Notes under the pieces: model-generated
The model's database searches: none
Told to the model about the DNA's origin: nothing
What the model saw: the letters and a program-made list of their open reading frames with translations, nothing else
Part shown: in pieces, positions 1-64,000 of the stretch
Numbering within the stretch: position 1 is the stretch's first letter
Layout: each line of letters begins with the position of its first letter
Assembly: GCA_021613535.1 (NCBI GenBank)
Contig: CP075496.1
Location: 14,818,001 to 14,882,000 of the forward strand
DNA from: Adineta vaga
Taxonomy: Eukaryota; Animalia; Rotifera
Length of the DNA stretch: 64,000 bases
Direction of reading: 5' to 3'
Translations under genes and position numbers: made by a program

Positions 1-99
1 TGGAAATTAGATGAGATTAGTATATTTAAACATTACAATAGATAAAAAGTTAATTTGAATTTTATTTTAGAAAATATTTCTTGATTATTGTTTACGTAT

Positions 100-1030
100 A
101 ATTTATGATAAAACCAATAGAACGGTATGGAATGCCTTCTTTTAACCCTTGTTATTCTAGTGTATCATCAAATGGATCTTCACTAATTAATTGCCAATGA
201 TCAAATAAACATTGTAAAATGCTTTCATTAGTTTGATTTAAATAAAGATCTTTAGTAAAATCTATAAATAAAACGAAATATGAACAAAATTCAATATTAT
301 ATAATTCTTATTAAATGATTTACAAACAAGTAAGTAAGCTTTAATTATCAATTGAGAATTGTCTATAAGATCATAATTATCTAAAATAAATATCAATAAT
401 TCATTTAATATTTTTTTACAATTTTAGTTAGAAAAACTTGTATTTCTGATAAATAAATTGGTTCGAAAAGTCTTAAATGAGCTGTGAGTATTACCGCATA
501 TATAACTCGTCGAATAGTTGAAATTATTTGTTCATCTCCTCGATGTATTTGAGGGTGGGTGTGTGAACATATCTTCTTCACACCCACCCTCAAGATGGTT
601 TTTATTGTACCATTTTTAATTAAATATTGATCAATATCAATTAAACCATAAATATTTCTATATGATCACTTGAATATTTATTATAAAAATATCATCTTTT
701 TTCCTTCATAAATTTTGAACTCATAAATCGTACTATTTGATTTGTATAAACAATAACAGAAAAGATACAACCAATAGGATAAAAACGATTTTTATTAGAT
801 TATCATACCATTTTTGAAATATAGATCATTAATGGACCATTATTTATTTCAGTACGATATTTTTGTACAATAATCGACGATGATAAATGAATAAGAAAAT
901 AGAAATGGTCTAAATATAATTATTTTTCTTATTAAATTCAATACATCGATAAATTTTATAAAGTATTGAAGATATTTGTTCTTATTACAAATTATTCTCG
1001 AATGATGCCGATTATTATTTATATCAAGAA
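100..1030 (-). pseudogene. EEF2: Degenerate, internally deleted elongation factor 2 (eEF2) copy
   Basis: Minus-strand fragments match eEF2 in collinear order: HLSSSIIVQKYRTE, GPLMIYISKMV, LIDIDQYLIKNGTIKT, IHRGDEQIISTIRRVIYAVILTAHLRLFEPIYLSEIQ (diphthamide loop IHRGGGQ), IKAYLLVCKSF, LQCLFDHWQLISEDPFD, GLKEGIP. Contains in-frame stops, frameshifts and large deletions. Ends approximate. Confidence 0.85.
549..593. repeat. Telomere-repeat-like mini hairpin at the eEF2 deletion junction
   Basis: TTGAGGGTGGGTGTGTGAA, short spacer, then TTCACACCCACCCTCAA. Confidence 0.85.
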
Positions 1031-1120
1031 ATGAAATATTCTAAGAAGTATTACAGAATTGTTTTTATTTAATAGAAAAGTATAATATCTACATCTATTT
1101 TCATAGATAAAATATACAAT

Positions 1121-1552
1121 TTAATTTTGAATAGCAGGTATATTTTGTCGTAAATCACCTTTAGCATCAATAAATAAGATTTGAAAAAGAATAAATAATG
1201 AATATCGTTCGATACTAATAGATTGATTATCTAACATTTTAATACTATTATTATCTAATCGTAATTCTTTAATGTCGAATTTTAATCGCTGATAAAATTC
1301 TCGTAATGTATTGGGTTGTTGAATACCTAATATTTGAAGACTAATAGATAAATCTGAAAATAAATTGTAATCATTGATATAACCACCACATTCTGTTGAT
1401 AGTTTTTCAATTTTTGATATAATACTATGACGATATTGAACTGATGCATAAGATGTAATATTTATTTTTTTCATTAGTAATATTTCATCAGATGATGAAT
1501 GTGAACATCGAAGATGAGAAATATAAATGAATAAGTTTTTGTTTAGAAACAT
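1121..1552 (-). CDS. Small intronless protein resembling uncharacterised bacterial proteins, with a possible N-terminal targeting extension
   Basis: ORF 1121-1576 stays open in very AT-rich DNA. The core (INITSYASVQYRHSIISKIE..GGYINDYNLFSDLSISLQI..F.DAKGDLRQNIPAI) recalls a bacterial hypothetical family from memory. Start taken at MFLNKN and uncertain. Confidence 0.55.
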   Translation of the reverse strand: MFLNKNLFIYISHLRCSHSSSDEILLMKKINITSYASVQYRHSIISKIEKLSTECGGYINDYNLFSDLSISLQILGIQQPNTLREFYQRLKFDIKELRLDNNSIKMLDNQSISIERYSLFILFQILFIDAKGDLRQNIPAIQN

Positions 1553-2743
1553 CTGACGATAACAAATCAGTTTCATTTAGTTAAATCTCTATGAAGTTAT
1601 GTACAAAAACTTAGCGATTCTTCTGTGCTTTCTGTCTGAATAGGAACTCATGCAATATCATGAAAGATCAATAGATGTCGTATAAGTCTGAACATTGATA
1701 CTATAGTTTGTATAGATATCATCTATAGAAAAAGATCATTCTTTCTCATCTAAAAGTAATAACTGTGAGAAAAAAAGAAAAGATTCTATACAACTATGGT
1801 TTGATAAAAATCAGAATAAAAATTTTTATTTTTCTTCTTTTCCTTACACCCACACTCACAAGATATTTGCGTTATTTTGATAAGCTTTTCAGTGTTATTG
1901 GAACATGTCCCATCTTAAGGTTGTAAGAAGTGGACAGTCTGTATTAAAATTAACAGCAAATTATGAAAATTCCATTGAGAAAAAGTAATTGTCTTTTACC
2001 AAATTTTTGTACCTTTACAGCTGGATGTTGCCAAAAGTCGAAATGTTGGTATTCAGCTCGATTTTAGTTCTTTAAACTCCAAAATAGAATTCGGTGACCT
2101 CTACACCTAAAAGACAAAAGATACAAAGAAGTAGAATTGTTTGATGCTATCTTCTGATAGCTGGCTGGAAAGGGGTATGTATATTTTTTTCGTAATAAAG
2201 CTCTCTTGTTCGCCTATGCCATCTACCTCTCTTTTATTCTTTATTTTTCAGAAGTTGGATAAACGAATCACCAATGGATTTTTTTTCAGTTCTGTTTATT
2301 TCTTTTTTCAACGCCAACATCATCTTAAAAAGAACTAATTTTATCAACTGTTTATTTAGACTTACTTCTTTCAGCTAAAATGTCATCAAATATTAGTTTC
2401 TATTTATGTATAACGAAAAGGTGAAACCGAGTTTTTTTTAAGGTAGCAAATATCTTGATTTCATATGAAATCGACATTCGTTTTTGTTTTTATATCTTCA
2501 TTATTCTTTCCCTTTTTTCCATCGTTATACTACAACTCGAACAGTACTAGATCATTGTATAAGATTAGAAAATAATTTCGTACTTTTCCAGCCTCATCTG
2601 CATCCTATTGTGTTTCTTGTATGGAAATGAAACAGAATATTTATATATATATATATCGCGAGATAAATGTTATGTCTCTTGAATTGTATTCTTAACTCTC
2701 TAGTTGATTCAGACAAGTAATCGGTGCTACATCATCAATCATT

Positions 2744-4260
2744 ATGTATGTATGACATTTATATTGAAAATACTTTTTACGCTGTAAATTTTGAATAGGG
2801 ATCCACGATTCAGCGATGAAGGTCTTGCTTTTATTAATCTAATAATGCAATCACCTCCACCAGAAAACAAATTCGATGTCAAAGCAAATCGCGAGCTATC
2901 AGAATCGCTGCATGCGAATGTTAACCAAAAACTTATTGAAACTTTCAAGGGAACTCAAAAAGACGAGCTAGTCAATGCCAATTCAACAGGTAGATATTAG
3001 AGATATTCTTTATCGAGAGATATAGTTTCAAACTCATCTATCATCTATACAGAGATCCCAATAACTATTTATACACCTGTCGATGTCGATACGACGAAGC
3101 TTGTGATATTTTTTCATGGTGGAGGTAAAGACGAATGATTTTTACGTGAAATATTTAACAAAGAATCGATTTTCTCTTGAGAATAGGTTGGACAGTAAAT
3201 AGTCGGCGCACACATCAAACAATGGTCAACATGATTGCAGAGTAATAAGAAATTTTCGGTTTACTCTATTGATTGTATTTATTGAATTTTCAGTGCTACA
3301 AAAACCATTTGGATTAATGTAGAATATCGTCTCGGACCAGAATATAAATTTCCCATTTGGTGGAATGATGTTTATGAAGTAACTAAATATATTATTGAAA
3401 ACAAACAATCTTATGGTTGTATTCATCATTCAAATTTCATGTTAGAACTTCTCTTCTTTATTCTAAGGTGTCGATTCATCAGCTAAAATAGGCGTTGCTG
3501 GTGAAAGTTGTGGCTCTTCAATGAGTGCAGCGCTATGTCATACACTAAAAAATATTGATTTTCAGGTAGAATTCAAATTTATATGATTGAACAAGATTTT
3601 TGTTTCATTGACAGGAAGATAATTTAAAGTAGTTTATGTTTTTTGGTTGAATAAATTTATTTTACAATATGAATATAAGATTTTTCTTTTGACGATAAAT
3701 AGATCTTGTTCTATGGCATTCTTGATCTTAATCGGACAGCACCATCATACAAAGAATTTGTTCAACCAATGTATTTTCTGACGCCGGAAACGTTAGATTG
3801 GTAAGTAACGCATCTGCTATATGATATATATTCTTATCTATCTTATAGGTTAACAGCGTCAGCCTTTGATGATATGAAAGATTTAAATGATCCTCGTGTT
3901 TCTGTATTGCTGAATAATTCTTTCGAGGGTTTACCACCATGCTTGTTGATCGCTGCTGAACTAGATCCATTGCGCGACGATAGCTACGGTACAGAACATT
4001 AGTCAGAATGAGAATGTATAAATCTTGTTTTGTTATATGATATTTAGCATATCAAAAAGTTCTCGATAAAGCTGGTGTTAAGAACAAACTAGTACTCATT
4101 AAAGGTGTTCTCCATGGATTCTTCTCTGTCCCAGGTAAGACAAAACTAAACGTTGTTAATTCTTTGTTAAATCTTATCATTCTTTTCTAACACAGGTATT
4201 TATCCAAAAGCCTGTGCTGAGGCGATTGATAAAATCAAAGAATTTATGACTTCACTATGA
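2744..4260 (+). CDS. Alpha/beta hydrolase, hormone-sensitive-lipase (family IV) esterase; multi-exon
   Basis: Spliced motifs FFHGGGW, VEYRLGPEYKFP, GVAGESCG (nucleophile GxSxG), AELDPLRDD (Asp) and GVLHGFFS (His). Short GT-AG introns; stop TGA at 4258-4260. Confidence 0.88.
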
Positions 4261-4732
4261 GACTGTACTGGTGAGAGCATCAAATGGAATTGAAAACTTT
4301 ACTTTTTTTTAAAACAGAAAAACTTCTCGTTTATCAATAAAAGATTATTTTAGATTTCCTTTTCCAATGTCTGCAAAGTACTTCACACTGAACAATCACG
4401 AGGGTAAGAGGGTCGATTATAATCTATTACAGCACCGAAAACAATCGATTGTAATACATTTTTTCATTTTTCATCTATTAAAATCAATTGTATGATGAAA
4501 AATAACAGAAACTGATCCGGGCTATACTCTTAATCACACCCACCCACACCCTCAATAATACATTAGAGCTAATATGATCAGGTAGCAAGAGTGTCTAGTA
4601 CTATTGGGATTAATGAACCCCAAAACTATTCATCTACATAGGTTGATCAAATGAATATATCAACGCTTATATCTTTATTTCTACTGAAAAAGAAATATAT
4701 TTTTATCTAAAAAAGTTAAAGGATGATCTTTA

Positions 4733-7700
4733 TCAGTTATTTTGAGTAGTAAGCATTTTATAGTATATTCCACGTTTTTGTACCAATTCTGTATGTGTAC
4801 CAGTTTCTACTATGCGTCCGTTATCAATTACACAAATTGAATCACATGAACGAATAGTTGAAAGACGATGAGCAATAATAATTGATGTTCGAGTAGGATC
4901 ATCTGTTTGAGCTTGTTCAAGAGCTGCTTGTACAATCTATAACAGAAATAATAAACATGTGAAAAAAAGCAAAAAATTTTACTTGTTCATTAGATGAATC
5001 CAAAGCACTTGTAGCTTCATCTAATAACAATACTTTAGGTTGTCGAAGAAGAACTCGAGCAATAGCAATACGTTGCTTTTCACCACCAGATAAGAAACAA
5101 CCTTTCGCTCCTACGTTTGTATTATAACCCTAAATATATAAGATAGTAAAATTGAACAATCAATATTATTATTTATAATATTTTAACCTGTGGTAATTGT
5201 TGAATAAATTCATGAATACTAGCTTTCATTGCAGCATTAATAATATCATCCATTGGAATATTTTCTAATCCATATGTTATGTTTTCTGCAATCGTCAAAT
5301 CAAATAAAATCGGTTCTTGACTTACAAGACCCAAACGTGAACGAAGCCATTGAAGATTTAATTGTCGAATATCAATACCATCAAACAACTAGTTTCAAAT
5401 AATTATTTTAATTATATGTTCAAGAACAAATATACTAACTAATCGACCACGTGTTGTATCGTAAAAACGCTCTAATAATTGAATGATTGTTGATTTTCCA
5501 CCTCCAGATGTTCCTAAATAGATCATATTATACACTTAACAACTAGAAAAAACTGAAGCTAATTAAAAACATACCGACAATAGCTATTCGTTGACCTTAA
5601 TATCAAAGAATAAAAATAAAATTGAATTTTATGTATAAAACAAAATATATAATATTTACCTGGTTTAATGTGTAATTGAAGCTTATCAAGAATAAGAACA
5701 GCTGGTCGAGATGGATAAACAAATTTAACCTGTTCAAATTGTATTTCTCCACGAAAATTAGTCTACATCATTCTAGTATGTTAATATTGACAATAGGACC
5801 TGATATATTCTCTTACTAGTTCTTGTCCTTTACTAGATGTATTATCCATAGCTGGATTTCGATCAAATAAATCAAAGAAAACTTCAGCAGAAGACATCGA
5901 TGCACCAATACGCTGAGCTCTAAAATACGAATAAAATAATAAACAAGAAATTATTAGTTAAATCTTTTACAGCATTCCGACGATCTTCAATGATTGTGTC
6001 ATAAACATGGCAAAAGAAAAAACGCTATAAAAATAAGAAAAGAAAGGTTATGTGTAGATCACTAAAATAATTCTTGTCATTACTATATAATGTTATGCGT
6101 ATCCAATTCACCATTTTCGACAAGAATAAGAGCACGCCAATAGAGAAATCCCAACATTAATGGATCTGTTGCCCAGTAAATACCAAAAAATAATGCTGTT
6201 AACATATCAGATTTACAAGATAATCTATTTAAAAGAAAACAAATATATATATGTAAGAATTACTGATAAGACGGACGCTAATGCTTTATGAATTATTTCA
6301 GAATATCGACGTAACATTTCCTTTTCAGCAGATAATTGTTTTACTGTACGCATATTTTGAAGAACATCAGCAGCAAGCTAAAATAAAAGCAAAATGCATT
6401 GAACTACGAATATTAAATTTATCAAATAATGTATAATAAAAGCGACAAATTGATTTTACCGCGCTTGCTTCTCCTTGCATAATATTCAGTCGATCCATTA
6501 GTGATTTACATGAATATATATGTATTAAACCAAAAACAGTTAAAAGAATCATAGGTAGAAATATGATTACTGTTAATTGCACATTGAACAGAAGACCAAA
6601 TAGTACACCAAAACCAGTCAACGCGAAAGCTTCACAGATTACTCCTAATCTCACACCGGCTACATCCTGAATGGCTGCTGCACCAGAAGACAGGCGAGCA
6701 CCTATGGTACCCGAACTATTTTCAGGTCGATCAAAATAGGCAACTTCTTGACGAAGTAAACAGGCAAATGCTTTTGCACGAATACGTTTTATTAATTTTG
6801 AGCCTGCTATGGCAAACGCTGTGCTCTAAAGATAAGAAAATCAATAAATTATAAATTTAAATTGGAACAAATATTATTACCTCAAGAAAACGTATAATCA
6901 ACAGAAAAACACCCAAAAAGAAAAATACAAGGCTTGAATATAATACTCGTTGACGTATATTAGATAAATGACAACCTTTGAATGACTATAGAAAAAAGAG
7001 ATTTCACAGAAGAATATTTACATTAATCAAACACTCACGTGAATTATCTCAGCCAATAAAATTGCAAACAATGGTTGACATATTCCAGCTATTAAACATG
7101 CTACACAAGCAATTACAATAGTTAACCATTCTGAACTATTCATTGATAAAAGCCTTAAAAAAATGGATTGTTTTTTTGGTGATATTGATTCTCTCTATGA
7201 AAAAAAAGGAGAATAAATTATTTGCAATGCTATTTATCACTTATTCGAGATTTTATTTGTACCTTATCCATGTCGACAAGTTCACCTTCACTTAATAAAC
7301 GATTTCGTTCTGCTATATATAAGAAGGTACAAATAATAACAGTAATAAATTCTAAAGTTTTAGCGTACCCATCTGTGGATCATCTTGTTCTGATATTCTT
7401 TCCATGATTATTCTATCATCATCATAATCATTATCCTCAGTCATTCCTTGCATTTGTTGTTTTTTTACCATAGTTTGATATTTTCCTTCTTCTTTCGTCA
7501 TTAATATTTCATGTTTTCCTTCTTCAATTACACTTCCTCGGTCTAATACATAAATTTGATCAGCATTTTGAATTGTACTTAAACGATGAGCAATAACAAT
7601 AGTAGTACGATCTATAGCATATAAGAAGAGTATGATTAATAAATACTAAACAATTAACTATGATTACTTTTGCATGCACGATCAAGTGCTTCCTGAACAA

Positions 7701-10700
7701 TTTTTTCACTAACATTATCAAGTGCACTTGTTGCTTCATCTAATAACAGTATAGAAGGTTGTTTAACAAGAGCACGAGCTAACGCAATACGTTGTTTTTC
7801 ACCACCACTCATTTGTATACCCCGTTCACCCACAAGTGTTTCATATTTCTAAATAAAATGAATCCATATGTACATAGATTAAGTAAAATATTAAATACAA
7901 ACATCTGGTAATTTCATAATAAAATTATGTGCATTAGCTTCTCGTGCTGCTTCTTCAATTTCTTTACGCGTCGCATTTAGTTTACCAAGACGAATATTTT
8001 CATAAATACTCATACCAAATAAAATCTAGTTCAATATCACATTAATCATGTCAAAAAAAAAGAAATAAAAATAACATACAGGTTCTTGACTAACAACTCC
8101 AATACTTTTTCTAAGTTGTTTAATAGTAAAATCTGTTATCGGCCGACCATCGATTGTAATTCGGCCCGATGAAGGTTCATAAAGACGGAGGAGAAGTGAC
8201 ATACATGTACTTTTTCCTAATTTTTATATTACAATCCTATTTTTTTAATTAAAAAAAAATCTACCTGAACCACTTGAACCAACGAGAGCAGTTCTTTGAT
8301 TAGAACGAGCAATAAAATTAAGATTTTTTAAAACTGTTACATCTTTTCGTGATATATAAGCTAAATTAACATTATCAAATTGAATATCACCGATAATATC
8401 AGGAATCGATTCTTCATCCAATAAATCTTCTGCCAATATTTCTTTTTCATTTATATTTGGATCATGTCCCTGTATTGAAGAAAAGTCAAAAGAAATAATA
8501 GATCTCTCAATAGAAGATTTTTTTAATTGCATTTACTTCATCGGTGAGCTGGAATACAGATACTGCAGCACCTCGAGCTTCTGATAATGACTGGAAGAAA
8601 GGACCAATCATGCCGAAATACCCAACACATTCCGCAAACATAATAACAACCTATACGAAAACCAAATTACTACTTGTTGTCTTGTATATTTATGTTTTAA
8701 TTTACATACAATAAGTATATTAGAGAGATTGAATTCATGTTTTCCATAGGACATGAGTATAGAACCAAAGATAAAGCCAAGTGCGAAAACTAAGTATGTT
8801 GTCAGAGATAACCAACCGTTAAAGACACCATAAACAGCACCTTTTCTAATACTACTCCAACATGTTGGGTCTAATTCTTTTTCATATCTAAAATGCAGTA
8901 CTAGTCATGCAATTTCTTTCAATATATTCATTTACCGCTGTCTTTCAAATTTTGTGCCATTAAGTGAGAAAACGGTTCGCACTGAACTGAACACTTCTTG
9001 AACGATATGTCCAGCTTTTGAATATGTTCTTAATTCATTTTCTGTTTCACTAGCAACTAACTAGAATAATTTTATAATAACAACGAAAATATTTTTTTAA
9101 TTCATACTCTAGAAAATATCACTGAACCAGTTATAACAATAGGTATAATAAAAGACATAATCAAAGACAATTCCCAATTGATGAAGAAAGACATAGTTAG
9201 ACTGAAGACCATGCACAATAATATTCCAAAGATAATGAAGAATTCAAAACCAATACCCTTCTCAATCGTCGTAATATTACTAAGAAAGAAAGTAACTTCA
9301 TAACAGTTGCTTCATATGACATATTGCAACAGCTTACGTGAATAAGTTCGAATTAAATTTATCACTCGGATTTGTGTCCAAATATTCTATTTTCTAAAAA
9401 TGACAAAAAGAGATAAACCGTTTTTCTTTACCAATAATTTAGAAACTATATGAATAAAATATTTGACTTACACGTTGAAGAAGTGATTCAAAGAGTAAAA
9501 TATTCATACGAGTCGTTTGCCGTTTTACAGAAATCGTCCAAAACAAATATTCAAGGGCAGAAGCCGCCCATAGAACAAATCCAATAACTACATTGATATA
9601 AGGAAAAAGTTAATTATTCATCTTATTCCAATTAACTTACTTAATAACCAATGAACTATAACCATAACTTTTTCTCGAAGTGAAGTTCCTGTTAAAGCTA
9701 TTGTTGACGATACTATCGTAGTATCGTTATGACAAAACCTATGGAGCGTAAAAATAAAATAAATAATATCACTAAATATAACTGTTCTAAAATTAATTAC
9801 TTATGTAGTCGTTCATAATTGAATGCGTTAAGTTCAATTCCTGGCAGACAATCATTAAGATTACTAGCTACAGTTGTCAAGTTTTCATAATCGTTATGAC
9901 AATTATTATCAAATGATTCAATAGCAAATATGCCAGTAATTTTACCAAAAAGAGCCAAGTTACCAATTACACACGCTGCATGTATTATTACGAAAAGAAA
10001 GCTAATGGCCATGAGAGCAATATCATAATTGTCCACATGTCGAAACTACAATAAAACAGTCGATTGGTGAATGTCAAAAAAAGTTGAGTTTTCAAATAAA
10101 TTTTATTTATTCATTTATCCTGATTTATTTACCAGCTTCGCAATACCAATATACTTATATTTTTCAGTATTCTTAGTTTCATCATCTATCTTCTGATATC
10201 TTGAATCTCTTCTCGCTCCATTAAAACATTGACGCCAATCAGCAAAACTATAAAAACATATAATAAATGGATCATATTTTTTTCATAGAAATTAAATATT
10301 ATATACGTAATGAAAGTTAGCAGCGGATTCGAGTATTTCCTGCTGATATTCGCTTGTGGACTTGTGATGGATGTAGAATTCAATTCTCTATCGAGTGGTG
10401 TAGTTTTCAAAAAGGTTTGTCGGAGGAAGAGGGGCGTGAGGGGAAGGGTCACAGCATATCCCAGTATTTGGGCCAACCTCTCCCCCCTTTTTCCTCCGAC
10501 AAACCTTTTTGAAAACTACACCATTCGATAGAGAATTGAATTCTGCATCCATCACAACCAATTATAGACTCATCACAGATGTAGGGGCGAATATCATCAA
10601 GGATTACTGATTGGAAATGACTCTCAAATACCAGTATTTCGGTCAAAACCCCCAATTTTACCTCGACAACCCCTAATAAAAAGTATACCATTCGATGCAG

Positions 10701-10920
10701 GATTTAATTCTACATCCATCACAACCACTTATAGACTCATCACAAGTCCACAAGCGAATATCAGCAGGAAATACTCGAATCCGCTGCTAACTTTTATTAC
10801 GTATATTATATTATACCTGTTCGATGCAACTTTCTTGTTATCTGTAATATTCTCGTCACCATCATCCTCATTATCAAGTAATTTAGATGTTGCCTTCAAC
10901 AGAGGTTGTTTATCACTCAT
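4733..10920 (-). CDS. ABCB1: Full-length ABCB / P-glycoprotein-type exporter (TMD-NBD-TMD-NBD) with many short introns
   Basis: Two NBDs: GSSGSGKST with [15 protein letters not shown] and [11 protein letters not shown], and GTSGGGKST with [15 protein letters not shown] and [19 protein letters not shown] occurs twice, TM segments lie between, ATG at 10920 (MSDKQPLL), TGA at 4733-4735. Includes a 21-nt micro-exon (5575-5595). Confidence 0.92.
10304..10803. mobile_element. MITE (TA target duplication, Tc1/mariner-type) in ABCB intron 1
   Basis: ~66-bp terminal inverted repeats TACGTAAT(G/A)AAAGTTAGCAGCGGATTCGAGTATTTCCTGCTGATATTCGCTTGTGGACTTGTGATG, with TA on both flanks. Confidence 0.85.
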
Positions 10921-11668
10921 TTGATACCGTTTTGTGAAACACGATCTAAAAGAGAATGCTGAAGTGTTTAAGGGCAGAGATTTGGACACCTACTCCCCAT
11001 CAGATATGACCAACAGAGTGAAAAATTCATTGCTGAATTTAATAAACAATGTTTTCTCGATTTACCGAAGTAAATTTCAGAGAAAACGTTGGTTTTATAC
11101 TTAAAAAAAACGAAAGACATGTGCGCATACTCTAGTTATCGTGAAGAGTGATTCGATAATGAGCGCTTCACTGATTTCACACTATCTACTTTCTTTTTCT
11201 GTGCATTAATTAAACGAAAAGGTATATTCAATAGAGCATGCCTCCAGATATTACAGGTAATACAATACACAAGTATTAGCACATTTAGAAGGTATGCGTT
11301 GAATGTGGCCGTATCCTATTCAATTCTGTTTCCACTTTTTCCAAGTTATATATTTTTAAAGAAAAGATAAAAATTGTCTTTTGTGGACTTCAAGTCGTGA
11401 TTTTTACCTAAATCGCATCCAGTCACAAAAATTCTAGATCTATCATTCTATTCAAGATATATTATTTATGTATATATATGTCTACTCTCCACACGTGTTA
11501 TATGCAGATGTTACGATATTGCATTAGACAGAAATGACGATACATCCGATTATTGATAAAGACAAGACATTGTAGTTATTTTTGTAAGAAAACAACTGTA
11601 ATCTATCGTCCTTCCCGTCCATGTAGAATAAGAACTCACATAATAATATAACCCATCTCAAATGGTGT

Positions 11669-11720
11669 AGGGTGTGGGTGTGAATGTGAAAGAAGAAGAG
11701 ATGCACCCACTCACACTCTC
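11669..11720. repeat. Telomere-repeat-like mini hairpin
   Basis: AGGGTGTGGGTGTGAA...CACCCACTCACACTCTC. Confidence 0.7.
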
Positions 11721-12574
11721 TTTTTCAAAAAATGTTTTTCTTTATTAAATCTAAGTCTAATAAGAGAATTTCAACCGAAAGTTTTTGTACAGATCAATAT
11801 TTCATGGAACCCCATGACATAAAATAAAAGATTTAGTATGAATGTTTATCTTTAATCGCTTATTTACTTAAATAAAGTTTTTTTAATTAAAATCCAAATT
11901 GAAGAAAAAGAAAAAGAAGAAGTTTTCTTTCTCTTAACCCAATAAAATCATTCGATTATTTTCAATTCATTTGATATTTTCTAAGAAGTAAATTTCATTT
12001 TATTATCTCCTCGTTTAATTCATAAGTCGTCTACTTTTTAAGATTAACTCATTTCGATCTGATGTTTTCTCTTTCAAATGAAACTTTTTTCGATCATTCT
12101 TCTCATTGATTCGTTCTATTTATGTTACTAAATGAAGAAAGACAAAGTCGATATAGATTCCATTTGATTACCCATGTGAAAAAAATTTCACTCTATACAC
12201 GTTTCTTTTTAGAACGCACCCAAACGTGTTTAAGTTTTTGAAAAAAATTCTTCTATTTGCGCAGATTTGACCTACGTCATCATCACGTTCACATGATGAT
12301 CATCCCTCTTTCACAAAGTAGCGAATTGAACAATTATTTAGTTTTTATACATACAGTTGAATTGCACGACGAGTCAGACTAGAATATAGGACGTTTGATT
12401 ATAAGTCTACATAATTGAACCAATTAACTAAATAGACTTATCTATATATCAGTTAGATGTCTGTTTTAATGAAATTGTCTTTTGAACTTATTTGAAATCA
12501 AACAAGAAGTACAGAAAAGCATAGATATGCAGGTTGATGCTCTTACTTTTGTTCAGTTGTTTTTCGTCTGCTCT

Positions 12575-13340
12575 GTTACAGCAAACTTTCAAAAAGTCTT
12601 TTTTATATGTTTGATTAGAACATCGGTTACTCTATCGCGACATGGAACTCCCAGTTTTTTTTTTATAAAATACCATAGTTTTGAGCGATTTCGCGGTGCT
12701 CCGCGCGTATAATTTACAGTCGAAATTGATATTACCGTGGAGAGTATATCATGAATTTTATATGAAATGAAACTCCGTCAAAAATGTATTTTACTAGTAC
12801 TAAATAGCGAGGGTTATGCGAACTTTTTCAAAAGTTTGGTGCGCTTGCTAGGTGTGAAAAGTTGATGAATTTGCAGTTGAGCACTAGAGACAATTTTTTT
12901 ATTTTAAATGTGTTTACATGGTTTGATAGATCTCAAGGAGCTCTACAACCTGTAACGTATTGAAAAATTTGAAGTTGTTTGGTTAGATAAAGTATTTAAA
13001 ACCTAGTCTTTTTTGTCTGAAAGCAAAATGCAAACTTTTTCAGTATTATTAGCCTTTCGCGTTAGTTTCACTACGTTAAATGTTTTAACGCATACAATGA
13101 ACGTATTTCGTAACATCTCAGATAACACAAGTAATAAAAATGTGATTTTAGTTTAAAAGAACTTAGTATTTTAGCGAAAGTAATTCTGCAAAAACGTTTT
13201 TTAGTAGTTTTTAACGATTCATCAAATTTTTGGACTGGAACGAAAGAAGAAAGAATGGGAATTAAATGTCTCGACAGGGTAATCGACGATATATTCAAAC
13301 AATCAAGATAGAAGCTTTTTGAAGATTTGCCGAAACACAT
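12575..13340. mobile_element. Old, diverged MITE-like inverted repeat
   Basis: 12575-12660 is a degenerate reverse complement of 13250-13340 (GCAAA.TT.CAAAAAG...TCG.TTAC.CT.TCG.GACAT..AA.TCCCA). Confidence 0.45.
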
Positions 13341-13924
13341 ATTCTAAAAACATAAATTAATGTGGCTGAACTCATAAAAAGGTTTCGTATGTGTTTAAGA
13401 GATCACTCATGCATGACGCCAAGGAACATTCGTAGTGCTCGTTAAAAAATTTTTCAGTCAATATTCTCACTTTGTTCAGGATCATCTAAGACTTCTGAAT
13501 TCAAACTTTTAGCGAATTTGGTTGGCCCAAAAGAAGATTAGGCTTAATTGACTTTTCCATCATTCCGAGAAGGTCTTAAAAAAAAGATAAAAAATTGTAT
13601 AAAATGCTTTAGAGTTTTAATTGAAAATAAGAATATTTATTCATATCTGATTATTTACTGAAGAAAAATTTAGTACATTCTTTTGTTATGTTTATTCTAA
13701 TCTTTTATGAAGATAATATTTGGAAGAATATCATATAATCATTATTGAATTTTTGATATAGTATATAACATCGAGGTGTTATTATATTTGAATCTATTTC
13801 TTGTGGTGAAGAAGTTTATCAACGTGATCCTATGACGTGTTCCTATTATACTCGTTCAGAAAATGATCTACGTAATAAATTTACACGTGAAGAATTATCA
13901 AAACATCTGATTTTATTCGAAATT

Positions 13925-14110
13925 CCATCTTGATGATGGTCAACTGTTACTTGTAGAATCGTAGATTTCAGCTGTTTTTATATATTGATTAAAATAATAA
14001 TCACTAGTCGCCTAAGATCCAGATTCGACTTTATTACTACATCTATATCTTCCTGTGATGATGACACGACCATTAAGAAGAACAGTTGATGTGTGTTGAA
14101 CCGAGTTTAT
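13925..14110 (-). pseudogene. Kelch-repeat gene remnant
   Basis: HTSTVLLNGRVIITG followed by KTAEIYDSTSNS*, resembling the kelch consensus HTASVL.NGKVLVTGG..SAELYDPSTGTW. Confidence 0.45.
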
Positions 14111-15955
14111 CGCTAGTGATTCTGTTGTTATAACGAGAGATTTGTTTCCGATGAATCTAGCAAAAGACAATAAATCCAATATGTTTTTGCTATACATAAT
14201 ATCAACTTATTAATGTATTTCACTCTATAACCATGTATATTATTATGGGCGACAAAGATAAACAAACTAAACTCATGCAGTCAAAGTTTTATGTTAGAGC
14301 GCGCACTTGATTATCTGGAAATATTTGTTCAACTATTAATTTTTCCCAATAAAGGAAATCGATTGAATAAGAATTCTTAGTCAGATAAATTGAAATGGTT
14401 ACAAAAATATACCAATCAAAGACAGGCGACTTATTTAATTATACTTTGTAGGTATAAGAGAATGGGCGATTATATTGAAATCATTTATCTTTATAGATAG
14501 ACGTGGATTTCTTTTCAACACTAAATGCTTGTCTTCTTTTACATTAAACCATTGAATTCAATCTGGTGAATTCGGTTATATGTGCTTCTTATGTATCTAT
14601 GTTGTCACGTTTTGCCTTTTAGAGTAAATTTTAAGGACAAAATTTTATTATTCATTGCTCTTTTCTATTTTTTTTATAGAATCAAAGGAACTATTTTGGG
14701 TGAGAAAATGATTTTTGTTTCAAGTAGATTCATGTCTTCTTCATGATCTAATGAAGATCGTATTAACAGAAACGATTATACACCTGCAGAATAATCAGAG
14801 ACGTGAATGACTATACAATATGATATGATATCTGGCACATGGACAATTCATCGCAATTGTGTTATAACTGATGAACATTGAAAAAATTCTCTCTTATTAG
14901 TTGACATAGATACAAATATAATTCAATTAACAAGAAAACTACACCATTATCAACAATTCTGTTAGTAATATCAACTAATTTGAAAACATGACACAAAATG
15001 TTTCCAAAGTACAAAAAAGTGAAAAAGAATTTAAACTACGAAAAGAATTTGTTAGACAGATTTTAAAAGGAAAACATTATTTTATCAGACGAAAACTTCA
15101 TTTTGTTCGAAATATGAAGTGGTTTTTCAATATTGTCTATCGAGTAGAGATTCAAGTGAACTTCAGCTCTACAAAAATATTCTGCAAATGAGCTGATAGT
15201 CTTCATCATAGTGCATTTAGTAAATATTCATCTCTTCATTTTAAAATGTTTATTTTTGTGAATAAAAATTCAAAGATTTTTCTTCAAATCCAGATTAGTT
15301 CGCAAAAAAGATGGTTATGTAAAACGAGTATTATCTCCAAATATAGATTTTCGATACACCACAGTTTCAGCTCCTATACTGCTTCTTTTATAGTATACAT
15401 AGTGAATTAGCAAGAACTTCTTTTCTTATTTACACAGCCTTCAATCAAAAACCAATCACAGAAATTATTTTATTTCGTATTGTGAGGTTTTCTTGACCTG
15501 AAATATGTTAACTTTATCTTGTGCGTTGGATTCCATCGATTTTTTGAAAAATTATATTATTTATGTTTTACAAGCATAATCACTTTCATGAGAGGTTTAT
15601 CTCTCTCTCCCTCTACCTGTATATTTTGTTATTCTTGTTATAATTAATTAATTCTGTGACGAATTGTCTAGTCACGATGATATCTAATAAATGCTAGTTC
15701 ATGAACTTTTTTCTATTTTATCGTTCAAATGAATAAAAGAGAAAAATAAAAATATATTTTGTGTATATAGACGTACTTTCTGCACACATGTGTCGTTCGT
15801 TCTTTCATTTACCTTGTCATTTGCTTTCCGATTATATTATGACAAAGAAAGAATATTTTCTTTCATATATGATATAAAAACAAGGTCACATGTGCCTTTT
15901 CTTTATTTAACTTATATAGACTATCTAGATCATCTGTGTAAAGCAAAAAAATTCA

Positions 15956-16886
15956 ATGCCCAATGGAACAACTGAAGATAGGTTAGATGCTTGTTGCGTA
16001 ACTGAATATCGTCCATTACCAGGAACCCCACGGGGACAAATAATTAAAATTGCCGACGTTGATACTTATTTTATTGAAGGAAATGATCAAAAATCAAAAG
16101 GAAAAATTATTGTTATACTAACCGACGTATTTGGTTTAGTGAAAAATCCACGTCTTATTGCTGATGAACTCTCGGGAAAAAGTGATATGGATGTTTATGT
16201 ACCAGATGTATTTAATGGCGATGCAGTTCATTCGTCCTTTATGAAAGATCTACCTGAAGTGCCTGGAGAAAAGAAATCGATCGGTGCAAAAGTAAATTTT
16301 ATATAAAAAATCATATGAAAAACGACATTTTCTTTTTGTGATTTAGCTGAGTCTTGCACGAAAACTATTGACAGAAGTAGGACCATGGATATTTCGACAT
16401 CGTCAAGCTGTTACTCTTCCAATCGTTGAAAAATTCTTCAAAGTATATTTTTATATGAATTTTCTTGTTAAATTCAATGAAGTTTGTTTTTTCTAGGCGC
16501 TTCGTACAGAAAGAAATGCAACGCGAATTCAATCGGTTGGTTATTGTTTTGGTGGTCTTTATACATTGTTAGTTGGAGGTCCATTTCATCTTGCAGATGC
16601 CATTGTTGGTTGTCATCTTTCATTAACCAATAAAAGTCATTTTGAACAATTACAAGTACCAGCAGCTTTTGCTTGTGCACAAGAAGACGATCAATTTCCA
16701 GATTCTCTTCGAACAGAAGCACAACAGATTCTTTCGCGGAAATCCGACATACCAAGTAAATTTGTGTTATTCGATGGAACGGTACATGGTTTTGCTTCTC
16801 GACCAAACCCAGACAATCCTACCATTATGGCAGCATTCAAACAAGCCAATGATTTGATTGTAGAATGGGCTAAAACTCATCTTTAA
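15956..16886 (+). CDS. Dienelactone hydrolase family protein (273 aa, 3 exons)
   Basis: Exons 15956-16291, 16347-16442 and 16497-16886 splice in frame. Motifs LTDVFG, VYVPDVF, GYCFGG (Cys nucleophile), AQEDDQF and GTVHGFASR; fungal-type N-terminus CC...GTPRG. Confidence 0.9.
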
Positions 16887-18807
16887 CTATCATAATTCGT
16901 TAAGTTTATAACGACGAGACTACCAAGATCTGTTCTTATCTATACTGTATTTTAAATACATCTATATCTATTAGTTGTATGAAATAGAATCGTGGATAAA
17001 AAGCGTCGATGTTATCGATAAAAAACCATTCTCATTGTCGAAATCTATGTTTGTAGCATTTTTTATAACTGAAATAATCATATACGGTCAGAAGATAGAC
17101 ACACGATTGAGATAAGACTCCGATGACATTTATATCATAGACTTCTTATGATTAAAATGATTCTACAAACAATGGAATTTAATGGATTTGAATTTTTCTT
17201 TGTTTTGAAAGTTTTACAATTAAATTGAATGAACTAGAATATGAGGATTAAAGAATATAAAAAATAGATCAAACATAATGTATCATGAAAATATTATGTA
17301 GTTCGGTGATACCTATAATGAATTGTAAAGTATTATCTAAAGAAATATGTTCAAACTAGAACTAATACCGAAATCGACATACGTTTCAACGTATTATTCG
17401 AGTTAATGTTCATAGCATTTTGTATAATGCATTGAAAAGCAACGCATTCATGAACATTATTCACGGTTGAGTTTGCAGAGCAGATCTAAAAAAAAGGTGT
17501 CAAAGCGAACCATAAAGAGTTCTGAAAATGATATCGAAAAAAGGTTCGCCGGTATGACATCGTTGTTTTAGAAAATATAATGATGTAGTTCTAAGAATAG
17601 TATTGAGGATTCATATATAAAAATATATGTAAGTATGAGAGTATACTTATGAGAATATAGATATAAGGAGGTAAGTACAAGAGTAGAATAGTTCTTCTGT
17701 GGGTTTAAGCAGTGATAAAGTTAAGGGGTAGGAAAACCAGATTCGAAAAATAGTTAAAACGATTACATTATATGGAATTGTGAACCCATTGTAGTGAGAA
17801 ATAGGTGAGAAGTATTACATCGAATTGCAACACGTCTCAGTTAGTTCAATATATAGAAAAACATTATTCAATGGAAAATGTAGTCAACTGCTTACGAAAC
17901 TAGTATAACTCATTTTATTTATATTGAAAGGATGACTAAGATGATTCATTATTTGATAAGGTCTTATATATAAAGTTCTCTGAGTCTGTCTCTCCCTCAA
18001 TGCTGGACAGGAAAAAAAACGTCGTATATTCTGTAAACTTTTGAGACTTAATGATGGAATAGAAGAATCAAGAATCGTCTAGAATGAGTGAAGATACGAT
18101 AAGAGAAGTAACACTGTCATTAACATATCATTTATTTATTATCATCGTTATTCATTTTGAGAATGGATATGAATGCGGGTAATCAAAAGTTAAGGACATA
18201 TCCATTCATCGTCACGATGATTCAATGGTATTTGACGTTTCGAATTGCGATTCTTTCTAGTAAAAATATATTTTACATTGACGTCATTATTTAATTATAT
18301 TCTTCACGTTTTATCTTCCACTTCACGAAAGAAGAGAATAGAATGCGACAGGGAACGGTGTACTGCGTGATTAATTATTCATCGTTGAGAAAAACAAGGA
18401 TCTTTTAACAATCGTTTACATGCTGAATATGATGAACGAATTCAATTTGATGTTTTTTTTATCATATTCGACATGAAAACAATTAATCAAACATTTTTGT
18501 TACTTATACGTAGTACAAAACTCTTCGTCTATAACTATCTGATAGATAAAATATAAATATTTCTTCTAAACCTTGAAAGGTACAAGCATTTCTTTTCGTC
18601 ACCATTATTATTAACGAAAATATTTTTATAATAGAAATCTTTTCTGTTTACTTATTTTTTTCTATGAAGAATGCAACAGAATATACTCATTTTACCTTGT
18701 CAATTTCAATAGAACATTAAAAAAATCCATTTATATAAATACAAATGCATTTATACGACCGAGAAAATCTTTCTTGACTTTTTCTCTCAGCATTCAAATA
18801 CGCAAAC

Positions 18808-19820
18808 ATGTACAAAGTTCTAATAGTATTAACTATGATTTTATTTTTCGATTTCGGTGATGCTGAGTAAGTACAAACGACTTAAATATTCTTATAAAAA
18901 AGAATTGTTCAATCTAAATTTATCATTTTTTTTAGTTTAAATCAATCATAATCGTGCACAACAAATTCGATTTGGAGTCAGAATGAATTGACTGTAGCAA
19001 GTGGTGGTGGTAATGATACTATAAATGGAGGATTTACACCATTCGATTTTGCACTCGATAGTTAATATAATGTCTATGTTACTGATTCAGATCATACGCG
19101 AATATTAATGTTTCCAAATAATTACATAATTGGTCAAATTCCAACTACAGTTTTGTCTAATGCTACATGTAAAGCTCTATTTATTGATCGTTATGATAAT
19201 TTATATTTCGTTGATCTTGGCTCAGTGAAAATATTTAATCGTACTAATGGAAATGTGACACTCTTTACTAATTCTTATTACGATAAAAATTTCGGAGGGA
19301 TCCAGCCATTAGTTTTTCCATCTGATCTATACGTTGATGCGAGTTCAAGATTATATGCATTAGACAGCTCAGCTAGAGTGATACGATATTTACCTGAACA
19401 ACCGAATAATGGTACTTTTCTTGATGATCGTGATCATGGACTGGGCATTGCACAATGTATTTTCATCAATGAAGCTGATAATAATGCATTTTATACCTGT
19501 AATTCGATTCCAACAATAACAAAATTTACAAATGATAGATCAAATTGGACAATTGTACTTGATGGTAGAATGACTGTAGACAATACTAGTCTAAATGGAT
19601 CATTGTCTTTTGATTCAGTAATAGTTGATTCACTTCATCAACAATTATATATATCGGATACTAAAAATCGTCGTATTACTCAATGGTCATTATCTAATAA
19701 CACACAAACAGGACAAATTATCATTCAATTTTCGAACACGACGGAACCAAAAAGAATAAGACTCGATAAAGATAAAAATTTGTATGTTGCCGTCATTGAT
19801 CAACTGTTATGACAACATTA

Positions 19821-19854
<34 letters not shown>

Positions 19855-20000
19855 TCACCAGTACTTCAACTGTAACTACAACAACAACTTCTAATAGTAC
19901 TTCTACTGCTGCTATCAACTCAGTTGTTTGGAATATTACCACATCTTCTATCATTCTATCGATCACGATGATTTTAAATTATTTATATTTTGCGATTTAA
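18808..20000 (+). pseudogene. Secreted or surface NHL-repeat beta-propeller protein with Thr-rich stalk and hydrophobic C-terminus; disrupted
   Basis: Signal-peptide exon MYKVLIVLTMILFFDFGDA, intron 18867-18935, in-frame TAA at 18949 and 19063. NHL motifs (FIDRYDNLYFVD, LYISDTKNRRITQW). Frame change near 19810 precedes an (ACT)n poly-Thr stretch and a hydrophobic tail. Confidence 0.75.
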
Positions 20001-20195
20001 TAACATTTGAAGCATTATATAAATTTCTAATAATTGTATCATCAATTGTAATGTAATTTTCACATTTGTTTTTCTTTCATATTCAATAAAAGTAAACTGT
20101 TTGAAACTTTCATTAATCATCGTTTCGTATCTGGATTGGAGTACGTGTTATGACAACTCTGTTCATTCCACCGTCTCAGTAGATTTACTAGATAA

Positions 20196-20269
20196 AAATC
20201 TTGAGGGTGTGGGTGTGAATGTAGGTGAGAATAAAGATATTATAAGACTCACACATACCCTCAAGATTT
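20196..20269. repeat. Telomere-repeat-like mini hairpin
   Basis: AAATCTTGAGGGTGTGGGTGTGA...TCACACATACCCTCAAGATTT. Confidence 0.85.
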
Positions 20270-20489
20270 CATTCTTAACAAAATGAACTGTTTGGCTCTG
20301 ATTTTTGTATTCAAAGGTAATTCCTGAGTTCTTATGAAGTTCCCAATTTACTGCACAGAATATGAACTTCCACATCGATGTATCGAGCTCGCCGTCGAAT
20401 AAAAGACTTGACAATACCGAGGAGACTAACACTTCAGAAAATCAAATCATATCGGAATATGTAAAGCGTTTTAAAACTGAGTAGGAAGA

Positions 20490-20884
20490 AAGGTGTATCA
20501 CAGCGTTATGTTTCAATTTTCATTTTTTTTTCGAATGGAAACGATTGAAGGAAAATTTCTTTCAGCATTAGAAAGCTCATCCGGAGTCTCACAGAACTGT
20601 CTCTTCTGATATTTTATTTGAATACTTTATCTTTTGTGAAAAGTGAGAAGGAAAGAACTGTACTGCGAGTTTACAGTCCTTTTATATCACAGCGTTACGT
20701 AACTATGAAACACTTCTTGCCTAGACTCTAGACTTGAATCGAAACTATTGATTTTCTTAACATATATAAAGTTAAATGGACTACATTCAATAACCTTTTA
20801 ACGAGCGCTCCAGCCTTTATAGTTCTTGAGAAAATTGAAAAATATTATGTCAATATGTCACAACGTTACGTTTGGACAAGCCTT
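20490..20884. mobile_element. One end of a non-autonomous Sola2-like element
   Basis: Ends in GGACAAGCC, like the TIR of the Sola2 at 51614-54681. Three dispersed (A/G)TCACA(G/A)CGTTA(C/T)G subterminal repeats. The other end was not found. Confidence 0.4.
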
Positions 20885-21346
20885 ATATCGAGCATATCAA
20901 TATAATGAACTGCAAATATTTCATAAAAAGTACAATGATATTCTTCCTCCATCTTTTCGCAACGATATGTGAATAATATATTACGATATAGAGGATGTTA
21001 GGCAAGACTTATTCATAGAATATCCACACCGTCTCCATAAGTTATCTTTTTCGATAAAAACTTAAAGCGCAATACGTGACATTATTCTTGTTCAGTCAAA
21101 ACTAGTCAAGTTCGTCATCAGTACACATACACACATATGTTTATTCAAATTAAATTTCCTTCCCAGAAACAATACATCGAATAAAACAAAACAAAAATAC
21201 TAATTGTTGATGTTGCATAGATGATTGAATTAGATATTCATATTTTAGAAATAATGTCTGAGTATGTGTGTGTGTTTCCCATAGTCACTAAAATAAGAAA
21301 AAGTAGAAAATAAACTCTCTAAATCTTTCATATTCATACCGATGTT

Positions 21347-21538
21347 TTAGTTGCAATAACAATATGTATTTCCATCATTGCATTTATATCCATAAGCATT
21401 TGGATCTTCACATCCAATAGCATCACAATATGTAAAATCATCAACACATCGAATATTAGCAGCATTGGATACCATGACAGTAGTTGCCATGAATACAACA
21501 TAGAAAAGAAAACAAATAGTTTTCATAATACTAACCAT
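21347..21538 (-). CDS. Small secreted six-cysteine peptide (defensin-like), copy 1
   Basis: 63 aa: hydrophobic signal peptide, then C-x6-C-x4-C-x9-C-x6-C-x-C; TATA box upstream. Confidence 0.75.
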   Translation of the reverse strand: MVSIMKTICFLFYVVFMATTVMVSNAANIRCVDDFTYCDAIGCEDPNAYGYKCNDGNTYCYCN

Positions 21539-23065
21539 TGTTATATTATTAATATTGTTAATATTGAATATACGATATAATGATTTTTTCCTCTATCGAT
21601 TCGTGCCTTATATAGGAAGTTTGATTATCATCTGTCAAACGTCTCATCCATCTATTTCACAAAAAAAAATGATTATCCAATGAAAATGTGAAATAAGGTG
21701 GGCATAGTAATAGTTATTTTCGTTACAATGAGAATGAAATCATCTGTCTTGAAATTGGATTGGTCAAGTAATGTGATCGTTTCCATCTGGAGAGCGACAT
21801 TATCTACATACAAATATTCTTCATTGGATAATATTGAAAAAGTGCGTTCTTATTCTATTTCAAATATTCTTATGTCATACGTGTCAAAATCAAAAAATTT
21901 ATTTTAAGATTTTTACTCTACAAGCTCGAGAATGCAAATATAAATAAAAGAGTTGTTTACGAATTCTTTTTATCTTTTTATAGATCTACTAATTCATATG
22001 TATCAAGATCAACACTAAATCTTATCAAAGATAATTTAAAGTCGTGTTTGTATACTATATATATATGGTAAAAGAGCATTTGAATTTAATTGTACACATG
22101 AATAAAATGTTGTAAAAGGGAAACATAAAATCTATTCATTTCATTATAAGATAACGGTTTATCGGCATATTTAACGGGAAAAAATCAATAGATATTGTCT
22201 AAAACGTCCATTTATTTCATTTTTGATTGCTACTTTGCATATCGCTCAATTAATTTTTGAAAAATATACCTTCACATATCAGTGACGATATAGAATTTGT
22301 TATGATAGTTTTTATTAAAATGATCGCATAAAAATAAAATGAAGATATAGATTGTAATTAGAAGTTTCATTCGTTCTTTTCGTGTTCAAGTCACTTCTCT
22401 TATTATCGGCGAAGCAGATCCGTCGTCTATGAAAATTTGTCATTATGTGAACTTCTATGAACTCTAGGAATTGACGAAAAACTCAATTGATCGATAGAAT
22501 CTTAAAGTTTCAACTTTAAATAAATGAGTCTTTCTGTCAATTGAAATTGCGATCAGATTGAAGAAGATACATTCAGAAATTTAAACAAAAAAAACAGAAA
22601 AAAATCGTTATATGATGGAAAACACAAAAGTTTTTAAATATACAATATAAAAATAAGTCGACGAGTAAAAGATAATTCATCGGTTATTTCATTTCAAATT
22701 TTATTTTATATTTCTGCTCAATATTAGATTTTTCATAAGAACTTTGAATTAAAAGTTTGTAGAGTAAAAATCTTAAAATAAATTTTTTGATTTTGACACG
22801 TATGACATAAGAATATTTGAAATAGAATAAGAACGCACTTTTTCAATATTATCCAATGAAGAATATTTGTATGTAGATAATGTCGCTCTCCAGATGGAAA
22901 CGATCACATTACTTGACCAATCCAATTTCAAGACAGATGATTTCATTCTCATTGTAACGAAAATAACTATTACTATGCCCACCTTATTTCACATTTTCAT
23001 TGGATAATCATTTTTTTTTGTGAAATAGATGGATGAGACGTTTGACAGATGATAATCAAACTTCC

Positions 23066-23072
23066 TATATAA
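23066..23072 (+). promoter_or_regulatory. TATA box of the peptide gene (mirrored at 21608-21614 on the minus strand)
   Basis: CCTATATAAGG about 70 nt upstream of the ATG at 23142. Confidence 0.55.
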
Positions 23073-23141
23073 GGCACGAATCGATAGAGGAAAAAATCAT
23101 TATATCGTATATTCAATATTAACAATATTAATAATATAACA

Positions 23142-23333
23142 ATGGTTAGTATTATGAAAACTATTTGTTTTCTTTTCTATGTTGTATTCATGGCAACTAC
23201 TGTCATGGTATCCAATGCTGCTAATATTCGATGTGTTGATGATTTTACATATTGTGATGCTATTGGATGTGAAGATCCAAATGCTTATGGATATAAATGC
23301 AATGATGGAAATACATATTGTTATTGCAACTAA
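23142..23333 (+). CDS. Small secreted six-cysteine peptide (defensin-like), copy 2
   Basis: Identical protein to 21347-21538. Confidence 0.75.
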   Translation: MVSIMKTICFLFYVVFMATTVMVSNAANIRCVDDFTYCDAIGCEDPNAYGYKCNDGNTYCYCN

Positions 23334-24862
23334 AACATCGGTATGAATATGAAAGATTTAGAGAGTTTATTTTCTACTTTTTCTTATTTTAGTGACTATG
23401 GGAAACACACACACATACTCAGACATTATTTCTAAAATATGAATATCTAATTCAATCATCTATGCAACATCAACAATTAGTATTTTTGTTTTGTTTTATT
23501 CGATGTATTGTTTCTGGGAAGGAAATTTAATTTGAATAAACATATGTGTGTATGTGTACTGATGACGAACTTGACTAGTTTTGACTGAATAAGAATAATG
23601 TCACGTATTGCGCTTTAAGTTTTTATCGAAAAAGATAACTTATGGAAATAATATGAGACTAATATTTGAGGATTTATCTATTTTCTACAACGTGATGATT
23701 TGTTTTTCTTGATCAAAATCATGTAATAGAAATGTAAGTTGTGGTATATAGTTTGAATACTATATGAATTGTCGAAAAGTTTTACGAGAAAGAAAGAAAT
23801 ATGTCTTGGTCGCAAATGTTGACAAGAAAATGCTTCTGTGTGAAGTATTAGAATTGTATCGTGAAATAAGGAATAAATACTAGAATGTGTGTCTGAGTCC
23901 TCACATCTGATATTTCTTCTATCATTGCTAACTTCTGCGTATTTTCTAATGTCTTCAACTGATGTGAATTACCCTAAAATCTTCCGTATCTCATATTTCT
24001 GTTTTTCCAGGATATTCTAAGAAAATCCGTACAACTTTAACAGCAAGAATAAAACTCGTTTTATAATTAAAATAAGACTGTAGTTGAATAACTATAGTCT
24101 TCTAGTATGATTATTTTTAATGATAATTTTGAAAAAAGGAACAAAAGGGAGGTGAATAAAATATGTTTAGTGTCCATTTATAGAGAATGAGACTGATATT
24201 ATCCATACTGTCCTAATTCCACGTGCCAAGAGAACGAGTAAGTATTATAAATTAGTGTCATTGAACGAAAACCGATAGCGACAAATTCTATATCCTAGAT
24301 GGCTTTGAAAATCCATAGTACAGTAGATTTAGTATCGAGTTTTACAAAAAAAAGGGTACGGATCAGAAGAACGCTCAGACTCAAACCCTCAAATATTTCT
24401 TATTTTCTTGACTGTCTCGATGCAATTCATACTTAGACTATTTCCATGCCGAGCAATAGCCATTATACAGCGACCTAGAGATGTGTTGGTTTCATACAAT
24501 AGCCTGTTAACAGTGGAAAATTCGCATCGAGCACCACAACCTCGGTGAGAGTGTGAATGTCTCTTTTGTATTAACATTCACACACTTCAACCATTTATGA
24601 ATCTGGTAAAAGTAAGATCAAAGGATATAAACGACAGAAATAACTTTAGCTGCATTAACTATGATTGATAAAGCGGTCAAATCTAAACTCAACTGAGAAG
24701 ATGTTTTACTCTTATGTATTCTTTTTCATTCTTCTTACTTTCTATATAAATTTAATATAAATGTAAAAGGTTTTTAGTACTATTGTTTTGTTGTAAACTA
24801 TGTAATGGAACGGCGAAGTCAAAAAGTTAATGACAAGTATAGCATAAGATAAATAATTAGTA

Positions 24863-24914
24863 AGAGTATGGGTGTGAGCCAAGGTATCTTTTCCTCGCCC
24901 ATACCCACCCTAGA
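24863..24914. repeat. Telomere-repeat-like mini hairpin (degenerate)
   Basis: AGAGTATGGGTGTGAG...CTCGCCCATACCCACCCTAGA; a related degenerate copy lies at 24544-24592. Confidence 0.6.
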
Positions 24915-25820
24915 AAATGCGCTTATTTATAATTGATAAAAACGCATTGGATTGTATAAATTAACATGTAATAACGCAATAAAGCTCAACACAACAAAAC
25001 ACATTTTATATGTGTACTCGAATTAGGGATGCTACTTTTTTAGACACGTGAAATTGTCATTCTAATCGTATCACTCCACTCTTGCCACTAATAAAGATAA
25101 AATAATAATGTTTCTGCATCGGTAATGATGTTAACCAACAGACTTTTATGAAAAAAAATTCTATATGCAAAGCGCTAAAGGCAAATTTATTTGCTTTCTT
25201 TTGTTTAAATTTCATTTTAACAAGGATTAATAATTTCACAGTGAAAACGCACATTTGAGACAAATTCACCCATTTTTCATCTGTTTCTCATTCTTACTTT
25301 AGCTTTGAAGTAAAATCTATTCTCAGACTAAATGTGTCCAATTATATTTTATATTTTCATGTATCATCCTAATTTTTGAAAAATGTCATGCATAGAAGGA
25401 ATGTTCGTAACATCTGAGAGTATACTGATAAACATGTTTATTGTCATGAAAATGTCGTAACTTCTCATAAAATAGGTATATTTACTCTATTAGACCTTTG
25501 TGTGGTCAGTTATTACAGAAAGAAATCTTTCTTTATTATTTATTTTATTTTTATCTTGTAAACATAAGAATTGCAGGAACATTTAATAAAGAAAAAGTGG
25601 ATTAACCTCGTTGAATTCTCATTGGCTTTTCATATACGTCTTCCTGAAAGAATCTTTCAGCATGTTAATATCCTGTCAACATGGGTAATCTTTCTTACTT
25701 CAAGATACAGAAGATTCCTGACTTTTCACTTAAGAACGATTAGAAAAAAGACACCATAGTGTTGTCAAAAATGGCATAAACACCTTACAATAGTATATTA
25801 ACCACACGATTACAATTTTA

Positions 25821-26804
25821 ATGGTCGATTCAGCCGCAGAACTACTTTTTCAAGTAACGAAAGTTATCTTACCTATGATTATTTTCTGTAGCGTAGTCGG
25901 CAATTCATTCAACATTGCTGTACTTACCCGACACACTTTGTTTAAGCATCCATGTTCTCATTATCTTCTCACCTGTTCCATCGACAATATATTCTACATG
26001 GGTGTCATTGTATTGTATCAATTTTGGATTCAAAACTATATAGTGGATCTTACTAAAAATTCTATTGTTTCGTGTAAACTTTTCAATTTCATCAGTACAT
26101 TAAGTATTACCGTATCTCCATATTTTCTTGTACTAGCTTCAATAGATCGATATTTTAATAGTTCAAATATTGCCTGGAAAAGAAGACTCAGTACTATACG
26201 TGTAGCTCGATGGATGATAGGCTTTGTCAGCGCATTCAATTTGTTATTGGCCTTAAATTTTCTGTCAGTAGACACTATATACAAACATGAAACGCTGGAA
26301 TGTATACTTTTACCTACTTCAATATACCAATTGGTGACTATTATGGTGATTAGTGTTAGTTATTCACTTGTTACACCTTGTTTGATGGTAATTTTTGGTA
26401 TTCTTATTATATGGAATGTGAGCCGAGCTCGTGTTTCTCCTATCGTAATTTCGCCGTATCGTCGCAATGGAATGCAAATGGCTCGGATGCTTCTAATGCA
26501 AATCGCCGCATACATTATTTGCAATTCAATTGGAACTATTCTTTATGTAATTTCATTTATCATACCATCGATAGTAACCACACTTGAGTATCAAATAGCA
26601 ACAAACGTCAGTTATCTTATGTACTATGTTTCTTATGCCACGCCATTTTTCTTACACATTCTTTCGGCTCAAGTGTATAGGAAGGAATTCATTAAGCTTA
26701 TGCGTAAAGCATTTCGATGCAGTGATATAATTCAAGTTCATCAAATAACAGTTCAACGAACTAATCCTACGGTTGATCAAGTGATTCGAGTTCCAAGAGA
26801 ATAA
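25821..26804 (+). CDS. Class A (rhodopsin-like) GPCR, intronless
   Basis: 327 aa with 7 hydrophobic segments, GN in TM1, Cys at the top of TM3, SIDRY, and a TM7/helix-8 stretch (PFFLHILSAQVYRKEF). Confidence 0.9.
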   Translation: MVDSAAELLFQVTKVILPMIIFCSVVGNSFNIAVLTRHTLFKHPCSHYLLTCSIDNIFYMGVIVLYQFWIQNYIVDLTKNSIVSCKLFNFISTLSITVSPYFLVLASIDRYFNSSNIAWKRRLSTIRVARWMIGFVSAFNLLLALNFLSVDTIYKHETLECILLPTSIYQLVTIMVISVSYSLVTPCLMVIFGILIIWNVSRARVSPIVISPYRRNGMQMARMLLMQIAAYIICNSIGTILYVISFIIPSIVTTLEYQIATNVSYLMYYVSYATPFFLHILSAQVYRKEFIKLMRKAFRCSDIIQVHQITVQRTNPTVDQVIRVPRE

Positions 26805-28392
26805 ATAATAATTGCTTGAAGTTTTTTTCTCATGTTATTAACTGTGTTCGTTTATCATAAGTGGGGTTTCATCCGTTAGCGTCAACGGTTGTTACTTTAT
26901 GACGTTATCTTATATATATATATATACATATATGTATGTGTTTTTCTTTCTCCACATTGCTTTCCAATCACTCCGTGCACATTTTCTTTCTTCTCTGTGA
27001 AATGTAGTCTTCTCTTGATCATCATGTCTTCACGATGATCTTCTTTTGTTGTGTCCTTTTTCATTTTTCGACTTTTTCTCCTGTGTTATTTTTTTCATTC
27101 TAGTTAAGTGTTTCTGATTTTATTCTTGTTTATCCCGCCAATAAACGGGATCGACATCATTATTTATTTCTCACACTTTATTACCATTATTGTGAGAGGA
27201 TATGGATGCGTACGTGAGGCTATGCTCTTAATCGACACTCACACTCTGACCTTGTCGTTGATAACAGATAACGTTCCAATAACATGCAGGTATATCGATA
27301 CCACCTATACGTTTTGTTTTTTCTCGGATATTTGAACAAAGGGTGGATGAAGATTCTACACCCATCATTCTACAAAAAGAAAGAACTCGATAATTCTTTG
27401 TGAATATCGTTTTGCAAAAACTTCAACATAAAATGTTACATTTACCAACTAATATTCAGTTTAAATAATTTCTCTATCACTAGTCCTATAGATTTCACTT
27501 CTTTTTACTTTTTACTTGTTTCATCTTGAAGATTTTGTGATATTTTAATATGAGTATAATATCTATATTAATTATTATTCTTTTTCTTACTTCCTGAATG
27601 ACTGTTATTACTAATGAATGTCGAACGGAACACGAAATAGCATGTTGCATTTCTTTTTTCTTTTTATAAAATACTTTTGTTATTTCAACAGTTTACGTGA
27701 CTTTATGTTGTTGATTTGTTATCCGTTTTTGTTTCTTTTACATTTAATTAATTTTGTTGCATGTATTTTTGAAGTATTGTTAAATTTTAGATTGTGGTAG
27801 TAAGTGCGAAATAAACTTTTGTTGCTCTTTTCGTTTATGGTAAATTGAATTTAGGTACAATGAATAAGTACAACGAATTATAAGACTAGAATATTATTCG
27901 TTACTTGCTGCAGACTTTATTCTATTTGTGATCACAAAGAGAAATTGGAAGAGTAGCGTTACCGCTATCCTCGATACAAGAGAGAAAGAGAAAAGTACAA
28001 TATTGAATGAGATTGAACATCATAATTGAGATGCGCTTTTGATTAAAATTGTAATCTTTCTGATTCTAATCGAACATGAACCTCCTACGCAACTCCACTG
28101 TAATTTCGAGTGAATCACACTATTAAAATAATCCATTCCGCTGGCATGATTTTCTATCTGTTCGCTAAGACAACTAAAATTAACCTACAAATGAAGAAAC
28201 ATGATTCTTGAATACGAAAGCACATAGCCTTTTTGGCACAATACGATTTTTATATTTAATAAAGTGATGAAATCATGAAAATGTTAATCTTTTCTTTTTA
28301 AAACTCAGATTTACACTAAAAATAGAAATATTTAACACATAAAATAGTTATCTTTTTTAAACAGATTTCGTTAATATTAACATATTTGAAAC

Positions 28393-29473
28393 ATGGCTAG
28401 TGAAAATGATTTGATATCTTCACTCACTTATGCAACAATGCAAATTAACCGTCATGCAGCTACATTGTTGCTTTTATTTGGTACACTTGGTAATCTTCTT
28501 AATATTTGTGTTTTAAGTGAACATTCATTTCAAGAAAATTCATGTTCATTTTATCTTTCTTGGTCATCAATAACAAGTTTAATATTTATTTGGTCAGGAT
28601 TTCTAACACGAATTTTACAAGGGTAAGTTCTTCTAGTGAACTATTCATTTAATTTTTAATAGAAAAAGAAAACTTGTTTATTTTAGTTATAATATAAATT
28701 GGCCAAATCAAAATTCAATTGCATGTAAAACTCGTCAATTTTTTCTTAATGTTTCTTGGCCAATGGGTATTTGGTGTCTCGTTGGAGCAAATATTGATCG
28801 ATATTTATGTAGTCATCATTCTGTTACTTATCGTCAATTGAGTACAAATAAAATGGCAAAACGTTTTGTTTTCGGAATATTTATTTTCTTTTGTCTTTTA
28901 TTTATTGAAGTTATTTATTGTTTTGAAGGAAGTATTCCAAATGTTCCAGTTCTTTGCTATGGTCAAAATATTCCTTGTCGATTATTTAATGATTGGGCAG
29001 CTTTATTGTTTGATATTATTTTACCAAGTATTTGCTTAGCAATTTTCGGTACATTAACTATTCGAAATATTCAATCAACAGTTGTTCGTCCTATAATAAT
29101 CAATTCGGAAAATAGAAATAATAATCGATTAACAATGCGACATAATGATCGTAATCTTTCAAGAATGTTATTAATTCAAGTGAGTTTTATTCTTTCTAAA
29201 TAAAAGATTATTTTCCTTTTTCAGGTATTATTTGTTCTCATTTTGGATTTGCCATTTGGAATTTATCGTACATATGCAAGTTTAACATCAAATATTTCAA
29301 AAAGTTCCTACCGTGTAACTATTGAAAATTTTCTTTATTCTTTAATTGTACTTCTTATTTGTGTTACTCATTCAACTTCATTTTATTTATATACACTTAC
29401 TGGTTCATTATATCGTCGTGCACTTAAACATATTGGACATAGATTTTTTATTCGAATTCGATTAATGCATTAA
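28393..29473 (+). CDS. Class A GPCR, 3 exons
   Basis: Exons 28393-28622, 28687-29179 and 29225-29473. Motifs GTLGNLLN, NIDRYL, RMLLIQV and SFYLYTLTGSLYR. Confidence 0.88.
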
Positions 29474-29742
29474 TGATCAGAAGACTATTAATATTGTTGT
29501 TTTCATTTAAATATATCATCGTCTATCATAATTTACCGTGTGAAGTTTTCCTGATGTGTAATGATTCTCTCATTTCATTATAAATTTTTCCTCGTCAGTT
29601 TCTATTCTTTCTATGGTATCGTATAATAAAATACATCAAAATAATATCATATTTTTCAATTATTGAAGGATTCTGCTTCTTACTTCTAAATTTTCGAATA
29701 CCATTGCAAGTAATGACTATATGCTACCAAAAACCATTATAA

Positions 29743-29800
29743 TGGTATGGGTGTGAGTGTTACTATTGAGATCTCCATTCGCACCCTCACCCACACCCAA
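29743..29800. repeat. Telomere-repeat-like mini hairpin
   Basis: TGGTATGGGTGTGAGTGT...GCACCCTCACCCACACCCAA. Confidence 0.65.
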
Positions 29801-29949
29801 AAATTATCTTCTGAATCGCAACACGATTGTTTGAATGTCTTATTAGTTGAACATATTATTGAAAAAATTTGTGTAATTTATTCTCGTCAGAATGCGGTTG
29901 AACAACTTTGAAATTTATTAATGAGAATCCATATATGAGAAAGTTTTGT

Positions 29950-31724
29950 TATTATTTAACAATGTGTTTGTTATGCAACTTATCGATCAAATAAATCCCG
30001 CAAGTTCTTTCCAATTGAATTATCAAAAGTTAACAGAAGAAAAATTTTTCGTATTGTCGAATTACTTTGTATTGTAGGTCCAACAAAGAAGAATTTAAAT
30101 TAATTATGGGATAGTTCGTTAAAAGTGTGGGATATTCTCTTATATGGAATCGAATTTTCCAAAGTTTTTTATCACGCGATGCATAAGGCCGATATTATTG
30201 ACCTTGACGAAATGAGCGCGGTAAGAACGTTACTGTTTTTAAATTGTATTCGAATGCAATTGAGTATTGAAAACAGCGATCGATTTCTTGAGTTTTTTCG
30301 AATGATCTCAGAGAGAGTAGCAAAAGCAGAGATGAAAAATCACGAAGTATTGAATAAATTATTAAAAGTCATTTATTTTCAACGGATATCTTTTGAACAA
30401 GGAAATGGTCTTGTTCTCAAATTTGAATATTCAAATTGGTCAAACGAAATCGATGAACTGATCAAATCGAATTTTATCCTTGTTAATCAATCCGATGCTT
30501 CATCAGAGAAAATCATTTAACAAATAATTGCCGAACAAAAAGATAAAACAAATGTTATAGGAAAACGAATCCTCGAAAATATCGCTACTGAAGCGAGTCG
30601 ATTCAAAGGCAGAGCTTTGAGCAAACTCGCCTTTAATTAAATATGATAAATAACAAATTAATCAAGAAATTCAAGCGATAAACAATATTGATGCTTATCA
30701 AACTAATCTATCGCAATATATTTATTCATTTCTCGATGAGATTCTTCCGTTGATATTCTACGCTTGGTCACTCGCGAATGATGGGCAATTTCCAAAGGAT
30801 ACTCAAATTGTCGCACTTTTACTTTTTATTCATAGTATTGAAAAAGGACTTCTCGAACAGATTCGAACCGGTGAAGGAAAAACTCATGTCGTTGGTAGGT
30901 ATCAAATCTGTGTTTTTAACCTTATGCAGACATTCAATTGATGTTGTGTCGAGATTTAGCAATTGAAGGTGAACAAAAATGTCGCGCATCTTTTCAATTG
31001 TTAAAACTTGAAAGTGGACATATTTGTCATGGTGATGATGATGAAGTGGATCATCAATCATATCGGCCAGATTTAAACACTCGGCAAGGTAATATTGTCC
31101 ATGGAGAAGTTGGAGCATTTCAAAAAGATATTTTAGAAGATGAATTTAATAATAAGAATATTTACGGTCGACGGTATGAAAAGTGAGAGAAATGTTTTAT
31201 TATTGATGTAGTTGATAATGTGTTTAGATCGTGCGCGAATCATGCGAGAAGATGATCATTTTGTTTTAGATGCCACTAAAAAAGATGAACAGAAAAATGA
31301 GAAACAAAGACCATCATCGTTGTTGATAAAGACATGGATGTTGAACAATATTCAACCCGTTGGAGTAATGGTTTACCACAATTTTTAGAATTGAAATACC
31401 GTCGAAAGTTGTCAATATAAAGTTTGAAAGCCGTTTTTATTTCTAACAAAGCAGTTTTTCAAAGATATAATAATAATCGTCTTTGTGGATTAACCGGAAT
31501 ATTAGGTTCGGAAAATGCACAGAGCTTTCTATCGAATTTGTATTATGTTCAATTTGTTGAACTGCTAACGGCGAAAAAGAAATGTTTTTATCAATTGCCT
31601 AGTAAAGTGTCATTTGAATTGAATATAGCAATTGACTTAATCTCATTGCTGAAGAAAGTATCAAACAAGCGCATGATCGATCTGTTCTCATCATTTGTGA
31701 AAATGTCGAAGCAACGGACCATAT
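29950..31724 (+). pseudogene. SecA DEAD-like helicase-domain gene, frameshifted and 3'-truncated
   Basis: Motifs in changing frames: PKDTQIVALL, EQIRTGEGKT (Walker A), RDLAIEG, HGEVGAFQKDIL, RWSNGLPQFLELK, FISN...GLTG.LGS and RSVLIICENV. The match stops abruptly at the hairpin at 31725. Confidence 0.8.
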
Positions 31725-31797
31725 TTGAGGGTGGGTGTGGGTGAGGACTAGCTAATCACCTACAGCCACAGCCACACTCTCACCCACCCACACCCAC
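31725..31797. repeat. Telomere-repeat-like mini hairpin at the SecA-like truncation point
   Basis: TTGAGGGTGGGTGTGGGTGAGG...CTCACCCACCCACACCCAC. Confidence 0.85.
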
Positions 31798-32323
31798 GGA
31801 AATCAGCGTCTTAGATGATCAGTGTGATTTCTTAATGCGACACTTTTTGATTTGCATCTAAAAGTAAGAGGTTGACGTTAGTTCGAATCTCTTCTCTGCT
31901 AAATAGCAACATCAGTGTCCTTGGAACGATTCTAAAAGATTAAAGCATACAATTCTCTATCTTCTGATGTAAAAGTCTTTGTTTATAACATTGACCTAGA
32001 TGAACACAAGCTTAGATAAATCATTTCATAGTTGCTGGAATTTTGAGTGTGCATGTCATGATTTAGTGCGTGCTAATCTTTCACTTTTTATTCCTATGCG
32101 AGAACCGTATTTCGAAAAACAAAGCAGACAGTTTTGTAGAGCGTCAAATTCTCTATCGAACAGATCAAGAGAGAGATTTTAAAACGACTTTAAAATTCGT
32201 CAAAGCTGGTAAAAAGCTGGCCATTATATATGGCGCACCCGTTAGTTTTATTTATCTCTAATTATGACATTACTAATTAGCAGATATAATGAGAAAGAAA
32301 AAGATGTTTTTTTTTCTTAATGC

Positions 32324-35300
32324 TCACTGTTGTATGAGTGTCGCAGCTGCGATTGACTGAGCCAGTTCGCGTACGGACGAATGGCCAAAAAACATTTCGG
32401 CATCAATGTTAGGATAGATACGTTCACGAATAAGACACATCGCTTGGAGCGAGAGCAAACCCGGATTGATTGGTTGGCCATTGTTGAACGATGATGGAAG
32501 TTGTTCGATGAACGACATAAACGGAGCGAGTACGTCGAACTCGATGTCATTCGGCAACTCAAATATATGAGCAAAAATTGCACGTAGTTCACGTTCAACA
32601 GCACTAAGCTCTTCAGTGGCGGACGGACGAGGTACTTGCCAACCACCATCCGCAGGAAGACGTGCTCGATCGAGTCGACCGTTTTCATCTAACGGCCATT
32701 CAGATACAAGGAACCATACGGCGGGTACTTGGAATGTGCACATCATGTGTCGACAATAGGACACAACTTGGTTAAGATTAGTATCGGCGGGTGCCAACAA
32801 ATAGGCAGCAGTATTGCCAACACCCAGACAGCAATCGAGTGCTGTAGGACACGCGGCGATTATCGTCTCCATTATAAATTTGTCTTCAATAGTCTGCTTT
32901 TCACAACCCATGTAGACTAGCATCTCTTGCTCATTATACATTGCTCGATCGCCTGTCGCGTCGAACCGGTGCGACGAGTCGATCACATTCAAATCACCCA
33001 CTTGTCCGATCCATGTCGAATGACCATAATCATTGAGAATGGTGCATCCGCGTAACGGTCGTCCAACGGGCACAATCGTGGTCAAATCATTGTCGATAGT
33101 TTGGATTTCGTAGTAGGCGGTAAGACAACGTGAAGGTGGAGCATACAAATGAAAGAAGTGACATTGTCGTGCTGCTAGACGATATTGTATCTGTTGAATG
33201 GCACCCATTCGAAGCAATGGACTTCCTATACACTATATAGATAGCAAATGTCAAATGCAGTAGCGATACTCACCTGCCCCACTCAACCAGGCAAAGCAAT
33301 GTACGTTGCTATCGGCCAGATTGACTTGACACCATTTCAGAGTCATTGACGGAACAGTTAAAATGCATGTTATACCTTCATTATGCACATACTTAAATAG
33401 ATCCTCAATTTCACTGTCTAGATCGACGAGGATGACACGTGGTCGTCCTACATTTGGAAGCGCTATCGGTGAGTGAATCAAGATAACATCGTCATCAGTT
33501 AGAACCGACTGTTGTACTAAATATTCGATGATTGTTGTATCAGAAATAACCGGTGTTATTGATGAACACCCATCAACAATAGCTTGTTCATGTGGAAGAA
33601 TGAGATGTAAATTTGAAATCGAATTTTGTTCTTTGTTGAATATCGATTCCGTTGAGAAGAGTTGATTGATAAGACAGTCGAATCGTTCGACCATCGTTAC
33701 AATTGTGCATTGTCGAAATCGATCGACAGAACCTTCAAATATGGATACTATCGTATTATCAGTTGGATCGACGAAGAAACCAACACCAAGATCAATGGGG
33801 AACGGATCTCCGTTGTCTGCAGTCTCTTTCTTGACTAAGTGGCACAAATTCAAATCGATCGTTTGTTTAGCAAAATCATCCATATGTCGAATGACCATGA
33901 TAGTCTCAATAAAAGCCAATGGCTGTTGTGGCGGTAATCGATCACGGTGCAAGTAGACAATGTTAGCAAAATCATAATGAGAGTAAGGCAGAACATTGAG
34001 GAACGATTGGTGAACGTACTGCACTAGTTCAGTGAAGGATGTTGCTTTGGACAGTTGAAGACACAATGGTACAAGTTGGGCCACGAAACCAATAATAGAC
34101 TCGAATTCTGATCTGTGCCGATTGGCATGAATAGTACCGACGCAGACATTGTCCCATCTATCGGTCAATAGAGCGAGAAACAGAGAATAGCAGGCGAGCA
34201 TCAGCTGATGAAAGGTGAGTTGTTGCTCTTGTGCATAGACAGTCATACGACGTACCGTCTCGCTATCCACCATTTTACAATGCCTAAAGTTCATGCCTGT
34301 TCGTCGTGTGTGTACCGGTAGGCGAAAATCATAGGGCAAGCCAAGTGGCACATGACCAGGATAGTTGGCGAGAGTCTCTTTCCAAAACGCAACCGATGCC
34401 GATTCATCTTCGATTTCTGTGTGCACGACATAGTCAATATACTGAAATTTGTTTCTCATTGCTTCCATAACGCCAGTGCGTGATGATTGTTGTGCAATGG
34501 TCTCCAATTCAGTAACGAGGAAATTAAATGATACACCATCAAATACACCATGGTGGATATTAAGTATTATGACGTCACCGGGTCGTAAGACACTTTTGTC
34601 GCTGTCCGGTTGAAAGATTAAATGCAAACGAAAGATATGGCCATGCTCAAAATTCATGCTCGAATTGCTCACTTCTTCAAAAATTCGACGAGTCATATCA
34701 TCGGCATCGGTCGCTATGCTTAGCTGTTGAGTGTACATTTGGCGAACGTCCATCACTGGACGAATCGACTGACGCAAGGAGCGAGTGTAAGCGTCAAAAT
34801 GGAGTCTCGTGCGAAGTATGCCATGTCGTTCGACAAGCGCATCTACGATGGTGAGAAGATCATCGACGAGCAATTCGCCCGTGTCGACTTGATATACATC
34901 ATACATGTTGAAGACAACACGGGATTGTTTACGTGGTCGAGCATACATGACAGACTCGATGAGCAACGCGTCATGTTGGCCTGTTCCAGCTTTGGCTGAA
35001 ATGAAAACAAGATAAAATTGATCATTCTTTCTGATGGTCGGTACCCACCTTCGATGATGTTGAGTGGCTGCCATATGTGGTGAAAGTTCGTTATTGTTGT
35101 CTGGTATTGTGCATTGGCAATCAGCATCGCATGTTCTCGAATGGTACTTTTTGTGAAAAGAAGAGTGAGCGGAACCGTTTGCACGCTCAAGGCGAGACAT
35201 GACTGGTACCGATGATACAATGTCATGAGCGAGAGTGAAGTACCACCCAGGCGAAAGAAATTGGCTGTGATAGAAATCGATGACGGTTCGATTTTGAGAA

Positions 35301-38300
35301 TTTCGTGCCACAGTTGGACGATTTGTCTTTCGAGATCGTTGCTCGGTTTAATAATTACTTCATCGCAGGCCTGATTTTGTCTGAAATCCACTTTAGGCAA
35401 GACTTTGCGATTGATCTTGCCATTGGCATTGAGAGGAAACTTTTCGAGAAGAACAAAGGCCGCTGGGACCATGTGATCTGGTAGTTGAGCCTGACAATGT
35501 TCAAGTAGAATTTTTGACAGTGCATTTGATTTTGATTCGGATGTTTGAACGTATGCGACGATATGTACGTCGTCACATGCTACCACTACACAGCTAGAAG
35601 CGAGTGGCGAACCATCGAGAACACACTTTTCAATTTCACCCAATTCAATACGTTGACCTCGTAGTTTGATTTGAAAATCTCTCCGTCCAACGTAGTCAAA
35701 CTCACCCTGTGGATTGATTCGAACGAGATCACCAGTTCTGTAGTAAGTGTAACCATCGCTATGATGCAAGAGAACGATCTTCGTTAAATCATCTCGTCCC
35801 AAATAACCGGCAAAGACACCGACGCCGCCGACAAGTAATTCACCGGCTTGTCCAATAACTACTGGCTGTTGGAATTCGTCGACCACCAAGCAGCGATAGC
35901 CGGGTAGGGGTCGACCGATGGGAACGCTTTGTCTGTCGCTTGTGAGATCAACTCGATGGCAAATGCTGATCATTGTCGCTTCGGCCGGTCCATACAAATT
36001 CCAGATGGCACAGTTCGTCGAGACATGAAGCCTTAACTGTTGAAGAAGCTTGGCGGGCAAACTTTCTCCTAAAACAGAGCCAATAATCGATTCAGCTCGC
36101 AAGAAAATGGCTTTTGTATTTTAGTTCTACTTTAACACTTAGTCTTCTCATTAGCCTCCTTTCTACCTTTTGCTCACTGTCGTTTTTCAACTCTCCTGCA
36201 AACTTTCCTCTAGTAATTAGTTCTATTTTCCAGTAGTCATCTAGCGCATTGCGACTTTATATTTATGTGTATCTAATTTTCGATAAGCATCTATGACGAC
36301 TTCGGGTTCCTAACAGAGATCTTTAGTTCTGCATTCCAGTTCTTGTCATATGATTGTACTGTGAGATGATCACAAAACAAAGTTGCATGAAAGTCGCAAT
36401 AAGTTCGAGCAGTTTTTCTGCCCTGCCCGGTGCACACGAACGTCTAGATTAGTATTTTACTTTGTGCTCACTATCACGAGGCTGAACAAGAATTACTTTG
36501 CTACTCTGGATCGTTTCTAGCTTTCAATTATTCACTTACCACCGCTGCACAACGTATGCAGTTTGTCCAAACAAGGTATTCGATGTTCGACAAGGTAGTC
36601 GCACAATGTTCGAAAGTAAGTGGGTACACTTTGCATGTACGAGATTTGCTTTTCGTTTAATACTCTTGTCACGTAGTTGAGGTCGAGGTTGCCTTGCGGG
36701 CGAAGCATGACAACAGTCGCTCCGACAATCAACGTTCCGACAATATCTCGCATATGCATGTCGAACGAACATCGAGCCATTTGAATGACTGTATGTCTTC
36801 CATTGAGCGGTCCAACATTTGTCAACGCTTGAATGCAATTGATAAAACCACGATGGCGCAATTGTGCCTAAGAGATCAGATTGGAAAGGGCTGTAACAAC
36901 ATCTGCTTGTAAAACTAACGAGATGTCCGAGAATAACTTTTTATGCATATAAAAAGTTGAGTCATATGCCAGATGATTGAGAACTCGAAACTCTACTCAA
37001 CTACATTTCTCTCACGAGGGAACCATCTGAGGTGTCAAAAAGCTTTTCAGTCGGCCTTGTGATGGTTCGATAGGTCATGGCTAGGAGTGATATATTCTAA
37101 GTTAGTTCGTGCGCAAGTTGCAATCCAGCTGAGATATTGACTTTTTACTAGAATTCACCTATGGAACTCCATCTTCCTTACAGAATCAAAGTTTTGAATT
37201 TTGAGGTGAGACTTTGTCCATGTCAAGACCTCAGCCAGAGTAGTTCGTCCACGAAGTTTCAGAAGTTTCAGACTAGGCATTCCCGAGATACAATGTTTTC
37301 AGAATATCCGTGCATACAACAATACTTGTAAAAAACTGTGTTTATGCTAACAGACTCATCTCGGGAATGTCTAGTCCGAAACTTCTGAAACTTCGTGGAC
37401 GAACTACTCTGGCTGAGGTCTTGACATGGACAAAGTCTCACCTCAAAATTCAAAACTTTGATTCTGTAAGGAAGATGGAGTTCCATAGGTGAATTCTAGT
37501 AAAAAGTCAATATCTCAGCTGGATTGCAACTTGCGCACGAACTAACTTAGAATATATCACTCCTAGCCATGACCTATCGAACCATCACAAGGCCGACTGA
37601 AAAGCTTATTGACACCTCAGATGGTTCCCTCGTGAGATTTTTTGAAAGTTATCCTAAACATCTATTAACTAACCGCTTTTGGAACACCCGTAGAACCAGA
37701 GGTGAAAGAAATGTAAGCGATACTGTCACGGGTCACTTCGACTGAGGACAGTCGATGTACATCGCCGATTTCTATCAGATTGATGGTGTCAATGTTCAGT
37801 GTTGTAGTAATACCTTCGCATTTATCTTTCGTTCGAAAATGAACAAGGACAAGACCACTTCCGGTTTCCTTCACGAGTTTAAGTCGACGTGCGGGTGGAT
37901 CGTGAGCAGGCAGTGGACAATAGACAGCGCCAGCCATTTTGATAGCCATCAATCCAACAACCTTTTTTTTCAACAAATAGAAGTACATTTGATATTCAAC
38001 ACACTTACCATTTCAATGCTTCGTTCAACACATTGGCAGATGATCTCTCCTGGTTGAACATGTCTCGTGTCTATTAAGTGAAAAGCAAGCCGTTGAACTA
38101 AACAAAGCAGTTCACTATAGGTTGCCGACTGTTCGTCAAGTTCGATTGCCACCTTTTGCGGATGCATTTCAAACGAATGCAAAAATACATGATGAATGCA
38201 ATCAAATGATGAATCGTACGCTGTCTTATTCAATGCTGTCATGAGACGCAACTCATCTGGTAGAAGCAATGAGAAATTGTAGATCGATTGGGTCGGTGTT

Positions 38301-40025
38301 CGATTGATTGTTGATTGGTCCACGTTGAAGAGTTGTCGGAGTAGCACACAAAATCGATCGACCAATAATGACATGGTCAACGAGTTGAATAGGTCACGCA
38401 AACATTTGATCGTGCATGTAAACTCGTTCTTTTTCTTATCATATGCTAATTCAAGCGCAAAGTCAAAGACGGTGGCAGTAGACAATGAGCTCGTTGACAT
38501 TTGTTTCAATTGCGTTGTATCGTCGAGGTCGATGCTGATTGTATTGTTTTTCGTGATGAAAACGTTGAACAACATTCCCATGAAGGCGGCCGACGACTGT
38601 GGTACAGGATGACCAGCGACAATGTGTTGCAACGGAACGTGTGAGTGTTCGAGAATGGCTAGACATCGATGATGTACCTTATTCAGCAGTTGTTCGAACG
38701 ATGCGTACGGATCTACTTGTAATCGATATGGGAGTGTGGCGGCAAACACTCCGATTATGTTGCTTAATTCGGACCTGTATCGGTTTTCATGTGAGCAAGC
38801 AACACATAGATCACGTTCACTATTGCTCAGTTTGAATATGAAGGCATAGAAACAGGCGAGACCAAGTTGAAAAAATGTAACATTATGCGACGAAGCGTAT
38901 GCCACAAAAGAACGAGATAAATTTTCATCGAACACAGAGTGAACGCTTGTAACTGGAGGCGCGCGTTGTATTTTGCCCTCGATTCGATGATAAAAACGAT
39001 CGACTGGAAGAGACAACAACCGTTCAAAATCGTAGCCATCGAAAAATTGATGCCAAAATGTCTGAGATGATTGCATGTCTAGTTGTCGCTCATGAATGGC
39101 ATAGTCGATGTATTGTAGTGCGTTTTTATCTAGCGGAGAAAGATGATTCTGGTAACACAGACAAAGATCACCGAGAAAGAGATCAATTGATGCATTATCG
39201 AAAGCTAAACAATGGAAGTTAAAGATTATGGTATCGCCTGCACTCATCGTATCATCGTTGACGAAAGCACGTTGAATGATACGACAGTGAAGAACATGGC
39301 CTCGATCGAGATTGAACAGCGTCTCGTTGGTGACTGACTCGTTTAAAAGCGTATCAAACTCATAATCACTCGCAGCATGGCTTACTGTCATAGTGTAATG
39401 GTTTTCATATGAGAATGGTTCAATGCGCTGAGTAAGAGTGTCTGTCATAATATCGAGATGGAGTGATGTTCTAAGAACAGCATGTTTCCAAACGAGAGCA
39501 TCGAGTGCTCGACGAAGGCGTGCAATGGAGACTGAACCTTGCACTAATTGAAGCACAATCGGAACGTTGTCAACTGTTTCGTCATGCACAACCCCATAGT
39601 GATAGATTCGCTCTTGTGCCCAGGAAGCCTCGGCTAGAAAACACGACAAAACAAAATTAAACCCCCCTCATCGTCTCTCTATCCCTTTATTTACCTTGAC
39701 TCAAATTCAATGGCTTCCATAATTGTTGATCTTTGCCAATACGACAGTGCTCATTGAGAAGTTGTACATGGTCTTCGATCGTAGCATGCTGGAAAAAGCT
39801 CGCAATGCCCAGAATATGGCTGTTCAAATTAAATGTCTTTTGATATTGCTGATAGAGTTGTAACATGGGGAGTGAATGGCCACCCATCGAGTAGAAGGAA
39901 CAATCGACAGGTATTTCAGTGTACGATGGCAATTGAAGCGCTTGACACCAGAGATCATGTACGTATCGCCGATCGATCTCTTCCCCTGGAACAACGATCA
40001 AAGTTGGCAAAACGGTCATTGACAT
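32324..40025 (-). CDS. Non-ribosomal peptide synthetase, 7 exons, 2071 aa, domains T-C*-A-T-C-A*(degenerate)-T*
   Basis: Exons 40025-39695, 39633-38009, 37961-37674, 36867-36540, 36068-35049, 34995-33274 and 33225-32324 join in frame through GT-AG introns (6216 nt). PCP motifs GGHSL and GGTSL; C motifs ASWAQERI..FHCLAFDN, and IHHGVFDG; A motifs FTSGSTGVPKA, SFD, NLYGPAE, GELLVGG, YRTGDL, GRRDFQIKLRGQRIELGEIE and NGKINR. Confidence 0.93.
37010..37637. mobile_element. Foldback MITE in NRPS intron 3 (280-bp arms, 68-bp loop)
   Basis: 37010-37289 is the reverse complement of 37358-37637 with about 3 mismatches. Confidence 0.9.
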
Positions 40026-40310
40026 AGTGATACGATCTATTTTTTCCTTTGACAACGATTGGTAATGAATCTACTACGATGTAGTGAGGCGAGAATCTAC
40101 AAATAGAACAAACTATGGAATGTATGCAGTAGGGATTCGTGTAAGCCGGTGAAAATTCAAAATCTGTCGCTCTGCAATACGATGGATAACGTAGAAAGTA
40201 TTTGTTAACAAACAGTGTGTCACATGACGCAGAAAACTTGGTTAGAGTGTCTGCTTATGACCGTTCATATAAAACGGTTGCATAAGAATGATGGGAACAA
40301 AAGAAAGAAT

Positions 40311-41104
40311 ACAACGTAATCACTTTTGCAAAAGTCCTGAGACAAAATGTTCGTTAGTTTTTCGAGTACATGAAAGAGATTGGTGAGGAATAAAAGTGGT
40401 CAATAAGAAGCAGAATTCTATGCTCTTTCCAAATATGTGTGCAAAATTTTTGTCTGAATTAGGATTGTTTCACTGTGAATAAATGTTTAAAAGGGTCAAA
40501 ACGGATGTTTGTACATGCAAAATAGGAGTTCTTGTGCATTCCATAGTTTTTGCAGATCGTATTTTTGGACAACTTTGACTCAGCATTATTTTAGAGCGTT
40601 CCACTCTCTACAAAATGAAACACTATAATAAATTAGTGCTAGAAAAGACAAAACTCATGTTCATTTTCCTAAAAGTTATTTTTCACATGCATCGATATTT
40701 ATCAAACCAACAATTTTTCAAAAATTATCTTTTAAAGTGCAGCGGATTTTAAGTGTATGTCATGAAATATAAAAGAAAACGAGACATTACATTTCGTAGA
40801 GCAGACTTCGCCCTACAAAACAAGAATATTAAAGAAGCATTTCATATATTCATCTGATTAAACTTCAATCAAAACACAAAATGGATGACAACAAAATTCT
40901 GTACAAACATCAATTTTGATTCTTTCAAACATTTATTCACAGTGAAAAAATCCGAAGTCAGACAAAACTTCTGCACACATATTCGGAAAGAGCACATAAT
41001 TCTGCTTCTTACTGACCACTTTTACTTCTCACCAATCGCTCGCATGTCCCCGAAAAACGAACGAACATTTTGTCTCAGGACTTTTGCAAAAGTGGTTATG
41101 ATGT
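40311..41104. mobile_element. MITE with ~200-bp imperfect TIRs just upstream of the NRPS
   Basis: CACTTTTGCAAAAGTCCTGAGACAAAATGTTCGTT at 40321, with its reverse complement ending at 41094. Confidence 0.8.
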
Positions 41105-42612
41105 GAAACAAAATGGGCACAGTTTCTATTAGGACTATCAAAATAACACACTTCAGTGAATACGCTCACTCGATACGGAAAGAACAGAAGATCATGAGAC
41201 TGGTATGGAAGAGAGGAAAGTAATATAACTGGATGTAAGATAAAATATTTGAGGAAAAAAATTAATTTTTTCCTTTCTTATTCATGGTTGAGCAATTATT
41301 ATCTTCAACCATCTTCGTCTGGAGTAGTAACTCCTAATGCCGAGAATAACATGTTTTTTAGTTTTATTTTGATATAGGATCAGAGAGAGATTACACCCGT
41401 AAAAAAATTCGAATGGGCTATTCACGATATTTCTTCAGAAACAAAATCTGCGACAGAAGATCGATTAAGAATTATACTGATAAAGGATCAATTCCTGTAT
41501 GCAATAAAAAATATGAACTCTCGCATTCTACAAGTTGCAAAAACATTCAGAGTAGTTTTGAAAAACATGTCGAAATGTGTTGGGATTCATATCGAACACA
41601 CTTTCACTACAAAAGTCTGAAAATATCAAGAAACCAGTGTTTCAACGTTAAACTGAACTGGGACTACTCTAGCTACTAAGCAGTCTTTGGAATTTTAGAG
41701 CAAGTTTTCGAGATGTAATCCAAATTTCCATATCACGGTTTCGAGTCATTTTTTTCTCTCTGAATTGTCTTGTATGTATCGCGTTGATTAGTTGAGTTCT
41801 GATCATTTTTCGAAATATTAGAAAGTTACTAAAGTTTTCTGGGTATCCCCAATTACTAAATATTAGTGTTATTCAATATTATGGACTGCGTGAAGACATT
41901 ATTATCCACAAGGCTCTGAAAAAAGTGGTGCCTGCGTTTATTTGCATCAAAGTTCGCCATAATCAGTGCTGGGGAAGCGTTAATCATGTATTGAGAGTAG
42001 AGCCTCGTTCAGTAATTTAACAGATATCGAGTTAAGACAAGTAGGAGAAGAGACATGATTCAAATACGATCATGTTACAATCATCTGCAACGAATTATCT
42101 GTGCGTCGAATTTTCTTAGCACCAGTAATTCTTTCACTTTTTGCTTTGTTCACTGGTGAGTGAATCCGTGGTAAACGCACCACAGTTAGCAAAAGGTTTT
42201 TTTTGCGAATTTTCTTTGCTCAGTCGATGGCACCTCCTTAGAAAATAGATTCTACCGAAAAAAAGTTCAGACTAGATGTGAAAACGTGGTAGGGCCAGGC
42301 AAATGTCACGTTACAACTCATTTTGACATTTATGCTCACATTGAAACGGCTTTTGTAATTCTTCACATCACTAGTTTTGTACAGCATCTCATGCTGTTCA
42401 TTCTGGTTTTGGTGGGTGACAGTGGAATGATGGGTGGGGCATAGATGTGGTTGTTGGATGACGTGCGTGTGGGTGTGAGTAGTGTATTCACAGTTGAATG
42501 TGATGGACAGGTGCATGAACATCCAGTCCTTTAAGTTTGGGAAGAAATTCCGAAGAGAAAACAATTTTTTGTTTTTGGCAGTCGAGGATGAAGTGAGTCG
42601 AAACGATGAATG

Positions 42613-43149
42613 TTGCTTATATGTATAGCTCATACTGTAGGTATAAGTCCTAAAATGATTCGTCCCCACACTCTGTTGTTGTTGAGATATTGTATTTTCA
42701 AGATACATAAAAAAATATTATTGCCGTGTTTCTCCTCCGAGATATCGAAAAAATTCATTTTTTCATTTCGACTTGAAACTTTGTGTAAATGGAGGTCTCA
42801 ATGAAAACTGTTTATTGTGAAAATTTCAGCTTTTTCAAATGGTCCTAATCACAAATAATAGTACCAACACTATTCTCCGTAAGTGACATTATAGGTTCCA
42901 TAGCCATATCTTCGGATGGAAACAAACAATATATCTACGATTTTCAAAACAAACTACTATCATTGAGACCTTCATTTACATAGTTTCAAGTCGAAATGAA
43001 AAAATGAATTTTTTCGATGTCTCAGAATGGGACCACGGCAATCATATTTTTTCATATATCTTAAAAATACAATATCTCAACAATAACAGAGTTTGGGGAC
43101 GAATCATTTTAGAACTTATACCTACAGTATGAGCTATACCTAAAAGCAA
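42613..43149. mobile_element. MITE with ~200-bp imperfect TIRs
   Basis: GTATAGCTCATACTGTAGGTATAAGT...AAAATGATTCGTCCCCA is mirrored at 43085-43149. Confidence 0.8.
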
Positions 43150-43864
43150 AATCCGCGTTCAGATGAGAGGTGTCACCTCAGATGCTTCCCTCGTCAGTAA
43201 CAATGGATGATCTGATTATACTTTTTACTCCCGATGACAATCATTGCCCTGATAAGTTCGTTAGCAAACTATTATCTTAATAGTATTACACATACCTCTT
43301 TATATTATAAACGTATGGGTCACGTTGATGATTTTGGAAAGAAATAGCTCGACAATATTAAGTGTAGGGATGCTCTCAAATAGGCGAATGCGCGTTGTCT
43401 TAACTAATACGATTGAAACAGAACTGCATTGAGCATGAGTATTGTATAAATACGCAATATACACAACGTTTTGCTATGAAGCTAGTTGGTTATGCATGAT
43501 TTCCTCTACTCTCTACGACCATTAAAGCAAATACATTAGATGCAGTACGAAAGTATAATGGCGTTTTATCTTCGTCGAGCTATAATACAGACATGCAACA
43601 GAGACTTGCCCTTTTCGATAGTTGATGGCTGTCATACTAAAAAAATTAAATGGCAAAATAGGACAAAAAGCTCGCCCGCCCAGCCGTTTTAGGCTAAAAT
43701 ATGAAACTCACCTATCATATTTATCATCACTATAATAATACTAAATACGTAAAATAAAGGTCTTTAATAAACAGTATCTACTTTCTAAGGATGGCTGATC
43801 GTCAAAGAAATGATCTACGTTATTTATTTCTGTATTTCAAAAACTAATTGTTTTCTTGTATTCT

Positions 43865-44060
43865 CTTTTTGATGTACTCAAAAAGTGAGAACACTACTTT
43901 AATTGGTCCGTGTATCCGTCCGTGTACACGATAACTTTTAAAAGGAGAGTTAGATCGTGATAAAAAATTTTCCACAGTTCAGTCTCATCAATATCTCGGT
44001 TGAGTTCGAAGATGAGCTTGGTTGGACCAGCCATTGCAGAGTTATCGGGAAAATACTGAT
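43865..44060 (+). mobile_element. Possible HINE/DINE-1-like non-autonomous Helentron fragment
   Basis: GTCCGTGTATCCGTCCGTG microsatellite-like start followed by ATATCTCGGTTGAGTTCGAAGATGAG; recognised by resemblance only. Confidence 0.35.
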
Positions 44061-44574
44061 AAATTCCTCTTGTTGTACAGTGACTAGCATCTTGAACATA
44101 AGAACCTAGAAAGAGAGCGAAATTTGTTGGCCAAAGAAATGTGGTTCAGTTCATGAACCAGTTAATATAAGTCACGATCGACTACATAGTAACCTGCTCA
44201 ATTTACTTAGGTGTATCCAACAGTAATGTCGTCCCTTTGTTATTTCCTTATTGAATGGTCAAAACAAAATTCTTGTTTTATAGAAATATAGAGAAACTGA
44301 AACTGTATTTTTCTATACTCTTTCATCGTATTCAACTAAGTGTCATACGAACAAAATTCCGAGCAGAAATATCTTCGTGTGAAACTAACCATTGGGATTA
44401 TGTGGTATTTTCGTCCACTTCTATGCAAATTTCGCTCATCCTTTGCTTCTCCTTTTCTTTCCAACTGGTCCACCGCTTCTTATCAATCTCGTATAGATAC
44501 AGCTTATTCGTATACTATTGAGGAAGACAAAAGGACAAAAGTCGACTTCAACTTGAATAACTTATCCGTTTCTA

Positions 44575-45600
44575 ATGAATAAGGAAAACATTCGTTTTTA
44601 TATCAAAATGCGCACCGCGTTTGATATTCAACCAAGAGTGATTTATGAAGAGTCATATGCTGTTCGTGGTGATCGAATATCTTGTCATAGAGCAGCTGGA
44701 ATATGGTGTAAACGATTCCATGAAGACCAAGATGACCTCGAAGACGAAGCATGACCCGGCAGATCCGTTACCGAAACAACCTCTGAAAACATCGGACAAA
44801 TTCGTCTGATCATTGATGATGATCCTAAAGTCACAATTGAAAAAATACAAGACCAAACTGGTTTAAGCTACGGTACTACGAAGCGGATCATTATCGATCA
44901 TTTACAACTGATCAACGTCACGGCTCGTTACTTACCGAAATAACTCATTGGCTTCCAACGAAACGAACAAGTACCAATATGCAAAGAGAACTTAGCGCGA
45001 TTTAGAGATGGAATATGACGTTTATGCAATGTGATAACGATCGACGAATGGTCGTTCTATCACCGGCAGACTGGCCGCAAGTCATCAAATGCTGTTTGGA
45101 TGGCAAGAGGTGATTCTACATCCACAATCATTTGTCGCCATAAGTTTGCTCCGAAAACGTTATTATCCATCTTTTTTAGATCCATCGGTCCACTTATGAT
45201 TCTTCCTGTGAAACAACGGCAAACTATCGATCATTGATATTACATCGACAATTGCTTACCACTTCGTTTAGACGAAATTAGGCACCGACGACACCCATAT
45301 CGCACAAATCATGTCATTCTGCATCAAGACAACAACAAGCCGCATGTTCATGAGCGTGTGTCTAAGTACCTTCAATTGGAAGGTATTTACACAATACCCA
45401 GGCAGACAAATTGAGAAGAATTACGAGTAAAAACGTTTGAAAATGTGCGCTTTTCCCGAATTTATTTTCGTTAGAATTTTAACGCGTTTTTACTCGTAAT
45501 TCTTCTCAATTTGTCTGCCTGGGATAGTACATCCACCGAATTCTCTCGACTCCATACCATGCGATTTCTGGTTATTTGATCTAATTAAACGCAAATCGAT
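44575..45600 (+). pseudogene. Mariner (DD34D) transposase relic
   Basis: MNKENIRFYIKMRTA.., ITIDEWSFYH (D1), LHQDNNKPH (D2), HPPNSLDSIPCDFWLF (D3); stops and frameshifts. Confidence 0.85.
45397..45523. mobile_element. 127-bp MITE (CCCAG...CTGGG, 3-bp TSD ATA; CMC/EnSpm-like) inserted in the mariner relic
   Basis: ~39-bp perfect TIRs with ATA on both sides; removing it restores the frame IYTI-VHPPNS. Confidence 0.9.
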
Positions 45601-45760
45601 GTACAATCATTGCAACGGGTCCGCTACACTTTGCCGATAATCAGTTTGCCGACAGATACACTAAGCATGTTAAATCTCGTAGTTTCTAAATTCCAACACA
45701 ATTACGAAGTGAGCTAGTTTTCTGTTAGATAGAGTGTAAATGCATAGATAAACAAAGACA

Positions 45761-45821
45761 ATCTTGAGGGTGTGGGTTAAGAGTATAGCCCGACCCATAC
45801 CCGCACCCACACCCTCAAGAT
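45761..45821. repeat. Telomere-repeat-like mini hairpin
   Basis: ATCTTGAGGGTGTGGGT...ACCCGCACCCACACCCTCAAGAT. Confidence 0.85.
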
Positions 45822-46382
45822 GCTTACCTCGTAAACTAAAGAGACTTCATTCACAGTCGATTATTTACCAAAGTTCATTGTTGGCACAAAAAAATATACT
45901 CTTGTGATATTGTAGTATCAAAAGGCAGTGCTAATGATCTGCTATTCAAAATCAAATGAGCAAGCTGGTTGATCTCCGTTTCCATCTCGAAAACTATCTG
46001 AGTCCTTTCAGCTTACTGTAAAAAAATACTTTGACGACGTTCACATTTTTTAATAGTATAAGGTGCCCTAGTTCAAGACTTTTTCAAACAATCTCGTAGT
46101 ACGCAAAATATTCAGTTGAATCTTTAAAGTTTTCAATTCCGCGGGAAACGCTTTGTACAAAACGCGAATCAATATTTACTGATCGCTCTCTAACGAGTCA
46201 TGAGGCGCAGAGGTAATGTTTTTTATTGAATAATAAAGACATATTAGTGTATCATGGAGTCCTACAAAAAACGGCTTATTTCATCGACGTTGTATACTAC
46301 GAAATAGTGAAAATCAAAAGTACCTTCCGCTTCTGATTTTCATTTTAGTTCGATTGCAGAAGCCATTTTTCTCAATAAAGTT

Positions 46383-48255
46383 TCAGCTTTTCACAATCGA
46401 AAATTCGGGCGTTTTCAGAAGCTCACGACCAATGTCTAATACTTTTTCAAGAAACAAATCGAGATCGGCCCATTTAGTTCGATGATTCATAATACACATT
46501 CGCATTACAAATGTATCACTATTGATCACATATGGAGAGACGAAACCTATTCCACGTCCTGCAATGATAAGCATTAGTGCTGTGTTTAATTTATTCAATG
46601 TATCTAAATCGATACCATCCAAACGATATCGAAAACAAACAATGTTGAGTGAGCCCGTTGCAAGTACTTCGAGTTCGGTATGGTGTTGTTGAATTAATTC
46701 AATGAAATATTGTATTTGATCAACGTTTTGCTCCATAATTTGACCCAATTTTTCTATTCCATACGCTTTGAGTGTCATCCAAACTTTGAGCGATTTCATA
46801 CTTCTCGACAGTTCTAATGTGTAATCGCTGAATACAATTTCTTCTTCAGGTGATGTTACTTTATCTTCTGTCCGTCCCATATAAGATGCGGGTGGTTGAG
46901 CGAATGTTGATCGGTGCATTGCACCATCCCGCACGAGAATACAACCGCATTCGTACGGGACAAAGAGCCATTTATGTAAATCAAATGCAATTGAATCCGC
47001 ACGTTCGAGACCAGCGAATAGAGGCCGAAGACGTGTTGAGCATCGAGCAACTGCTCCAATCGCACCGTCGACGTGGAACCACATGTCATTAGGATTGTGA
47101 GCGCACAAGTCAGCAAGACCTTGGAGATCATCGATGGCGCCTGTGCCGACCGTTCCCGCAGAACCAACCACAAAGCCACATGACTTTGGGTCAATTGTTG
47201 CTACTAAAGCCTAAATACAGTTGATAATGGCAAAATTCAAGAACAACCGTCCTCTAATCCATTACCTGCAGATCGATTTGTTGTTTGTCATTCGTTGGAA
47301 TAACGACCATGTTCTCTTGCTCGATGCCTAAGAGCTGAGCTGCTCGTATAAGGCAAGTGTGCGCTTCTGATGAGTAATATATTTTCATAAGTCGGCCGTG
47401 AAACTTTTTCTTCGCCACTGCCATTGCTATTATTGTAGCTACCGACGTACCACTTACCAGTGCACCAGAACAAGTGTCATCATTTGGAAAACCCATTAAT
47501 AATTTGAGCCAAGACAAGATTTGACTTTCTACGTAGGTGCTCGCTTGATGACCGCCCGCCGAATTTGTGTTCATAGTCGCTGTGATCAGCTCGGCCAGAG
47601 CACCAATCAGTGAGCCACTTCCTATGGCAAAGCCCCAAAACCGTGGGTGAATGTTACCCGCTGGATAAGGAAGAATTGTCGCCCGAACTTGTTCATACAC
47701 TTGCCAAAGTGATTGTCCCTTTAATGGAAGATCAAATTGAGACAGGGCTAGTATGGCTTCGGGTGGTATCAGACGACAAGTTGGTCGGAGGCGAAGATCG
47801 CGTAAGTAGTCGAGCATGTCGTCCATTATTTGATGTCCTAATAATCTTGCATCCTTCCAGTCGAGAGGATCAAGGGAGATCGCTTCAGGTTTGTTCTCAT
47901 CGTCAGAAGTCGAGAAACATGGAAAATCGATGGAAAATGACCAGATCTTTTTACGATTTTGACTACCAACATATATTGGAAAGGATATTTCAAGAAGCTT
48001 ATCATCGACTACACGAATACCACTGACTGGCGTTGCACTCTTCAGCATATTGATCAGCAGCTCAGCTAGTTCATCAGCTGTCTCACAGAGACGATGAGTA
48101 AGTGTTGCACATTGATCATCGTTCAATGAAATGGAATTGATCTTCATTTGATTTCGATGAAGTTCTATTGTTACACAACTGCTTGGATCATGCACAATTT
48201 GAATAGAATAGTCATGACTAAGTTGCCAGACGCTCTTATCGAAGGGCGACGCCAT
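46383..48255 (-). CDS. Group II PLP-dependent (aromatic) L-amino-acid decarboxylase of bacterial type, with ~125-aa N-terminal extension; 2 exons, 605 aa
   Basis: Exons 48255-47266 and 47210-46383 join in frame. Motifs SLDPLDW, GNIHPRFWG, SSEAH, GSAGTVGTGAIDDL, WFHVDGAIG, SIAFDLHKW (PLP Lys), ELSRSMKSLKVW, LNIVCFRY and RMCIMNHRT. Confidence 0.93.
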
Positions 48256-48413
48256 GAAACTGCTGCGTGTTCACTCCAGGAAAGACCTTGCTTGAACTAG
48301 AATACTCATGTTTTTTTACTATATACTTTACCTCTTGTTTTCCTCTGAACGCTATTTTCATTCTATATCTCTTATTATGTTTTTTTTCCGGACGAGAAAG
48401 AGAGTATGATCTA

Positions 48414-48883
48414 CATTCTAAATAAAAAAGGTGTATTACCAAACCCAACGAAAAGGTTCCGTAAATGTCAAAAGCTTCAGAATGCGTTGACAAATCGAAA
48501 GAAATAGTTATCAAAATCTAGGAAACCTAAAAAGGATCTGACCGCGGGTACACGCTCCGAACCATCGTCTACGAAACCTCATTAAGTTCCGTACAGCGAA
48601 AAAAGGTTTCGTATTTGCTCACGAAACCTTGATGCATTCGTATAAAACTACAGTGTTGAACCCCGAGGTTTCTTACTTTCTGATGGAACCCTTTTTTTGC
48701 CGTACAAAACTCAAAAAGGTTTCGTAGATGATGGTTCGGAGCGTGTACCCGCGGTCAGATCCTTTTTAGGTTTCGTAGATTTTGAAAACCATTTCTTTCG
48801 ATTTATCGACGCATTCTGAAGCTTTTGAAACCTACGAAACCCTTTCGATGGGTTCGGTCACCTTACCTTTTTTATTTAGAGTG
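48414..48883. mobile_element. MITE (CACTCTAAATAAAAAAGG-type termini, TA flanks; EnSpm-like) ~160 bp upstream of the decarboxylase
   Basis: ~165-bp imperfect TIRs and internal GGTTTCGTA repeats. Confidence 0.8.
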
Positions 48884-49090
48884 TAAAGAAATATCAACAG
48901 TTGCTTTAGATCGCTGAAGAGGGTGAGTTTTTTGGGGTAAACCTCTTATCACGATTCGAACAATAGGGAGCATAACAAAATAACCTTTCGAACTATTATG
49001 TAGAAAATCTACTTCTCACTAAAAAAAAGTTCTTCGGTAAAATCAATCTCAGTTTCAACCCGACATATTCCTATAAAGCAAGGTCATTAA

Positions 49091-49336
49091 CCCTTTCGGG
49101 ACCGGTGACGCTTTAAAGCGTCATTGAAATTTTATATGATCTGGCGCAAGTGAATTCGAATCTGTGGTGGGTATCTTCGAAGGAAATGTTGCGGTTGCTT
49201 TATTTTACATGTTTGTGTTATGATCCGCATCTTCATCTCACTTACTTCGAAGAGATCCGGGGAAAATTCGAATTCACTTGCGCCAGATCATATACAATTT
49301 CAATGACGTTTTAAAGCGTCGCCGGTCCCGAAAGGG
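49091..49336. mobile_element. piggyBac-type MITE
   Basis: TTAA|CCCTTTCGGGACCGG...CCGGTCCCGAAAGGG|TTAA, with ~70-bp TIRs. Confidence 0.92.
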
Positions 49337-50697
49337 TTAACAAAACATTGTTCAACAAATTTAAGCTGGCTCGCTACTGTCCCTCTTAATGTATTAATGT
49401 CACATATTTCAATATACAAAGAGCCTTATCAGCGCTTGCAGTATTTATGGTGTCGACCATTCCAGTTGCAAACATGAAATATTTATTTCAACATAAGGCT
49501 CTAAAGATCAATCACTTGTCAAAAATACAACAATTTGCACTATGAAGCGTTCTTGGCTGAAACAAGTAATATGAACGATGTTTTAGCCTCTTAACTTATG
49601 ATACAAAGAAATGCTGCAGTAGCAATCAAGATGTCAAATAGTGTAAGTAACCTGAATTCAAGACTTTTCAGCGACATTTACTCAGCGTTAGATTCTCCTA
49701 TTCAAGAGTTGAAAATTTAATTTTTTTTATCTATTATTAAACAGAAATATGTTGAACCAAAATAGGCTCTTACTGTGCCTGATCCTTTTAAAATATTCGA
49801 AAACATTTCAATTTTCAGTTCCAAATAATCTTCACTGCAGTCATCTTATGAATAGTCTTCTTACCGAAGCTTTGTGTAATGGTGATCTATTTACTGAGAA
49901 TTGAGATTCGCTCGTCGTGGTTGTATCACAAATATTGGTCACTTCTCATCCCAGTTGCTACGACGTTTTTCGCAAGCAGTTAATATTAGTTGTGTCGAAA
50001 AAGCGTTAAACAGAAAAGGACTAGTCGTTGAATGAATGCGTTTCAGTAAAATGCAAGGACAGCATGCAAGACTGCACACCTTCTAAAAAAATCAAATAAA
50101 GATTACCAATCGATTAACCACGTTTTCGTTTGTTGTAACTCGCGTTCCAAGCGTCTTGGCAAGAATGTGGAAGTTGATTGTGAGCTTGCATAAATCGCCA
50201 GAAAGTTGATTCTTTCACTATTGGATAGAGCAAAGTCTCTAGATTCGAAATGCATTGGATGAATCCATGGGAAGCGTACTACTCTTATATTGAATTCCTC
50301 AGAATTTGCTCAAACTTTCAAGGTTTGTAGAGCTTGTTGAGCTGATCACTTTGATATAAAATTCTTCTAAGATTGTATCAAGGTCGACTGAGAAGGGCCC
50401 AAAATACAGTTAAACAAAATTGCCATGAAATGTGCTAAATTGAGCTGCTCATTAACAGTAGTTTCTACATTTTATCTCCATTAAAAAGCGAAAAATAAAT
50501 TATTTATGCAAAACTCTCATCAGTTTGCGCTCTTCATAGCACGGTCCTTCCGAATTCGAGTGACTGGTGCTTTAGTATGTTTTTTAGAGCGCCGCTTGCT
50601 CTATCTCCTGGTATATTAGGAATATCACCCGGTTTCGCTTTTCAACCGTTAGAGAATCTCAGGACGTATGTCTAGTTTCTGAACCTAAGTCTAAATT

Positions 50698-50767
50698 TTG
50701 GTGAGTGTAGGTGTAGATGAGGATATAATGTACAACTCAAACCCATCTCCCACATCACCCACTCTCA
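50698..50767. repeat. Telomere-repeat-like mini hairpin (degenerate)
   Basis: TTGGTGAGTGTAGGTGTAG...CCCATCTCCCACATCACCCACTCTCA. Confidence 0.5.
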
Positions 50768-51613
50768 GCCGTAATTCTGAAATGGTTTCGTACAAGTAGT
50801 ACGTTTTCCATGGATTCACTCATTTCTCGAAAAAAAGATTTGAACTTACTAGCGCGCTCAAATATAATTAGTTTGAAAGGTACCAAAAATGCCTTGCGGC
50901 CGTCTAAAATGTTTTGTTTGTCTTTTACTTCGCGCCTAAAGCAACTTAAAAAAAATTTCCCACCTTTAAGATCAGCGGGTAGTGTGCAGAAAAAGGAGTT
51001 TTCCCTAACCCACATAAAAGGTTCAGTCGATTTTAATGTTCGTTTTTTGGGACTTTTGGCACATTTGAAAGCTTTTAGTGTTCTACTGAAGCTTTTGTGT
51101 GGGTTCAGGAAACCTCCTTTTTTTCAGAGTAGGTATAAAGAATTAAACTTCTGGAAGTAACCTTTCAGGATGATTAATAAGTTCACTTATTAGTTTACAT
51201 CGATAATCATCAATCCATTCGCATTTGTAATCGGTTGAGATGTGATTTCCACCAGTGATGGCATTTAATGGTACATTCCATGTGTTCATGAATATTTGTT
51301 CTATCACCACCAAAACGTCGGCATATATCGTGATTTGAGTTTCGACAATTTTTCTTACTGTGACCAGGATGATTGAATCTTCTACAGATAAGAACTTTTG
51401 CAGTAGGAAGAAATTTTAGCATCTAGTTCTTCTTTTGATATCATCATTGGTGATGGTACGATGTATCCATATCAAGATGATAGTATTTTGAGATGGAAGA
51501 TGGATAAAGATCTTAGATCTAGTTTAATGCTCATCAGTTCTTTTGGATATAATCAATTCATTAGTTAATTTTGAACCTTGTTTTGGATGACAGGTAATTT
51601 TAAAAGGTGTAAA

Positions 51614-54600
51614 CGGCTTGTCCAGAGTAACGCACTCACGTTTTTGACAACTTTCAAACTGATTTTCTTTTCAGTAGCTAAGTGTGGGGGCTTGAAATTT
51701 GAACTGTGTGTATATATCATAGAGTAGTTTAGTTTATGTGCAACTCACATAAATGGGCTTCATTGTTAATTTTTTTTAATCAAAATACATGTCGGTAACG
51801 CAATCACAAAAAAAGTCTATGTTGATGTGACCACTATGAGAAATTCTTAAAATTCTTCTAATTGCTGCATCAATAACATATTGAATGTGCTGTAATTTAC
51901 TGAAGATAGTTTAAGTTCTCTATCGAAAAAAAATAGTTCTGAAATTTATTAAGCTTCTCAGAAATGGTAGCTTAAATATCATCGTAACGCACTCACCATT
52001 TTGGTAACGCACTCACATTCCATTCTCAACTTCTTTCTATCGTCATACAAATGACCTTTTCTTTATAGGAAAAACGCGTAATATCACTTATTTTGCTTTA
52101 TTTTCAAAATGTTTAAGTTTCACTATGTCATATGAAGTAACCAGCAACACGAGTTTTACATGAAAAAATACAATACATTATAACAGAAAGTTCAACAAAA
52201 AAATACAATTATATAGCTTAACACAAGTTCTTTTACTACTGTATATCTAAAAGAAAACTGTCCATTTCGTGGTCGAATAGTCATATAATCGACATTCGAT
52301 CACATCTGTTTGTACAACAATAACACTATGTAACTTTTGAGTATCCTTAACAGATACAGTATTTTCAAAGAAATGCTTCAATTGTTGTACTGATAAATCA
52401 ATATCTTGTTGAGTAATTTCGTCGATGATGATCACTTTGGTCTTCAACTTTGCAATATTAACGAAATCAGTAGCATTTTCACATCTTTCTTTCTTAGCTA
52501 AAATTTGTTGCCACACAAGTCGTTTAATTGTACCACCTAAACCGTCAACTACTCCTTTCCCATGACTAGTAGCAAAAAAATGCCACGAAAAACGTAAATT
52601 ATAATTATCTGACATACTTGTCAAATTTCTAAATAAATATCTTTGTTTGAATTGACTACTTGCCCCGTCGCTGAAAAATGAAATTTCTTCTAATTGTGGT
52701 AATTGTTCTTTCAATTTTTTAATAATATAATTAATGCAGCAGCTAACAAAATATTTATCATGGTTAACATTATTTGAACATAATGTAAAGGAAAAATTAA
52801 TTGATCCACACCAAGCATATGCAGTAAAAATAGAGATTGTATTAGAACTCCAATGAGCTGACTGAATTTCATCTTGTTCTTTTAAATTAAAATTTTCACT
52901 AAAATCGACCTGTACCACGACTTTTTTCTCATCGGTTGTTAATTTTGACTGTTCAAAAAAAGCACTTTGTTGTCTTTTTACGTAAACGTGTAATAAAAAA
53001 GATTTCACTTTTGAAGATAATAATTCAACACATTGTTCAACAGTTCCTTGTTGTTCTTCTTTTTTTGCATAACCATTGATATGTTTCCATTGATACCATT
53101 TCATAAAAGCACTCGAATTAATAATATTACTCTTAACATGTAAATCAAAATAGTTTTCGCAAGAAGAACAATTGGACGTCATACATTCATAGTTAGAATC
53201 ATCACAAACAAGTGCTGATATGAATGAATATATATTTGAGCAAGATGATTCATTGATATGTTTAGATAAGCTGTTTAGCAATAAATTAATATTTTCATGG
53301 TACATACATACACATATACGATGTGCCATGGAAGATTTTACTAAAACATATTCAGGTCGTATATCAGCAAAAGTAGTTCGAGCAACAGAATCACCTTAAA
53401 ATGGACTAAATTATCATTAAAATATATGAAAATAAATATTTACCAGGATATTCAGCAATAAATAACTCAAATGCTTCTCGAATACTATACAATAAAATTC
53501 GTTTCTGATAAACAACTTTATTTCCATTTTCTTTCACAGCAACTGTATCACGTTTACCGGGCATTTGATGTGATATATCATCACGACAGTAAAATGAAAT
53601 AATATTATTCTGAACATGAGTTGAAATTTTTTTAGTAAAACGTTCATGACTATCACGAGGTAAAAGACCAATTGATTGAGCAAGTGAACGAATAACAATT
53701 TTCTTTTTACCAACGTCATGTGGAAGAGCTTTTGTCACCTTTTTCATTGCTTTACTAATTGAAATTTTCGATACGGTAGAATTCCTAAACATAAAATACT
53801 TTTTTTCTCAAATATGATCAAGATAAAACGGAACATACTGTGGCTTGATTCGCTTTCGATCACGATATTTTTTTTGTTCTTTGGAATGTTTTTCATCAAA
53901 TTTTTGTTTTTCTTCTTTGGTCAAATTATGACGAATATTCTTCATACGGGCAGCATTTTTAACCTTCATTTCTTGATGTAGTCCTTTGTTCTTCAGGTTT
54001 TCACGATAACGTTTTTGTTTTTGAGCAGCTGTCAAAGCCATTGTACTATTTGTTAACACAAAAAATATATTAATATAGTTTATACTAGTAAATAATTATT
54101 TCGTTTCTTATAAAATCTGAAATAAAGGACACTAGATAAATGATAATTGCGTGAGTGCGTTACCATTTTTTTCTTCATTTGGTTTAGATAAACCATATCA
54201 AATAGGTTTCTCAGGTACCCCTTTCAAAGTTAGAGGAGCTTTATAAATTTCGCTTAAAATAATGAAGCTGTTTGTTTGCTGGAAAAACTACAAACCCTTT
54301 TTGGTAACGCACTCACCCGAGAATTTATCAAGTTTTTAGTACTTTCATTTTTTTTCTTTCACAAATACTTTACTAGGTATTATATATACTGAGGGATGGT
54401 CCAAGTCTTGAACATCGAAAATATATAACACACTTTAATCTATAGCTTTTCGTAGATTATTTTTGCTACATTTTTTGTATTGAGATAAATATGACTAAAT
54501 ACGTTAGAGAAAGGTGTCGCTAATGTACGGCCATTTATTTTTTGGTTTTTGATACAAAGACATAGAGTGAAATACATTTTCGTATACAGAAAAATGTGCT

Positions 54601-54681
54601 CTACAAAATAGTATAAAATATTTCACAAAGTTTTCGACTTCTACTTTAATCATATGAGAGAGCCGTTAGGCGGACAAGCCG
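51614..54681 (-). mobile_element. Full-length Sola2-type DNA transposon
   Basis: TIR CGGCTTGTCC...GGACAAGCCG, 4-bp TSD TAAA (51610-51613 and 54682-54685), and six GTAACGCA(C/A)TCAC subterminal repeats. Confidence 0.88.
52247..54041 (-). CDS. Sola2-type DDD transposase, 3 exons, apparently intact
   Basis: MALTAAQKQKRYR..; introns near 53840-53785 and 53443-53396 join in frame. Motifs CVCMYHEN, VDFSENF..QDEIQSAHW, FSDGASSQFK and FFATSHGKGVVDGLGGTIKR. Confidence 0.85.
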
Positions 54682-55347
54682 TAAAGTGATATTCATTTGC
54701 ATAGTTTAGTGCATGTTTGGAAATTTTAATTGAATTAGCATAACTATTATTTTTCATTAGAAAGTTGATTATAGTTAGTGTTATTATGAATTGAACTAGC
54801 TAATATTCTCAAAAGTGGTAAAACTTCTCGATAATCGTTATCATTGCTATCATTACTATATTCGCCACTTCTTGACTTATGAGAACGAGGTATCTACTAT
54901 TGGCAATGAATATGTTTATTAACTTCATTGTTTGATCCAAATCGTTGTACTTCACTTGTTCCCGTTCGTTTTATTGAGGCTGAAATATGACTTTGTTGCT
55001 GCATATTGAATTGATCAATTCTTGTTTGAATCTAATCAACTTTGCACAGCCATCTTTCACACTACTTTTCATGTTAACATAACTATCATAAGACATAATT
55101 AGTGATTAGTTTATTATAAATAAATAAATAAACAATATAAATTGTTCTTACCGATCTTCCGTAAGTTATAACTATACAGGCCAAAAGAACACCAGCAAGA
55201 GAATTACGTCTATATTGTAGCTATGAAAAGGAACGAATGTTGGAAAATTAGTTTTTTCAACTTGATCATATTGAAATATTTTCATTAAAAACTTTCTTTC
55301 CAAATCATTAGTTCAATGTTAATTTTTTAATCTACTCAAGAGATTAA

Positions 55348-58300
55348 CTCTTTCAGGACGGGATTATTCTTCGCGAAAAAAAACGGACGAAAAATAAAAG
55401 TTAAGGATCGCTTTATTCTTTTTTTTATTCAAGTTTATTAATATGCTTGCAGTGTATGATACTCACATAAATCTACATTACAGTCTGAACATTCATACTT
55501 GGCAAGAGAACTATTTTTAGATCGTTTGCTAGTCGTGCTGCAGACAATGCATCTTCGTGATCCTCCGCCAGCTAGCGATGAAACACGACGAACCGTTGGT
55601 CGCAATAGTATGTTAGCAGACGGTCGACCTCTTCTTGTATTCCGTTGAGTACTATATTTGTTAAAGATCTGTCGAATTGCTTGTAGACAAAAGATAGTGA
55701 ACTCAGGATTTACGTTGTTTCTTTTCCTTGTACAATATGTAAGTATTTAACGTCAATAAATTGAGCAGACGGAAAAGAGCTTCTTATACCACTTGATCGT
55801 TTTGCGAACACATTCTGAAAAATTAATTTGCATATCGGACTTATCCACTAAGCCCATATTTCCGTTGTAGTCTTTGATGCAATGAAGTCTTGCTATTGGT
55901 TTGTTCGCTGCACGGCCAGTTTTGTTAGTTAGTATCATATCTGTTACAAGCATTGTGGATAGCATGTGAACATCGCGCTTATCACGCCATTTCAATGCAA
56001 GTAATATATATGTATGTTGAAACGTTTGTTTATCGTTTTGCAACTTCGAAGGGAATGTAGGCAGACCAGCTTTGTTGCTCCTAACAGTTCCATAAACACC
56101 TGTTCGTCTATAGTGCAGCTTTTCGAATTTGATTTATTTATAGATCCTTACCGTCTCCGGTGTTGAGTGGGAAACATGATGCACAAAAAGATAATAACCC
56201 AGGTGAATCAATCTTAACTAACGGATTCCGACTCGGATTGCATCGGAATCCGACAGAGTCCGACGGGATATCGAGAAGAAAAGAAAAAAACAAAAACAAA
56301 CAAGAAGTAGAAAAAGAAAAAGAGTCTTTTGTATTCATTCGACGAGAATCATGTAGATACAATTAGAATTATACCCAGAAACTTCTATCAATCTATTATC
56401 CTCTGATAAAATTAGTTTACATAATAGTCATCGTACTGGCTTAGGTTAATTATAATGGGTGTATTACAATCACTTACACCATTTTGTTAAGTAATTTTGT
56501 GTTTCTTGCAGTACGTTTTTGCTTTTTTACATGATTTTGTATGATTTGTTATTCAGTTTACTTTGAAAAATTTGTTACAACCTGAACATTTATATCGATT
56601 ATTTTCCTTCGTTAATATTTTTGTAACTTTTCTTTTGACTATACCCATCGATGCATCTAGTTCCATCTTTCTTCTTTTAATTGCACGCTTTTTATATTCA
56701 TAAACAATGTTCTTAATATTCTTATGTATTGGTTTGACATGTACATATCTGTTAATTGTTTCTCGCCATTGACTTCTGTCTAAAGTCAATCTTCTCCAGT
56801 TTTCAATATGTAGCTCTTCAATATCTTTGAGGACTTTGTCCTCCCAACGCATACTTCTTCCCATATTACTAGGTCGTTTCTCATCATGAAAATATGCGAA
56901 CATGGCCATTTTCATTAATGATGGGGAATCATCATGGTTCATAGATCAATTTAGGTATCCAAACCATCTCAGTCTATTCCTCCGTATAATATTTGTAATC
57001 GAAGGTTGTCCTGTAATATCTAATAATGTGTCATTGGATGGACGATCGCTTAGATTTACTCCTATAATCATCCGTCAGCATCTGTTATAAAATGTGCTGA
57101 TTCTTGGATTTCCATCAATTCTTTATGATATTTTTCAAAATTCATTAAAATCATGAAATTTTGCATTTTTTGGATTCCGTCGGATTCCATAGAATTCCAG
57201 GAATCTAGGATTCCGCTCTTTCCCCCTTGTTAAAAGCTCTGGCAGCTTTTACTAGTCATGCTGATACCTCAGTGTCATGTTGTTGATCTTTGGTAATAGT
57301 GCAACTCAGATATGTGAAAGAGTCAACTGTTTCTATTTGTTCGTTTCTTATGTTTATGTCTATATTACCATGGTTGACATTTTGTCCTTTGAGCAATTGG
57401 TGATGCCGATATTCTTTGAGTTGTTGCAGCGACATCAAACATGTTTTCTTGATACTCATAGTCAAGCCCATCTGCATTTCCCAATGCCAATATGTCGAAT
57501 ATTTCGTGTTTCTCATTTTTCCCCGTGGAAGAAGTCATTGCTGCCGTGCGAAAATTTCGCCCGGAGACAGCAGCGATTGACTACCTGCAGACGGAGCTTT
57601 TCGAATAGAATAGGATTTGTGTACCAATTATCGGTGAAAATTAGATGACCTTTGTCTAAATAGCTATTCACTAGAGTCATAACAACTGAACCAGAAATTC
57701 CTAATTCTTTGTTCAATTTAACCTCTGGCTGCGGGCCCGCATAGATAATAAAATCCATAATGAAACCAGTGTGACAGTCGCATAAAATAAATAACTTCAC
57801 ACCGAAATGATGTCGTTTTGACGTTATATATTGTTTGAAATTCAAACGTCTTTTCTATAACATGAGGCTTTCATCAGTACACAAGTTTCTGTACGGTCTG
57901 ATGCAGAGTTTGAATTTCTTTCTGAAATGATCAAGAAGTGGTTTCTATGCGATGGATCGCCACTTTGGTGTTGTTGGTTGTCATTGAAATGTAAAAATTT
58001 CAATATTACCAGAAAGAGATTTCTAGTGAATATCTGAGCGAACATTGAAGTAGAGATAAGCTGATCTGTAGACCACTAGTCTTTTATCTGATTCTTTTTC
58101 GTATGAACCCTAAGCATCACGATGGCTAGAAATCAATACATTTCAGGAATATTTGCGTCCCTCCGTCGCCACTGATGAGATATAGAAGTATCTGTAATAC
58201 TTGTTTTTGAAAGTGATTGATATTTGTTTATTCCATTTACTATTTATTCTAATATGGTTTGATCGAATAATACTTCAAAAAGTTTCATGGAGATTCTTTC

Positions 58301-59001
58301 CGAGTCAGATATTTCCGAATTGATGCCCGTCTCGGCAGTGAAGTCAAAAAGATGAGGTGTAAAATATTTAGATTTCAGGATCTATTTCGCGCAGATGAGT
58401 AATCTTCATCATCAGATTCATCGTTGCTGAAATCACCAACAAAATAGCTGCCCCTGTCGTACTCGATAGTCATATGAAGTTCATTCACTTCTGTATTTTG
58501 TCTATGTTTGGATGCAGCCATAGTTTGTTCAAATAGCAACAAGATGAACCAGACGAAATATATGATAATATCAAATAATCGATCAATAATCAGTAAGTCA
58601 AAAAGTTTCACATGATAGATGTATACACACCAGTGTATGGAAAGAAAAGAACTCAGCGGAAAATGCGAGAACCAACAGACAAAACATGACTCATGCAGAA
58701 ATAAAAAGAAAGAAAGATGATGTGCAAATGATGACATCATCTAAAACTACTTTTGTTTGCGTTATGATCACAAACATGTGACAAAGGAGAAAAAATCAGA
58801 ATGATAGTGTTACGGACTGGTGCAGAACAAAGAAAGAAAGATAGAAAAGTCAGGACTGATCGCGAAAATAACATTAGGTATATATCATTATAGAAAGTAC
58901 ACTAAGGCGTATAAATAGCTATTCCTGATCATCAATGACTAACGTCTTTCTGTTTCAAAAACTATCAGTAGTCACTATAGTGGCCATCCGTTCTGAAAGG
59001 G
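55348..59001 (-). mobile_element. piggyBac transposon with decayed transposase
   Basis: TTAA flanks; TIR CTCTTTCAGGACGG / CCGTTCTGAAAGGG. Fragments FKQYITSKRHHFGVKLFILCD, FTDNWYT, WRDKRDVHMLST, YNGNMGLVDKSD and KWYKKLF, plus a Cys-rich C-terminus; frameshifted. Confidence 0.9.
56129..57594 (-). mobile_element. Internally deleted RTE-like non-LTR retrotransposon nested in the piggyBac
   Basis: 12-bp TSD AGCTTTTCGAAT (56117-56128 and 57595-57606). RT C-terminal motifs IETVDSFTYLSC, RRNRLRWFG and RWEDKVLKD..WRRLTLDRSQWR, then CSGC; (TAAA)n-like 3' end. Confidence 0.82.
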
Positions 59002-62000
59002 TTAAAGCTACTCGGGAAAGACTAAATCCTTGTAAAATTAATGGTGGAATTTCATAGCTTTTTTCATATCCTGTGCGTCAGAGATTTTTCTGAAGTTCGA
59101 TTGTTGTTTGTTGGTGATTGTTGTTGTTGTTGGTTTAGTAGCGATTCGTTGAGGTTATTAAGATCATCAGAACCTGAATGTCCATAATCCATAACCATTT
59201 GAGCACTTTTAACTGTCTTGTGATCATTCATATTGGTCAGAATAAACTAAAATCGAATACAAAATTCACACGTGTGGAAACACCTGACTGAAAATATGTA
59301 CTTGAAAAGTAAACGGCTTAGTAAAAAGATGAAAGAAGAAGAATGAGAAAACGTCTAATCAATAGTCGTGCAGAACTAAAGTGATATTTTGCTAAAAACA
59401 CTTTTTCTTAAATACTAAAATCTGAGTGAGATATACGCAAAATACTGAGAGGCCCATTTAATCTGCGCAACCTGATATGTTAACAGATTACGTATGCTAT
59501 TGCCTTGTACCGAGCTCATATTTCGAATTTATGTGCTAGTGTTGAGTTGAATATCGGAACAGCCAGCCATCTGTCCTCTGCGCTGGGGAAGGTTCAAAAT
59601 CAGTAATTTATAGGAAAAAAGTGTTTTTATTGAGAACATGCCCTTGACATATTATTAAGCTTGTTCAGCATTCCAAGTTACGCAGGTGACATACAAAATC
59701 AGTATAGTTTTTTTTGTTAGAGTTTATAAACACGAATAGATCCAAAATTTAACTGTTTAACAATTTTAACTTTTCATTTTTGTCAAAATAATGATTGAAA
59801 TTTTCAATGAAATTTTGAACTGAAGATGAAAATAAACTAATCGATTTATAGAATACAACAGAATTAATCGTTATACAAGAAAAAAGGTTAGATTTTATAA
59901 TTAAAAGTATCATAGAAATGGCACTAAACTATCCTGCGTGGAAAATGAGAAAATTGGTGAAATTCCGTAACGAACAATGTTTTTTAAACAACTTCGATAT
60001 GGCTTGCGATAACTCAGTGAAATTTTCAGCGTCGGTAGAGCTAGTTAGTCTGCATATATGCCCATAATTTCAGGAGGATCTCTCCTTTTATTTAGGAGAT
60101 ATTTATGATTTAGCTATTGTTACCGATAATACTTCTTGACCGTGTTCTGGAGCAACAACTGTAGCTGCTACTAATGTTAATGAGTCAGTATCTTTTTCTG
60201 CTTTAAATTCGATGGACATTTATGATCGCTCTGAAGCTAGGACGACGAGTTGAAATAAATTCCAACTCCTGAACTATACATTGCCGGAGGATGGGGACTA
60301 TGTGAGGGAGTAGTGAATAGCTATGTGAGCACAATGATGTAGTCTGTAGTCTCGGGCAATGTATTGTTCAGGAGTTGGAGCATATTTAAATCCGTGGTAC
60401 TAGCTCCTCGTCGTGCTAGTCTCCCATCGATACATTTTTGGTACTAGTTCAACAGACGCATACGATTCTATGCAAGTGTACCCTAGAGAGCTCAATGTAA
60501 CTGTTAGTGATAGTAGAAAATTTCTCAATGTTTACGCAAGTGTGACTATCTCGCTTGATGCTAACAATGTGATGGTTTTCACAGATCCATCAAGATGCTC
60601 GTCGACTGTTATTCTAACGACTACGGATGGGGCGTGATCTATGTTTGTGCTTTTAGTGTAATTCACGCAGTTGCACCATTTAATGGCGCAATATAGTACT
60701 GAGGAACCAAAAGAAAAGACATACATGGCAAGCTTGAAACTTATATTCAGTTGAAAAGAAGAATTTCGTTTGAAACTTGGCACTGACTATTTCGGATTAA
60801 ACTGTCAAATTGAAATGTTCAAGAGCGCGGGTGAGGGTGCAAAATGGTATTATCACATTGACGGTGGGCGGAGGTAGCGTTGTAGGATCAATAGATTGAG
60901 AGTGAGGGTGTATGTGGATTCGAATATTTTATTGAGAATTTTCAGCAGGTGCTAGCGTAAATATGTCGCAGTCGGAAAAATGTCTTGTTAGTAAAGGTGT
61001 GAAGTTGAGAGCACGAAGTGCCCTCGAGACTTGAAGATTTCAATTGAAATAATTCTTAAAGATAATATCATTTGAAACTTGAATTAAAACGTTTCAATCG
61101 CAGTAAGAATTTTCTATTGAATTCAAGTTTCAAGTTCTACACTTAGGGGTGGGATATTTACGTTTATTTAAAATAAACGTTAACAGAATCCGTTAATTAG
61201 CTCGCGTTAAATTAAATGGCCCATCCCTCTTCGACACTACTACAGTTACTGGGACTTATTTCTTGGGGATTTATTAGGATTTTTTAACAAATCCCACATG
61301 ATTTCTGAGGGCGAACACGAGGAGTAGAATCAATGATGAGGGTGCGCTAGAATTATTCTGTAGCTAATAAGTGCAAATAAATCCTCATGAAATAAATAAA
61401 TACTCTGTGAAGAGTGAATCTCAAAAAAATAAATCCCGGTATCTTCTCTTCTTGCACTTACCATAGAACATTCATTCTCGATCTTGTTTCTGACACTCAT
61501 ACGCACCCACACGCCTATTTATCTTTATTCTTCACAATCCCACTCATTCGAATTTACTATTACACATGCATAAAAAACTAGAGACATGTTCTATGTGTGA
61601 GTTCATATGCTTGTTTCTTCCAAGTTTTGTGACATCAAATGTAGAATGCATGTCTTCTCCATGTAGATGTTGTGTATGCTTTCCATTTTTTTCTAAATTT
61701 GGTGATTGTCAATGGGTATGTTTTCATATGTATTGTCAGATGATGTAATGAGACAAGTGTATGAAGCATTAATTATGTTGCGTTCATTAGTCTATGTGAA
61801 CAGCGTGCATAATGTTCGAAGTAATGATACACCAGTAGTCTAATTTATTTCCAGAAACAGGTTTGATTCGTACGATGCATTGAGAAATGACAGTCACAGA
61901 TGAATGGCTTTACAATTATCCTAGAAAACATGGTATGGTAAAGTTCATTGTATTATCTATGTGAATAAATATAATTAGAGTAAGAATATGGAAAAACCGA

Positions 62001-63884
62001 CATTCTTTCATATCATATGGCCACGTCAATCTGCTTTATTCCGATTGAAATGTGACGCATATAGACCCACACAAAATACTTTACTTATTAGAGTTCTGTC
62101 TCTACATTGTATGACTTTTTACAAATAAATTCTATAAAACTAATTTCAAATGGTTAGTAATCGTTCTGCTTGTCTAGAAAATTCAGGTTGGATATTATGT
62201 CCATCTTTCGGTCCAATTTCGGAATTTAAAGAGTGTACATCAATGAAACCAAACAACTTATTGTTTTCTGAACTATGTAATAAAGGATAATCTGAGAAAA
62301 TGATAGCATACAGTTTATTTAATACTTTCGGGGGATGATGTAATCTTGAAGAGTTTGGAAAAAATGTTTTTCCTAGATTAAACTCAAATGCAAAGAGATT
62401 TACGAAACAAATTTTATAGGTTGAATTAATGATTCGTAATTAGTGTACTTCCATGAAAAAGATGAGCATAAATATCTGAGAAAAACCTGCTACTCGAAGA
62501 CATGTTCCGAAAACATTTTATTTTTATTGCTGACTAACGTTCGTAACGTAGAGTATGGACCATTAGTGAGCAATATCATCGTTAAAGGGCTAACGAAGAT
62601 TGGAATTTATACTACAAATTATACAAAATTCTTCCGATCGTTATAACAATTTTTAATATTCTGATGCAAACCGAATCACTCTTGGTTTTGTCGAAAGGAA
62701 ATCCGAAGAACTTTTACGAAGTTCGCAGGATGATGTAAGAAAACTTTTGTGCATTTTCTGCTTATTATGGTACTATGGAAAGACTCTTCTAAAATACGCG
62801 TGCAACAAGATAGAAGAAAATACTTCAGCTTTTATGATATTGTTAAAATATTATGATTAATATTGAAAAAGAGAAAAGTAAAAAGCTAGGAAGGTCAGAG
62901 TAACTAAATGCCTGATTATGTGTAGGGCGAGATGTTAATTTTCTAGTTCTTCTCATACATGTTCATTTTTTCTAACAGTTCTTATTATTCACTTTAGTGT
63001 GGTGATTCAGCTTATGAAAGGATAGAAGTATCGACAAGTGAACAATTGTGCGTTGCATGTTGGACCATTTCATCAGCGCGAAATTTCAAAGAATATGATG
63101 TTCAATGTGAGTGTGTCCATATCAGGGTGGACTTTTACTTACCTGTATATGAATACACAGATAAAAAAGTTAGGTATTGAAACATTTTTCATACTCGATA
63201 TCATAAGAAATCCCCCTCATCGTATGACCACTTTCAAGAGCCACTTTAATAGACCTACCGCACAGAAAAGGACACATATATGGCACAAGCTGACTGAAAA
63301 CCTCGATTCTTCCTTCCTCCTTTTTCAAAGCGAAAAATAAACTTCTTAGGTACACGTTCTAATTATAAATACCTTTGCCATATTTTAACATAATTTAACA
63401 GATATAGTTGCACATATCTTCATGTAGAACTATCTTTTAATCATATGGCATTCTCCCGTAAATGACATAATATCAATCCTTCACAAAATAGCCTTCTGCA
63501 ACTTCATTCCTTGCTCCAAAGAACGTACCTCATAAAGACGGCGCATCTATACTTATTATTCTTGCTATTTCATGAATGTGAACTATATTAGCACAGGGTG
63601 CAATAAACTACAACGCTCCACCGCATCATACAAAACTTCTAGTTGACTATTTATGAATAGCATCCACGTTTTTCACAAAAACATGTGTCTTATCCTCTGA
63701 ATATTATACTAGGATATCTATAAATGTTGGCTTACCTTGTTTTAGTCGGTACTACAATGAAGTTGACTGCCGTTTGATTTGCATCTTCAAACCATGTTAG
63801 TCAGTTGTTACGTTCTTGTTCGCTAATATCCATGAAAAGCACAAATCGAAAACCAAACTGTTCTGTTCAATTGCTTAGACGCTA

Positions 63885-64000
63885 TTAGTACAAGAGCCTT
63901 AGTTCCACCAACACTAGTGCCTCGATAGTGTTCTACCCGTGGTTTGATTTATGTTAGTACAAGAGCCTTAGTTCCACCAACACTAGTGCCTCGATAGTGT
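63885..64000. repeat. Direct/tandem repeat with a 69-bp period, running off the window end
   Basis: TTAGTACAAGAGCCTTAGTTCCACCAACACTAGTGCCTCGATAGTGT at 63885 and 63954. Confidence 0.85.

Follow-up and report, generated by a model that had tools for sequence, protein, structure and literature searches.

A repeat-rich, subtelomeric block of chromosome 4 of the bdelloid rotifer Adineta vaga, lying within a window of 64,000 nucleotides about 370 kb from the chromosome end, holds two real and intact genes of foreign ancestry: an NRPS (32324–40025) and a group II PLP decarboxylase (46383–48255), both on the minus strand. The NRPS retains a single catalytically complete unit, and its end is arranged like that of a bacterial module which adds a free amine. 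Our best overall explanation, held tentatively and at rather less than even strength, is that its second condensation domain, C2, would release the product onto a soluble amine, with the decarboxylase as the leading candidate source of that amine.

To our knowledge, bdelloid rotifers are the sole animal group with dozens of foreign NRPS and PKS genes, and we know of no product identified for any of these. The locus is unusually tractable: only one of its modules is active, a single condensation domain is competent, a release domain is missing and a candidate amine enzyme lies next door. Its predicted product is therefore small. Should the coupling be true, an animal would be able to put together a biosynthetic cluster out of genes that it had acquired separately, giving the first animal-encoded amine-capped nonribosomal product and a case of biosynthetic cluster formation inside a metazoan. 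Should it be false, the NRPS would still be a clear-cut case, in an animal, of degenerate domains under selection, which bear on the workings of pared-down synthetases.

The NRPS itself is not new: Nowell et al. 2024 (Nat Commun 15:5787, Supplementary Data 9) had listed it in their inventory, as intact, under the name ‘region4.2’. That entry describes the same locus (Chrom_4 14832988..14874043, estimated 2066 aa), and the coordinates of its pieces – C_LCL, PCP, C_LCL and PCP – match NRPS exons 1, 2, 5 and 6. An exon model, an analysis of domain states and a selection test are absent from it, as is the decarboxylase; the domain-state architecture is new detail.

Domain state of the NRPS

The gene consists of seven exons and six GT..AG introns, its 6216 coding nucleotides (2071 codons) running without an internal stop. 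Pfam recognises, in order, PP-binding, Condensation, AMP-binding (in four pieces), AMP-binding_C, PP-binding and Condensation, and the full architecture reads T0-C1*-A1-T1-C2-A*-T*, that is, two tandem T-C-A units – of which, judging by the motifs, one alone is catalytically complete – plus a T domain. Three of the seven domains (C1*, A* and T*) are degenerate.

Exon 1 (39695–40025; minus strand, as are all exons described here) provides the start ATG and the N-terminal carrier T0 (PF00550, 23.6 bits; orthologue alignment), with a canonical carrier site, GGHSL in the window and GGDSL in the orthologue. Exon 2 (38009–39633; PF00668, 133.9 bits) encodes C1* and the start of A1 (its A1 motif region). 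The HHxxxDG site of C1 reads HCLAFDN in the window and NYSTFDN in the orthologue, the catalytic second His being gone in both lineages; in the alignment with Txo2/Txo1, MHHIVSDG stands against FHCLAFDN. The A1 domain continues through exon 3 (37674–37961; PF00501 profile 60–180), with motifs A2–A3 and the P-loop SGSTGVPKA, exon 4 (36540–36867; profile 183–295), with motif A4 and most of the specificity-pocket residues (FDMHMRD ... SVPTY ... TLCSGG), and exon 5 (35049–36068; PF00501, PF13193 and PF00550; NCBIfam TIGR01733, 162 bits), which carries motifs A5–A10 (among them NLYGPAE, YRTGDL, GRRDFQIKLRGQRIELGEIE and NGKINRK) and the carrier T1 (LGGTSL, about 35089–35349; site GGTSL/GGVSL). The pocket code of A1 is tentatively D-M-R-Q-C-G-L-M-I-K, to which no substrate can be assigned.

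The first part of exon 6 (33608–34995; PF00668, 121.5 bits; dN/dS 0.53) is C2, whose site is canonical in the window (HHGVFDG) and in the orthologue (HHGAFDG). The remainder of the exon (33274–33607; dN/dS 0.23) has no Pfam match and was recognised by comparison with A1 as the N-terminal remnant of A*, a domain without motifs A2–A4, P-loop included. Its C-terminal remnant fills the first part of exon 7 (32624–33225; dN/dS 0.28), as alignment with ten A. vaga A–T regions and own-genome matches indicate; here A5 reads HLYAPPS, A8 has a 7-residue deletion and the A10 Lys is replaced by Arg (NGRLDR). The gene ends with the degenerate carrier T* and the stop codon (32324–32623), identified by alignments and a PF00550 match that, in two orthologues, falls short of the cut-off (E 0.01 and 0.003). 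In T* the GGTSL motif has become GLLSL/HLISF/LLSF, and 13 residues have been inserted ahead of it; the Ser does not vary, and outside the motif T* can be aligned well with functional T domains of bdelloids.

The canonical catalytic set thus comprises A1-T1-C2 only. A1 has all its motifs, including A3, A5, A7, A8 and the A10 Lys, which the second A domain does not retain as a set; the carrier GGxS is found in T0 and T1, and HHxxxDG in C2 but not in C1. No Pfam or NCBIfam match to a thioesterase, a reductase or a terminal C release domain was obtained in any NRPS exon, the protein ending in A*-T*, and tblastn revealed no NRPS relic or further NRPS exon in the flanks or the spacer. An initial annotation of this DNA had stated that thioesterase and reductase are missing, which agrees with these results. 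It had also described the last intact catalytic domain as a C domain (HHGVFDG) followed by a crippled A domain, correctly so, yet it missed the degenerate T* behind A* and the degeneracy of C1.

With so many degenerate domains, it might have appeared that the NRPS was cut from a larger synthetase and is turning into a pseudogene, open by luck and productless; in keeping with this, most RNA-type runs contain no NRPS words, and Nowell et al. did not include the gene in their three-domain expression set. However, comparison with an 87%-identical orthologue (L001) uncovered no stop and 0 gap events in the 6216 exon nucleotides at a dS of 0.27, as against 6 gap events in 671 nucleotides of intron, and all six introns keep their GT..AG ends in both copies. 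The overall dN/dS is 0.31, and the degenerate parts are constrained like the rest – A* even shows the lowest values (0.23–0.28), and T* has 0.35. Furthermore, four orthologous sequences, all of them open, show no variation in A*, T*, the A10 Lys-to-Arg change or the T* Ser. Because the exons are free of indels and have a dN/dS of 0.31 against so divergent an orthologue, we regard the NRPS as being under purifying selection, not decaying; decay is strongly disfavoured already, and we consider it very improbable.

Release onto a soluble amine and its precedents

According to our proposal, A1 would adenylate one alpha-amino acid and load it onto T1, and C2 – the sole condensation domain with an intact HHxxxDG – would move the T1 acyl group to a soluble nucleophile, likeliest a primary amine. 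The resulting aminoacyl-amide would be freed by C2 itself, with neither thioesterase nor reductase, and T0-C1* and the A*-T* tail may have been retained as non-catalytic or scaffolding parts, comparable to the A*-T of the glidonin end module (see below). Release onto a soluble nucleophile is reasonable because A1-T1-C2 alone is canonical and no thioesterase or reductase domain is present, and we rate it slightly more probable than its opposite. As the leading candidate source of the amine we infer the co-oriented decarboxylase 6.4 kb upstream, a step that we put at about one chance in three. The initial annotation had joined the two in a single claim, C2 condensing a free amine onto a PCP-bound residue; the release has become the sounder half, and the tie to the decarboxylase did not gain the same standing.

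A key precedent is module 13 of GdnB (C13-A*-T13-TE) in the glidonin synthetase of Schlegelella brevitalea, whose C domain condenses free putrescine and whose other domains are structurally needed (PMC10587159). As defined in that work, the arrangement consists of an intact terminal C, a partial A and a T domain, and C2-A*-T* has it: a terminal C domain with intact HHxxxDG, a partial A domain without specificity residues and then T. The likeness of this C-A*-T end to a putrescine-adding module makes soluble-amine release the favoured mechanism. There are differences as well: the rotifer NRPS has no TE didomain, its T motif is degenerate, a single module lies upstream and the host is an animal; its A* also keeps part of the core (the A5–A8 region) without A2–A4, unlike the glidonin A*. 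The likeness is one of arrangement, the sequence kinship being generic NRPS homology.

Even so, the glidonin end module is a closer precedent than those of the initial annotation. In the bacillamide pathway of Bacillus – a decarboxylase, the NRPS BmdB and an oxidase – the neighbouring group II PLP aromatic decarboxylase supplies the amine that ends the product (PMC8795117, PMC3639450). Decarboxylase–NRPS adjacency is all that the rotifer locus has in common with it, the module set being different, and no bacillamide-type oxidase or Cy/heterocyclisation domain was found in the scanned ORFs of the window, so the locus is not of the bacillamide type; BmdB is the best PDB match of one A1 exon, a weak (E 4e-6) and generic one. 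Drosophila Ebony and the schistosome NRPS, both beta-alanyl-amine synthases of animals, have a single module and couple one amino acid, once activated, to a biogenic amine. In Ebony, the amine is picked by a dedicated amine-selecting domain, not by a condensation domain (PMC10531068), whereas the rotifer NRPS has two C domains and a bacterial-type organisation.

One point against our explanation is the retained Ser of T*, which is compatible with an acceptor role. In such a scheme, A1 or a separate adenylating enzyme would load T* (perhaps also T0) in trans, and C2 would build a dipeptidyl-T*, to be released by hydrolysis, diketopiperazine formation or a trans enzyme. The invariance of the Ser among the four orthologues, the good alignment of the rest of T* with functional bdelloid T domains, the purifying selection on T* and the canonical T0 are all in its favour, and fungal siderophore synthetases with degenerate A domains are a further parallel. 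In kutzneride KtzH, moreover, a stand-alone A domain does the work of a dead A* (quoted in PMC10587159). Yet the NRPS offers no release domain for a T*-bound product, the GGxS turn has changed to GLLS/HLIS behind its insertion, leaving a PP-binding score below the Pfam cut-off, and C1 is without its catalytic His, so that T0 would be unable to feed the line by ordinary condensation. A working T* acceptor seems rather improbable to us, though less so than decay, and we continue to prefer a transfer by C2 to a soluble amine.

The decarboxylase and its tie to the NRPS

The decarboxylase has an open coding sequence of 605 codons in two exons. Exon 1 (47265–48255, minus strand; PF00282, homologues, spliced contigs) encodes an N-terminal extension and the first half of the group II PLP decarboxylase fold; after a GT..AG intron of 55 nt (47210–47264), whose exon joint is present in contigs of RNA runs X3 and X8, exon 2 (46383–47209; PF00282, 115 bits; PDB matches) contributes HVDGAIG, the PLP-lysine motif FDLHKW, the C-terminal domain and the stop codon. 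The PF00282 scores of the two exons (115.2 and 37.4 bits, the cut-off being 27), together with the PLP lysine, place the protein in the group II PLP family, and a dN/dS of 0.45 relative to an orthologue (L002) points to purifying selection. Its best PDB match is 4OBU (E 2e-31, exon 2), which we take to be the Ruminococcus gnavus tryptophan decarboxylase. It shares the fold and the PLP-lysine motif with this structure, with 2QMA (a diaminobutyrate decarboxylase), with 5O5C (a decarboxylase of the desferrioxamine pathway) and with plant tyrosine/DOPA decarboxylases, and differs from the solved group II structures in its N-terminal extension of ~115 residues, which is bdelloid-specific and has no recognisable relative. 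For substrate class there was no NCBIfam equivalog match, the best scores (95–98 bits) lying below cut-offs of 606–900. An amine of the tryptamine, tyramine or phenethylamine type had been proposed; as the substrate is not readable from the sequence, a diamine has just as much support as an aromatic amine.

The decarboxylase lies upstream of the NRPS as its nearest intact neighbour, across a gap of 6.36 kb (46383 − 40025) that contains repeats only; the Pfam matches, open coding sequences and common strand confirm the earlier description of two intact, co-oriented genes ~6.4 kb apart. The spacer (40056–46382) has no recognisable intact gene according to an own-genome DNA search, tblastn and its ORFs, which gave no convincing Pfam match. 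It includes foldback repeats (40311–41104 and 42610–43152) and an element of ~200 bp (43860–44062) with >35 copies in the genome, all from the own-genome search, as well as a frameshifted transposase-like relic (about 44557–45411). Of the MITEs and dead mariner reported there before, multi-copy and foldback repeats are indeed present, and the relic is mariner-like as judged by eye, without Pfam confirmation.

Both genes were also said to be richer in GC than the host-type genes to their left, and they are: GC over the two is 0.41–0.455 versus 0.28–0.33 leftward, and GC3 is 0.41–0.48 in the NRPS and 0.34–0.39 in the decarboxylase, compared with 0.12–0.29 in neighbouring host-type ORFs. A single GC-rich block encompasses both genes and their non-coding DNA, and the closest decarboxylase paralogue has a GC3 of just 0.19. 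Close orthologues of both genes (80–85% identity) were, furthermore, found only in the same few A. vaga-like samples. The common block and the narrow lineage distribution may each be taken as a hint of shared history.

The two genes were not co-transferred: they come from two families, each expanded in bdelloids. NRPS C or T domains were found near none of the six A. vaga paralogues of the decarboxylase (±10 kb; seven family copies in the genome), three loci in other bdelloid genomes (A. steineri, Rotaria) or seven bdelloid metagenome contigs, and beside 0 of 72 loci of prokaryotic relatives. Synteny across bdelloids had been suggested earlier as a check. No other examined family member sits beside an NRPS, and in sample ERZ12298643 the orthologues L001 (NRPS) and L002 (decarboxylase) are on separate, short, non-overlapping scaffolds, with the collinearity of L001 and the window ending 1.35 kb upstream of the NRPS start; the remaining orthologue contigs are only 1–4 kb long. 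What ties the NRPS to the decarboxylase is adjacency, co-orientation, the GC-rich block and the narrow lineage distribution, and nothing beyond these.

Since the families are different and separately expanded, a cluster, if there is one, would have formed within the animal. One can picture a decarboxylase acquired long ago, a divergent paralogue of which was recruited beside a pared-down NRPS; the C-A*-T* of this NRPS would capture the amine to give an aminoacyl-amine for defence or signalling – a two-gene pathway that we consider possible, though on the unlikely side. To a similar, sub-even degree, the two may be chance neighbours, functional and independent, with the NRPS nucleophile coming from general metabolism, in the way that glidonin synthetase draws on putrescine (or release taking another form), and the decarboxylase being one more family copy landed in a foreign-gene-rich subtelomere. 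NRPS clusters and foreign genes do concentrate in subtelomeres (PMC11258130), and a single coincidental pairing between seven family copies and about 40 NRPS clusters would be no great surprise; we put it roughly at 10–50%, according to the degree to which the two families keep to subtelomeres. The absence of NRPSs near other family copies and prokaryotic relatives, and the repeats that make up the spacer, fit this as well. Against it stand the position of the decarboxylase as nearest intact neighbour on the same strand, an NRPS end module of the kind that requires a free amine, the common GC-rich block, absent from the decarboxylase paralogue, and the common lineage distribution.

Expression, known from assembled contigs, not counts, bears on both readings. 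The decarboxylase is transcribed and spliced, as contigs of X3 and X8 show; X3 is taken to be RNA because its contigs cover decarboxylase exons only. In X8, the decarboxylase is present and NRPS words are absent, which favours chance neighbours; X6 and X12 contain neither gene, and nine runs guessed to be RNA have next to no NRPS words. X3, by contrast, holds both genes, with 0.26 of the sampled NRPS words, so the NRPS, at least partly present in this RNA run, is probably transcribed too.

Gene structure and domain states of the NRPS

The NRPS gene lies on the minus strand in seven exons (40025-39695, 39633-38009, 37961-37674, 36867-36540, 36068-35049, 34995-33274 and 33225-32324), joined in frame across GT..AG introns whose donor and acceptor sequences are good. 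Database searches were made exon by exon, while the joined coding sequence (6216 nt, 2071 codons) was used for counting stops; it has no internal stop, so the initial annotation of an intact seven-exon gene is borne out. The Pfam order along the minus-strand open frames is PP-binding, Condensation, AMP-binding (in four consecutive profile pieces), AMP-binding_C, PP-binding and Condensation, part of a domain series that we write as T0-C1*-A1-T1-C2-A*-T*, with asterisks marking degenerate domains.

T0 (GGHSL) and T1 (GGTSL) are canonical carrier domains, and A1 contains every core motif, with pocket residues that are the same in its orthologue. The pocket code – placed by motif anchoring on what we take to be the GrsA numbering – reads D-M-R-Q-C-G-L-M-I-K; it equals no specificity code known to us, and no substrate is assigned. 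In an alignment of C1 with the C domains of teixobactin synthetase, FHCLAFDN stands opposite MHHIVSDG, and the orthologue reads FNYSTFDN: the catalytic second His is missing from both, and nowhere in the domain is conservation lower than at the HHxxxDG site. C2 carries the motif HHGVFDG. Among 1.84 billion representatives, it has no relative above 30% identity outside its own cluster, inside which orthologues of more than 50% identity would be hidden.

C2 had been named as the last intact catalytic domain, followed by a crippled A domain, and both points stand. About 310 residues of degenerate A domain (A*) directly follow C2, with motifs A2-A4, including the P-loop, lost, A5 reading HLYAPPS, a 7-residue deletion in A8 and the Lys of A10 replaced by Arg. 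What had been missed is a further carrier-like domain, T*, after A*. It has GLLSL in place of GGTSL, a 13-residue insertion before this motif and a Pfam score under the cut-off, and hhalign of two-sequence profiles against T0/T1 gives a probability of 10%; its homology to T domains is accepted because its full length can be aligned with T domains from ten further A. vaga NRPS (A-T) regions. As first proposed, the NRPS exons hold no thioesterase or reductase, and searches of the flanks agree: tblastn (E <= 10) found no further NRPS exons or domain relics in the spacer or flanks.

History of the NRPS gene and selection on it

Introns 1 and 5 interrupt the T-to-C linker at matching positions, as introns 4 and 6 do the A domain (after SGG/GAG); the two T-C-A units therefore arose by duplication after intron gain. 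Exon-sized open frames (~345 and 500-580 residues) recur among the NRPS matches of the genome, which suggests that bdelloid NRPS genes in general follow this exon plan. The genome itself comprises 100.8 Mb in six contigs; the window spans 14,818,001-14,882,000 of contig 4 (Chrom_4, CP075496.1; 15,224,634 bp), which puts the locus ~370 kb from the end of the chromosome. The A. vaga NCBI protein I4U23_021838 matches the C2 exon at 100% identity, and the NRPS locus is listed in a supplementary table of Nowell et al. 2024 (PMC11258130), whose C_LCL/PCP pieces coincide in coordinates with exons 1, 2, 5 and 6. The NRPS had therefore already been catalogued and is a published, uncharacterised inventory entry; the decarboxylase is mentioned neither in that paper nor in the supplements searched, and the latter contain no usable entry on its expression.

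An orthologue of the NRPS is present on a metagenome scaffold (L001; ERZ12298643) whose collinearity with the window extends over 41375-32242, with 86-87% of nucleotides identical. Across all seven exons the two genes differ by no gap and no stop, with a dN/dS of 0.31 at a dS of 0.27, whereas 6 gap events fall within the 671 nt that align (83% identity) in the small introns and intron 4, with every splice site preserved. Against the same orthologue, dN/dS is 0.23 for the N-terminal and 0.28 for the C-terminal remnant of A*, 0.35 for T* and 0.53 for C2. Two further orthologous last exons (ERZ12298644; Logan ERR10755945) are also open and have HLYAPPS, the Lys-to-Arg change and the Ser of T*. 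By these comparisons, the NRPS is evidently under purifying selection, its degenerate parts included.

Collinearity with L001 stops at 32242, ~80 bp past the NRPS stop codon, and at 41375, 1.35 kb upstream of the start: between the two lineages the gene is conserved and both flanks are replaced. Intron 4 is of conserved length (471 nt in the window, 470 nt in L001). Intron 3 (36868-37673) measures 806 nt vs 1031 nt in the orthologue (L001:4306-5336) and is mostly unalignable; an inverted match within it, between L001 4363-4437 and window 36936-37012, suggests that the two copies of this intron took up different repeats. A lack of exon-sized matches, in word-index protein searches that detect only proteins of similar length, suggests that the NRPS is absent from A. 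ricciae, A. steineri and Rotaria.

The decarboxylase and expression of the two genes

The second gene (46383-48255, minus strand) had been described as an intact two-exon PLP decarboxylase, and this description holds: PF00282 matches fall in two exons, the 605-codon coding sequence includes HVDGAIG and FDLHKW, and the 55-nt GT..AG intron (47210-47264) is confirmed by its absence from contigs of two sequencing runs, X3 and X8. Compared with an orthologue on a separate metagenome scaffold (L002; ERZ12298643), dN/dS is 0.45, and the frame has no stop. Among solved structures, its best relatives are 4OBU, together with a diaminobutyrate decarboxylase, a desferrioxamine-pathway decarboxylase and plant tyrosine/DOPA decarboxylases; the protein approaches no NCBIfam equivalog, so that aromatic amines and diamines are equally possible products.

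The genome contains six paralogues, the nearest (53% identity) on contig 6. In a tree of exon 1, a bdelloid 'long-form' family is split from its prokaryotic relatives (SH-aLRT 100), and within it the window gene groups with three metagenome sequences in a separate clade (99), outside that of the contig-6 copy, A. steineri and Rotaria. The long-form proteins have an N-terminal extension of ~115 residues (LNDxQC..LTHRLCET; window 47881-48255, minus strand), common to P0004, P0025, P0041 and P0045 and lacking in the prokaryotic relatives; it has no Pfam match, and its Atlas scores (0.76) do not rise above noise.

Expression was read from contigs rather than counts. X3 covers only the exons of the decarboxylase, in spliced form, and is therefore RNA; 0.26 of the sampled NRPS words also occur in it, which supports no more than the presence of the two genes in a single RNA data set. 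In X8 the decarboxylase appears at low depth and NRPS words are missing, runs X6 and X12 have neither gene, and next to no NRPS words appear in nine runs guessed to be RNA. RNA contigs of X3 (2018) and X8 (2024), from independent studies, share the same ~1.3% differences from the reference over 46398-48277, which points to the other allele or another laboratory line having been sampled.

Release chemistry and linkage to the decarboxylase

Only A1-T1-C2 is catalytically complete, and no release domain was found. In the simplest working model, C2 would pass the amino acid carried by T1 on to a soluble amine, with T0-C1* and A*-T* acting as conserved scaffolds. The end module resembles one for which use of a free amine is established, the C13-A*-T13 module of the glidonin NRPS: there C13 takes free putrescine as its condensation partner, and the remaining domains have a stabilising role in the protein (PMC10587159). 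The main mechanistic rival, loading of T* in trans as with the kutzneride A* (a precedent mentioned in PMC10587159), leaves product release unexplained. Release by C2 onto an amine is plausible by analogy; this much of the initial interpretation survives, with glidonin a better precedent than those it gave, while its coupling of the chemistry to the decarboxylase is circumstantial.

In favour of that coupling, the nearest intact neighbour of each gene is the other, with the strand shared, and both, with their introns and the spacer, lie in one GC-rich block (0.36-0.46 vs 0.28-0.33 outside), in agreement with the earlier remark that they are richer in GC than the host-type genes to the left. 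GC3 of the decarboxylase is 0.34-0.39, vs 0.19 for the contig-6 paralogue, and for neither gene were close orthologues seen outside one small set of A. vaga-like samples. The resemblance of the NRPS end module to an amine-using one also counts in favour. When metagenomes were scanned for the decarboxylase, the one orthologue contig obtained (L019) was just 1 kb long.

Against it, L001 and L002 do not overlap but are distinct scaffolds, and L001 departs from collinearity with the window 1.35 kb upstream of the NRPS start. No NRPS C/T domains lie within +-10 kb of the A. vaga decarboxylase paralogues, and none beside the decarboxylase at the A. steineri and Rotaria loci, on 7 bdelloid metagenome contigs or at 72 prokaryotic loci (two of the 72 have an adenylate-forming enzyme only). 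Flank synteny with the window is lacking at the contig-6 locus and also at the A. steineri (L004, L005) and Rotaria (L006) loci. The A. steineri and Rotaria loci have no NRPS; since the tree places them in another paralogue clade, they count neither for nor against linkage. Each of the two genes comes from a family that expanded on its own, so they were not co-transferred. With seven decarboxylase copies and ~40 NRPS clusters, both enriched in subtelomeres, adjacency by chance would not be surprising. On balance, we regard functional coupling as a minority possibility, though a real one.

An Orn/Arg-type decarboxylase (PF02784) on contig 1 of this genome (16881715-16882479) lies ~11 kb from an NRPS cluster at 16.84-16.87 Mb, which may reflect a pattern or be coincidence once more. 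In Rotaria sp. Silwood1, a decarboxylase paralogue lies 1.5 kb from a divergent GNAT acetyltransferase (PF00583; L006:7899-8519 and 10001-11514), possibly an amine-plus-N-acetylation pair.

Around the two genes, the dead mariner reported in the spacer is a relic that looks mariner-like by eye, but Pfam gave nothing convincing for this identity. The right flank (50700-58800) is a transposon graveyard, with piggyBac-like transposase fragments (55753-56043, 57513-57845) and a reverse-transcriptase-like fragment (57256-57516) recognised by eye, and a 360-residue open frame (52247-53329) without a Pfam match. Directly left of the GC-rich block are two rhodopsin-type GPCR open frames (25821-26804 and 28763-29203) of host composition (GC3 0.29 and 0.12).
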